The position numbers were made by a program, and so were the translations under genes. From Podarcis erhardii (lineage: Eukaryota): a stretch of DNA of 64,000 nucleotides. The notes under the pieces were generated by a model. That model searched no databases. It had not been told where the DNA came from and worked only from the letters and a program-made list of their open reading frames with translations. Below, one piece after another: positions 1 to 64,000 of the stretch; position 1 is the first letter of the stretch, and each line of letters opens with the position of its first letter. The DNA is taken from assembly GCA_964252035.1 (NCBI GenBank), contig OZ176211.1, one strand, 5' to 3'.

Positions 1-178
1 TGTGTCAGAAAGGATGCAAATGCACAATCACATCAGCTCTCATAAAATGGATGCTCTTGAAACTGCATAAGCTATCCTTCACCCAATCAAATAATAGATT
101 ACATCTGTCTCCACTGGCTGAACCATTAAACCACTGATCAGCTCAGTACTGCCATGGTGCAAAAACGGATCTGAGGCA

Positions 179-289
179 TTGTTGTTGTTTAGTTGTTTCC
201 GACTCTTCGTGACCCCATGGACCAGAGCACGCCAGGCACTCTTGTCTTCCACCGCCTCCTGCAGTTTGATCAGGCTCATGTTTGTAGCT
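179..289 (-). mobile_element. 5'-truncated RTE/BovB-type LINE 3' end
   Basis: Minus strand reads MSLIKLQEAVEDKSAWRALVHGVTKSRKQL then a (CAA)n tail, the typical RTE/BovB C-terminus and tail. Confidence 0.85.
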
Positions 290-977
290 AGGTCCTCCTA
301 ATATCCCAAATGTGTCTGTGAGGCCAGAAAGGTTAGCAGTCTACACCTTTACAGTAAATCTCACTGAACTCAATAGGCTAATGGAGTACACATGTATACC
401 TGGAGTTCTCTATGCTGGTAATGCTGTCTAGGGATGATGGAAGACCAAGTCCAACATCATCTGAAGGGCCATAGATTAGCCACCACTGGAGCATAAGACT
501 GCACTGAAAGACAACTTTCCAGAAACATGCAAAACAAAAACTGACGTACTGCTGGGCACACGCAAACCATTTTGGATGCTCAATTATGACTAGCACAACA
601 TGGCTGAGATCAAAAGAGCTATTTTAGACATGTCCAAGGGTTTGGAACACGCCCAGTGCGATTTTCCCCCTTTCAATAAGTAGACCCTTGCCCATAACAA
701 CCACTTTTGGTTCAATTTCAAAAGTGTCTTCCTAGGTGGCCTGGTGTTTGAAAAACAAAACCACAACCTCCCTTGGGTACATGGAACTATGTTTTTCTTC
801 TGAACCATATTGGCTAAGAGCTAAAATATACCAGCCACACTATTCTATAGTAAAACCAAGCAACGGGGGGGGGGGGGGGATTCCATACAAGATGGAATGC
901 AAGTAGAAAAGTTGTATCTTCCTTCATGAAAATTAGATGTGAAAATGAGGTCAACACATGGAAGGAAAATTGAACAG

Positions 978-1056
978 CAGCATTTCTAAACCTGGTACCC
1001 TCCAGATATTTTGAATACTGTTTTTACTCTGGAGGGAACCAGGTTGAAGAAGGCTG
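978..1056. mobile_element. Internally deleted hAT-Charlie-type MITE
   Basis: Inverted arms cagcatttctaaacctggtaccctccaga / tctggagggaaccaggttgaagaaggctg; same family as 46016 and 51585. Confidence 0.7.
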
Positions 1057-4000
1057 CTTGCACATGACCTGCCAACTTCCCCATGCTTGTAAGGAGTCAA
1101 GCTTTTAATAGTGCCGTCCTATGTCTTTAAAAAATTAACTTCTGTACAACATGTGTATTTGAAAGTATTGCACAACGACTTCCAACTGTTCTTCACACTT
1201 CTTAGGCTATAAAAACTTACATTCATAATTTGTTAATTCCCAAGTGTGACTTAGCAAAAGGATTTAGTAAAGCAGCTACAACTCTTGTGCCAAGTACTTA
1301 AATATATCTTTGCATTTTCCTACCAATTTCCACAATGGAATACAACTGAAACAAGTCTTTAAAAAGTGATAGAAAACTTTACATCGTTTATGGTAAACAT
1401 TGCAATCTATCAACACTGCATCATCTTCCTTCCACTCTTAATTCTGATTTTCAGCAAAATGGTTCACATCCTATTTTCCCCACCATATATTTGAGAATCT
1501 ACACGTTAAGAAATACGGATTGCTTTTTCACCAAAGTGTGCAAAGCACTACAACAAACAGACAGACAACTCTACTTCAGTTCAGGGATTATGTTAAACTA
1601 TCAATTCAACAGTTTTCCTGGGCCTCTTTTACAAATTTCAATACCAAGTGCCTTTATAACCTATCTCAACCATAGGAGATTTCCCATCTCTTCCCACTGT
1701 CACTTACTCCTCTCTTGATATGATGTATCCAATGCCTCAACTGTCAAGCCCCAACCCTCCTAGCTCAGGGGAAAGGAAGTGTTGGGTGGGAACTTTCCTT
1801 TGTGGCCTAAAACCCTGTAACAAAGGGTCCCTCCATGTTTCCTCCAACCCTAATCTCTCAGTGGGCCAGTGAGGAAAGGGGCACAGTGCTTAGGGTGGGG
1901 TGGTGAGAAGGAAAAATAGTGGAATAATTACCACAGAACTCTGAAACAACCTTGCTTCCAAGCCATAACAAAGCACCAATAAGGAAGGAAGGAATTTCCT
2001 GAAGAGGAGGTGGTGCTTTTCCACTTGTAAAGACTGCCCTTGCGACTCCTGAGAAAGAAATGTTATTTCCTGTCTATTTTCACGGTTTATTCTAAAATGC
2101 GTGATTCAGTTTTCCATCTAGTTAGTTTAGAGTGTGGTAATTTATGTTTTAAAAAGTCAAGGCAAATCACTAAAATCCCCACTAGTAAACACATAAAACA
2201 TAAAAAATATCATCAGCAATCTTGTATCCAATGTGATGGTTCAGATGCAACACAAAACCATGGCTTGACATTATGCGAGGAAGCAGAAATGAACCTTGGA
2301 ATTGAATGCTCCCTCTAACTAGTCTGATTCTACTTTGCAGAGAAAGTGTTAAACCAACCAAAAGCTTACATCTACCTTAAAGGAAGAGAGGACCACTTCT
2401 GTGCCCTAGGAGGTCACAACTCGAAAGGGTAGGAAAGGCAAGGGATTGTTCCCATAAAATTAAACCTTGCAGACATTCAGAAAACAGTGCCACCTCTCCC
2501 TTTGGCAGAGTTGAGGGAAGTGTGAGCATTCTTCCTCTCATTATACATGCCATGTTAAAAGATGGACCTGCAAGCAGCAAGTGCATTAATGAACCCTTAC
2601 CACTCATCCTTCTTCTGGTTTTAAGAGATGATAGAAGTATCTAGCTCAGAAGGGAAACGCATTGACAGGGGTGCCATTCCATTACTCGGTACACTTACTG
2701 GGAATAAATTGAGACTTTGGGGATGATGACCATGCTCTTCTAGATGCCTAAAAACTGGGCCACAACAGGAATGATGCAAATCTCTAGAAAGGCTGCTAGA
2801 TGGATCCCTCCTGTGCTTAAAATCATAAAAGTAGCTCTTGCCTCTTGCAGTGGTGGTCATGATTGTGGGAATGTCTGTATTCTTCTGAAGGGGCTAACCT
2901 GCTCCTCTTCCAAGACCTATTTCCTCTTTTGCTCCTCTGCTGGTTAAAATCCTTGGATTTCATTTCCTCAGCAATCAATTATTTAACCCATCTCAATACA
3001 TAAAATCCAGCAAACCTCTTAGCAACAGGCTAAGCAAGTCAAGCAGCTGCTGAATGGGGTAACATATATAAAAATTCCAGGGAACATTCATTCATCTGAT
3101 CAACCAGGAAACACTGCTATTTATGCTTCACCTTTCCTTTATCTATTCCTTTCCCCTGGACTCTAGAAGCTAGTACAGCAGCTTCCTAACTGCATACAGC
3201 ACACAAGCATAGTCAATTAAGTAAATATATCTATGAACTGGTACCTTTCTGACACTTCCCAATTTGTAGATCATTTAATGAATTTTCATCATTTACCATT
3301 AAGTTATCAATCACTATACATTCATAATAGACTACATGATTGACGGTAGCTTCAATTCCTGTAGAGCTGGTATACAAAAGATGCCTTGCAGATCTATGTT
3401 AGCTAACAAAAGCAGTATTCTAAGCAATGCTTTAATTATTTTATTTTTTCTTTAAGCTTCCAGTATTACCCAAGAATACACACCAAAACCAAAATCTTCA
3501 ACATTAACAATTTCATTTTGAGAGTCATTAAGGTTGTCGTAATATAAGTGCCAGATGGCGATATTTCAAATCACAGGACTACTTTTTCAAACCAGGTCAG
3601 AGGCTACACTTAAAGGATCATATTCAAAACATCATCCATTAGCTTTACCACTACTTATTATTGAGTTTATCTAAATCCACTTGGTACATAAATTATTTCT
3701 ATTAATACACTTTTTGCATAATAATTATTTCTTGACAATATCTTATTGATAAGTTTTTACATGTGAGTTCAATTTATCTCTATTTAATTCTTAGGTTGCA
3801 AACAAATGCCAGATACAGAGAGGACATTTGTGTAAGCATGCACATAAGCAAAGTACCTATATGAACATGGTACGTATGGAGGATTTCCCCCCCTTTTAGC
3901 ACCAACTCCTCATGCAATGGAGCGTACGGGAAGCTAGAAAGTTTCCATGTGCATGCAGATAAGTGGCAACAGAATCAAACACTAAAAGTAAAATTTGTTC

Positions 4001-4518
4001 CATCAATAAAGACAGAACAATGTTTGCATCTGTGAGTAAGCATTAATGATTAAGAATTTAAAAATTCCCACAGTAGGTTAGTTGGGAGATTCAATGAATC
4101 AACAGAAAACCATCAGCAACTGCACTATGAACCAAGATCTGACATTTCAATGTATATTGTTTATAAGTAATTTAAAATTAATGTAAAGTATATCAGAAAA
4201 AGTGTGTAAATTTTAAAGCATTAATTTTTATATGGTGTCTCTTGTGAATAATTCCTTAAAGTATATCATACACATCTCCCATTTCTGTTAATGTATTTAA
4301 GGCGTAGTGTTGACTATGCAATGAAATGCCCCAAAATAACAACTGCAATATAGCTTGATAATAAATCAAAAAGAGGCCCCAACTTCCCAAACGACCGGCA
4401 ACTTCCAGCATTATCCTTGGGCAGCAGCAGCAGCCGACAACTGTCATCTTGAACTGACTGCATAGGGGAAATAAACCAAGAAAGCTCAGCAGCTGTTAAG
4501 AGCCCCCACATTTAGGCT

Positions 4519-4558
4519 ATTATTACAATTTTACAGATGAGGAACCAGAGCTGAGAGA
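4519..4558 (+). mobile_element. CORE-SINE (MIR-like) core fragment
   Basis: attttacagatgaggaaccagagctgagaga matches the MIR core; an opposite-orientation core piece occurs at 43460-43492 (cacctcgcagggttgttgtgaggatcaaa). Confidence 0.55.
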
Positions 4559-4755
4559 TACTGGCTGGCAACATTAAACCTCCAAGAGAAACCCAAATTC
4601 TTTATCTCCCCATGACAACCGATTACCTTGGATACTGAGCCAATATCTGTTGATGGGACAAATCGCCAGTTTCATCTGAATAAATATTACTTCTCTGAAA
4701 CACTTGTGAGTGCTTTCAAGTATCATTTATCAGATTCATATACTTTTTCCATATA

Positions 4756-4969
4756 CAGTGGTACCTTGGGTTATGAAATTCATTTGATCTGGAGGTCCGT
4801 TCTTAACCCGAATCTGTTCTTAATCTGAGGCTCACTTTCGCTAACGGGGCCTCCTGCTGCAAGTGCGTGATTTCCGTTCTCATCCTGGGGCAAAGTTCTC
4901 AACCCAAGGTACTACTTCCGGGTTAGTGGAGTTTGTAACCTGAAGTGTTAGTAACCCGAGGTACCACTG
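4756..4969. mobile_element. Tc1/mariner (Tigger/pogo-type) MITE, copy A
   Basis: TIRs CAGTGGTACCT / AGGTACCACTG flanked by TA on both sides; 214 bp. Confidence 0.9.
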
Positions 4970-5017
4970 TATTGAGGGTGATCTGGGCTCTGTGACTCAA
5001 TACCAACTACAAATCTA

Positions 5018-5243
5018 CAGTGGTACCTCGGGTTACATACGCTTCAGGTTACAGACTCCGCTAACGCAGAAATAGTACCTCAGGTGAAGAACTTTGCTTC
5101 AGGATGGGAACAGAAATCGTGCTCTGGCGGCACGGCAGCAGCAGGAGGCCTCATTAGCTAAAGTGGTGCTTCAGGTTAAGAACAGTTTCAGGTTAAGAAT
5201 GGACCTCTGGAACGAATTAAGGACGTAACCAGAGGTACCACTG
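5018..5243. mobile_element. Tigger-type MITE, copy B (same family as 4756, opposite orientation)
   Basis: Same TIRs and TA TSD; the interior is the reverse complement of copy A (e.g. ggcctcctgctgc vs gcagcaggaggcc). Confidence 0.9.
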
Positions 5244-5381
5244 TATTGGACAGACAGCCTAGCTACACTTATCCTTTTGGTCTATTGCAATGTACTGTAC
5301 ATGTGGATGTGGTCTGGAAGCATCATCCCGTTGAAGAGGAGGAGGCAAGATTGCCCACAAGGACTGGCTGATACAGTCATA

Positions 5382-5735
5382 CAGTGGTGCCTCGCAAGAC
5401 GAAATTAATCCGTTCCGTGAGGCTCTTCGTATAGCGGTTTTTACGTCTTGCGAAGCAAGCCCATTGACAGCTTAGCGGATTAGCGCTATTAGCGGTTTAG
5501 CGGCTTTTAGCGATCAGCTGTTAAGCGGCTTATCAGCAGATCAGCTGATAAGCGGCTTAGCGGCTTAGGAAAAGGGGGAAAAGGGGAAAAAAGCCCGCAG
5601 GAACTCGCAAGACATTTCGTCTTGCGAAGCAAGCCCATAGGGAAATTCGTTTTGCAAAGCGCCTCCAAAACGGAAAACCCTTTCGTCTAGCGGGTTTTCC
5701 GTCTTGCGAGGCGTTCGTCTTGCGGGGCACCACTG
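5382..5735. mobile_element. Tigger-type MITE of a second family with internal TTAGCGG-like repeats
   Basis: 22-bp TIRs cagtggtgcctcgcaagacgaa / ttcgtcttgcggggcaccactg (1 mismatch), TA TSD, CpG-rich. Confidence 0.9.
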
Positions 5736-8594
5736 TATATTGACAATGCTTTGTGTAAAAACTGATTTCCAGTTGTTTCTGCGCCCACTTCAGAGTGTTG
5801 GTATTAAACATTTTATTTAGTACCGGCATGCAGTGGATTCAAAGAGTCCAGCAAAGCTGGATGTGTCCAAGGTTCTCCATCCCAAATTAAGGACTTCATT
5901 TCATGGCACTTCAGATCACACCCCTAAAAAAAACACAGCACACAAGTATCTGATAAACCTGAAAATAGTGTAAAGTTTACCATACACTGAAAATGCCAGA
6001 GTAGAGGAAGGAAGGGAAGAGAAAGGACAACCTTGTAATCAGAGGTAATGATTTTACCAGAACTCTCCAATCCCAATTCTTTTTAAGCAGAAGGATGCTG
6101 AAGTACAACCTAGGGCATGTATGAGGCTAGTGAATTGGAACCTACAAAGTTACCACAGCAAATTCCTCCCCCGTCCCCCACAAACACCCCATAATTTTAA
6201 ATATCTCTTGCACAAAAAACCCTGGATCTATTTCTATATAATTTGAGAGGCTTCTAACTTGTGAGCCACTTCAGATCAACTGGCCACAAAACACTGGGAG
6301 AAATCAAATGATTTCTCCCAAAAACTGTAAATGCTTTTCTGGACATTTTATTGCTTTGATTTTTACTTGCAAACCACCCAAAGTGTTTGGTTGCTCTATA
6401 AATATGGAAAAGAAAATGAATGCAAATAGCACTAGACACTGTACTTTACCAAGTAACAAACCAAAAGGACAGGAATCAAAAGGGCTTGCAGACACAAAAC
6501 CTCAAAAAGGATGAATAAATAAGAGCTTTAATTTAAAATCTGGTTGTATTTTGCCAAGGTGCTTTTTCTTTGATATCTATTCATGACTGACCTGCATTAC
6601 AGCTAATAATTTTACTAGGATCATAAGCTATAAAACAAACAGTGCCTAGCTTAATTCCACAAGTTACTGACAACCCCATTTTAAGGCCCATGTAATTGGA
6701 AGGAACTGTGCTGACAGATTTGCAAGGGGGTGGGGTGGGAAGACATAGTATTGTTTTACACCAGGAATGTTGTCACAATGGGGGTATAACCAGTCACTAA
6801 TCATTCAGTCAGATAACAGGCTAAATGGAGGTGGGAAATGATAAACAATTTGAAGACACATTAGGAACAATTTTATCCATAAGCAAAATCTAAAAAACAA
6901 TTTATTTTTGTCTTACATCTTTATAGTGAAGCTCCCCAAAAATCATTTCAATACCTTTTTATGTCCAGCCCAACTGAACCCTTTTGGGGCCCAATCCTGA
7001 AACTGAATGTTATCCATTTTGGGCTTCTTGTTTCTTTAACCTATTTTTAGGGGGCTGGATGGAAGAAAGGCACTCAATTTATGGCCAACATAGTTTCAAT
7101 CTACATTTTGAGAACTTTACACAGCATAAAAACAAGCAACACTGCAAGCTCTTCACCAAGTGGCAATATCCCCTTTCCAAAATGTTTCATATAGAGTTAT
7201 CGTGGGAAAGCACAAATCTGAACTAAGGACATTAAATACTGTGAAATGTGTATTCTAACAGAGGTATAGTTTTCTTGTTAACCCAGGTAAAGATACTAGT
7301 GCTGGCTCTATACCTTAAAAATAAGATTAAACTACGTTTTAATACACATGCAACTGCATTGTCACTATCACCAAAACCTTAGCTTAGCTTGCACTTTGCT
7401 ATAACTGGAAGGCTGACTGAAATCAAACAGAAGCACATTCCAGAAGCTGTTTTGCCATTTAAAACCATGAAATGCCCAATTTTAAAAAGGTATCATTTGT
7501 ATGGAGATGCAGTGCAAAAAAAATTAAATGGTGCTTTCCTTAAACACATAATTATAACAACTACAAAGATTTGGGGCATATGAATGACTGGAGTCGTCTG
7601 TCGCTTTTAAACTATCTGAAGGGTAGAATTTAAATATTTATTTCATTTCTATTATATACAGGAACAACAGTGAAACCTTCAGATAACTTTTTGGAGCTAC
7701 CTGACACAAAGAATAAATGGCAAAGCTAATGAGTTTTGATGGAATAAGAAATGGATAACAATCATTTTATTGAAAACTGGATGTTAACTCAATACCAACA
7801 GGGAACACCATAATTACTAAAATTACAATTTTTGGTGTTGGGGGAGAATAGCAAGAATTGAACACTGCCTCAATTGTCATCAAACATACTGAAAGGGCCC
7901 TGCCAATATTTGATAATTTCTTTACAGGGAAAAGGACACACAAAATGCAAATGGGATAATGACATATTTTTCATTAAAATACTGTTTGCCTACTTCTCTC
8001 TGTGCAAACGCTAGCCTAAATGTGAAGGCTAGGGGTGCTAAATACAGTAGGCATCAGTTGCAAGTATTTCAGCGTTTCCTCTGTGTAGTAATGTTAAGTT
8101 CTCCTAGCCCAAAATGGTCAAAGCTAGTCTGTTTTGCATACAAATGACAGTGTTATTACAGAGAACCAAGACTGCAGAGCACACCAAGAAACTATGCACC
8201 CTGTTTCTCTAGCCAATGGGGGGGGGGTGATAGCACAATAGCATTAATATTCTAATGTTACATTAGTCTTTCCACTGCATGCATGTATTTACTGCACTAA
8301 AGTTTGCAGCATTAGCCTAATTCCAGGTGATCCCCAGTTGCCTACTGCTGAAAGACACACACGTATCAATCTTTCATCAATCTCTTAGCCAATTTATGTA
8401 TTGTAATACAATACAAACCATATTCACCTCCTTAACATTAGCACAAATTAAAAAGGTTTCTCAACCACTGATTCTTATTCTGGGAAAAGTGGTTTATTTA
8501 CTATATATACAACTTGAGAAGCAATACATAAACAGAAGCCAAACAAAGAAATGGAAGAAGAAAAGCTACAGACAACTGGTTGAAGTGAGGCTTT

Positions 8595-9545
8595 GCCTCT
8601 TGCTGTTGCAGGCATCCATCTGCCTCAAGAGACCATGGAGTGTGCCTCCAGGGGTGGTCAAACTATTGACTTAGCAGCACTGAAGTTACCTTCCTGGAAC
8701 ACAAGCCTGGGCAGTGTGTATGGAGGTCCTGGGCTGCCCAGACAACAACACCGCCTCCCTCAGCCTCGCTGATGTGGTCCAAAGGAAAGCCGAGTTTGGC
8801 TGCAGGAGTTGCTGGAAAGAGGTGTGAAAGGGACTCAACTGCAGATTTGAGTATGATTTACTTCTTAGTCATTTCTTCCCCTGAAGCGATCCCACAAGGC
8901 AGCAGAGGTTTTAGATGGGCTAGCTTCCCAGCCGTGTTAGAAACTCAGATATATATGCTAGGTGTCAAATAGCTCCTTAAACCAGGGTTAGTGTCACCAA
9001 AACAGAATGTCTGGTTGCCAGTGTGGGGCCAGATGGCTTGAAAATCTTATTTTTCAACACGACTTTTTGGTTCCTGAAATTCGTTCTGATGGGGCAGATA
9101 AAATACCACAAATAGAATTCAACAGGATGTGTTGTTCGTGTGTGAAAACAGGAAAGATCCAAGGATCCCCAGGCATGCAACTCTAGATGGTGGAGACCTC
9201 AGACGCCATCCTAGCACAAGTGCATCTTCATTTGGTCACAAGTGGTTGACAGGCAGGTGCAAAATGCATCTGGTGCCATGTGCAGAAACCACCTTCTTGA
9301 CTGTTGGACCCACTACTGGTCTTTTCTGCTCAATCCACCAGAGCCTAACTCACTGAGGGATTGAGACCCATCAGCTACCTTCACCTGGTTTAGCAAGCCA
9401 GATAAAGCAGTTTTCCAGGGTGTGGCTGCTGTCACATTCTGACAGCATCTAAATGCAGCAGATTCTGGTAGAGTCCTAAGACAACAGATAGGGTGGGCAG
9501 GTTTAAGGCTCGCAAGAGGCACTTCATTTTTCCACTAACTAGAGC
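8595..9545 (+). mobile_element. Probable degraded retroposon segment (RTE-related 5' region)
   Basis: GC-elevated block resembling a squamate interspersed repeat I recognise (gcagtgtgtatggaggtcctgggctgcccagac...gatgtggtccaaaggaaagc). Family and boundaries uncertain. Confidence 0.4.
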
Positions 9546-12139
9546 TGTGAAGTGTGGCTCAGGAAGGCAGACACAGAATTATGACACAAGGTGCTCTGAG
9601 AACATGCTCAGGCTGAGAATTCAAGCTTCCTAGATTTCAGCAGCCCACTAGGCTGCACACACAGAATACCTTTAAAGCACAAACAATTCTGTGCACTGTA
9701 GATTACCCCTTACAAAGTTAAAATTCCCAGCAGCCCTTACAAACTCCAGTATCCAGAATTATTTGTGGACGGAAATATGCCTTAAAGGTAATGTGCCTTA
9801 AAGGTATAGTGTTTATACTACCAAAGCAGTAAAAAAAAAAAAAAAGATTTGTTATTGTTGCTATGGTTAAACCACTGGGAACTGGATGCCCATTCTGAGA
9901 TGCAACCAGTAGATCCCAAACTATATTCTGTGCTGCAATGGACTACACCAATTGAAACTTCGGGGGGGGGGGGTTACTGCTCTCTTATGTTCAAAATTTC
10001 CCGCAAGTGAAAACACCACTGGAAAAAAAGATCTATCCTGCTCATTCCCTGCAGTGCTAGTTTTCTGACTGCAAAGTGATTTCGATATATAGACAAAAGT
10101 TTTAAAAATGTGACTTCCCCTTCATTATCCAGTGTGACTTTTCCATTTTATTGGACTACATATGCACCACAAACTTGGAACTGCTTAATATCAACTTAGC
10201 AGTACATAATTTAAAAAGCACAAACACAGAAAAGACACCAAATCAGCTATTATACTAAAAAGCTCCTTAGACAGTTTCCAAAAGCTTTGATCAAGAAAAA
10301 GGGCATACAGTCAACAAAATGCCATTTTGCAGATTTGTTCTTAACAGTACTCAACCTTGTAATTTTAAAAAGCTTGCTAAAAATTCTTATCCATGAGACA
10401 ATACACTTCTACTTCCAGTGTAGACAAGCTCTACACTGCTTCCAGGATAGAAAAGTTCTAGGCACATCCACAAGCAATTAAACCAGCATGCACTGACGAG
10501 GTTTTTAATCGCACACATCTCGAAAAAAAGTGAGGAGCAATTCACTTTACCAAATCCCAGTTCAAAGGCATTTGTGTGTTCACGGGATAGAATTAGGAAG
10601 ATGCCCTCACTACATTGCATTACACACCTGCCAATTTTTTTTTGTTGCAGCAAACCTATCCAAGCACATGATTTAGTTACTGTATCAATTTTTTTTAAAT
10701 TTAACTGATTTTATCTTTTTTATAATTATGTATATATATTTGAAAACAGTTTGTGGATTTTAACTGTGTTTTATCTACAATTTTATTATGTACATCATTT
10801 AGAAAGCTATTTGATTAAGCAGTTAATACAGTTTTCCAAGCAAATAAAAAAATAAGCACACACAGATACTCAAAGATACACACTTATGCCTGGCAGGCAT
10901 ACACACAGTGTAAAAACAAGAATATTAAATCACACGTTTAGATAAATTTTGTAGTTTCCCTACAAAATTCTTACGTATAGATAAGTGCTTTCATGTGTGA
11001 AGCAAGACAAGAATATGCTACATCTAAGCCAAAATCAATGACATCTTCTATAATAAACTAAACATTTCAAAATATTCCTTATGTAAAGTAAATGCCATTT
11101 CAGACACATCTGATAGGCAAGAACTGAGCCCCATTAACAGACTCATCTTTTAAATTTCTAGAATTAAAGGGCTCTAACGTAAGTATTTTAAACTTTTACG
11201 TATTTAAAAGATGCAGGAAAATAATAGCATTTGTATGGCTTATAAAAGGAACATCAGAAAGCTTCTCTAAAAACATATTATACATTTTCTCTACACAATT
11301 TAAACTAGCTTTTTTGTAACTTTCTTCTACTCCTGCCTATTTATAGAATGACTATTTATAGAATCATCTACATTTGATGATTGTGTACTACCGAAGGATG
11401 ATAAAACTCAAAGTGCACCGACAGTGTAAGAGCACAAACTACAAGCAGCAAATCATTCTTTCTCTGAGCGTCCCCTGTGTCTGCACACAGCCAGAGAAAG
11501 AGGAGCACCTTATTCAGGATTAAATGAAGCACGTTTCATTTGACCGGGGAGGGAAACAAATTATATGGACAAGGAGTAATAATCAAAAACATTCACTAAC
11601 ACAGGCTCTCCAGACTCTCTTTAAAGAGGAATTCTTGATGAAGTGTTCAAGCAAAATGTAAATGCACAGGTATAATACTTAGAAAATGTTCACATGGAGC
11701 GTCCAGTGTTCTTTTGTGCTGATTAGACCTCAAAGTACTGAAGAACATCTGTCCAGTTCCAATAAGGTTTAGCACTCGCATTTCCAAAAACTTCACATTA
11801 GAAATCTCAAATGAACCATCCCACTGAGACAATGTTAGTTTACTCAGCCAGCACAGAAATATTAATCACCAAAATAGCACTTGTGCCTGTGGTTTCTTTT
11901 CTTTCTTTTTCTAATAGATATAGGAAAATGTGTCCATTGCCATTCACAGACAAACAGGGACTAATCACTTTGAAAAACTACTCTTAATATGCAAACTGTA
12001 AATGATGAGCTAATTAATGCAGACATTTGACTAGAGCATCTTTGGTACTTGTTACTTCTCCATTAAAGAGAGACGTGCATAGGTCCAAGAGTCAGTACAC
12101 ATTCAAAGTAGTCAATGTATCGATTAAATAAATGAAGAA

Positions 12140-12364
12140 CAGTTGTACCTTGGTTTTCAAACAGCTTAGTTCCCGAACGTCGCAAATCCGGAAGTGCCTG
12201 TTCTGGTTTGCAAACTATTTTTGGAAGCCGAATATCCGACGGGGCTTCTGATTCACTGCAGGAGCTTCCTGCAGCCAATCAGAAGCCGTGATTTGATTTT
12301 CAAACGTTTTGGAAGTCGAACAGACTTCCGGAACGGATTTCGTTCAACTTCCAAGGTACAACTG
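12140..12364. mobile_element. Tigger-type MITE, third family
   Basis: TIRs CAGTTGTACCTTGG / CCAAGGTACAACTG, TA on the right side; interior shared with 53767. Confidence 0.88.
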
Positions 12365-12875
12365 TATCTTCTAAAGAAAACAGCCAGTTCAGTCAACTAA
12401 TGATACCTGTTCTGCAAGACTTTACTTTTTACTTGTAGCAACCTGAACCTTTGGGTTCCATTTAAATCATTGTAATCCAAGTTAGAAGTAAATATCGGAA
12501 ATCCTGAAGTAGGGCCACAATATCTAGAGAAGCCACACTCAAGTATCAACTTTGCTTTTGAGCATTCTGATTTACTTTTTAAAAAACAGGAGGACAAATA
12601 CTGTAGACTCTGTTCACCACATTATAACAATCAACATGGAGGATGAGTATATAACTAAATGTAACGCTAATCAAAAGTAAGATTCTTCTGGATATTATTC
12701 AACTCAGCACCCAAGAGGTACAGGTAGCATTAATTAAGCTTCCTTTGCCTGGGAAGCATTTGTAATTTCATTTATTATGCATTTCCCAGGTCTTCCTTTT
12801 TCGGTTGGGGAGAAACTGAATCACACACGGAATTATAGGTTCAACCATCACATCCTATACTACAGAAATGGCATG

Positions 12876-12878
<3 letters not shown>

Positions 12879-12906
<28 letters not shown>

Positions 12907-12913
12907 CATACAT
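12879..12913. repeat. (CATA)n microsatellite
   Basis: Directly seen, about 8-9 units. Confidence 0.95.
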
Positions 12914-15303
12914 GACACTAACAGGCATAGGAGGAGGGCAGCAGATTGCTCCTGATCCTGCACATTAGCGTACCCAAAGAGCCGTGGTAATCAAAGGCTA
13001 TGGAATCAAGGCTGAAGGGAAGCTGAGACTGGCAGGCCTTCATGTCTGAGGCATAAGAGAGATGCAGTTTGGAGAATATGCACCTCATCAAACCTATCAC
13101 CTCACCACATACAGACTCCTTTAAATGACCAGAGTGAACCTATTCTTCAACTTCAGGAATCTCACAAGGTAAAATGAAATTGGCCCCATGAAATAGGCAC
13201 CTCCTAAGGTGCCAAAGAATATCTTTAAAGTCGCATCTCAAAACGTAAAGATGTTGGGGAGGTGTGCTGGCTTCAGGAAGTGACACATCACAAAATTTGC
13301 TTCCCCTGGAGTTGGGTTTAATAGGGAGGTTGCCAGAGGGGAAAGGGAATGAGAATGGATCTTCCCCTTCATTAACTATGCCACTGTTTTGAGTGTTTTG
13401 AGATCGGCAGCATGCTTTGCTATGTTCATTTCCAAGACAAACCCCTAAGATGACTTTGAGGCTTAGTCAGGAGTGAGAGCGCTCACATATACAACATTCA
13501 GCCAACAAAGGCATTGTAGGGACTGAAAGGCCACTACTCTGACTCCTTTGCTCAACCAGAGGAGAACCTGAGCTATCTATTGAGCAGGGCAGTGTGGGAA
13601 AATGGGATGGTAAAAGGACGAAAGCAATTTCATCCTCTTTGTCTTGACCTTCTTCTCCCCTTCAATAACGTTTTGTCACAGGTACTTAAAAGCTTCAACT
13701 CCTTACCCAGCAATTCCTAACAAGTTAATTTGCAATTTTTCACTGCCACACCACACTGTACCGCTTATTTTACTTAGCCTTCTATCTACAATGCCCCTGA
13801 GATCTGATTTCCAAGTAATCACAACCTAATTAGACCCTTTCTACCCAATCAAAAAAGAAAAAGCACACTTCTTCCATAAGGCTTTTGTAACAATTTTATC
13901 CCCTGCGTCTGTTTTTATACTGTTATTTATATAATTTTGTTGTTTGGTGCCTGTGTATTTTGTAACATAAACCAATTTGGAAAACTTTTTTTGGAAAAGC
14001 TATTTTAACAAATAATTTTAATTAATAATTATCTACAAGTATTAACTATAGGGCCTGAGGGCCCCCTCAGAATATGTTGTAGAATGTTCATCTGTGTTAA
14101 TCCAGCTGGTGAAATACAGCATTACACAGTGGCTGCCATGTCTGTCCTGTCTCCCTCAGACCTGGCAGGAACAGAGTGTGCCCAGTTTGTGGGCAGCCAC
14201 AGCATGCCGGCATTTATTCCTAGCAAGGAAGCCTAGTACAGCAACATATACAACCAAAGACTGCGTCAGTCCCTCCCCTGCCATCTGACTTTATAGCCAC
14301 AAAGTAGAAAAGAAGCTACAAGAGCAAGTAGTTAGCAGCTGCACATCCTTGCACCCTCCGTTTCTGCTGTCTTTAAGGGGAGAAAGGCACTGGTGATCAC
14401 CTCCTGAATTATAACCTGTAAAGTGCAGTCAAATAGTTCAGCAATGCCACATTTCAGTTCTTTAAGGAATTACTGAAATAATATCATTCATTCTGAACAA
14501 AATATAATTGCATTTTCTACTACTCAGAAAAACCATCCTATTCTAACCCAGACTTGTAATTAAGTCTGGATTTGGGTTTTACAAACACTATTTTTAGAAG
14601 AATAGCAACAGCAAGTAAGAGGACAGATTTATTTATTTGAATTTATAAAATTTATCCTGCCCTTCCATTCAAAGGAGCCAGGGGCAGATTCACGTTATAT
14701 GAATACAAACTTAGGCTTGCTTTGTTGATCAGGAAAAAGTGCGAATGGGATACCAATTAATAAGAGCAACAAGGGTCAGAAGTGTTATTTCCTAAACTAA
14801 TATACAAAGGGCTTACATTGGAAGGAAACAAATTTAAATGCTAACTGTGTGTTACTAACCAAGTCTATGTATTGGGATGGTTTAGAAATGGACAATCCTG
14901 CTTCAGTATAAGGTGTTAGATGTGGTTCCCCATGGTTATTCTTTTAGTCATACTGTCTTACTGAAACATCCTCAAGCTTATCTACTAACATGAAAACATA
15001 TTGATGAAAAGACATTTTCCAGCAGCACCATACCTTACATTCCATTTTGGAAGAGTCAGTCTTTGTATCACACTGTAGAAATTAACAAGAACTGTCAGAA
15101 GAGTTTCAGTTTCCTACATTTAAAAAGGTCCAAATAGCCATATACTTTCTATGGATGTTTAGCATAATTTATATTAAACGTTACTTAGAACTCTGCCCAA
15201 AATACAGTAAGATTATCATGCTGCCACAGACATTAAAGGTTTTTTTTCTTTGATATGAAGGACTTCAAACTGTAACAGTAAAAGATTTGTACTTTCTCCA
15301 GAC

Positions 15304-15435
15304 CAGGGGCAAGAGTCCTGTGGCTATCCAGATGATGATAATGTACTACAGCTCCCATCATTCCCGATCACTAACCATCTGGGCTGGGTTGTTGGAAGTC
15401 CAACAACATTTGGAGGGTCATAAATTCCCCATGCC
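15304..15435. mobile_element. Degraded hAT-Charlie-type MITE
   Basis: cagggg start, tccagatg...actacagctcccatca interior, caacaacatttggagggtc...ttcccc end. Confidence 0.65.
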
Positions 15436-18400
15436 ATTTTAGGACATGCCATTTTAACAGATCTTTGCGGTATCCACATAATTTTTTTAATAACTAATGT
15501 AGAAACAAATTGTTTTATTCTGACAGGCTTTTGGTATATGTGGCAGATAATATTTTTATGTTTGTTTTTAAACTGTTCTGTTTTATATTGTTCTTTTTAT
15601 ATTTTTAAAAATGTTGTTAGCCCACCAAAAGGGAAGGATATACATGTTTTGATAAACAAATATTTGGAAACTATAAAGTTGAATTTTGTAACCTGCCTGC
15701 TTGAAGTGACTCGAAACAAAATTTGATATGTTTTGCAAAGACCAGTTTTGTATAGGATACGAAGGCAGATGTAGAATGAAGCACAAGAAGCAAATAATGT
15801 GTTGCTGCATGGAAGACACGAAGAGGAACATGGAGCACAAGATCTGCTCAATTTAACAACTGTAATAGCTACCTGAGCTCCCACCTCACCTCAAATCATC
15901 ACTGGATCCTCAGCCTTCTTCCTTGTCTAAATACTTTCAGGACCATATTATCCAAAGGCTAAGCTGTTTTTGCTTTTAAAATTTGCTGATTCCATAGATT
16001 CTATATTGCACTTGGCACCGTATTCACAATGAATAAGAGAAATCCTGATTACAACACAGCCCAACCTTATGTTGTGGTTCAGTTTCTGAAAACCAAACCA
16101 TCACTCCCATGTGGTTAGGGAAACATGAAATTTTGTTTTGAAACCCACAGGGGAAAACAAAAGTGATACAAAAATGGGTTGGCATCCACCCTTGAAGCAG
16201 AAACAGTACTATAATACGGATTCTAGTTTTAGTGAATAAATGTCAGAAATACGAAATCTATAAGGATTTAACAAGACTCAAGCTCATCAAGTACTGACTC
16301 AATATGCAGCCCCCAGCTGGCCAGTATCAGATCCCCACCCACCTCCCTGCGAAGCTAAACCATCCATCACACAACAAATGACATCAGTGCTATTTGAATA
16401 ATCAGTTTGCAGTATGTATATTGCCCCACCAAGATAACAGCTGCTCTTGTGGCAAGCTAGGGAGTATCTAAAGGGCTTGTACAAAAGTTTTCCAATATAC
16501 ATGTACTATCTTGTTTTGCATAAATTTTTCCCAAACATTTGTGGTAGCTGATGATCACAGCTAAGAATACTCCACATTCTTTTTGTAACATGTGACTAGC
16601 AGCCTGCATTGTTACAATGCCGTTTCCAAGTTTTGAATGAAGTGATCCAAGCTTCCCTAAAGTATCTGGAGGTTTTCTATGATCCATGAGGTTATGAATG
16701 CAAAAATTTTACATTCCTTTCATATTCCCTTGAGGTTTCCATAGTAAGACAGAAATCAGCTTCTGGCTAGAGCCATATTATAAACAGCTCTCTCTCTGCT
16801 CCCAACTAAAATCTAGACCATTCCCTCTATCCCAACTCAATCACAATATAGCCTATTTGCCTGTCTCAATGACCATTCTAGAACACCACAGTCCTAAACA
16901 GCCTTTCACAGCAGGTATAAAGGTTGCTTTTGCGAGTGTGGGTGTGTCCTCTTTCAATCTAAAAGTCCAAACTGCTGGAATGCAACTGCTGAGCCTTAAA
17001 ACTCCCTTTAAATAACAAACCAGGCTAGCTTTACAGAGACTGGCCTTTCAAATTTAATTTTGTAAGAGCTCCTGACACTATTATGAGAGGATATGGATTA
17101 ACAATATCCCTGTGTCCACCCCTAGTGCACAATCTCACCAAAATGAATGAAGGGAGAATATCTACAACTACACAGCATGAACTATATATTCTATAGAAGT
17201 AGATCTATAACCAGATAGATGAGAACATTCATATCAGGAGTGCTCAATGATAAAGATTAATATACTGCTGTGCACTGCTTTGAACTTTTTGAAAAATATC
17301 AATACATTTTAATAAATATATTTTACGGGACTTCACCATATTCTGTATCAAACTACTTCTTAATTCTAACTGAAGCATTTATCCAACCAAAAGTCCCTGA
17401 CCCACTGGTAATAACTGCATGCACCCTCTGTTTAAAATGAAAAAGGGAGGGAGGAAGAGAGTTTAAGAAATGAAAGGGTGAAGAAGTAATTTAACCTAGG
17501 GTTCCAAAACAGCAAATTCCTATATACATCTTATGATGTACAGATCAATTGATCTGGAAGTCTTACATGAACTCAGAGAAACATCTGTAAATAACATTAT
17601 TTCTTCATCTTTTTTTGGTAGGACATTACAACAGTTGTTTATCTGTACGCAACACAAGATAGCTCCGTGGCACAGAAAGTCCATTCCTTAGATACAAAGC
17701 AGAAGAATGGCACACTTTTGAAATGTTGGCTATAAAACACAAACACAGAGACTATACTTTACAGTCCAATGCATGATTCAGTATGAAGCAAGTCTCACTG
17801 AGTTCAATGGAAATTATTCCAAAACATAACTAGAATTGCAGCCTATGTTTTAAATTAGGTTCCATATCAAAGATGCTTAAGTCCACAAAGCACATGTGTC
17901 TGTATATTTCATTAAAGATTTGTATCTCCATTATATAAAATTCTATTAAGGATGAAAATATACCAAAAATCTTAAAAAAGAAAATTTTGTGCATCACAAA
18001 ATTACTTTAAACAAATTTTCACATGTTTCTTCAAAGCTACTTGTCGCATTAAAGCACATCATTTTTAACTGCACACCAAAAAGGAGGAAAGGAAGAAAAA
18101 AGTAAGAATCAGGAAGTGAATATTTTTAAATCACATTTTCATTACTACACAACAGCAACAAGACAACATAATTAAAATTCACTATTACAAGTATTTCTGG
18201 AGTACAGTAAGATTTCCATTTACACATACAACCATCACTTTACTACCTTACATTATACTATACTGAAAATACTTATAAAATGGCTAGGGTACACAAAGGA
18301 ATTGATCCTTTAAGTAAACAGATACATATTACAAGTAAAGAAGTTGAATTACCCCATTTTCAGTGCAGACAGAGTGTGTAAACCAAACAAGTATTAAGCA

Positions 18401-19423
18401 TACCAGAATGCATGCCAATAGATACAATATGCCTTAATACATTAACAGAGGTTGCTTCCTAATTGTATTTGTCCACAAATCTCTTCTGGCTCCAACGTAA
18501 ATTTTCATACAACGTTCAATAAGCCTTGCATATTTTAATTCCCCAAAGTAAATGATAACAATCAGCAGCTAACACTTCCAAACAACTATTGTAGAGGCCT
18601 AAAAATGCCTGTCTCTTTAAGAAAAGCTTTTTCATCTGGACTGTATTCTTGCCTAGGTACAGAATAAGATTTTAAAGAAGCATCTGTTAAATGTGAGATA
18701 CCAGCACAATAAAGACTGCTTCATAATCTATGCATTTATGAAAGCAGATTTAACTACTCCAGGAAAGTTTTTGATTTAGATTCAAGAAACCTTTGTATCT
18801 ACCTGGCCCACAGAAGCTGTATTACTCGGTGTAAAGTATTTTCACAAAAAACAGAAAAAGTTAACTATGTATCAACTGTACCTTGCATTAAAAATAAAAA
18901 AGGGGGCTCCCATTTTGCCATACAGAAGTATCTGGTGATAAAGAAATACCTCAGCTTGCAGTGCAATCTTAATCATGTCTACTCAATGGGTCTTACTCCA
19001 AGGTAAGTGGGGTTACATACTCAAATAAAACTTTCTCAACATAAATATTATACGAACTTCAACAAAAACACGAGATGGGCAAGATGTTTGTAGTTTGTCT
19101 ATTTCATGGTTCAACACACTGATTCTTAATGCTCCACTACTTCCTAACTACAATATGAAATTGTTCAAATGAAATGTTTTACTCTTGACCATCTATGACT
19201 GTTCAACTTTCTTTTAAAGCCACAGCTACCTGACAGCATTCATCATTAATATAAGAACAACATTACTGAATATCACAAATTAATGAGTGATTTAATATCA
19301 CAAAGTAACAATTGATGTTTAGGCTGCTAAACATCAGATCAACTTGCTTCCAGTTTCTTCTGAACGATGAAGATTTCCATTCGCAAAGGGGGGGAGATAA
19401 AAGAAAATAAATTCATTACGTAC

Positions 19424-19484
19424 CTTTGTCTTTTGGGAACTGAATGTTCAACCTCTATGAGTTTACCATGCAGTTCAACTTTAC
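19424..19484 (-). CDS. IGF2BP3: IGF2BP3 coding exon 2 (end of RRM1)
   Basis: Missed by the ORF track. Acceptor ttgtag|GT AAA GTT GAA CTG CAT GGT AAA CTC ATA GAG GTT GAA CAT TCA GTT CCC AAA AGA CAA AG|gtacgt = (G)KVELHGKLIEVEHSVPKRQ(R); 61 nt, phase 1 to phase 2, in frame with exon 1. Confidence 0.97.
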
Positions 19485-19859
19485 CTACAAACAGTAATAC
19501 AAGTGGTTTTAGAATTAATTGGGTGCTCTCACACCCCTACTCCCGATATGAATTTATGATGTAAAACAGCAAAGGAAACACAAATGCAACATGTTATAGA
19601 GTTTGCTCACCAAAAGTTACAGGGCAGCAACTGAAGCATGGTGGGAATGATAAATAGCCACATGCCAAGAACCTGGCGTACAGTAGAGCCAGTTCCGATA
19701 GAAAAGGTTGAAAATGTATTCAGGGCAACTCTCAAGCAGAAAGTTGTTCTCTTTTAACCTCTAGTATCCTCCAGTGTGATACGTTAAAACTCAGTTGTAC
19801 ATACACACACATGCATATATGTACGCCTCCCCTGATGAGATTAACAGGCCTCTAAGAAC

Positions 19860-23360
<3,501 letters not shown>

Positions 23361-25599
23361 CAAGGAACCATTCATAATTTTCAACATTTGTAAAGCACAA
23401 TGGTGGGTTTGTGGGGGGAGGGGTCAGAGTGTGAGGAGCCTTGTTCCAGAGCAAACAAAATGTTGCCTGAAGATGAAGAAAAGGATACGGAAATGAAAGC
23501 CAACACTGTTTTAATATATAGGAATCCAGTAGGTTTTGTTTAAGAATTCACTTTAGTAAAAGGGTTCATTTATGCTGCATAGACTGGGGAGGGAGGAATT
23601 GGGTCATAATGGGTATAGTAAACAGTTAAATACTTTTATTAGTTACATAGTGACAATCACATTCACTATATTTTTGTGAGAAAATAGGGGTGGGTTGTTG
23701 TTGTTATCTTTGCTATAACTTACTAACTCCAGTCCTAAAACTATAAAGTAAGCAAAAGTAATTTTAATCTGCAAAAGTATCATTAATGAATGCCTTTGTT
23801 AGAGCTGTGCTTTTGTCAGACAAAAGTAGTGATCAAATGTTCTGGTATGTATGCTTTGCAAATGGAAAACAGGATAGTACTTGCAATAGAATGACAAGAT
23901 GCAGAAATGTAGAGTATTTTAAACCGTGTAAAAGTTGTAACTAGCCCCTGTAACTAATTGTTATAGCGAAGCAACTTTTTTCATGAACAGGTATTATTTC
24001 ATAAATTTATTTAGACAAGATAGATTAGACTTTGTTATAGAACAAAATTCTAATTTAGAACAAAAGTTCTAATTTATGGAAAAATCTTATAATTTAGATC
24101 ATTGTTCAGAAATCTAACCTTTCTTCGTTCAGTGTTGAAGTGTATAATTTTGTACAATTGTTTCTGAGCCTCTGATAGAATACTTGTGAATAAAAAAGGG
24201 GGAAGTCTTTGAATATGGGTTTTTCTAGAATTCATTTTACCAATAATTAAGTTGGGAGTTTTGGTCTGCAATTATTCTGCAAAAACTGCATGTATGTTTC
24301 TTTGAATATGAGGTACGAACACAGCTTACTATAAATGTATAATTGTTTGCTTGACTTAAGCATTCTTCTATTTTACATTCACTAGTTTAAAAATAACTAA
24401 ATTAAACTGAAATGTAAGAAAGCTTATTCAAAGATGTAAGTTGCATTGTGTTCCACTGAATTGGTTCCACAGTGCTCAACAGAATTTACTACACTGGAAC
24501 AAACATGTTTTGAATCTGCCACTTTTCTAAAAAAATAAATCAGATTGTTCCATAAATGTTTTCTTTAAAATAATTGAATTCATTTTTGTAAAAGAAAAGC
24601 AGGCCAAGGACTGGCTAGTTTTATAAAATTAAAATCCTGATAGTATATAAAAAGCATTTAAGAGAAAATTGAGAGCCCAATCTGCAAGCAAATTATTTCA
24701 GCTTGACTTGCAAAAATTAAACTAAGTAAACAGTAAACTAATGTTTTCTTAACTACAAGTTAATTTGTTTCAATTTATTTGATAAATATACATTTAATGC
24801 TGGAAATGCAGTGGTCTAGTTTTATAGTATTTCAAAATACTTCCAAGACTATAATGTATTAGTTTGGTTGATTTGAGGAGCTTCCTGGTAATAAGCTGTG
24901 TTCATTTAACTTTACTTGGGAATAAAATTAAAACATCCAAAGATTTCTATTGCATTAACTGGTAAATGTTTTCTATCAGAACAGACTGAAGAGGTTAATA
25001 TTGTAAGTAGCATGAATAGTTAATAGGTCTTGCTGTAGGTCTTTAGGTTGTTGTTTTTTTTTAAGGATCAGAAACCAAATATTTTAAACATTCTTGGATG
25101 ACCAAACCAATTTGATTAAATATAAATTGATTTTTTTTGTTGCAGTAGCCTAAATGAGGAATTTATCTTCTAATTAAGGCTGCAATGCTATATTCAGTTG
25201 GTACTAAGCCCCCTGAATTCCATGGGACTTACTCCTGAGTAGACTTGCATGGGGTCACATGGCAAGCGGCCAATGGGTTTCAAAAAGTTGTTTATCGCTG
25301 AGCAGAAGTGCAATATTGGAAGTTGAAATACTGGAAAGGATTTTGAAAGGCTATCTATGAAAGCCAAAACTAAGCTGTCAGTAGTTCAATTAAAAAATGT
25401 TAAAAACACTAAATAATGGTACACTTGCTTAAGAAAAAGCAAGCCTGTGTGTTTAACTACTCTTGTTATGAAGTCCTGGGCCTGATCTAATGAACTATGA
25501 CCTATTTTTTACTGTTGGGTTCCCCGGGATTCTCTGCAAGCAATATGGAGAACATTCACCCTGCTTTTAGGAATATAGCTGAGCTGCCTATAACTGTTG

Positions 25600-27060
25600 T
25601 TTTTTGGGGGGTTGGGAGAGAGAGCGCGTGTCGAGAAAGCTCCTGTTTTTCAACGCGCTTTGGGGGGGGGGTGTCTGTATGTCTGAAATGGCTGCACCTC
25701 GGGGGAGAAGCAGCTAACCCCCAGACCTGTCAGCAGCATTATTCCATTTTAAAGAAAAAAGTGCCCTTGATCAGCGTTGCAGTACGTTGGTTTGGGGTTG
25801 TTGTTTTTTTTGCCACCCCCATCCTGCCCCTCGCTTTGCCTTTGGCATAACGCATTGCTTCCCCTCGCATGCCATGGACACAGATTTAATTGGCTCGAAC
25901 ATACCCACAGCTGACTCATGTGCGAAACACCCTTTTTAAGACACGTTTCTTGCCCCTGCGCTATGTGTCATAATCGCATAAACCGCGCAGATCCTCTCCT
26001 CCCCACCCACCACCCGCAGCTGGGGGATGGGGAAAAAAACCTCTAAAATATATGTAACCTTTAAAAGGAAGGTGTGTGGGGGGGTGAGAATCATTCTTCT
26101 AGCTGCCTTAGGTTTTCCAATCCAAGCTCCGTGGAAACTGCGAAGGAGGCGCCCTCCCCGCCCTCCATTGCCCCCCCCCCCAGCCTCGATCACGCAGGAC
26201 GAGCTTGCAATTCAGCAACAAGCGCGCGCGCGCTGCATGGGAGTAGCCGTAGTAATCGTAGTAAGCCGCGCGTGAGCTCCGGGATGAGATTCCCCGGCTG
26301 TGTGTGTGTGTGTGTGTGTGTGTGTGTCGAGAGGAGCAAGACCGGCTCCCGATTGGACGAGGGCTGCGCCTACCAGCGCGCTCGGCCTCGTTTGCGCCGG
26401 CGCCCTCGGCTCCCTGATTCGCTCGCCTTTCTCTCCATTCACGGGCTCCTTGGGCCGTCGCTGCCGCTCTTGTCTTTGTGGCGCGAAAAGGAGGCTCGCC
26501 GCCTCGCGCCATTGCAGCTCGGGGAACCTCTTTTGTTCGCCAAGGGCGGCTCGACTTCCCTTCCCCTTCCTCCTCCTCCTTCCCCCTCTGGCTGCGCTGA
26601 GGGGGCTCCTCGAAATAAAGAGGAGGAAGCGCGGCTCGCCTTCGCAGCCCAGGGGCTTCCTGAGGCTCCCTCCTGCCTCCTTTCCCCTCAGCCTTGCAAT
26701 AATGGCTGCTCCAGGAATCCTCCTTGGGGCTTTGCCATTTCACTTCAACTTGTAGCTGGCTTGGCGAGGCTTTTTTTCCCCCCCACGCGCGTTTCCAACA
26801 GAGCTGCGCTTCTCCCTACACTTTGCAAGTTGGCAGCCTCGCCTTGCAATTTTGGATGGTTCGTTGGGTATTTTAAGTATTCCGAATTGTACATCGCTTT
26901 TAGTATTCGAATTGGGTGGGGAGGGAATTGTGTTATAAGCTCGCCTTGTGGCTTTCCTTAACTCGTTTGGGAGCCTGGGATATTACCTAATATGCAACAA
27001 GGAAACGCCCACAATGGTTGTCTCTCCCCCCCCCCCGCCCGACAGTTGCCACTTTTTCGA
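25600..27060. promoter_or_regulatory. Second CpG island about 4 kb upstream of IGF2BP3
   Basis: GC/CpG-rich block separated from the main island by about 2.2 kb of AT-rich DNA. Contains a minus-strand CCAAT (26351-26356), TGACTCA (near 25912), (GT)14 and (CG)n runs. Confidence 0.85.
26299..26327. repeat. (TG)14 microsatellite inside the upstream CpG island
   Basis: Directly seen. Confidence 0.95.
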
Positions 27061-29557
27061 ATGGAAGCTGCACTGTTTGTTGCTGAAATGTTTAAAGGTG
27101 CAGAGTCTTCCAATGAAATGTGACTGGTGGTAACACTTTAAGGAATAACGACAGACCACTTAAAGGCTCAGCAGAGGTGAACGGCTCGTTCTTCCTGTGC
27201 ACTGCAGTTTTCTGGAGGATCTAAGGAAAGAAGGCAAAACTACTCGGCAGCTTTTTAAAAAATTAGTATTTAAAGAAGAGTCTCATCGTTAGCTGTGGAA
27301 GCTTAAAAGTTCCCTCCAGTAGTGTGCTGCTGCTAAATTTCTGCAGCAGCTTGATAATGCAGTACACGCTAGCACCTTTCTTGTCAGCCAGGGCTTCTGT
27401 AAATTTAAATAGCTGCATGAGAAGGAAACAGTTGAGCAGGTGAAAGAAAGGCTGTCCTTGGATGCATGTCTACACCAGGGAAGTCTTCACAATGATGAAA
27501 AGGACCATGCAGAGAACCTGCCAGAAAGAGAGGTGACAAGCTTGGTTCTTAAGTGCTACCAGTTGGAGTCAAAATAAACATAACACATGGTAAATTCAAT
27601 GGAATAGTTATCACTTGTTATCTAATATATTGGATGTTTGTTTGCATTCTTCTGTTCCATGTATTTTTTTAATCTGGAGTGATATAAAGGGAGTAACTAA
27701 TTTCCTTAGCATAACAAATTCAGAAGTAACCAGATTTTTTTCCACTATAGAAATTAATTACTAACTTGTCTGCTTACATGGTTTATTGTAGCTCAACTGT
27801 TCATCTGTGTTTTTAACATAACATTGCAAGCAATTTATAGGAATTGGTATAATCTAATACAGTACTTTCAAGTGTGTAAACAATATTGTATTCTGTTAGC
27901 AGGAAAGCCACAACATGCAATAATATCCACAATTTGTCCACTGATTTACTGCTGAGTTTTGCAATTAAGTGGCTAAAAATGTTTGAAATAAATATTGTTT
28001 GCATGTCTGCATTGGATTCACACATGCTACAAATGAAAAACAAATAGTCCTGAAAGATTAAGCAATGTGACATAAATATATATGAAATTTGAAGCAAAAT
28101 GTATGTTAACAGTTTGCAGGATGAAACAAAAATATGTCTTGTACTACTATATTTTCAGTAGACAAGGTGTCCGTAAAACAGTTTATAAAACTTATGTAAA
28201 GCCTAGATTCTGAAGAATTAAGAAGATTAGCAAATATGATATGAGAATAGTAATTGTTTTGTATAGCTTTTAATATGTGTAGGATTTAGATGGGTGTTTG
28301 TGAATTAGGAATGCTACCCCACTAATATTTTCATAGGTGCTGCAGGCACTCCAGATGCCTGGGTTAATCTTACTTAGTTTAAGATTTTGATTATCATTTG
28401 AATAAAATAAAAGTTTTGCAAAGGGGTGGATTATATAAACTGTAGTCCTATTCTTGTTTAACTGGGAGTAAGTCTCATTGATTTCAATGGATTTAATTCA
28501 AAGTATGAAATCCCCCTGTAGTTAATCATGATTATTAAATTATTTTGATATTCCATGCATCATTCAGCATCATAAGTAGCTGATGGACAGTCTCACTACC
28601 AGTCTTTAAAAAATGGGAGTGAATACCATTGATTGGTTTTATGTGGGTAATTTTAGGGCTGCAGCTGTGAAATATAATTATGTGCACTGTGTTTAGTGAG
28701 GCTTATTCCCAAGTATGTGTGTGTTGGGGTTTGAGCCTAAATATTTGTTTAATAACTTGCTAGGATTTGTTCTAGATTCATAAACTACTTTTAGTGTTTG
28801 CATCTCAGTTGCTTCACTTTTCTTAGAATCAACATACCTGCGGCAAATATTTTTACATTTCAGGAATAAGAAGGATAAAATGGATTCCTTCCTTATGTTT
28901 CCAAAGCAATACTCAGGTAATACTAGTAATTTTGTTAAAATTTCAAAATAGTTTAACACTATTAAATTCCTTTCTAAAACATTTCATAAGAACGACAAAA
29001 TGGGAGAAATACCTTGAATGATGAGATTTAGTAATAATTTATACTTGCACAATTTGCTAATATTTGTTATGCTGGCATTTTCTCTTGCAGCCCAAAGCTT
29101 ATTTACTTGGAAGCAAGAACCACTGATTTCTGTGAGATATGCTTGCAAATAAGTATATCTAGGACTGCAGACTTTAAGAGACTAAGATCCACTTAGGCAA
29201 GAACCCCAAACCCACATACCTGGGAGTAAACAGTCTTGAATTCAGAAGGACTGACTTCTGAGCATACATGGTTAACATTGTGCCATTAATCTGGATCCAG
29301 AGTAGGGATGCAATCCTATAAACTCTTCAGTAAGTCCCACTGAACTTAGTAGTACTTACTTCTGAGTAGAAATGCATATGATTGTGCTGTTGAATTAATG
29401 TGAACAGTTGGTCATGACTAAGTCCCATTTATTTCAGTGGAGCCAAGGCGGTCAGTTAAAAAAAAGAGGACAAGGCTCTAATATATTTTATAGTTGTATA
29501 GAAGCTACACCTGATGATGTTCCCTCTTCTTGATAACTATTAAAGGTATAGGAGTCC

Positions 29558-29594
29558 TGTTTTGTTTTTGTTTTGTTTTGTTTTGTTTTGTTTT
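29558..29594. repeat. (TTTTG)n microsatellite
   Basis: Directly seen, about 7 units. Confidence 0.9.
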
Positions 29595-32500
29595 GCTCAC
29601 CTGACTACCCTAATGGGAATTAGCTACAGCTAATTTACAGCACAATCCTTTGCTCAGAAGGTATGTTCCATACTCAGAAGTATGTTCCATGTGGTCAGTG
29701 GAACTTTCTTCTAGGTTGGTGTGTATCAGATTGAATCCTTAGTCTGGATCCAAACCACTATATGATATTCAGGAATATATTGATATATATGAAGCAAAGC
29801 AGTTCTTTTGTGTTCTATCTGTTTTTGTAGCCAGACATTTCTACACATTCTCTCATGAAAAACTATACTAAATACATTGTCAGATGAATTCAGTCTTCAT
29901 TATAAGCTGCTGTGTTTATACTTTGCAAAATTACAAAGCAATTTGTGAATTTAAATATTATCTACTCCTCTACTCAGTTTGTTCATTTGAACCTGGAAAT
30001 TAGAACCTGGAAACGTGCTTGAAAATAATTTAGTATAAGGTATATTATTTTTACCTAGTAAATCTGTGATTTGGTCGTCCCCCCTAGTTCATTTGCTAGT
30101 TCTAAAGCAATTCATATACAAAATATAAAGTAAGTAGTATAAAAATAATGGGTAGGAAGATTATTTCAGCTGCAATCCCAACCACGTCTACTTGGAAGTC
30201 AGTGCTATTGTATTCAGTGAGGTTTACTTCCAAGTAAGTAAGTAAGGGGTTTGGGGTGGAAACCGTAATGATTATACATTTCTGTTAACCTTGAACCTGG
30301 CAATTCAAGAGTTAAGCAGATCGGTATCAGTTTACTTAGGTTATCACATGTTGTAAAATATTACTTGGCTGTAACTCAGGCCCAAGTAATTTGAACTCCC
30401 TGAAAAATAATAGTTGGGGAGGTATCTTTCAGTCAGTAAGTTTTTACTCCCTGGAGCTTCAGACTACTCCATTCTTGACAAGCATCTTACAGCACTTCAA
30501 TGTGATACATTTCACAGATGAATGCTCCCTCCAATAGTTCTGTTTCCAAATCAACCAATTTTTGGTTCTAAATTTGTTGTAGATTATTATCTATAGGGCA
30601 CTGTAATAGGTTCCTTGGCACTGGTATCTATTTCATGAAAACCTTTTTAATTGAAATAAATCCTACTGCTGCACGCCACAGCTTTTAGTTTGTTTGTTTT
30701 TTAAAAAAAGAATTATTAGTGCAATATCAGTAAACCTACAGCTGGAAACAGCAGTAGCAACACACAACACTGCAGGAAAATAAGTTTCAGTACTGTAGTT
30801 GATTTAGCTAAATTAAATTTCAACTATCCTAGACAAAGCAGTGGTCGCATTCATTTGTTATGAGCTGGACGTTGTAGAAGAATACTCTCCTTCAAACACA
30901 TGGGTAGTAACTTCTGAGAATGCAGGTTAACAAAGTTCCACAATAGAGGTCACTGAGGGCAGAGGGAAACTGAAGTTTTGTTGCATCAGACCTGTGGAAA
31001 AGCAGCAGCGTATGAGCAAACAAGAGTATCCTACTAGCAGTTAAGGGAAAGTAAAAATCCACTTTACCTGCTACATCTAACTTTTTCTAAAACTCTGGTA
31101 TATGCACTGGAATAATAATAATAATAATACACTTTTTGAGAAATCCCTGGGAGGAAGATCTGCTTTCTTTATTTGTACAATTTAAGTTTGTTTCCCCAAA
31201 CATCCTGTTTGCATAGGTGTTCTAGCACGGGTGGTATCTAACATTGAGTGCAGGCATTTTTGCTGCATTCTTCAATCTTAAAACATGTCACACACATACA
31301 CACACTGGCAGTGCAGAATCATTCCTCTCCTCTGAAATGATGATTTTGAAACTGGTGAAAAAAGAACCCTCCCCCTCTAGACTAATCAAAACCAGTGGTT
31401 AAAATATCCAAGAGGAAAAGTTACAAAGGCTACAATAAAATTTGTTTATTGCAAGTGCATCAAGACTTCAATTTACAGCCTTAAGAAGAGAAGGGCAGAT
31501 GAGATAATACAAAGAAACAAAGCTATTAATTTCAGATGGCTGAACTGTTAAAACATTTCTGTTTTGAATTGCTCCATCTTTGAGTGGAATTTCTATTGCA
31601 GTCTTCAGGTATGAGTTCATGTAAGACACGAGGTATGGGGGACAAGGGTATACTAGAATACCTTTACTATTTTATTTTAAATCAAAACAAGCATCAGTTA
31701 TTAGCTAGGAGGAATCGGTGAGAATATTCTTGAAAGTGCACATTTAATGTGCTAGGCAAAGGTTTGCTGGCAATTTCTTCAAATATAGGTCTCTAATTTT
31801 TCTGGGCAATGCTCAGAATGAGAATTTAAATCAGAAGCAGGCAAAGTTTTAAGTGTTTACCAGTATGAAGAACTGGGAAAGTTGCACATGTTGGGTATCT
31901 ACCTCCCATGTAACTTTAAAGCTCATAAAAAGTTTACAGCTTTAATTATCCATCTACTTTTTCTCCCTTACTTTCCTTTGCCAGAGAGAACTAGTTATCT
32001 CAAGTTTTCAAAGCTCATGTGTTTATAGCGATGGAGTGGTGACGGGATAGCAGATTATTGGTACTGGAACAAATAGAATTATCTCTGTAAATAGACATCT
32101 CACATCCAACTTTTATAGTTCTTGGGAGATGTTCCACTTTTTTGAAATTTAACCACGAAGCTTTCACCAAGTAGAACACAACTGCGGTGTAAATATTAAG
32201 CACTGACTTCGTCATGTAAAATCCAGACTAGCAAGAAATGTGATTTGTCTTAAACAACCAAGAGTTGTGGCACCTTGGGGGCTAACAGATGGTCATGCTA
32301 TAAGCCAGAGTCCTGTTTGTACATCAGATGCATGAGGTTTAGAGATATATAAACACATGGGGGGTTGGGTTTTTTGTTTTGTTTTTTTTGCAACCTGTGT
32401 GAAGCTGTTGTTGTCGTTTAGTTGTGTACAAGTTCGTTACAAAATGACAAACAAACATTTGAAAAGTTCAGATAGCAGCAGTACTAACCTCTGAAGATCT

Positions 32501-35130
32501 TGCAGTTCAAGGTGCTTGCATACCAGGAGAGTAAACTGATGTCTTATTTAGCACCAGTTTTTGTTTGTTTGTTTGTTTGTTTGCTTGCTTGTTTGAGTTA
32601 CCAAAACATCTCCCACAAACTAAATGTTGCATTTTCCTATCAGAAAAAAGGGAGAAAAATGTGTTTCTGAGAGGAAGCAGTGTCAAGCTATGCCTGAAGT
32701 AATGTCATGGTGGTAATGGAGAAAGCCTTGTAAAGATTTTTGTTAGCCCCAATAAAGGCGGTGTTTTATGGAAGGCGTAAGTAGAACTCAGACAGTGTCC
32801 ACAAATGCCGACTGGTCACTCAGATTCTTGCAAAGAGTTGGATTCGGTGGACCTTGATCCGGAAAAGGCAGTCCTCATATTCTTTAAAGCAAGTGCTCAG
32901 GGCTATTTAACACAGACTAGTTATGTCATAACTACTGAGAGATGCTGAGTATGCTCTCTAGGTTTGAATATTTAAAACGTTGGTTGTGCATTTTTACATA
33001 TTTATTTCCATTCTAAACTACTCTGAACTCTAGTAAGATGAAGGGCAGTACATAAATACTTCAAATTTTTAAAAATGCTTTAAATATATACATCTGTTTA
33101 AAGTAGACAATTCAAAATAGATGGTAACCACCCCTGTTTTATGGTCCCTGGTTAGTTTCCCCCCTGAATAGACCAGTACATGTGTGTAATGCCTTTCCTC
33201 AAAGGTTATTACAACATTATCTTCTTTTTCTGTGTCCATTGTTATGTTTCTAGCTGGACAAGAAATGTTCTCTTTCTGTTGCAATGTTTAAAACAGAACA
33301 CCAGTGAACTAGATCTGAATTATATTTATTAAAGACTGATACTGTGGCACGCTGAAAATTGTCAAAAGTCCATGACCCTCGCTCATTTCCTCAAGATAAC
33401 AAAGGGCGATGGCCAACCATTATACTGTACTTGATAATATGCTCAATGAAATAAATGGGGCATAATTATTTTAAATTTATATCCTCTTCCAAAACGTGGA
33501 GCAGCAAACAAGTGATAAAACAATAAGAACATCTTAAAAACAATTCAGTACAAATCCAGACTGGAAAAGATCTCTGCAAAGAAGCCTTGTTGAAGGAGGT
33601 ACATCTTCAGGAGGTGTTGAAAAGACAGGAGAGGCTGCCTATCTAATATTCATGGGGCGGGAGTTCCCCAGTATTTATTTTAATGGGTGGTCTGAGTATG
33701 ACAAACGTTGGCTATTGCCCAAAAATGTTTCCATAGTGATCCTGGAGAATTCATAGTCGTAATAATCGGTGGCGACACTACCTGCAAGTTAATCCTGCAG
33801 TAATAACAAGTAAGCAGAGGAGAGAGGCTGATTTTGAGAAGTAGCTCAGTTTACATCTGAAGTACCTGCCATTGTCAGCTTCTGTAATGGCATAATGGCA
33901 AACCTGAATGGAAATAAATATTTACTATAGCAAGGAGTAAATTTAGCCGTTTCCACCAAACAAGCAATCACATTTCTTCCATAAGGAGAAAAAACCCCAC
34001 AATGGAATAGAAGCTATTACATTTTAATATCTGATGAACTTGATCACTGCTAGGGCAAGTGCGTGAAATAATGCCATCCTAAATATGCATTGTGGGAATT
34101 TTGGTCTGCGTAGGCTGAATTTCAGACCCCCAGTCCAGGGACATATGGATTGTTCTTGTAACTGTAGATGCAGGTTTACAGGTTTCATAATTTGACATGA
34201 TACAAATAAAGTGCTTTTCCTATCTCTGTTGCAGAAGAACCCTTTGATGTAGGTATAGGTCACTGTTGTTCCCACTTCAGAAATGGGGAGTGGGAGGTTG
34301 TATACAGTACCTGGTCTGTGGCCACACACAATGGACCCATGCAGAATGTTTTTTAATTTGGGTCTAGAATCAAAGTTGGTTATCTATCCAGCGGACTTAA
34401 TTGACTCTTACTATATTTCATGGAACTCAATATCACACTTAATAAGTAACATAATTGGAACTAGGGTGCTGCTCACCTACTTGTGAGAAAGATGCAAGTT
34501 GCTAATGTTGTTACGATTAGACAAATGCTATACAGTATTTGCAGGCGGTAATGTCTTATGTGTAAAATCCACAACCCCTTCTGTTCCAGATTTACTTTGG
34601 TCAACCCCTGAACAGAGGCTAAATTGAGATCTGCAGTAGATGCTAAGATCCAAGATGCTTAATGACATTTACAAGCCTATAAAACTGGTTAAACTGTTTT
34701 AGGGCCAATCCAGGAGATAATCCAAGGATGGTAGCAAAAGTTGGCTTTAAAAGGACAGGAGTCCTTTGGGTATTCCCAAACAAAAAAATTGGTAGTGTGT
34801 TCATATTCACAATTTTGAAATAAGCAGAAAAAGAGCTGGAAAGTAACTGAATTCGGACCTTTTCACTTCCTTATATATATTCCATATCTATATATGTCTA
34901 TATCTATATATAACCCACAGTAGATAAAAATAAAAATGGATGTACTGTAATCTTTTTGATGACTTACCTGTTTTATTTGAAATCTTTCAGAAAGAGAGCT
35001 TGTGGAGCATAACAGTGCAAGTCCAACAGTGAAGAGGGTTTACATGTCAATCCTGAATACTTACCTTGGGGTAAGACTGTAACCCTATATTGTGCTGTTA
35101 ACCATGTGAGTTGTGAACCAGAAATGTTCA

Positions 35131-35305
35131 GGCTGCATACCCACCATACATTTAAAGTACACATCCGCACCGTCCAAGAATCCTGGCAACTGTAGAGTGT
35201 TAAGGGTGCTGGGGATTGTAGCTCCTGGGGGAGGGGAACTAGAGTTCCCAGGATCCTTTTTTTCACTTGGGGAAGATGCTTTAGATGTGTGGTGCATATG
35301 CAGCC
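35131..35305. mobile_element. Palindromic PIF/Harbinger-type MITE
   Basis: Ends ggctgcata / tatgcagcc, long inverted subterminal arms (caccatacatttaaag / ctttagatgtgtggtg; gaatcctggcaact / agttcccaggatcc). Confidence 0.75.
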
Positions 35306-35837
35306 TCGATTTCAAATCTCATTGCAGCCACGAAAGTCAGTTGGTGACATCAGGAAATCTCTATTGTCTCAGATTCAGTGCCTTGAAGATAATAATTTTG
35401 ACCTACTTTTCAGGTTACTGTCAGAACCATTGAGTAAATGTATATGAAGCACCAGGTAAATATATATGGATCAATATGAAAATCATCACCCTGCCAGCAA
35501 CTGAAAGGATGGAAACAGCAAGGCCAAAATATACACAATTGTTGGAATTGAACGATGCACAGGTTGCCTTTAAAGTGTTAGAAGCACTTGGTGGAGCCTT
35601 GGGTTAGACTGAATTTCCAAAAGCAGGGGTAAGATTTTCAGCTGCTTTTTAACGCTTTGTTTCTGAAGGGTTGTTCTTCTGGTTGAATTGTCGGTTTGAA
35701 GGCATTGCTTATGAAGAAAATGACGTTCCTTCTGTGAGCTGTGCTGTACATAACTGTTGTTGGAAATTGGAAATTAACTGTTCATGAGTGACCCTCCCAA
35801 AAAACCTGTGTTTGTAGTTAACTCATTTCAAAACCAG

Positions 35838-35842
<5 letters not shown>

Positions 35843-35878
<36 letters not shown>
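35843..35878. repeat. (AT)18 microsatellite
   Basis: Directly seen; flanked by GCGC on both sides. Confidence 0.95.
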
Positions 35879-35882
<4 letters not shown>

Positions 35883-36407
35883 CATAAAACTAATCCCATG
35901 GAACTTCAGCTTGAAGAAACTATTCTTGAGATGAGATGAGAATGTTAACCCTGGTAACATAAGAGCAGCCTTATAATAATACACCGTGGGGAGGGGAGAC
36001 CTTCAGACATATGCAAGCCTGGCTCTCTGGGGATGCAGATATACCATCTGCCCTTCCCCCACCCCTCTCCCAGCTGTCTTAGCCCTCCCATCCCCCACAC
36101 AGCTGCCAAATGTCCTTCTCCATCAGACCAGGCTCTTCCTGCATCCCTCCCCCAATCAAGCTTCAGCAGCCAGGACTGGGCTTAAGGGAAGGGAGATGGG
36201 AGAGAGAAAATAAATGGTGATCAAGAGGTCTCACTGCTTCGGAGGTAGAACTCTGTGCCCACATTTGAAAAAACTGTTAGGTCACGAGCTTGTGCAAAGG
36301 ATGTGGGACACATTTTTGCAGCAGCCATTTTATAACAACAACAACCCAGGCAAGTGAAATTATGAGCTCAAACAGTAGTTGATTTTGTGAGAGATTAATC
36401 TTTCTGG

Positions 36408-36557
36408 GGTCTGATCCACACCGTACATGTAAAGCGCATGCACCCTGCAAGAATCCGGGGAACTGTAGTTTACCCTTCAGAGCTACAGTTCCCAGGATTC
36501 TTTGTGGGAAGCCACATGAATTAACGTTTGCTCTGAATATATGGTGCTGATGTGACC
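36408..36557. mobile_element. Related palindromic Harbinger-type MITE
   Basis: Inverted arms gaatccggggaactgtag / ctacagttcccaggattc; ends acaccgtacatgtaaagc / gaatatatggtg. Confidence 0.7.
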
Positions 36558-37127
36558 ATCTCCGAAGAAAAGGCGGTGATGGCTCCCTCTCCAGGGCTTC
36601 CTCATGCAACCAGACGTACAGAGTAGCTTACCCCAAGCCTGTCTCCTTTGTGTGCTGTGTATTCACCCTTTACAGGCTGGGATGGTCAGTCCTGTTGTTG
36701 CACCTGTGCAAAAAGCATCCTGGCAATGCGCTATGCACAAACATGACCCGCCACAGCTGGTCTGGGTATAACAGGTGCCACTTTGAGGCGGAGCCCCACT
36801 TGGATCAATGTCTGGAGCATGGACACTAGGCCCATTATTTGGAAAGCCTGCTGCCTATAAAATTTGGCTTAGGATTGTGCAGCATGGCTACCTGTCGTGT
36901 TGTTTTCTGGGAGAGGTACAGAAAGATGGGACTGATGCCGAGTCTGGTACCCAGAGAATGGCAGAAATCGTTCCTAGGGCTGGCCCTACCGTTAGGCATA
37001 TGGAGATAACCCTCAAGTGGCAGGTGGGAGTGGGTGGGTGCAGCCGTTAGCGGCTGTTCGCTGGCTGTTCCTCCTGAGTCCCCAGGGGTTCCCCTTGGAG
37101 AACAGAACAGATCCAATAGGCACATCC

Positions 37128-37206
37128 AAGCGGCTACTGTGAGAACAGGATGCTGAACTTAATGGGCTATTGACTTAATTCCGCAGGACTCTTAGGTTCT
37201 TAGAAC
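37128..37206 (+). mobile_element. L2-type LINE 3' end
   Basis: ctactgtgagaacaggatgctgaacttaatgggc...cttaggttcttagaac resembles the squamate L2 tail. Confidence 0.55.
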
Positions 37207-38321
37207 TGTGCATGCCACCTGTGCTGTCCTGCTTCCTTTAAACTAGCCAGCTACCCTTGAGAGAGCTAACCTGCAGCAAGTATTGAAGTCCTATTCAAAT
37301 GCCAATCCAGCTTTCTGTATGTGGAATTGGGGAGGGTCAACGTTTTGTTCTTCGCTGTGGCCTGCAAAATGTCTTGCACTGGCCCTGCTAGTTCCACATA
37401 TCTAAGAGCGTTTCGGACTTGCATTTCTTGAACCTTTGGGCACTAGTGGCAAGACTTTAAAATCGAACTACAGGAGTCTTTGAATGGAGACAATGTGCTG
37501 TAAATGTATGGCATGTTCACAGCCTGTGTGAACAGATGGGCTTAAATCTGAATTTTGACATTGTTTCTGCTGCATAGGAGCTGATTGACAACCCCAGGCC
37601 TGCCAAATGTAATGGGAGAAGAGTTATGTTAACATCGTGGCAGGAACGTGGATTAGAGGCATAGGGCTCTTGCACCCATTTGTTGACTTCCCTATACAAA
37701 CCTCCAGATCACACACCCTGCGGTGTTTTAAAGTCTGCACATGGAGGATGCATGATTTATATTCAGCATTGTTGATTGTTTTGTCACATTCTTAATTTTG
37801 TACTTAGCATCTGAATTTACTGGCTCATTCGGATCTGAAGGGGAGGCTCTTCTGGGGCTCAATGGTTGTAGAGGGACTATTATAAATCATTGGGCCTTTT
37901 AATGGGATGTTATATACAGTTAATAAAACCTAAATCATGGATTTGGGATTTGCAATTACACCAGACTGGCTCTCCCTACCATGGGGTTAATTTGACCCCA
38001 TCTCTCCTGTCCGTCCCCTACTGAAAACATTTTTTATTCCAAAGGTTTTACTCACCAGGCTGAAATATGTATATATCCAAGGTATTTTACTCTGGTCTTC
38101 AGCTGAAAAGAGACTCCAAAACAGCTTAGAAATGACAATAATAGATCCTGCCCTCAGGCTTGCAATCTAAAAGACATCACAAAACAAGGATTGGGAGAGA
38201 GGGAAAAACTCAGGCACTAGTTCTTATTTACAAAATAATTATAGCAGCCAGCTGGATGCTTTATTTCCCCATTTATATCCCACCTATCCTGAAATTCAAG
38301 GCAACCAAAATATGGTTGTTG

Positions 38322-38404
38322 GGTAGACTCCCATCCAGGCAATGACCAAACCCAGAGCCGCATAACTGGGTAAGGCAGAGAGGCCTCATATGCCTTCCTG
38401 ACCA
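38322..38404 (-). mobile_element. 5S rRNA-derived SINE fragment
   Basis: Minus strand tggtcattgcctggatgggagtctacc aligns by eye to the 5S rRNA internal promoter tggttagtacttggatgggagaccgcc. Confidence 0.5.
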
Positions 38405-39312
38405 GGAATGGAAACCATTGAAGAGAGGAGCCAATGGACATCCTCCAGCTGTGTTTCCTCCTCTGTAGAAGCGCAGTGGAACATCTTCTTGATGACTGTT
38501 AAGGGATGATCCTGATGGAGCTGGTGTCTCAGCAGAGTGGATGGAGATCCTATCATCTCATATGTCTCTCCTCCAGACAAACGGTATTTTGAGAGGGGTT
38601 TTTGTGGACTGATTTGTGCAATATTGCCTGTCTTAACGCTGTTCTATTTGAATCAATTTCTGTAAGTTGCCCTCAGTACTGCAATGGAAGGACTAGGTAC
38701 AAATGGTCTTAACAAGTAAATAAACAAGCAGACTTGGATGTGGAAACTTCCACAAACGCACACACTGCATAATTCCGACCCACCTTTAGGGCACGAAGAA
38801 AGGCCAAATCTTCAAGCCCAATTTGGTACCCATCCTTTGTGCAAACATTTGATCTTCTATGTACGCAACCCCCGAGTCATTTGCGACTGGGCTTAATTGT
38901 CAGGGGTCCTTTACCTTTACATTTTTTAACTATCCCTGGAAATGCCAGAATTATTTAACTATGTATAATAGATGCCTTCCTACTGGCTAAGCTACAAAAC
39001 AGACTGAATCCAAGCTGGTTACTCTAATCAGCTGCTTAACTGTTCTGCTTTATTTCATGTTGTGTGTGTTCGTGAACTAGGTTCTCTGGGACTGCTTTTC
39101 ATTGGCTCTGCGTGGACCACTCACAACAGCTTTTTACTCTTATGTAAACACAACCATCATTCGCAGAACCATAAGCTTTCCTTAAGCCTTATTTCCAATT
39201 CTCTCTCTTTTTAATTAAGTACACCTATTATCTTTGCAACTGTATTTTGGCCACACTACAATTTGATTTCCTTTTTCTATAGGAAACTGGTTAGATCATT
39301 TGTCAGTCTATA

Positions 39313-39810
39313 CCAGAGGTTTTAAACCTTTTTGAGTCCATGGCTCCATTGACACGACGACGTTCTTTCTGAGGCACCCCTGTGGGACTCAAGAGCCCAG
39401 TCACGTCACCCCTTGCCTGCAGAGCTGGCAGCTTCTCACCCTTTTTTGAACACTCTTGCTTTGTGAAGTGTTTCCTTCACTCCTTTCCCCTCCCCTTAGG
39501 AGTCCTCTGGGCAGTTGCAGCTGTGGCCCCTGGTCTCTGAGCTACCCCCTTGCCCCCAAAAGAACTGCCTCCTCACACTGCCCCACAGGGGCCTGGGAAG
39601 CATCCCCTGGCAACACTCGCCTGGGGCAACACTCACCTGGGGAGCTTGTAGCCAGACCCTGCTGCAACGAACAGCTACGCAAGCCTTTGGGAGGCAGAGA
39701 CAAGAGTGCATCAGAGAGAGGGAAAGAAAGAGGGGCAGAGGCCAGTGTTGCCCGAAGCACCCCTGACCATCATTTGAGACACCCCAGAGTGTACTATCTC
39801 ATTTGACTAC
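39313..39810. mobile_element. Longer non-autonomous hAT-like element
   Basis: Begins with a Charlie-type end cagaggttttaaacctttttgagtccatggc, followed by a GC-rich interior with gcacccct motifs; right end indistinct. Confidence 0.5.
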
Positions 39811-40498
39811 CAGCAGCTCCCTGTAACCAGTTGCTATCTCTTCCTTTAAACTAGCGATAGCGGACATTGAAGCTAGGACCTTGTAAATCCAAAGCCTATA
39901 TTTGGCCACCCTGTTGTGCTCCCTCCTAATGGTCTCTCGCTATATAGGCAGCCAAATAATTGGCAGCTTCATTATTTATTTGTTGACTATGCATACTTCC
40001 CCACTGCCCTTGCTACAGTGATATCAATTGTTGAATTGCAGGACTAAAAAGGCTTATTGTTCTGTGCAGCTTGCGAGGGGCTGGAAGGCTTCTTGCGTAG
40101 GATTTAGAATGAAACTTCCAGATGCATCATCACCTGTGCCAATCATCCACATGCCTCAGTGACAGTATGCATGCTCACAGTAAACGCATGCTTGGAAAGC
40201 CAGGGCCAGCCACAGTCCAACGTGACTACAAACTCAAAAAAGGCACATACGTTACTGTTGCATCCAATAATCAGCATGTGTCATGGTAGATGCTTTCCCT
40301 CCCTGCAAAGTGCTTTCCAAGTAGGAAATGTGTACCATATGACACAGCCTTTCTAGAGATAACAATGGTTGATAAGGGGCTTGCCTGTACTGAGTTTTAT
40401 TTACAGGTTGAGTACTGCATGCCCTTTTATAGTTTGCAATTTAAAACTCTGGGGATGTGTATGCAGAGGTGGTATTCAGATACTACACTGGTTTGAAA

Positions 40499-40638
40499 AG
40501 AATCGTACAATTGGAAGGGATCACAAGGGTCATCTAGCCCAACCCCTTGTAATGCAGGAATATTTTTGCCCAACATGGGGCTCAAATCCACAACCTTGAG
40601 ATTAAGAGTCTCTTGCTGTACTGACTGAGTTGTCTGGG
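40499..40638 (-). mobile_element. tRNA(Lys)-derived SINE with CR1-type tail
   Basis: Minus strand: cccagacaactcagtcagtacagcaagagactcttaatctcaaggttgtggatttgagccccatg (tRNA-Lys-like head with degenerate A/B boxes), then ggggttgggctagatgaccc...cccttccaattgtacgattc (CR1 3' end). Resembles lacertid P.s.1/SINE-type elements (from memory). Confidence 0.85.
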
Positions 40639-42304
40639 GTTTAAAGTGGGTCTGCAAGGCAAAAAAACCCCAAAGACCTGTTTGCAGCTTGCTACCCATT
40701 CAAAACTGCTTTGATGTAAATCATGCCAGTGAGATGCTTTAGCTTTCACTTGGGTTTTGGCCAAGAACTATCTCCTTCCTTATTACCACTATGTATTGCT
40801 CTGCTCTTTCTCGTGTGCTAAACTGCCCTTGGCTCTCTGTTGCTCCAGGGCTGCTTGTCCCCTGGAGTGGATCAAAATATGGTTTGTTACTGTAAATTGC
40901 TGATATACACTATCAAGGAGCCCAACACATGTGCTACTAGGTGACTCTTGAGAGTCTCCAGTATACAAGGCTACAAAATGCAAGCAATGGTTTGCTGAAA
41001 AGCAGCTTTGTTCATGTGTATCATATAAAGCTAGAAGCTTTATACTGTATAAGCTTTATATACCTGTTTAGGGAAGTTTTTAATGTTTGAATTTCTATGC
41101 TGTTTTTAATGTTCTGTTGAAAAGAGTGGCTGGGGAAAACCAGCCAGATGGGCGGGGTAGAAATGATAAATTATTATTATTACCACCACCACACGATTCA
41201 CACAGCTCACAAAAGAGAAAAAAAATATAACTGCGGAAAGTGTTTAAAATCAAGCCATTCCTCTTTGGAGCCAGCCCCGCTGCCCAAGAAATACTCTGTG
41301 TGTTTGGCCACAAGGATTCTGAATAAGATCACAATGTGAAGTAAGCATTTCATCTAACAGTACACAGGTAGTGCAGAGATGGGGTAAATGAAGTTAAATG
41401 GCACAGGAAGAATGGGTGCTGATATGTGAAAAATTTAAGCTAGGTAGCGCCTTTACTGATCAAGTCACCCAAAAAGCTTATTAAAAAATCCAATGACTTA
41501 AGCTCAGTTGTGTGTCCTGAAGCTAATTACATGGAGATCCAGTTGGCATTTCCCTTTTTAAGGTGCGGTGACCAGAACTGTACATATATACAGGTGTTTT
41601 CTATAAAAGATCAACATTTTTTTTCATGTACTGGATTTTCCAGCAACAGTTGTAAGAGAAGACAGCAAGACAGGCAAAATAATTGATATAATCAAGGCAG
41701 CTGGAGAACTATGGGATAAAGTAATGCAATATATTGGCTAGAAATTGTTCCTATCAACAAGATATGACACATTATTAACTCAGGCATAAGACTGAAGGGT
41801 CAACCTTTCAGGGTCACTCGGAGGACAGGTTAAAAGAAACACAACAGACAAAAGAAGAAGAATCACAAAGCAACTTCCATATTTTACAAACACAGAAGTT
41901 CATGGATATCTGAAGAACTGCAAGTTGGTGTCCCTATTCTTGAAAAATTGAGAAATTCTGTGTCACATTAAATGGCTATTGTGCTGGAATCAGAGTTAGC
42001 TTATTGGAAATACTGAAAACCCTTCAGGGGAGTTCTTAGAATACTTGATTCTTCTTCTGCCGAAGGACAATCAACTGTTATTTCTATCCCTCTACTTTTT
42101 TCCATCTAACAAAAATACCCCTTTTGCCTGAATTTTCTGCAGCAATGTCCTTGGATTAAGATCAAAGAGCACAAACTAACATAGCACTGACATTTGAATT
42201 TCAGTTATTCTAAAGAAGGGTTAAACATATTAAACAAAAGTAACCCAAGCAACTCACAATAATAACACATTAAAAACAGCATTAAAAAACCCGCAGATCT
42301 AAAA

Positions 42305-42426
42305 CTTGGCATGCAAAAAGATCCCAGAAAACCCATTAAACGCTGGAGAGCCACTGTTGGTTAATGCATACAATATTAAGTTAGATGGAGCAGTGTACTG
42401 ACTTGGTATGGCTTCCCATGTTCTTA
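42305..42426 (+). mobile_element. Degraded tRNA-SINE with L2-like tail
   Basis: ctggagagccactg...agttagatggagcagtgtactgacttggtatggcttcccatgttctta; same family as 58612. Confidence 0.6.
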
Positions 42427-42818
42427 AGACACACCAGACTTTTCAGTGTAGATTAGCTAGTGCTGCTCCCTCTGCATTCAGGAAGCTAGTACTAATTTCA
42501 AAGTTGTATTTCAGCTCCATTGATGTACACTTGTTAAGGCAATTACAGGCACATTTATAATGTAACTGGGATGTACCCCAGGGTGTTTCGGAGAGCCCTT
42601 ATCCCTCTCCTTTAACCTGCTCCCTAGTGGAGTGGCAAATGATGTTTGCCAACACATCACTAAGAAGAAGTACTCCCCCCCCCCTTCCTTGCTGCAGCAG
42701 CTAAAGTGCTGACTGTTAAGAAATACTGCCACCTAAGGCTGTGTCTGAGAATAGCAGTCTACACTATAAGCTGGTTATACAGTTAAACGTAAACATTTAC
42801 AGCTCAAAAGGCTTAAAC

Positions 42819-42883
42819 CAGGGTCAGCAAACTTTCAGCAGGGGGGCCGGTCCACTGTCCCTCAGACCTTAGGGGGGGGCGGA

Positions 42884-42917
<34 letters not shown>

Positions 42918-43090
42918 TGGGGGGGGGAATGAATGAATTCCTATGCCCCAGATAATCCAGAGATGTATTTTTAATAAAAGGACAAATTCTACTCATGTAA
43001 AAACACACCGATTCCCGGACTGTCCGCAGGCCAGATTTAGAAGGCGATTGGGCTTGATCCAGCCTCCGGGCCTTAGTTTGCTTACCCATG
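42819..43090. mobile_element. Non-autonomous hAT element resembling OposCharlie1 (OC1)-type MITEs
   Basis: TIRs cagggtcagcaaact / agtttgcttacccatg; 8-bp TSD gcttaaac (42811-42818) / gcttgaac (43091-43098); internal (CT)n(AT)n microsatellite. Confidence 0.85.
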
Positions 43091-43910
43091 GCTTGAACAG
43101 TTTTAAAGGCTGTATGAAAAGTCTTCCATAGAATGTGAAAGCCTGCACATGCAGGCACATTTAGCAGTGATTTGGTTCAAACATCTTTATCAGTTTTTCA
43201 TCAATACCACTACTTACCTTATTTGGATTCATAAAATAAAATAGCTGCATCAACTCCCTGCTCCCACATTCTGCCTCTCTTACAATGCAGGCTTACAGGC
43301 TGCTGCCTCTGCCGAAGCAGTCATAGTTTTGTGAAAGGGACGGTTGTGTGTAAAAGGAATCAAAGTGTAAAAGTGACCCAAGTGTAATCCAAATTGCTCA
43401 TTACATTTAATGGGACCTGCTAGAGCAAGTAGGAGGCAGCTATCAATAGCTACCCAGAAACCACCTCGCAGGGTTGTTGTGAGGATCAAACGGATTGGGG
43501 AGCTCTCTGGAGGAAGTCGCACGACTGGGTCTGTTGATTTGAAACAGGATCGCATTTGGTGGGTGGGGGAGAAGAGTTAAAGGCCCCTTCCACCCATGCT
43601 GTGCTCTCACTCTGGATCAGAGACCCGTCTGTAGTTTGATTTTTCAAAAATCCTACATGACCACATGACTAGTGCCAGACCTAGTTTGGGCCTTATTGTA
43701 GGTTACCAATGCATGCTAAACCAATGTGTTCAGACTTTGATTAGTGGTAGTGTAAAATATGTTGACTGTTTTAAAATGCTTCGTTTCTTTACTGTTTTGA
43801 GGCGAAGTATTTTAAATGTTAAACTGTTTGTGAAACGGGATATGAAAGTGGTAACAGCAGACATGTTCAACAAATCATGTAACCTAATCCTTTTATTATT
43901 TCCTAATCCA

Positions 43911-43983
43911 AGTGGATAGTTCAGTTGGTTAGAGCATGGTGTCGATAATGCTAAGGCTGCAAGTTCGATCCCTATACGGGACA
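43911..43983 (+). pseudogene. tRNA-Ile-like pseudogene or truncated SINE head
   Basis: gtggatagttcagttggttagagcatggtgtcgataatgctaaggctgcaagttcgatccctatacgggaca follows vertebrate tRNA-Ile; many differences are C>T/G>A changes, several at CpG; acceptor stem broken. Confidence 0.75.
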
Positions 43984-46015
43984 TGGATGATTCTCAGATG
44001 AACTCTATGCTTCTATAACAGATACAAAGAAATGCACATCAGCACAGGCTGTTTCTGAGCTTATTTAGTGACTCTTCCTCACGTAGCAACCTCTACTTGC
44101 CTGTAACATTACTTTTCTTCCCAGCGGGTTCTTCCAAGCATTACACAAACATGCACAAACAAATTGTGTGTGTGACAAACAATAGGCACATTATTCTCAA
44201 TCACCCACCCTTCATCCTAAGTTCCCAATGTGGGTTATAACAATTTAAACACAGCGTAAAAAAGTTTTAAACAGCTTACATCACGTTACATCTAAAAACA
44301 TACGTCTCAAGTGTCAAAAGCCAGGGTAAAAAGGTGTGTCTTTATGAGCAGAGGTGAACACTCATCAAGTAAATTGAGCTATACCTTTTTCATTTTCTTT
44401 TTTCTTTTATTTTAAATGTAGTTCGAAGGACCCTTCAAGTTAAGCTCTTTACATATTAAAAGGCTTAAGAGACAAGACCCCCTCTGTCCTAACCAACAAC
44501 AGAGATGTTGCCTCACCTTTCATCCCAGGCTAAATTGCAGTTACACATTTTCTGAAACAGAGCTGCCGGTGTAAAAATAGTTACCTAATGTAACAGGCTC
44601 CACTTCCGAGGCATACACTACAATGATATATGGACTGCAAATATGCAACAGAAAACCATCACTCAACAGCTCACTCTAATGGTCGTCTCTAATCCACTAA
44701 TACATTTTGTGAAGGATAAAACGGCACCAGGGTAACAACAGTGAGGACTGTGGAGACCGGTGAATGCTGATCATCAACCAGAAGGTGTAGGGTACAGGCA
44801 CTACAAAGCCTTCATCCTTTTCTGAATGCATGCTATTTTAAACTAAGTAGTCTGGAAGTAATACATTTTCAGCACTCTGCAGCAGGTGCTAAAACCTGCA
44901 GTACAGCCAGAAAGTGGTACATTAGCTTCTTTAAACTTCTTGTAGTCAAGCAGAGGGAGCAAGAAAACAAAGGAGTGGCCACAGTTAATTTCTCTCCACT
45001 CCAGACTGCCACCTATCACCAAAAATGGGAAGGAAGCATAGTTGTTTCTTTCAGCAGGTTTTAATTTTTTTATTTTGCAAAACCAATACCTCCAAGGTTT
45101 GTCAGAAAGGGCACTGAAGCTAATTTTTCTATTTTGGAAGTTTTTCTGTGTAATGGCGGGGGTGGGGGGTTAGTTGGTTGGTTGGTAAGGCAACAGGGGT
45201 AATAATCTGCTTCAGTGTTACATTTAGTTTCCTATGGATTGGCCTCAAAATAAGTATGAGTTTCCTGCATACCACTGTGACCTGGTATCAAACAACCCTC
45301 AGAGAATCAAATTGAGAAAGGAGTATTTCTTTTAAAGTGCTAGGATCTATAACGTTCTAGCCAAAGGGAGCTGTTCCTGCTGTTCAACATACTGAGACAA
45401 GAATTTAAGAAAACTGATCTCTCCCAATGATCTTTATGACAGATTGTTATTTTAAATCTGAAGACTAAGGAACTAAAAAACAAAACAAAAACAATTTGAC
45501 TATACCAAGTATAGAGTCAGAGAGTGATAAACACTTTGATCGAAACATTTTATCCCAAAGCTGTCCAAGCAGAGAGCAGGATGGCAAAAAATTATGAGTT
45601 AAAGATGACAAAATAATAAAAACTAGAAAGGTTTTTAGATACAACGCTGCTCACCTTGGGGAGAACACTAGCCAGTTCAAACCTGTCTTTTCAGAAATAA
45701 ACTACCACCTTACAGGGAAGTGATCAGAAGCAAATTTCTGAGCAACCACGACTACTGTCTCCATATTCACAGGAAACACCACACAACAGAAGCCCTGTTT
45801 AGATATTTAAACTTGCTCGTTCTCCACTAGGTGAGTGGGGATGTGCTAAATAATTCTATTCCTCCATCCCATTCCTGAAAGTCCCATAGTACTCCACATG
45901 TTGAGGCTGAATTTATGCAATTGTGCAGATTCCCCACTTGATTTAGTATCTAGGTTCTAAATCACAGGAGGAGCCTGAGGACCACCAGCTCCCACTACAA
46001 ACTTTCACCCTACAA

Positions 46016-46151
46016 CAGGCTTCCTCAACCTCAGCCCTCCAGATGTTTTTGGCCTACAACCCCCATGATCGCTAGCTAGCAGGACCAGTGGTCAGGGATG
46101 ATGGGAATTGTAGCCTCAAAACATCTGGAGAGCCGAGGTTGAGGAAGCCTG
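46016..46151. mobile_element. hAT-Charlie-type palindromic MITE
   Basis: Perfect 17-bp TIR caggcttcctcaacctc and perfect 8-bp TSD ccctacaa (46008-46015, 46152-46159). Confidence 0.95.
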
Positions 46152-48999
46152 CCCTACAATGTAGATGGGCCTGTCATGGTGATGTGATGTGATGTAGTGG
46201 GCTTAGTATGTGTATACCTGCTGTACCCTACTTGCATAATTGAGAACACAAGTTTATAAACATCTGAACAGAGATATAGCTTAGAGAAAAATCTCATCAA
46301 CTGTCTTCCCCACCATACATGGCTTAGGACATTCGTCACAATAATACATTTTGAATGCGTTAAAAACATCCAACACCAGAGAGCAAAATGGAATTTATAC
46401 GGATTGTTATATAGCCCCCCCCCCTTTTGTGGTAACAATTTAATTTCTGGCTTGTTTATAGCGTTTTTAACCTGTGTCTAGATCCACCCTTAATTTCCCC
46501 CCAGTAAGAGTTAGTTTTAACTTTCGTTAACATAGATGTAAAACCGATTCACAATGAGCTCCACCACAGATTACTATAAAATGCACAGTATTTTGTAGTA
46601 ATGAATCTCTTCCTGTGACACATGCATGCATCCACATGGATACCAAGTAGTTCTGGTGTCAGGACACCTACACAGATACATTCAACTCCCATGCAAATTA
46701 CACCTGAAATAATATTTAGATGACATCATATGAATGTGAAACCATTAGTAATGCATTTTAGGTTCAAAAGCGGCAGGATTTAAAAATCCTTCCTTTCTAA
46801 CTAAAATAAAAGTGGAGAAATATCAGAGGACAAGGGCATGTAAATTGATTAGTGATGTGAACAAATAAACTCAATGCATGCTTTTTAAGTACCACACAAA
46901 AGGAGAGCACTTGGATGAAAAAGAAACTTGAGGAAATAGGAATCCTAACATTATTGCTTTTGGGAAACAAAGTTGCTTAGCATCTTAAGTTTATAGTGGC
47001 ATGAGATTACCTGTTGCAACAGGCTTAACAGCACTACTCTTCCAGAGTTCATAAGTTTGCAGCATGACTCCTCTTCAGGAATTCACATTTAACATGCAAA
47101 AGAACAAGCGGTAGTGATCTGGGTGAGCCCCAGCTAATGTGTAATTGATGTTAAGCAGTTTCCGTGTGTATAGGGATGGGAACTCTCATCAAGTAAAGCA
47201 GCCCCTTTCAGATTAATGACACTCATACATTAGCCAGGCACACTCTGCAGCCAATGCAGTGTAACCGGGGGCGGGGGTAGGGCTTGACAGACTGCTTGCC
47301 CCTTGTGAGTTCAAACAAAATGCCTTAAAATGGTGAAGATTCTCAATCATTCCAAGTGCCTGTAAATTTCAGATGAGACAGGATATGGAACATTTGTCTT
47401 ACCTATTGAATGCTTTGAAATTATATACCAAACCATTCTGCACATCAAACATTATCCGCGCAGACCAGTACGCATTTGAGCTGGTAAATGAGGAAAAAGG
47501 GAGGCAATTTGTGTGTACAAATGAAAGGGAATCTCCGCATCACAGTATGAGACTCAAAAGGATGAAGTCAAAACTTCTGTCAAGAAAGAAGTATTTTTTT
47601 CTTCCTTGGCCATAGATAGGTGTATTACTTTAGGTTATGCAAGTATGTATTGTATAAGCACTTATGCTTAAGCCTAACGATGCTTAATGATAGAAAGTTT
47701 GGGTTGTACATACTTGCTCCTCTTTGTTTTCCAAGTAAATATCATGCATTCTAATGCTTTTATTTAATTTAAAGTTTTGTGGTGGGTGCCTTCCAGTTCA
47801 TTCCTTACACCAAGATTTGAAAAGCATACTCAACTCAGAAGCTACACACAGTATTGTAGTATGGTTGACCATTAGTTAGTTGTACCACAAAGTGGTGTTT
47901 GCTCCCAGAAAGGACAACTAGGGAAAAGAAAATGTTTGCCTGTTTTTAAATACTGAGTTTTCCTGGAATTTTGGTACTCTTGCAAGACAAACCAAAAAGT
48001 GAGGCGGGAGAAGGTGATGTGGGAGTCATGACTTTTTTAGCGTCTTGCAGTGTATGGGGCAATGGCAATTGCTCCCACCAAGGATGTAACACACACCAAG
48101 ATGCCAGTTCTCCCTTTGCCCCAGTGATTCCTGCTTCTCTTCAGTGTGGGACCTGTCTTTGGCCAGCTGAGGGCTCAACCCCTCCATGCTGTTTTCTGAT
48201 ACCCATATTTACATGCAGCATGAGAGCTATGCACATACACAGCTCCTGTTGATTCTAGGGAGCAGCTTTCTTCTAACTAATAATAATTATTATTTTTGCA
48301 TGCCCATAGGCTCTCTCCCATTTATTGGATTGCCATCTTGCCCTATGTCTCCATCCATTTTGCTGTTTGATATATCTGCACACTCACTTTACTAATATAG
48401 GGAGTGATACACCAGAGCTTAATTCCTCAATTCTTTTTCCATGTGCTGAATTTCAGTGTCCATAGTTTTAGGAAAGATGCTGTTGGATCTCTCTCCAGAA
48501 GCAGACTCATATGTTTTATTGTGCACACCGCTACCCCAACTCTAAATCTTAGGGTTGGTTCCAGTCTAATTAGCTGAAATTGATGGGACTTAAAGAGCAG
48601 CTAACCTAGGTTGGATCCAATACCAAGATTTCAGGAAATACTACTTGTTAATTCCTTGCAAGAAACTTAACATATCTAACCAATTGTATTAAATGCTGAA
48701 ACACTGCACTGGTAGAATTTAAATTTATTTTGAGAAGCAAAATAATAGTTTTGAAATCCATAGCACCAAACAGAACCTGCTTAACCATAATTTTATTTCC
48801 ATATAGAACTGCTGAGAACAGATCAAATATTTTCTACGCCCAGTAAATTAGGCCTGTCCTGATTATGGGGCAAACATAAGAACGTTTTCCAGTCAATTTA
48901 ATATTAACCAAATTTCAAATGTCATCCATATTAGCACTGTGATTATATTAAACACATGCCAAGGTGAAATTTGTAGCATACGAGAATTTTGTTTTTTCA

Positions 49000-49530
49000 A
49001 AGACTTCCCTCCAATGTTTTTTATTATTATTAAATCACTGCATTGAGAAAATGAGTGAAAATGCTCTGGTTTAAGAGCATGCACTGACTTGGGCTATAAC
49101 TGAAGATACAGAACAACACTTTCTTCCTCAAAAGTAATAGGCAGAAAGATGAACAGTTCATTAAAATAGTAGATTTCTACTGAAACACAACATGCAGGGC
49201 TTTAACACACTTCTGTTTTCCTTCCCCATTACGTTCAACAAAAATCCACTTGCTTTAAAAAAAAATTCACAAAACGTATTACCACTTTGGGTTTCCTATT
49301 TAGTTTTCGCTTAAAGATATTTAAGTACATAAAGCTACAACAATTACACCAGGAGTATTACAATAAGAAGAGATGGAAAACTGGTATTTCAACTGAAAAT
49401 ACATATATTCTAAATGAACCAAGGACCTTTTAATAGGGTTTCAGATAACTGCAGGGGATCTATAGGGAAAGCGAAGTTCGGAACTTGCTGTTTAAAAATT
49501 GTATTTGCAACTGTGACTAGCTTCTCTTCT
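49000..49530 (-). other. TRA2A: TRA2A 3' UTR (approximate), AATAAA at 49020-49025
   Basis: Follows the stop codon; repeat-free and U-rich. Minus-strand AATAAA about 510 nt past the stop, and an ATTAAA variant at 49429-49434. The true cleavage site cannot be determined from sequence alone. Confidence 0.6.
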
Positions 49531-49541
49531 TCAATAGCGCC
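49531..49541 (-). CDS. TRA2A: TRA2A terminal coding exon 8 (RRY-stop)
   Basis: tctctcttctttctttcag|GG CGC TAT TGA completes the canonical Tra2 C-terminus SPRRY*. Visible CDS totals 798 nt, a multiple of 3. Confidence 0.95.
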
Positions 49542-49955
49542 CTGAAAGAAAGAAGAGAGAACACTGTAACCATCAGTTCATAATTCCATATTCATTTGTT
49601 TCTCCTTCCACCCAGTATCAGTGCATTCCCCTTCTGTCACACTTCAATTTGCTAAAAACAACTTCTACTAGATACAAATGGTTTACTTAGGGTTGCAATC
49701 CTATGGTCCTTGTGAAGGTGTTGCACGCGCTATAGGATTTTGCGGATCCCCGTCTGCAAGTGGAGAGGGAGATCCACAGACGGAACAGGAGCTCTGAACA
49801 TGGTATCCTTGCTACTGTCTAATCACTAGAGGATATCCATAAGGCAAATTGGAAAGACTTTTTAAAGGGGGTGGGGCGGGCGGTAAGCCTGGCAGTGCTT
49901 TGATTTGATGTTTCCTCTGCTGTAACCGCTCTGGTGAGACTGCTGTTATACTTAC

Positions 49956-50023
49956 TTGGGCTGTAGGAACGGGATCTTGACCGTGATCTGTAACGACTAT
50001 AGTAAGGTGAAGGTGATCGCCTC
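49956..50023 (-). CDS. TRA2A: TRA2A coding exon 7 (RS2 domain)
   Basis: cttcaaag|G AGG CGA TCA...AGC CCA A|gtaagt = RRSPSPYYSRYRSRSRSRSYSP; 68 nt, phase 2 to 1. Confidence 0.96.
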
Positions 50024-51584
50024 CTTTGAAGAAAGTATACAAATCCATTTGTTAGCATTTGTCAAGAGTTTAAAAAATATTGTCAAATAATTTGTACAGC
50101 ATACACATTTTTACCAAATGGAAGAACCAAGCTTCATTTGCATGGTTTCTTTCTCCCCCACAGAATATTGGACAAATTTAAAGACACCTATTTTTAAATA
50201 ATATTCCACAGTGATTTAAGGTGCTGATTAATATGGAAACATTGTTTTTACAAGCCATAAGACATTAACAGATTAAGAGAAAACACATACACACACACAC
50301 AAACCTCTTTTTCACATAAGTCTGTATCTTTAAGCTCTCATAAGTATCTACTGTTATACCTGACCAAATGTAAGGCAGACTAATTTCTGGGTACCATACT
50401 CATATGGGCATGTTATTTTCACCCTCAAACGTGCTCCTGCAGCTGCAACAAATAGTGGTTCTTGTGCCAAAGAAACCTGGAGTTGAAAGGGACTACAAAG
50501 ATAATCTAGTCCTCCTCAACCCAGTCATTTCAACACCAACGTCATATGGCACACTAAGTTGTAATACTACATAAACACAACTTGCTATCCAAGCTCCCTG
50601 GTTAGAAGAAAGGTTGGATAAGTTTGATTTTCAGAGAGATGTAACTAGACTGGTGTGAAAAAAACACATATATGATTACAACATGCTACTGTAAACTGTT
50701 GACCATAGGTTAGCTTTTATATGGAATAGTTTTAATTCCCTGTTTTATCAGGTACTGGGTTTTTTTGTTTTCTCGGTTCTAAGATGTTTAAGCTATTTTA
50801 CTTGGCTGATTTGGCTTTAATTATTTCGTTTCAAAATATTTATTGTTATATGCTTTGAGACTACTGCAGAGTTTGTAAAACAGGCTAAACATGCTTTAAT
50901 AAATTGGAAAGCAGTTATATGGATGCAATAATCTTATTTGCAACAAACCATAAATCACTATACAAACTATAGATCACTATATGAACTAACAGAATTTTTG
51001 AAGACTATAAACTTATCTCAAAATTTCTATCCCTAGGGGCTCCTTGAGGGCTAAAATTAGTGGGGCCCACCAGTCACAAAATGGTAGTGGAAGGATGGAG
51101 CCAGCAATTAAATGATGGATGAACCCAGAGATTAGCACAATTGCCTGGCAATTACAGACATTTTCTATTGACATTTAACCCTTCTTTAGAAACAGCTCAA
51201 TCCTATGCCAGAGCAATCTTCTTGCAGCAGGGAGCTCTAGTACTGACATGACTTTGGATCAGCAAATTCTGCTTAAAGCAGGGAGGGTAAGTGAAGGCAG
51301 ATTTTAATATTCTTATCCCAACCACCCATGTTTCATCCGTTTTCTGTGTTCCTTTCACATTATTTCCTCTTCCTAAAACAGCTACCCACTCTTATCCCTT
51401 TCCCTAGTTTATTACTACTTTTGAAATATAAACCTTTCATCTAGTTTGCCAGCAAACCAAACAGGAATAAAGGGGGGGACTGGTATGTGTGTCCAGAAGA
51501 CAAAGAAGCATAGGGACCAGAAGGCTCTACAGCAATCCAAAGCTTCTCCTTTTCTTCTTGCTCAGTCTGCTTGTCCCTTTAGAC

Positions 51585-51722
51585 CAGGAAAAGGCAAACT
51601 CTGGCCCTCCAGATGTTTTGAGACTACAATTCCCATAAACCCTGACGACTGGTCCTGTTAGATAAGGATGATGGGAGTTGTAGGCCAAAAACACCTGGAG
51701 GGCCGGAGTTTGCCTATGCCTG
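51585..51722. mobile_element. hAT-Charlie-type palindromic MITE in TRA2A intron 6
   Basis: TIR caggaaaaggcaaactctggccctccag / ctggagggccggagtttgcctatgcctg; TSD ctttagac / ctttagaa. Confidence 0.92.
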
Positions 51723-51930
51723 CTTTAGAACCCATCTTTCCCATTCACTCTCCCCTCACACTCAGTGGGCCACACGATCCCTTTCTTCTTTTACCTTCTT
51801 CTCCCACTTTGCATACTACAGCCTCACTCTGTAACCAGCTCCTGCCCATGTGTCTGCCTATGCCTATGCAATGTTCATGCTTGTGACAAAGATTTCCTCT
51901 GAGCCTTTTCATTTAAATCAGAATGCATAC

Positions 51931-52050
51931 CTGTAACGGTAATCATATTCTTCGTATCTGTCATAGCCTCGGTCATATCCTCTGTCGTAATAGGAATCAC
52001 GGCGACGGCCAGCTCCTCCGCCTCCTCCTCCTCCGCCACCACCTCCACTA
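51931..52050 (-). CDS. TRA2A: TRA2A coding exon 6 (poly-Gly and DRGYD repeats)
   Basis: aaaaaag|T AGT GGA GGT...CGT TAC AG|gtatgc = S-G11-AGRRRDSYYDRGYDRGYDRYEEYDYRY(R); 120 nt. The 5' boundary could instead be 52047 (tandem acceptor). Confidence 0.95.
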
Positions 52051-52540
52051 CTTTTTTGGGAGGGAAGACAAGATGCATTATGCAAAATATTAGGATTTCT
52101 CTTATTTCAAGAAAAAAAAAAAACCCCAAATTTTTAACATTTAAACATGCAGCTCGCAGGGTTTCCCATTCAAGGTATTACTCGGGTCCACAGACTGGCT
52201 TAAGCTACAGGATTAGATAGCTCTTTAGACCATTCAACGGGCAGAGTTCACATTTAAAAAGTTATCCAGAACTGTCTGCCTTTAATTGTATTTGTAATTA
52301 TTGTTCACAGTGCATTGTAATGCATGCTACTCAGCAACAGTGAGTTATGAGGTGGCATGAAAATAATGACAATAAGTTTAAAGAACATGAAACAAATGGA
52401 TTTTTAAAAGGAATTTCTTGAGTAAGACAGTGATTAGCCTATGAAGAGACAGAACTATTGCATTTATTGACAACATAGTTTCTTCTGAATCACAGACTCT
52501 AAAATGCAGTTCTTCTGATTAAGCCAGGAAAACTCCTTAC

Positions 52541-52656
52541 TGGGTTGGCCTGCCCATGTAGATTCCAGGGGTGGGCGTGTGTGCTCTCTTTGTGATAGAA
52601 TAATCCACCCGGATTCTCCTGCCATCCAGCTCCATTCCATTTGCATGTTCCATTGC
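52541..52656 (-). CDS. TRA2A: TRA2A coding exon 5 (RRM second part plus Tra2 linker)
   Basis: ctttgcag|GCA ATG GAA CAT...CCA ACC CA|gtaagg = [38 protein letters not shown](H); 116 nt, phase 0 to 2. Confidence 0.98.
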
Positions 52657-53766
52657 CTGCAAAGAAGGCAGGCACTTTAGTTCCAGCAACAAGAAATTAG
52701 TGCTTATTCTCATTAAGCAAAATCAGCTTGTCTTAGTTATTAGTTATTAGTATCCTGCTAATTAGTATTAGTATCCTGCTAATCAGTGGACCGTCTTTTC
52801 TCTAGCAGAGAGAATTAAAATGTCTCCACTGACTTGGGGCATTAAAGTTAGTGAAATAGGATCCCTTTTAAAGCCAGCACCCTGCTAAGAAGCTGATGCA
52901 TTCCTGACACTTTGCTTTTAAAGCTCCAAAAAAAGGTAAACGGGGAGCCATTTCCCTTGAAGCAAAGGGACCGCACACTAGTGTGGCTTCCTGCAGGGTG
53001 CACATGGCTGGGTTACTACTGCTGTTCAGCTGCCATTTCATGCTTTCTCTGTCTCCTACCATCTCACCTACAAGGACCTATTCCAGCAGAGCTTAGTAAA
53101 ATGGCAGGTTCAGCCTATACGACTTCCTAATTACTCACTCACCACATGGCAGTTCACTCAAACAATACATTAAGGAACTGACTCCACATCAGGCTCTATC
53201 TCCAACACACTCTCATGGATGTTATATGCTTTGCCTCAATTAACAGTGAGTTTTTAGCTCTATCCTTAATCATGCAAATTAGACAGCATCAATAATTTAC
53301 GATCAGATGATATAATGATGATTTATTAAATTTCTATACCACCTGTCACTTGAAGATCACAGGGCAGTTCACAATATAAAAACACTAAAATACATTCAAA
53401 GAAAAATAATACCCCTATTTTATTATTAATAATCCATGAGCAAATTTACATAAAAGGTTTGACCCTTGATCCCTTTTGTGTGTGTGGTGGTGGTGGAGAT
53501 TCTTGGTTGCTACCTACTCCATGTCTGTTGATGCAAATATTTTCCTTTTTTCTTTTTGCTTAATATGGACTGGAGAAAATATATGGCACTGCTTTTCCAC
53601 AAATGCTTCTGGAAGTACTAGCAAAGAGTTTGTTTATCTACAGCAGATAGGCTCTACAGCAACCATCATGCTTGCAGTTGTTCAAGAATGCCACAGTATG
53701 CCTTTTTGTGAGCAGGCGACCCCTTCTGTGGACAAAATAGTAGCTTTCGACCCAACCTAAACATTA

Positions 53767-53970
53767 CAGTTGTACCTCGGAAGTTGAACAGAATCCAAAA
53801 ACCAAAGTGTGGCTTCTGATTGGCTGCAGGAAGCTCCTTCAGCCAATCAGAAGCCTCGTCAGATGTTTGGGTTCCAAAAGAATGTTCGAAAACCGGAACA
53901 CTCACTTCAGGTTTTTGATTGTTTGGGAGCAGGAACATCTGACTCCCAAAGCGTTCGGGAGGTACGACTG
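53767..53970. mobile_element. Tigger-type MITE, same family as 12140, in TRA2A intron 4
   Basis: TA-CAGTTGTACCTC ... GAGGTACGACTG-TA; shares cagccaatcagaagcc and ggcttctgatt motifs with 12140. Confidence 0.85.
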
Positions 53971-55190
53971 TATTACATTTTTGGCACTGGACTTTTGTTT
54001 AACTCCAGCCCTAGAAAAAAGGCTTAATCATAATTTAGGGCCTAAACTAGGGGAAAATCAAGATCCACATGTTTACTGTTTACATTGTAAGAAATTAAAA
54101 ATAAAAACAAGAACATTCTACACTTTGATTCAGTACAGTACTTCAAATGTGATTAAATGTGGGCTATATCGCCACCTAGTGATTTCTTTCTATCACTGAA
54201 ACACAGCAAACACTATTTTAAAGAATCTTCTCTCACCAAAAGGTTCATGCTACAAGAACAAATGAAATTCCTGAATCAATGCATCATAGATTATAGCACT
54301 ATTCATACTAATATACATAGTTCCTCCAAGACAACTTGGAAAATGCTATTATGCAAAGGAACACCAACAAAGACTACCATTCAAATTTCATACCTTTATC
54401 AAACAGCTTCACATAAGTACTGACACATCATCAACACAGTCTCCGGAATCAAACAAATCCAAATGACATAGCATAGGTTTTTTGTTTTTGTTTTTTAAAA
54501 AAGAGCCTGAAGTACATCATCCCCCTCATGAATGAGGCACAACCAAGTAAATTTAAGAAGTACAGTAACCAGATCAATTTTCATATTATATATGACTGTG
54601 TACTTTAAACCCGAGGAAACATTCTCAGTCAAAATTATGTATTACAGCAGCCACACGATTTGATTAAAACTATATTACTACTATGCTGATTTGAAGCTAA
54701 AAAATTGAAATTTAATTTTTAATGCCAGTTTATTTTTCAGAAGCTTATGCTTCTCCTCTCTCAAATGCAGTTTTTTCAAATGCCTAGTTTGAAATCCTGG
54801 TTAGTGTTTACATTTATCAGGTATAACCCTACAGTATGGTTAAGAGGAAATTTACATACAAGTGAGCACACCGAGTACACTCTCACAGTCTTCATTTAGT
54901 CTTGATTATTGTTAGCAATCAGGAGGTAGGTCTGCACTGGACAACTGTGGCTGATTCACAGATTTATACAGTACTATTACAACTTTTTTAAAAGAGAGAG
55001 AGTGTGTGTGTGTGCTGAATTTGCCTTTCATTATATGCTTATGTTCTGCCTTGGCCCCAAGGCTTGTGTGACTCCTCCAGGCCTCTCAAATGACCTGGAA
55101 GTCTCCAGGGAATCTCAACTCTGTGGGGAAACCTCTACGGCCACATAATCACTGGTAAACTTTGCAACCTTCCCAACTTAATAAATTTAC

Positions 55191-55379
55191 CTCTTTAGAA
55201 TCATCTATTCTTTCAAAGTAAACAAAAGCAAATCCTCTTGATCGTCCAGTTCGTTGATCATAAACCACATTGACACCGCTCAAAGGTCCGTAACGAGAGA
55301 AGACTTCACGAAGATCCCTCTCAGTAGTATACAAACTGAGGCCAAACACGCCAAGGCATGTATTAGGATCTGGATTAGC
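55191..55379 (-). CDS. TRA2A: TRA2A coding exon 4 (RRM, first part)
   Basis: ttttttag|GCT AAT CCA...TCT AAA GAG|gtaaat = [63 protein letters not shown]; RNP2 and RNP1 (RGFAFVYF); 189 nt. [19 protein letters not shown] is the TRA2A rather than the TRA2B version. Confidence 0.98.
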
Positions 55380-55727
55380 CTAAAAAAATGAACCAAATTC
55401 AAGTATCAAAGCATGCCTAGAACAGTGGCAGTTGCACATTCACTCATTCTTTCACTGACATTGGCAGCAAGGTATTTTGGATAACTGCAAATTTTGAGTA
55501 ATACAAAAAGGGAAAGGAAGATCTATTATGCCTACTCCACCACTGGATCCAATTCTCATAATGAAAGAGGATTCAGAAGGTCTCACTTCATTATGCTGAC
55601 TAGGGAGAGGGGCAGATTGGCTGCACAGAGTACAGCAAACTGGCTGGACTTACTACAGCGCAGCTAATCCTACAGAGGTTTGACAATATACTGGTTAGAG
55701 GGTTTCTAATGCAGTTATGGCAAGATG

Positions 55728-55914
55728 CAGGGGTAGCCAACATGGTGCACTCCAGATGTTTTGGGCTACAAGATTATATTGCAGGGGTATCCAACATGGG
55801 GTTCTCCAGAGGTTTTGAACTTACAACTTCTATCAGCCCCAGTTGGCATGGCCAAAGCTTAGGGATGATAGAAACTGCAGCCCACAACATGCAAAGGGCA
55901 TGTTTGCTGCAAAC
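55728..55914. mobile_element. Two tandem hAT MITE pieces (truncated left arm plus a fuller copy)
   Basis: caggggtagccaacatgg at 55728 and caggggtatccaacatgg at 55782. Confidence 0.7.
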
Positions 55915-57352
55915 AAGAGAATTAATTCTTTGAAATCTGACCAAAATGCTGCATTCTGTTGATGTCATGATGGTTCCATCTTTTACAGCTTGAAACATGT
56001 ATTTACCATCTAGTGATGGGCAGATGGAATGATATAGCATTCTGGTTTCAACACTGACTGGAGACTGTGTTTCAGACATTTGCCTGAAATTCTCTTTTCT
56101 GTTCAAGAACAACTTCCTCGAAGCAGCCAAACAGGTCTTGTTAATTTCCTCAGTGTCTTATTGCAAAAGAGCCATACAATGGAAACATACCTGCTTTGTA
56201 CTACCCGCACATGTGCTCCAAAACTCTCCAAGGAGAGTAGAAAGGATCTCAAGTTCCTTTCCCTCTCCTAAAATCAGATCAGTTTAACAAATGGAGCCTT
56301 AAGATGTTGTAATTCCATCATTTTAAAATGTATAATCATTTCTATATACAGTTTAGGAAATATAGAAACACCTGACTTTTGGCTTGCAGGATCCTTTTAT
56401 ATATATATATTTTGCCAGAGCCAGCAGGCAAAATGGTGGATTGGAATAGGAGTGAGTTACAAAGACTCCTGCATCCCATAATGCCTCAATATTTACATAA
56501 ATATTTTTAATGTAAATTTGAGTAACTCAAGAGTATCCTACCATCCTACCACAAGGGATGCGGCATAGCAAAACCAGAATAGAGGCAAAGACAGAGTCCT
56601 GTGCCCATAATTATCAGAGGGGTTTTGCTAATTTCAGCTGCTTCCACCAAACCTCAATTTCAAAAGGGAAGGTGGGGCCAAAAATAACCACTAAGTTTGC
56701 CTGGCCACTTAAAGTCAATCAACAGTTTATCATGAAATGCCTCTGGCATATAACTTTCCCTAAACTGGCACAGGATAGATGCAAAATTTCTGAAGAAATT
56801 GTATTTGTGATTCCTGCTGACAGGGGCTGATAGTTGTAGTCCAAAACATCTGTAAGACACCATGCTGGGGACAGCTGATCTAGTCTACCCAAATATCTTC
56901 ATACCAGCAAGGATTTAAATCTCATTTCCCACGCCCAACTTTAAATCTTTTGAAAGCTATTAGATATCAAAGTTGTCTGTTCTTGCAAAGAACTACACAC
57001 CTCTTGGGTTTGGTTTTTTTTGGGGGGGGCCTCCTCCCATAAAGCCACCAGTTCTTTCCACCACCAGCACCCCCCGCCCCTTAAGAGAAAATCAGGGTGC
57101 TCCTCTCCCCTACACTTCCTTGTTTGGGAAAGTACTGTGGGGTATTCATACTGCTGGTTGCTAGGGTAAACGCTAATAGACCTGACAAGCAGAAAATGCC
57201 AAGGCTCCTCTTATTCTTGACCGCAGAAACCTGCAAGCTGTGGATGTTATGCCTAATCAACAAAAATAAATTAGTTAAATGGATTAGCTTTTCTTATACA
57301 TATATTCATAGTGAGATTTAAAATAATTTCCCTACAAGCTTACACTACATAC

Positions 57353-57512
57353 TCTGCTGCCAGTGTGCCTTCTTCGGTTAGACATTGGAGAGTGACTGCG
57401 GCTCCTTCGACGCCGGTACTCTGGAGTGTATGATCTGCTTCGTGATCGCCTTCTATGAGAATGGGATCTAGAGCGAGTGTAACGCCTGTGAGAATGCCTT
57501 CTTGACCTGGAC
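57353..57512 (-). CDS. TRA2A: TRA2A coding exon 3 (RS1 domain)
   Basis: atttgaag|G TCC AGG TCA...GGC AGC AGA|gtatgt = [53 protein letters not shown]; 160 nt, phase 2 to 0. Confidence 0.96.
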
Positions 57513-57602
57513 CTTCAAATGATACATTTTATTTGTTATATGAAAAAAACATCTGTGAAGCACCATAGAAATATTGAAGTTTTCATAAATTCATGCATTA
57601 TT

Positions 57603-57607
<5 letters not shown>

Positions 57608-57652
<45 letters not shown>
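57608..57652. repeat. (TA)n microsatellite in TRA2A intron 2
   Basis: Directly seen, about 22 units. Confidence 0.95.
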
Positions 57653-57654
<2 letters not shown>

Positions 57655-58611
57655 TCCTGAAAGCATCTCAAAGTAAGTTTCTGGCACAGTTTTAAAATAT
57701 CAAGTATTTTAAAATAAACGTTTTGTAAAATGTAAATAACATTTTAAACATTTAACTGTTCCAGGGGCTCCCAAACTTCCCCCCACAAGGACCACATGAA
57801 AATTGCTTAGGGTCTTGGTGGACCACTCAATTATTTTTCTGCATTTTGTAGCAATTGTATTGTGCTGTGCTAGATGGTATATGATTTAACTGTACTGACT
57901 GCTTCTTTATTTCTTTCATTGCATTTTATTGTATTACAATTTGAATTTCTTAACTACTTGTGCAGGTAATTTTTTGAGTAATTGTTAGCCATGTAATGGT
58001 GTTTCAATACAACAATTTCGTAAGGTAGCCGTTCACCACAGAACATATAAAACACCACAAAGAACTGGTTCACATGTCATGGTAAGTCACATGTTTCTCA
58101 ATCACTCCTGTTTTGCTTGGTCTGTCGTGGAACCAAGTTAAATCATGAGTAGAAGCTAAAGGAGAACAAAACCAGCCTTGTGATTTGTTTCTCTTGGTTC
58201 CAGGCAGAATGAAGCAAAGCAGGAGTGGTTGTGCAGTGTGCGCACACGTTTCTCATTTACAGGATGCCATGGTTTATTTCTTAGGTGATTTACTGTTGTG
58301 TGAAAATCAAGCCATTGTATGGAATGCCGGTTTATGGAAGCTTCATTGTCACTGGGGACAGAAAGGAGATAGCTTTTCTTACATTTTAGGATCTGATTTG
58401 TCTTATATTTTGTCTTATGTGATGGTAATCTACAAACTGTTCTCCAGTTAGAGGCACAAAGCCTTGCGACATCAGAAAGGAGAATTTTCATATCTCCTAT
58501 AGCTATCAGGGTAATTTTCCGAGACCTTCCATGGTGGAAAATTTTCAGAGCACTTCCATAGTGTAGTTGGTGCTGCAACTAGGCCATGAGGAGGTACAAC
58601 AACCTCACTGT

Positions 58612-58792
58612 GGAGAAGGGTTGTAGCTGCATGGCACAGGAAAAGCTTCACATGCCAAAGATTCAGTTTCAAACCCCAGCATCTCCCGATAGGGCTGTCT
58701 GAAGCTCTGGGTAGAGAGAAGCAATGAGAGTACACAGTATTGAGTGAGATGGACAAGTGGTCTACTGTATAAGGGAGCTTCCTGTAATTCTA
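58612..58792 (+). mobile_element. tRNA-derived SINE with L2-like tail (Squam3-like), in TRA2A intron 2
   Basis: Head gggttgtagctgcatggc...tttcaaaccccagcatctcc, tail gtattgagtgagatggacaagtggtct...ataagggagcttcctg. Confidence 0.65.
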
Positions 58793-58965
58793 TGCTAGCA
58801 GTTCAACCTTGCTAAAGAGCAAGGTCTGACGTTTTAAAAAAATCCATATAAAATATTCTTAAAAAGTACAACTCAAAATCTCTTCCATGAAACCCCTCAA
58901 TACCTTGAAGGCCCCAAATAAGTAAGTTTTATGCAAAGACAGAATGTATAACAACAGACACATAC

Positions 58966-59099
58966 CTGGATTTTGATCTTGATCGAGAGCGTGACTCAGA
59001 ATGTTTAGAAGCTCTTGATGGGCTACGCGATCCTGACCTGCTCTCAGATTTTACACGAGCAGGACTCCCAGCTGCAGATTTTGACTGGGAGCGTGACTC
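58966..59099 (-). CDS. TRA2A: TRA2A coding exon 2 (RS1 domain)
   Basis: tttttgttag|GAG TCA CGC...AAA TCC AG|gtatgt = ESRSQSKSAAGSPARVKSESRSGSRSPSRASKHSESRSRSRSKS(R); 134 nt, phase 0 to 2. Not in the ORF track. Confidence 0.96.
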
Positions 59100-59284
59100 C
59101 TAACAAAAAAAGCAGTATTACAAATGGTAGTGGTTGCACAAATGCCTACCTTCTTATATTAAAGTAACTATATTTTATTGATTGTGCCTGAAAAACAAAT
59201 GGTTAGGCAATACCCTCCAGGACAAACTTCTGTTTAACCCACTGTTAACTTTGCGTGATTTCCTCAAATAGTTCCCTACTCGAA

Positions 59285-59726
59285 NNNNNNNNNNNNNNNN
59301 NNNNNNNNNNNNNNNNNNNNNNNNNNNNNNNNNNNNNNNNNNNNNNNNNNNNNNNNNNNNNNNNNNNNNNNNNNNNNNNNNNNNNNNNNNNNNNNNNNNN
59401 NNNNNNNNNNNNNNNNNNNNNNNNNNNNNNNNNNNNNNNNNNNNNNNNNNNNNNNNNNNNNNNNNNNNNNNNNNNNNNNNNNNNNNNNNNNNNNNNNNNN
59501 NNNNNNNNNNNNNNNNNNNNNNNNNNNNNNNNNNNNNNNNNNNNNNNNNNNNNNNNNNNNNNNNNNNNNNNNNNNNNNNNNNNNNNNNNNNNNNNNNNNN
59601 NNNNNNNNNNNNNNNNNNNNNNNNNNNNNNNNNNNNNNNNNNNNNNNNNNNNNNNNNNNNNNNNNNNNNNNNNNNNNNNNNNNNNNNNNNNNNNNNNNNN
59701 NNNNNNNNNNNNNNNNNNNNNNNNNN
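59285..59726. other. 442-nt N run (assembly gap or mask) in TRA2A intron 1
   Basis: Directly seen; lies 186-627 nt upstream of the exon 2 acceptor. Confidence 0.99.
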
Positions 59727-62700
59727 AAAACTCTGCTGGAGTTTCAGACTTTTAACTACCAAAATTGAATAGCCAGCAGGTAAAGTGCAAATAACTAATT
59801 TATAAAAGCATTTTTTTAAAAAAAAATCTTTTAACTGGTGTAATCATATAGGCTCTAAAAATGAGTCCACTGATTTCCTTGCAACATTTCCCAAATGTTC
59901 TAAATCTATCCTGCTCCTTTTCTAACTTTAATCTCGTTCAATTCCATATGATACACACAGACTTCAGTGTTACCTTAAATACTAGGATTGCCTGAAGTTA
60001 AAAACGTCAAGCAAAACTGATAGGCCAGATTTCAAAGAGCTACACTAGATGCAAACAGGGAGTTAGACATGCCTAATATAATGCCCAGCTCCCCATCACC
60101 CCAGGCCGCATCACAAACTTTTAAATTCCCAGCTTCAAGAAGTTTAACATGCAGCTTGGGGAGCAGTTGTTCATGACAGACAAGTACCAAGTACAACTAG
60201 CTGCAGTTCTTGGGATTCAGGCCACAGATGTGCCAATGATCTAAATATTCCAAAATACTTTCCCCCCCTAAACCTAACCATTCTATCCAAAACCTACAAA
60301 ATATGTGAACAGTAGGGAAGAAACGAAGCCAATTTAAGGCTCTTCTTCAGTAACAACTTAAATCAACTTCGGTAGTGGCTGCCATTTGAAGTTACCTGTA
60401 GAACTGGGACTGTTATTCTGTATTCCTTGTCAAAACAACAGATGAATCAAACAAGCAATACAGGAAAATAAGATATTTGAATAAGCACACTCAAGTGAGG
60501 TGATTGGGCAAACAGGGAAACTAAAAGAACAGATCAAGAATTTTATGGAAATATATTGCATATTTGAATTTGAATCTTCATTGTATGTATCATGAACATT
60601 ACATTAAGATAAATCAAAACTGCCCTCCTTTTCTCATTTGCACAGCAATCTGTACTGCTTTGTCTAGCTTATTCCCTTTTTAGCCAATGAAAACTGCTTA
60701 TTGCATTTATTTTGCCAAATGTCATTTTGTCTTACAGTTCTTACTGTTTTGTTTCTCATTAAAGATACCATTTTATCATTTCATTTCAGACCTGTTTTCC
60801 CATACTTATGTCATATTGAAGAGTGAAGTAGTGAATTTTTCAGAAGGGAATCTGCATACTCGCGATAGTCTAAACGTGCACATTTTAATAGCACCATTAC
60901 TTTCCCCGAGTTGACGAAAATACCATATTGTGGAGCTGTGTCTAATTGTCAAAACAAGACAATGTTCTTTTTTTTTAAAAAAAAAAAAACATTAGGAGGA
61001 ATGGGTAAGAAAGACAGGGAAATTGATGGTGGAAAAATGCTTAACCAAAGAAAATATTAAATATGAAAGTGGGGCAGGGTGCCTCATTTTTCATGCTTGC
61101 CCATATAAAAAATAAAAAAGCCCACTTCATTGACTAAGTTTCTAACCCAAACTTCCCATCAGCAAACTTCCACAAGAATCAATTAGTAAAGGAGGAGTAT
61201 ACTGTGCAGTGCCAGGTTAACACCCTCACAAGGTGGCAGCAAAAATATAACTCATAATAATTTTTTTCATATATGAAATTGTTTCACACTGGCAAGGCAA
61301 TCTTAGGCATGCCTACTCAAAAGTAAGCCCCATGGAGTAGTAATTCAATAGGAATTATCCACAGGTAAGTGAGTAAAGGATAACAGCCTAAATTAAGGTG
61401 CTAAGAGAAGACTTAATAGTCAGATCCCAACTACTGTTGATTAAGCTTTCTTTTTGTTGCCTTCAGATAACTATGTTCATAGCGTAAAAGTGTCAAGAAT
61501 GCAGGACAAACTTTCTGAGCAGAATCAGAGGTATCAACCCTTTAGACTAGCATTTATTCACATGTTTAACTTACACCCAACCATAGGGGAGCCGTGACTG
61601 AATCCTGAGGTGGTCATTTCGTCATCTGCAACCATGGATCTCTTCCTGGCAGCTACTTGCCCAATCCAATCACAACTTGAGACTCTTTCCCAGAGCTCTC
61701 TGTGCAGAGGACTCAGACAAGAGGTCAGGAAAACCACAAATAATCACTAGGTCCACCAAAATTTGTGACTCTTAATATTCAAAATGTAAATAGGTATATA
61801 TGAAGGTGGGAGAAAGCAAAATTCTTTATCTAGTGTGTGATGACTGGGATGGTTTGGGACCCAATATAAACAAATCTACAGGACAATGCTATACATATTG
61901 ACACAGAAGCAAGTACCACCAAATTCAATAAGACTTACTCCTGAGTGTGCAGCCTTAAGAGTCTTGTGAGAAACAACCATTCAACTCTGAAGACTGCCAT
62001 AAACAAAGCGAAATGGAAGGTACCACTGATATTGTAGATAAACAACTAAGTTTTGTATTATATGATGTGTGGGATATATGAACCACCTAGAGATATTTGG
62101 ATGAAGGACAGAATAGAAATTTAATAAATAAACAATAAAATAAACTATTTTTTAAAAGGATTTGTCAAATGAGCCCTTTCAAATACAATTATACTGTTAT
62201 ATAAATGTATACAAATAAGAATCTAAAAATAGTTAATTTTATTTTGCTGATACCTTCAACAAGACAGGACAATAAAGTTTCTCAAGCACTTTAAAATGGG
62301 CCTAAAGAGTTGCAAGAGCAAATCAATTAAAAGGTGTGATCAATTGAAAAAAATCATCTTCAATTACATTTCCCCTCATGACAACAGGGGTATCTATTTA
62401 CCAGCCTAAACCCTAGTGCAGGGAGGGGGGGGTTGCTATGCCCTGGCAAGTCCAAGACCTAGGTCCAAATTCCTAATGAGCCACATAATTTCTGTGCTCA
62501 CCATCATTCAACCTAACAAGGTTGTTGAGAGGTTGAATAAGAGAAGATGAATAGAACTGGCATTGTAAAGCAGTTTTACACCAGTGTGCTATAGAAATAG
62601 AAGTTTTACAGCTAGCAATAAAAGCTCAATAAAGCTAATTAAGATACCATCAACTCCAAATAAAACCAGTATGCTCAGGGGGCACTTGGTGAAGAAGGGC

Positions 62701-62850
62701 AATGATCTGGTTCACAGGCAATTCTGTCTGCACAGAAAGTACTTCCACTATCCTCAAAGAGCACCAATTCAGGAACCCCATGTTCCCTAGAGTTGAGAGC
62801 ACTCCAAAGTTTGTACTAACTACAGATCACTCAGACCCATTGCCTTAAGT

Positions 62851-63096
62851 CAACGATGTCCAACCAGTGGTAGATCACGGGATCCTCATCGTGTACAAAA
62901 AGTTATTGGGGGAAAGCTAAAAAAACTCTGTGCAATCTTCCCCCAACAACTCTGGGCACTTCTCTCCTAAAAAAAAAATTCTGGGCAATCCACCCACCCC
63001 ACACACGCTCCTCCCTTCAATGACAATGGGTAGATCACTGCCAGTTTTTTTTATACTGGGAATAGATCGCAGTCTCTTGGGAGTTGGCCAAACCTG
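62851..63096. mobile_element. Non-autonomous hAT element with GTAGATC subterminal repeats
   Basis: Ends caacgatgtccaac / gttggccaaacctg; TSD ccttaagt / ccttaagc; (g/a)tagatc motif three times. Confidence 0.75.
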
Positions 63097-64000
63097 CCTT
63101 AAGCTATAGAAAAGGAGATCAGGCGAATTCATGAAAGTGTGAGATTCTGCAGCCTAGTAACTATAAAAACAGCATGGTATCTGCTCTGGTCCTTGGAGAA
63201 CCAATATACCATGCTGTTTTTATAGTGCAGAAGACAACTCTGTATCTTTTGTGGAGACATTTTTCTGCCTCTCTGAGGCCAGGCTGGGGTTCCTACTGTA
63301 AGCAGCTGTGCTGAACCTGGCTTGGAGGACAGCTGATTGCCCATCAGCTTACCCTATGGGCTGCTCCCCATGGCCCTGCACTGATCCCTGCTGCCCTCAC
63401 AGCCCGAAAGCGAAAACTTCCAAGGACCACGTGCTGGGATTGTTTCCACACACTCTCTCAGACAACCCTATCTTCCATCCAGACTAGCAAAAGGATTATC
63501 AAAGCTCAAGGACAATTTGTAGCCAGGCAATAACAATCAAGGATAGTGAAAAGCAGAAATGATGAGGAGTGAGGCCTGGAAGTGAATCTTAGAGGCCAAA
63601 CAGAGAGGTTTGGAGGGCCAGATTTGACCCCCAGGGCCCAAGATTCCCCACTGCTGCTTTACATCAACATTCCAACATGGAACACACATTCTGAGTCCAT
63701 TTCTGAATGTATGTTTAGAACCGAATAGCTCAAAGGCATAACTGGAAGTAGCACCAATGTAACAATGTAACAATCTAACACTTGAATTGTTTGCCTTTGT
63801 TATGTTAAAAGCATGGACAGGATAAACACACCAGTGCAGGTTAGAAATATAGTTCCCTTAAATTTCATCCAAAGCTGAGAACTCAGCCCTAGAATTTCTT
63901 CTAAGCATTCATGTTTAGCCTTGAAATGTTTAGAAACAATAAAGGAGGGCACTGCCTTCATTACTAAATAATCAGAGCAAAGGCCTAAACGTCTAGGATT

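What the first reader, a model, noticed from the sequence alone, without database searches (positions are those of the whole stretch)
59100..60000. The only N gap lies where the ultraconserved TRA2A poison exon is expected
Seen: 442 Ns, 186-627 nt upstream of the TRA2A exon 2 acceptor, with flanks in which I recognise no transposon although MITEs are common elsewhere in TRA2A introns. Established: vertebrate TRA2A and TRA2B carry a highly conserved, AGAA-rich, stop-containing cassette exon just upstream of the first RS-domain exon; Tra2 proteins promote its inclusion, which triggers NMD (auto- and cross-regulation). In mammals it overlaps ultraconserved elements (uc.208/uc.209, from memory). 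Inference: the roughly 300-nt poison exon is hidden in this gap and the visible flanks are part of the conserved block. The exon itself cannot be seen, and annotation of this assembly would miss the autoregulatory switch.
Basis: partly seen in the sequence, partly recalled or inferred. Interest (0 to 1): 0.75.

Follow-up and report, generated by a model that had tools for sequence, protein, structure and literature searches.

The report
TRA2A poison exon hidden under Ns

Summary
Observation confirmed. The window's only N run is 59285-59726 (442 N). It lies 186-627 nt upstream of the acceptor of the 134-nt first RS exon of TRA2A (minus strand, 59099-58966).

Interpretation supported, indirectly. 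Papers put the human poison exon (301 nt) 292-592 nt upstream of the orthologous 134-nt exon. In single contigs from three other non-human species, both visible flanks align in the same order and orientation, right up to the N edges. There they are 444 nt apart. That 444-nt block is 99.5-99.8% identical among the three species. It holds a 306-nt AG..GT exon with 13 AGAA and stops in all three frames, 285 nt upstream of exon 3.

The window's flanks are 88% identical to these species next to the N run and fall to about 50% within 150-300 nt upstream. No AGAA-rich exon is visible in the 4.3 kb upstream.

The lizard exon itself was not seen.

The N edges coincide with the near-invariant block, and the N length nearly matches it. 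Other first readers of this scan noted similar N runs elsewhere in this genome (unchecked notes). Known biology; low interest.

The parts
59285..59726 (.). The N run (442 letters): unread or masked; not filled here
   Evidence: The orthologous interval in three other species is 444 nt.
59374..59679 (-). Predicted place of the TRA2A poison exon, about 306 nt, plus or minus a few nt. Inferred by collinearity only; the letters were not seen.
   Evidence: In L002, L004 and L010 the exon starts 47 nt into the 444-nt block and ends 91 nt before the block's end. The human exon lies 292-592 nt upstream of the 134-nt exon.
59727..59877 (-). Conserved intron flank upstream of the hidden block (3' part of intron 1)
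   Evidence: 80-87% identity to L002, L004 and L010 by blastn. Identity is 88% in the nearest 75 nt and decays outward. Alignment A1.
59100..59284 (-). Conserved 3' part of the short intron between the poison exon and exon 3, including polypyrimidine tract and acceptor
   Evidence: 76-92% identity per 25-nt bin. Alignment A2 has 93% mean column identity. The human counterpart is a 291-nt, often retained intron (PMC4737145).
58966..59099 (-). TRA2A first RS-domain exon (exon 3 if the poison exon counts as exon 2), 134 nt, phase 0
   Evidence: It has the same length as human chr7:23561326-23561459 (PMC5425787).
57353..57512 (-). TRA2A second RS-domain exon (160 nt)
   Evidence: 82% nt identity to L002, L004 and L010.
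55191..55379 (-). TRA2A RRM exon (189 nt)
   Evidence: Best solved-structure matches are Tra2-beta RRMs, E 4e-32.

Best explanation
The N run at 59285-59726 hides the lizard copy of the TRA2A poison exon together with its most conserved intron flanks. The exon is a non-coding cassette of about 306 nt, rich in AGAA, lying between exon 1 and the first RS exon. Mechanism, from the literature and not tested here: Tra2-alpha and Tra2-beta bind the AGAA sites and promote inclusion of the exon. Its stop codons send the mRNA to nonsense-mediated decay, which gives auto- and cross-regulation of Tra2 levels. Shown here: the position, the continuity and conservation of the flanks, and the content of the orthologous interval in other species. 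Inferred: that the lizard's hidden letters are collinear with that interval. The Ns are more likely a deliberate mask of human-like (ultraconserved) DNA than a scaffolding gap, about 4 to 1.
For: Geometry from the literature: the human poison exon is chr7:23561751-23562051, 301 nt. The intron to the next exon is 23561460-23561750, 291 nt. The next exon is 23561326-23561459, 134 nt, the same length as the window's exon. The human exon would therefore sit 292-592 nt upstream, inside the 186-627 nt covered by Ns. Orthologous loci from three other species were reached through. Both flanks align on one contig up to the N edges, 444 nt apart. That block is 99.5-99.8% identical among the three, against 93-98% in their own flanks. 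It contains the AGAA-richest 300-nt window of each locus (13, against a mean of about 2.8 and sd about 2.1) and one AG..GT exon of 306 nt, with stops in all three frames, 285 nt upstream of exon 3. A distant vertebrate, L001, shows exon 1 (MSDVEEPQFEGR|GT), then the AGAA-rich block (71% identical to the L002 block, E 6e-42), then exon 3 about 270 nt further on. The window's flank conservation rises toward the N run. No AGAA-rich stretch is visible in 59727-64000 or 59100-59284: at most 4 AGAA per 300 nt, against a background of 2.05 plus or minus 1.47. The mouse exon is 306 nt, and its nucleotides are conserved in vertebrates including lizard (PMC3240583).
Against: The lizard letters were not seen, by instruction. 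The three comparison species are close to one another (identical exon 3 peptide), so they count as roughly one independent lineage, plus L001 and the human coordinates. The N length is 442, not 444. The scan's program labels the N run an assembly gap of estimated size. The mask reading rests on the coincidence of edges and length, on the operators' remark that Ns can be masks, and on unchecked notes from other windows.
Confidence: 0.93

Rival explanations
1. The Ns are a genuine scaffolding gap of estimated size that happens to lie over the poison exon, for instance because of a local assembly failure or heterozygous indel. The hidden content is the same, but the cause is different, and in that case the deposited assembly and its annotation really lack the exon.
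For: The scan's program calls it an assembly gap. Odd-sized estimated gaps are normal in short-read scaffolds. Another follow-up in this genome reported a gap inside a young L1/7SK insertion (unchecked), so true gaps do exist in this genome.
Against: The flanks are unique, non-repetitive and conserved, and such DNA normally assembles. The N length (442) is within 2 nt of the orthologous block (444). The N edges fall where identity among other species jumps from 93-98% to 99.5-99.8%. A random 442-nt gap in 64 kb would cover a given 306-nt exon about 0.2% of the time. Several other N runs in this genome were noted at ultraconserved-looking places (unchecked).
Confidence: 0.2
2. The N run hides something unrelated, such as a repeat or a lineage-specific insertion, and the lizard poison exon lies further upstream, beyond the end of the window.
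For: Exon 1 is not in the window, so part of intron 1 is unseen. The hidden letters were never read.
Against: Both flanks align right up to the N edges with the sequence that immediately borders the poison-exon block in three species, at nearly the same spacing. The exon lies 285-291 nt from exon 3 in human, in those three species and, roughly, in a distant vertebrate.
Confidence: 0.03
3. The poison exon has been lost or has degenerated in this lizard lineage, and the block under the Ns is no longer a functional cassette.
For: None directly. It cannot be excluded without the letters or RNA.
Against: The exon is reported as conserved in all vertebrates examined, including a lizard (PMC3240583). 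The visible flanks, including the last 17 nt before the N run, the polypyrimidine tract and the acceptor of exon 3, remain strongly conserved.
Confidence: 0.02

Closest known systems
TRA2A (Tra2a) poison exon of mouse and human (Grellscheid et al. 2011, PMC3240583; Best et al. 2014, PMC4175592; Pervouchine et al. 2019, PMC6547761)
   Same: Same gene, and the same intron between exon 1 and the 134-nt first RS exon. Same distance from that exon: 285-291 nt in the orthologues, compatible with the N run here. Same size in the orthologous loci (306 nt). AGAA-rich, with stops in all frames and conserved flanking intron.
   Different: In this window the exon is not readable. Its splicing and its Tra2 and NMD dependence in lizards were not tested.
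TRA2B poison exon (exon 2; linked to uc.138 in the papers found; PMC11791180)
   Same: A paralogous autoregulatory cassette at the same place in the gene, with the same logic: Tra2 binding, then inclusion, then NMD.
   Different: It belongs to a different gene. The TRA2A exon is reported to have a higher AGAA density (PMC4175592). It was not compared here.
Ultraconserved poison exons of SR-protein genes (Ni et al. 2007 and Lareau et al. 2007, as cited in PMC11791180)
   Same: A non-coding, near-invariant cassette exon plus intron flanks in a splicing-regulator gene: 99.5-99.8% identity among three species over 444 nt.
   Different: Formal ultraconservation (at least 200 bp identical in human, mouse and rat) was not tested, because comparison with human sequence was barred. 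The uc.208/uc.209 labels are unverified.

Membership tests
TRA2A gene (vertebrate transformer-2 alpha) | RS1 - RRM - RS2 architecture with a Tra2-type RRM | tested here: met
   RS exons at 59099-58966 and 57512-57353, the RRM exon at 55379-55191, and the RS2 exon near 50025. The RRM exon's best solved-structure matches are Tra2-beta RRMs, E 4e-32.
TRA2A gene (vertebrate transformer-2 alpha) | The alpha paralogue, not beta: neighbour of IGF2BP3; named TRA2A relatives | tested here: met
   The downstream neighbour's exon 1 matches IGF2BP3 (E 1.4e-27) better than IGF2BP2 (8.8e-19). The closest named fragments are TRA2A-type (Fukomys, Amia calva) with beta lower. The IGF2BP3-TRA2A synteny is from established knowledge.
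TRA2A poison exon (AS-NMD cassette) | Lies between exon 1 and the first RS exon, about 290 nt upstream of the latter | tested here: met
   By position only. The N run covers 186-627 nt upstream. The human exon is at 292-592 nt. In L002, L004 and L010 the exon lies 286-591 nt upstream of exon 3 (intron 285 nt plus the 306-nt exon).
TRA2A poison exon (AS-NMD cassette) | Exon of about 300 nt with AG/GT ends, AGAA-rich, with premature stops | not testable with these tools
   The letters are N and were not to be filled. In the orthologous interval of three species the exon is 306 nt, has AG/GT ends and 13 AGAA, and carries 8, 8 and 12 stops in the three frames.
TRA2A poison exon (AS-NMD cassette) | Flanking intron sequence conserved across vertebrates | tested here: met
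   The window's flanks are 80-88% identical upstream (decaying outward) and 76-92% identical downstream to three other species.
TRA2A poison exon (AS-NMD cassette) | Included in RNA; inclusion raised by Tra2 proteins; transcript degraded by NMD | not tested
The runs found were Logan contigs only.
Ultraconserved element in the strict sense (at least 200 bp identical in human, mouse and rat) | 100% identity among human, mouse and rat | not tested
   Comparison with human sequence was barred. Only the 99.5-99.8% identity among three non-human species over 444 nt was measured.

The most novel reading that the evidence does not exclude
The hidden stretch is a real assembly failure caused by a lineage-specific change in or beside the poison exon, such as an insertion, a duplication or a 2-nt indel polymorphism. 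In that case this lizard's TRA2A autoregulation would differ from the otherwise invariant vertebrate pattern.
Probability: 0.03. Interest if true: 0.4.

Novelty: already known. Interest (0 to 1): 0.1.

Why it matters
There is no new biology. The TRA2A poison exon and its conservation down to lizards and fish were described in 2011.

The practical points are three.
- A gene model built on this copy of the sequence would lack the autoregulatory exon.
Such findings can be settled quickly by flank collinearity in another species.
- The flank test shows that the two sides of the N run are continuous, so the TRA2A model across it is sound.

Tried and rejected
- **RNA evidence.** They were replaced by N in my scripts.
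- **Mouse exon letters.** I did not fetch the mouse poison-exon letters from the supplement of PMC3240583. They would stand in for the masked letters.
- **Printed letters.** No letters of the orthologous 444-nt blocks were printed or sent to any search tool. Only counts and identities were computed.
- **Human contigs.** L002, L004 and L010 differ from my recollection of human TRA2A in their exon peptides and carry no Alu motifs. The human TRA2B entry was not fetched.
- **Joined protein.** Exons were searched singly by reference.
- **Big protein search.** It was not used, because the gene's identity was not open.
- **Poison exon elsewhere in view.** A scan for a visible poison exon upstream found none. 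The window 60126-60425 has 13 GAA but only 4 AGAA and is not purine-rich.
- **Other blanks.** Rfam gave no family in 45000-64000. The uc.208/uc.209 labels were not found linked to TRA2A, and Ni et al. 2007 is not held.

Full report
**Observation**

The window has a single N run, 59285-59726, of 442 letters. TRA2A lies on the minus strand. Its exons in the window are:
- the first RS exon, 59099-58966 (134 nt, phase 0, acceptor ttttgttag|, donor |gtatgt);
- the second RS exon, 57512-57353;
- the RRM exon, 55379-55191;
- further exons down to about 49960.

The RRM exon's best solved-structure matches are Tra2-beta RRMs (E 4e-32). The next gene downstream starts with an exon that matches IGF2BP3 better than IGF2BP2. 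By the known IGF2BP3-TRA2A synteny, this makes the gene TRA2A. Named fragments agree.

Exon 1 (MSD...) is not in 59727-64000, and there is no CpG island there. The promoter therefore lies beyond the window.

**What the literature says**

The mouse Tra2a poison exon is 306 nt, carries stops, is dense in Tra2 binding sites and is conserved with its intron flanks in vertebrates including lizard, chicken and fish. Tra2-alpha and Tra2-beta both activate it (PMC3240583). The human TRA2A poison exon is the main Tra2-beta iCLIP site in the gene and has a high AGAA density (PMC4175592). Its inclusion rises on UPF1 or SMG6 knock-down (PMC6547761).

Three papers give the human geometry in GRCh37. Only the numbers were used.

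| Feature | Coordinates (chr7) | Length | Source |
|---|---|---|---|
| Poison exon | 23561751-23562051 | 301 nt | |
| Intron to the next exon | 23561460-23561750 | 291 nt, often retained | PMC4737145, |
| Next exon | 23561326-23561459 | 134 nt | PMC5425787, |

The 134-nt length equals the window's exon. Transferred to the window, the human exon would lie 292-592 nt upstream of the acceptor, wholly inside the Ns (186-627).

**Visible sequence**

No stretch of 59727-64000 or 59100-59284 is AGAA-rich on the sense strand. The maximum is 4 AGAA per 300 nt, against a window-wide 2.05 plus or minus 1.47. The exon is therefore either under the Ns or more than 4.9 kb upstream of exon 3.

**Reads**

RNA-like runs exist as Logan contigs. 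I have no RNA evidence.

**Other species**

The RRM-exon reading frame, searched singly by reference, gave ORF fragments whose contigs could be fetched. Three groups of contigs come from species other than the window's:
- L002 and L003;
- L004 to L009;
- L010 and L011.

Their exons are 82-92% identical to the window's at the nucleotide level, and their introns align only in the block described here. I do not take them for human: their exon peptides differ from human TRA2A as I recall it, and they carry no Alu motifs.

In each group, window 59877/59823->59727 and window 59284->58960 align to one contig in the same order and orientation. Both alignments run up to the N edges. This answers the continuity question: the two sides belong to one intron. 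Frame is not at issue, since both flanks are intronic.

Between the two alignments each species has 444 nt, against 442 N here. The properties of that 444-nt block are as follows.
- It is 99.5-99.8% identical among the three species. Their own flanks are 93-98% identical, and sequence 150-400 nt further upstream is 82-91% identical.
- It contains the AGAA-richest 300-nt window of each 10-12-kb locus: 13, against a mean of about 2.8 and sd of about 2.1.
- It holds a single AG..GT exon candidate of 306 nt. This starts 47 nt into the block, lies 285 nt upstream of exon 3, and carries 8, 8 and 12 stops in the three frames. The first stop in the frame carried over from exon 1 is at codon 48.

I printed none of its letters.

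A distant vertebrate (L001, an NCBI assembly) has exon 1 (MSDVEEPQFEGR|GT) at 5513-5548 and an AGAA peak of 15 per 300 nt. A block at 6076-6476 is 71% identical to the L002 block, and exon 3 starts at 6748. The order exon 1 - poison exon - exon 3 and the spacing are therefore old.

**Flank conservation**

Measured against the three species:
- The window's upstream flank is 88% identical in the three 25-nt bins next to the Ns. It falls to 44-60% beyond about 150 nt.
- The 185-nt downstream intron is 76-92% identical throughout.
- In alignment A1 the last 17 nt before the Ns are invariant in all four sequences.
- Alignment A2 has 93% mean column identity.

**Predicted place**

By collinearity, the lizard exon should lie at about 59679-59374 on the minus strand, give or take a few nt. 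About 47 nt of intron 1 and about 90 nt of the downstream intron are also hidden.

**Why N?**

The operators state that N runs are either gaps or deliberate masks. Four points bear on this.
- The N edges fall where conservation among other species jumps to near-identity.
- The N length is within 2 nt of the orthologous block.
- The flanks are unique and non-repetitive.
- Other first readers noted N runs in this genome at the SRSF3 poison exon, in the FIGN block, in enhancer-like intron DNA and over a missing conserved exon. These are unchecked notes, used as leads only.

- The joined spliced protein was not built or searched.
- The N run was not filled.
- No human sequence was used.
- The big protein search was not used.

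**Verdict**

I put the probability that the poison exon is under the Ns at about 0.93. The exon and its mechanism are already known, so the finding is ordinary and its interest is low.

Noticed in passing
window 57608-57652: A perfect (TA)22 microsatellite in TRA2A intron 3, about 100 nt upstream of the acceptor of the second RS exon.
   Followed up: no
window 49957-50061: The last RS2 reading frame runs ...SRSYSPSKYNSS... and does not end with the usual ...SYSPRRY stop (recalled from memory). A further splice is probably needed. Another first-reader note (s1-241386) proposes a 67-nt cassette at 49687-49753.
   Followed up: no
window 21347-21523 (minus strand), 20001-24000: IGF2BP3 exon 1 (MNKLYIGNL...AIEALSG; best structure match IGF2BP3, E 1.4e-27) lies inside the only GC-rich island of the window (GC 0.49-0.58).
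   Followed up: partly
window 63160-63226: A 71-nt inverted repeat at 79% identity (hairpin-like, possibly a MITE remnant) in TRA2A intron 1.
   Followed up: no
window 41626-42225: The AGAA-richest stretch of the whole window (9 AGAA and 7-8 AGAAGA-type hexamers per 300 nt) lies between IGF2BP3 and TRA2A. Most top windows are on the plus strand, and one at 41926-42225 is on the minus strand. Its nature was not examined, and TRF found no tandem array there.
   Followed up: no
By the tool's own words this is no evidence of anything. They were kept out of all later searches.
   Followed up: no
L002 3374-3817, L004 1325-1768, L010 3030-3473: The block holding the poison exon is indel-free (444 nt in each) and 99.5-99.8% identical among three species, whose neighbouring intron DNA is only 82-98% identical.
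   Followed up: yes
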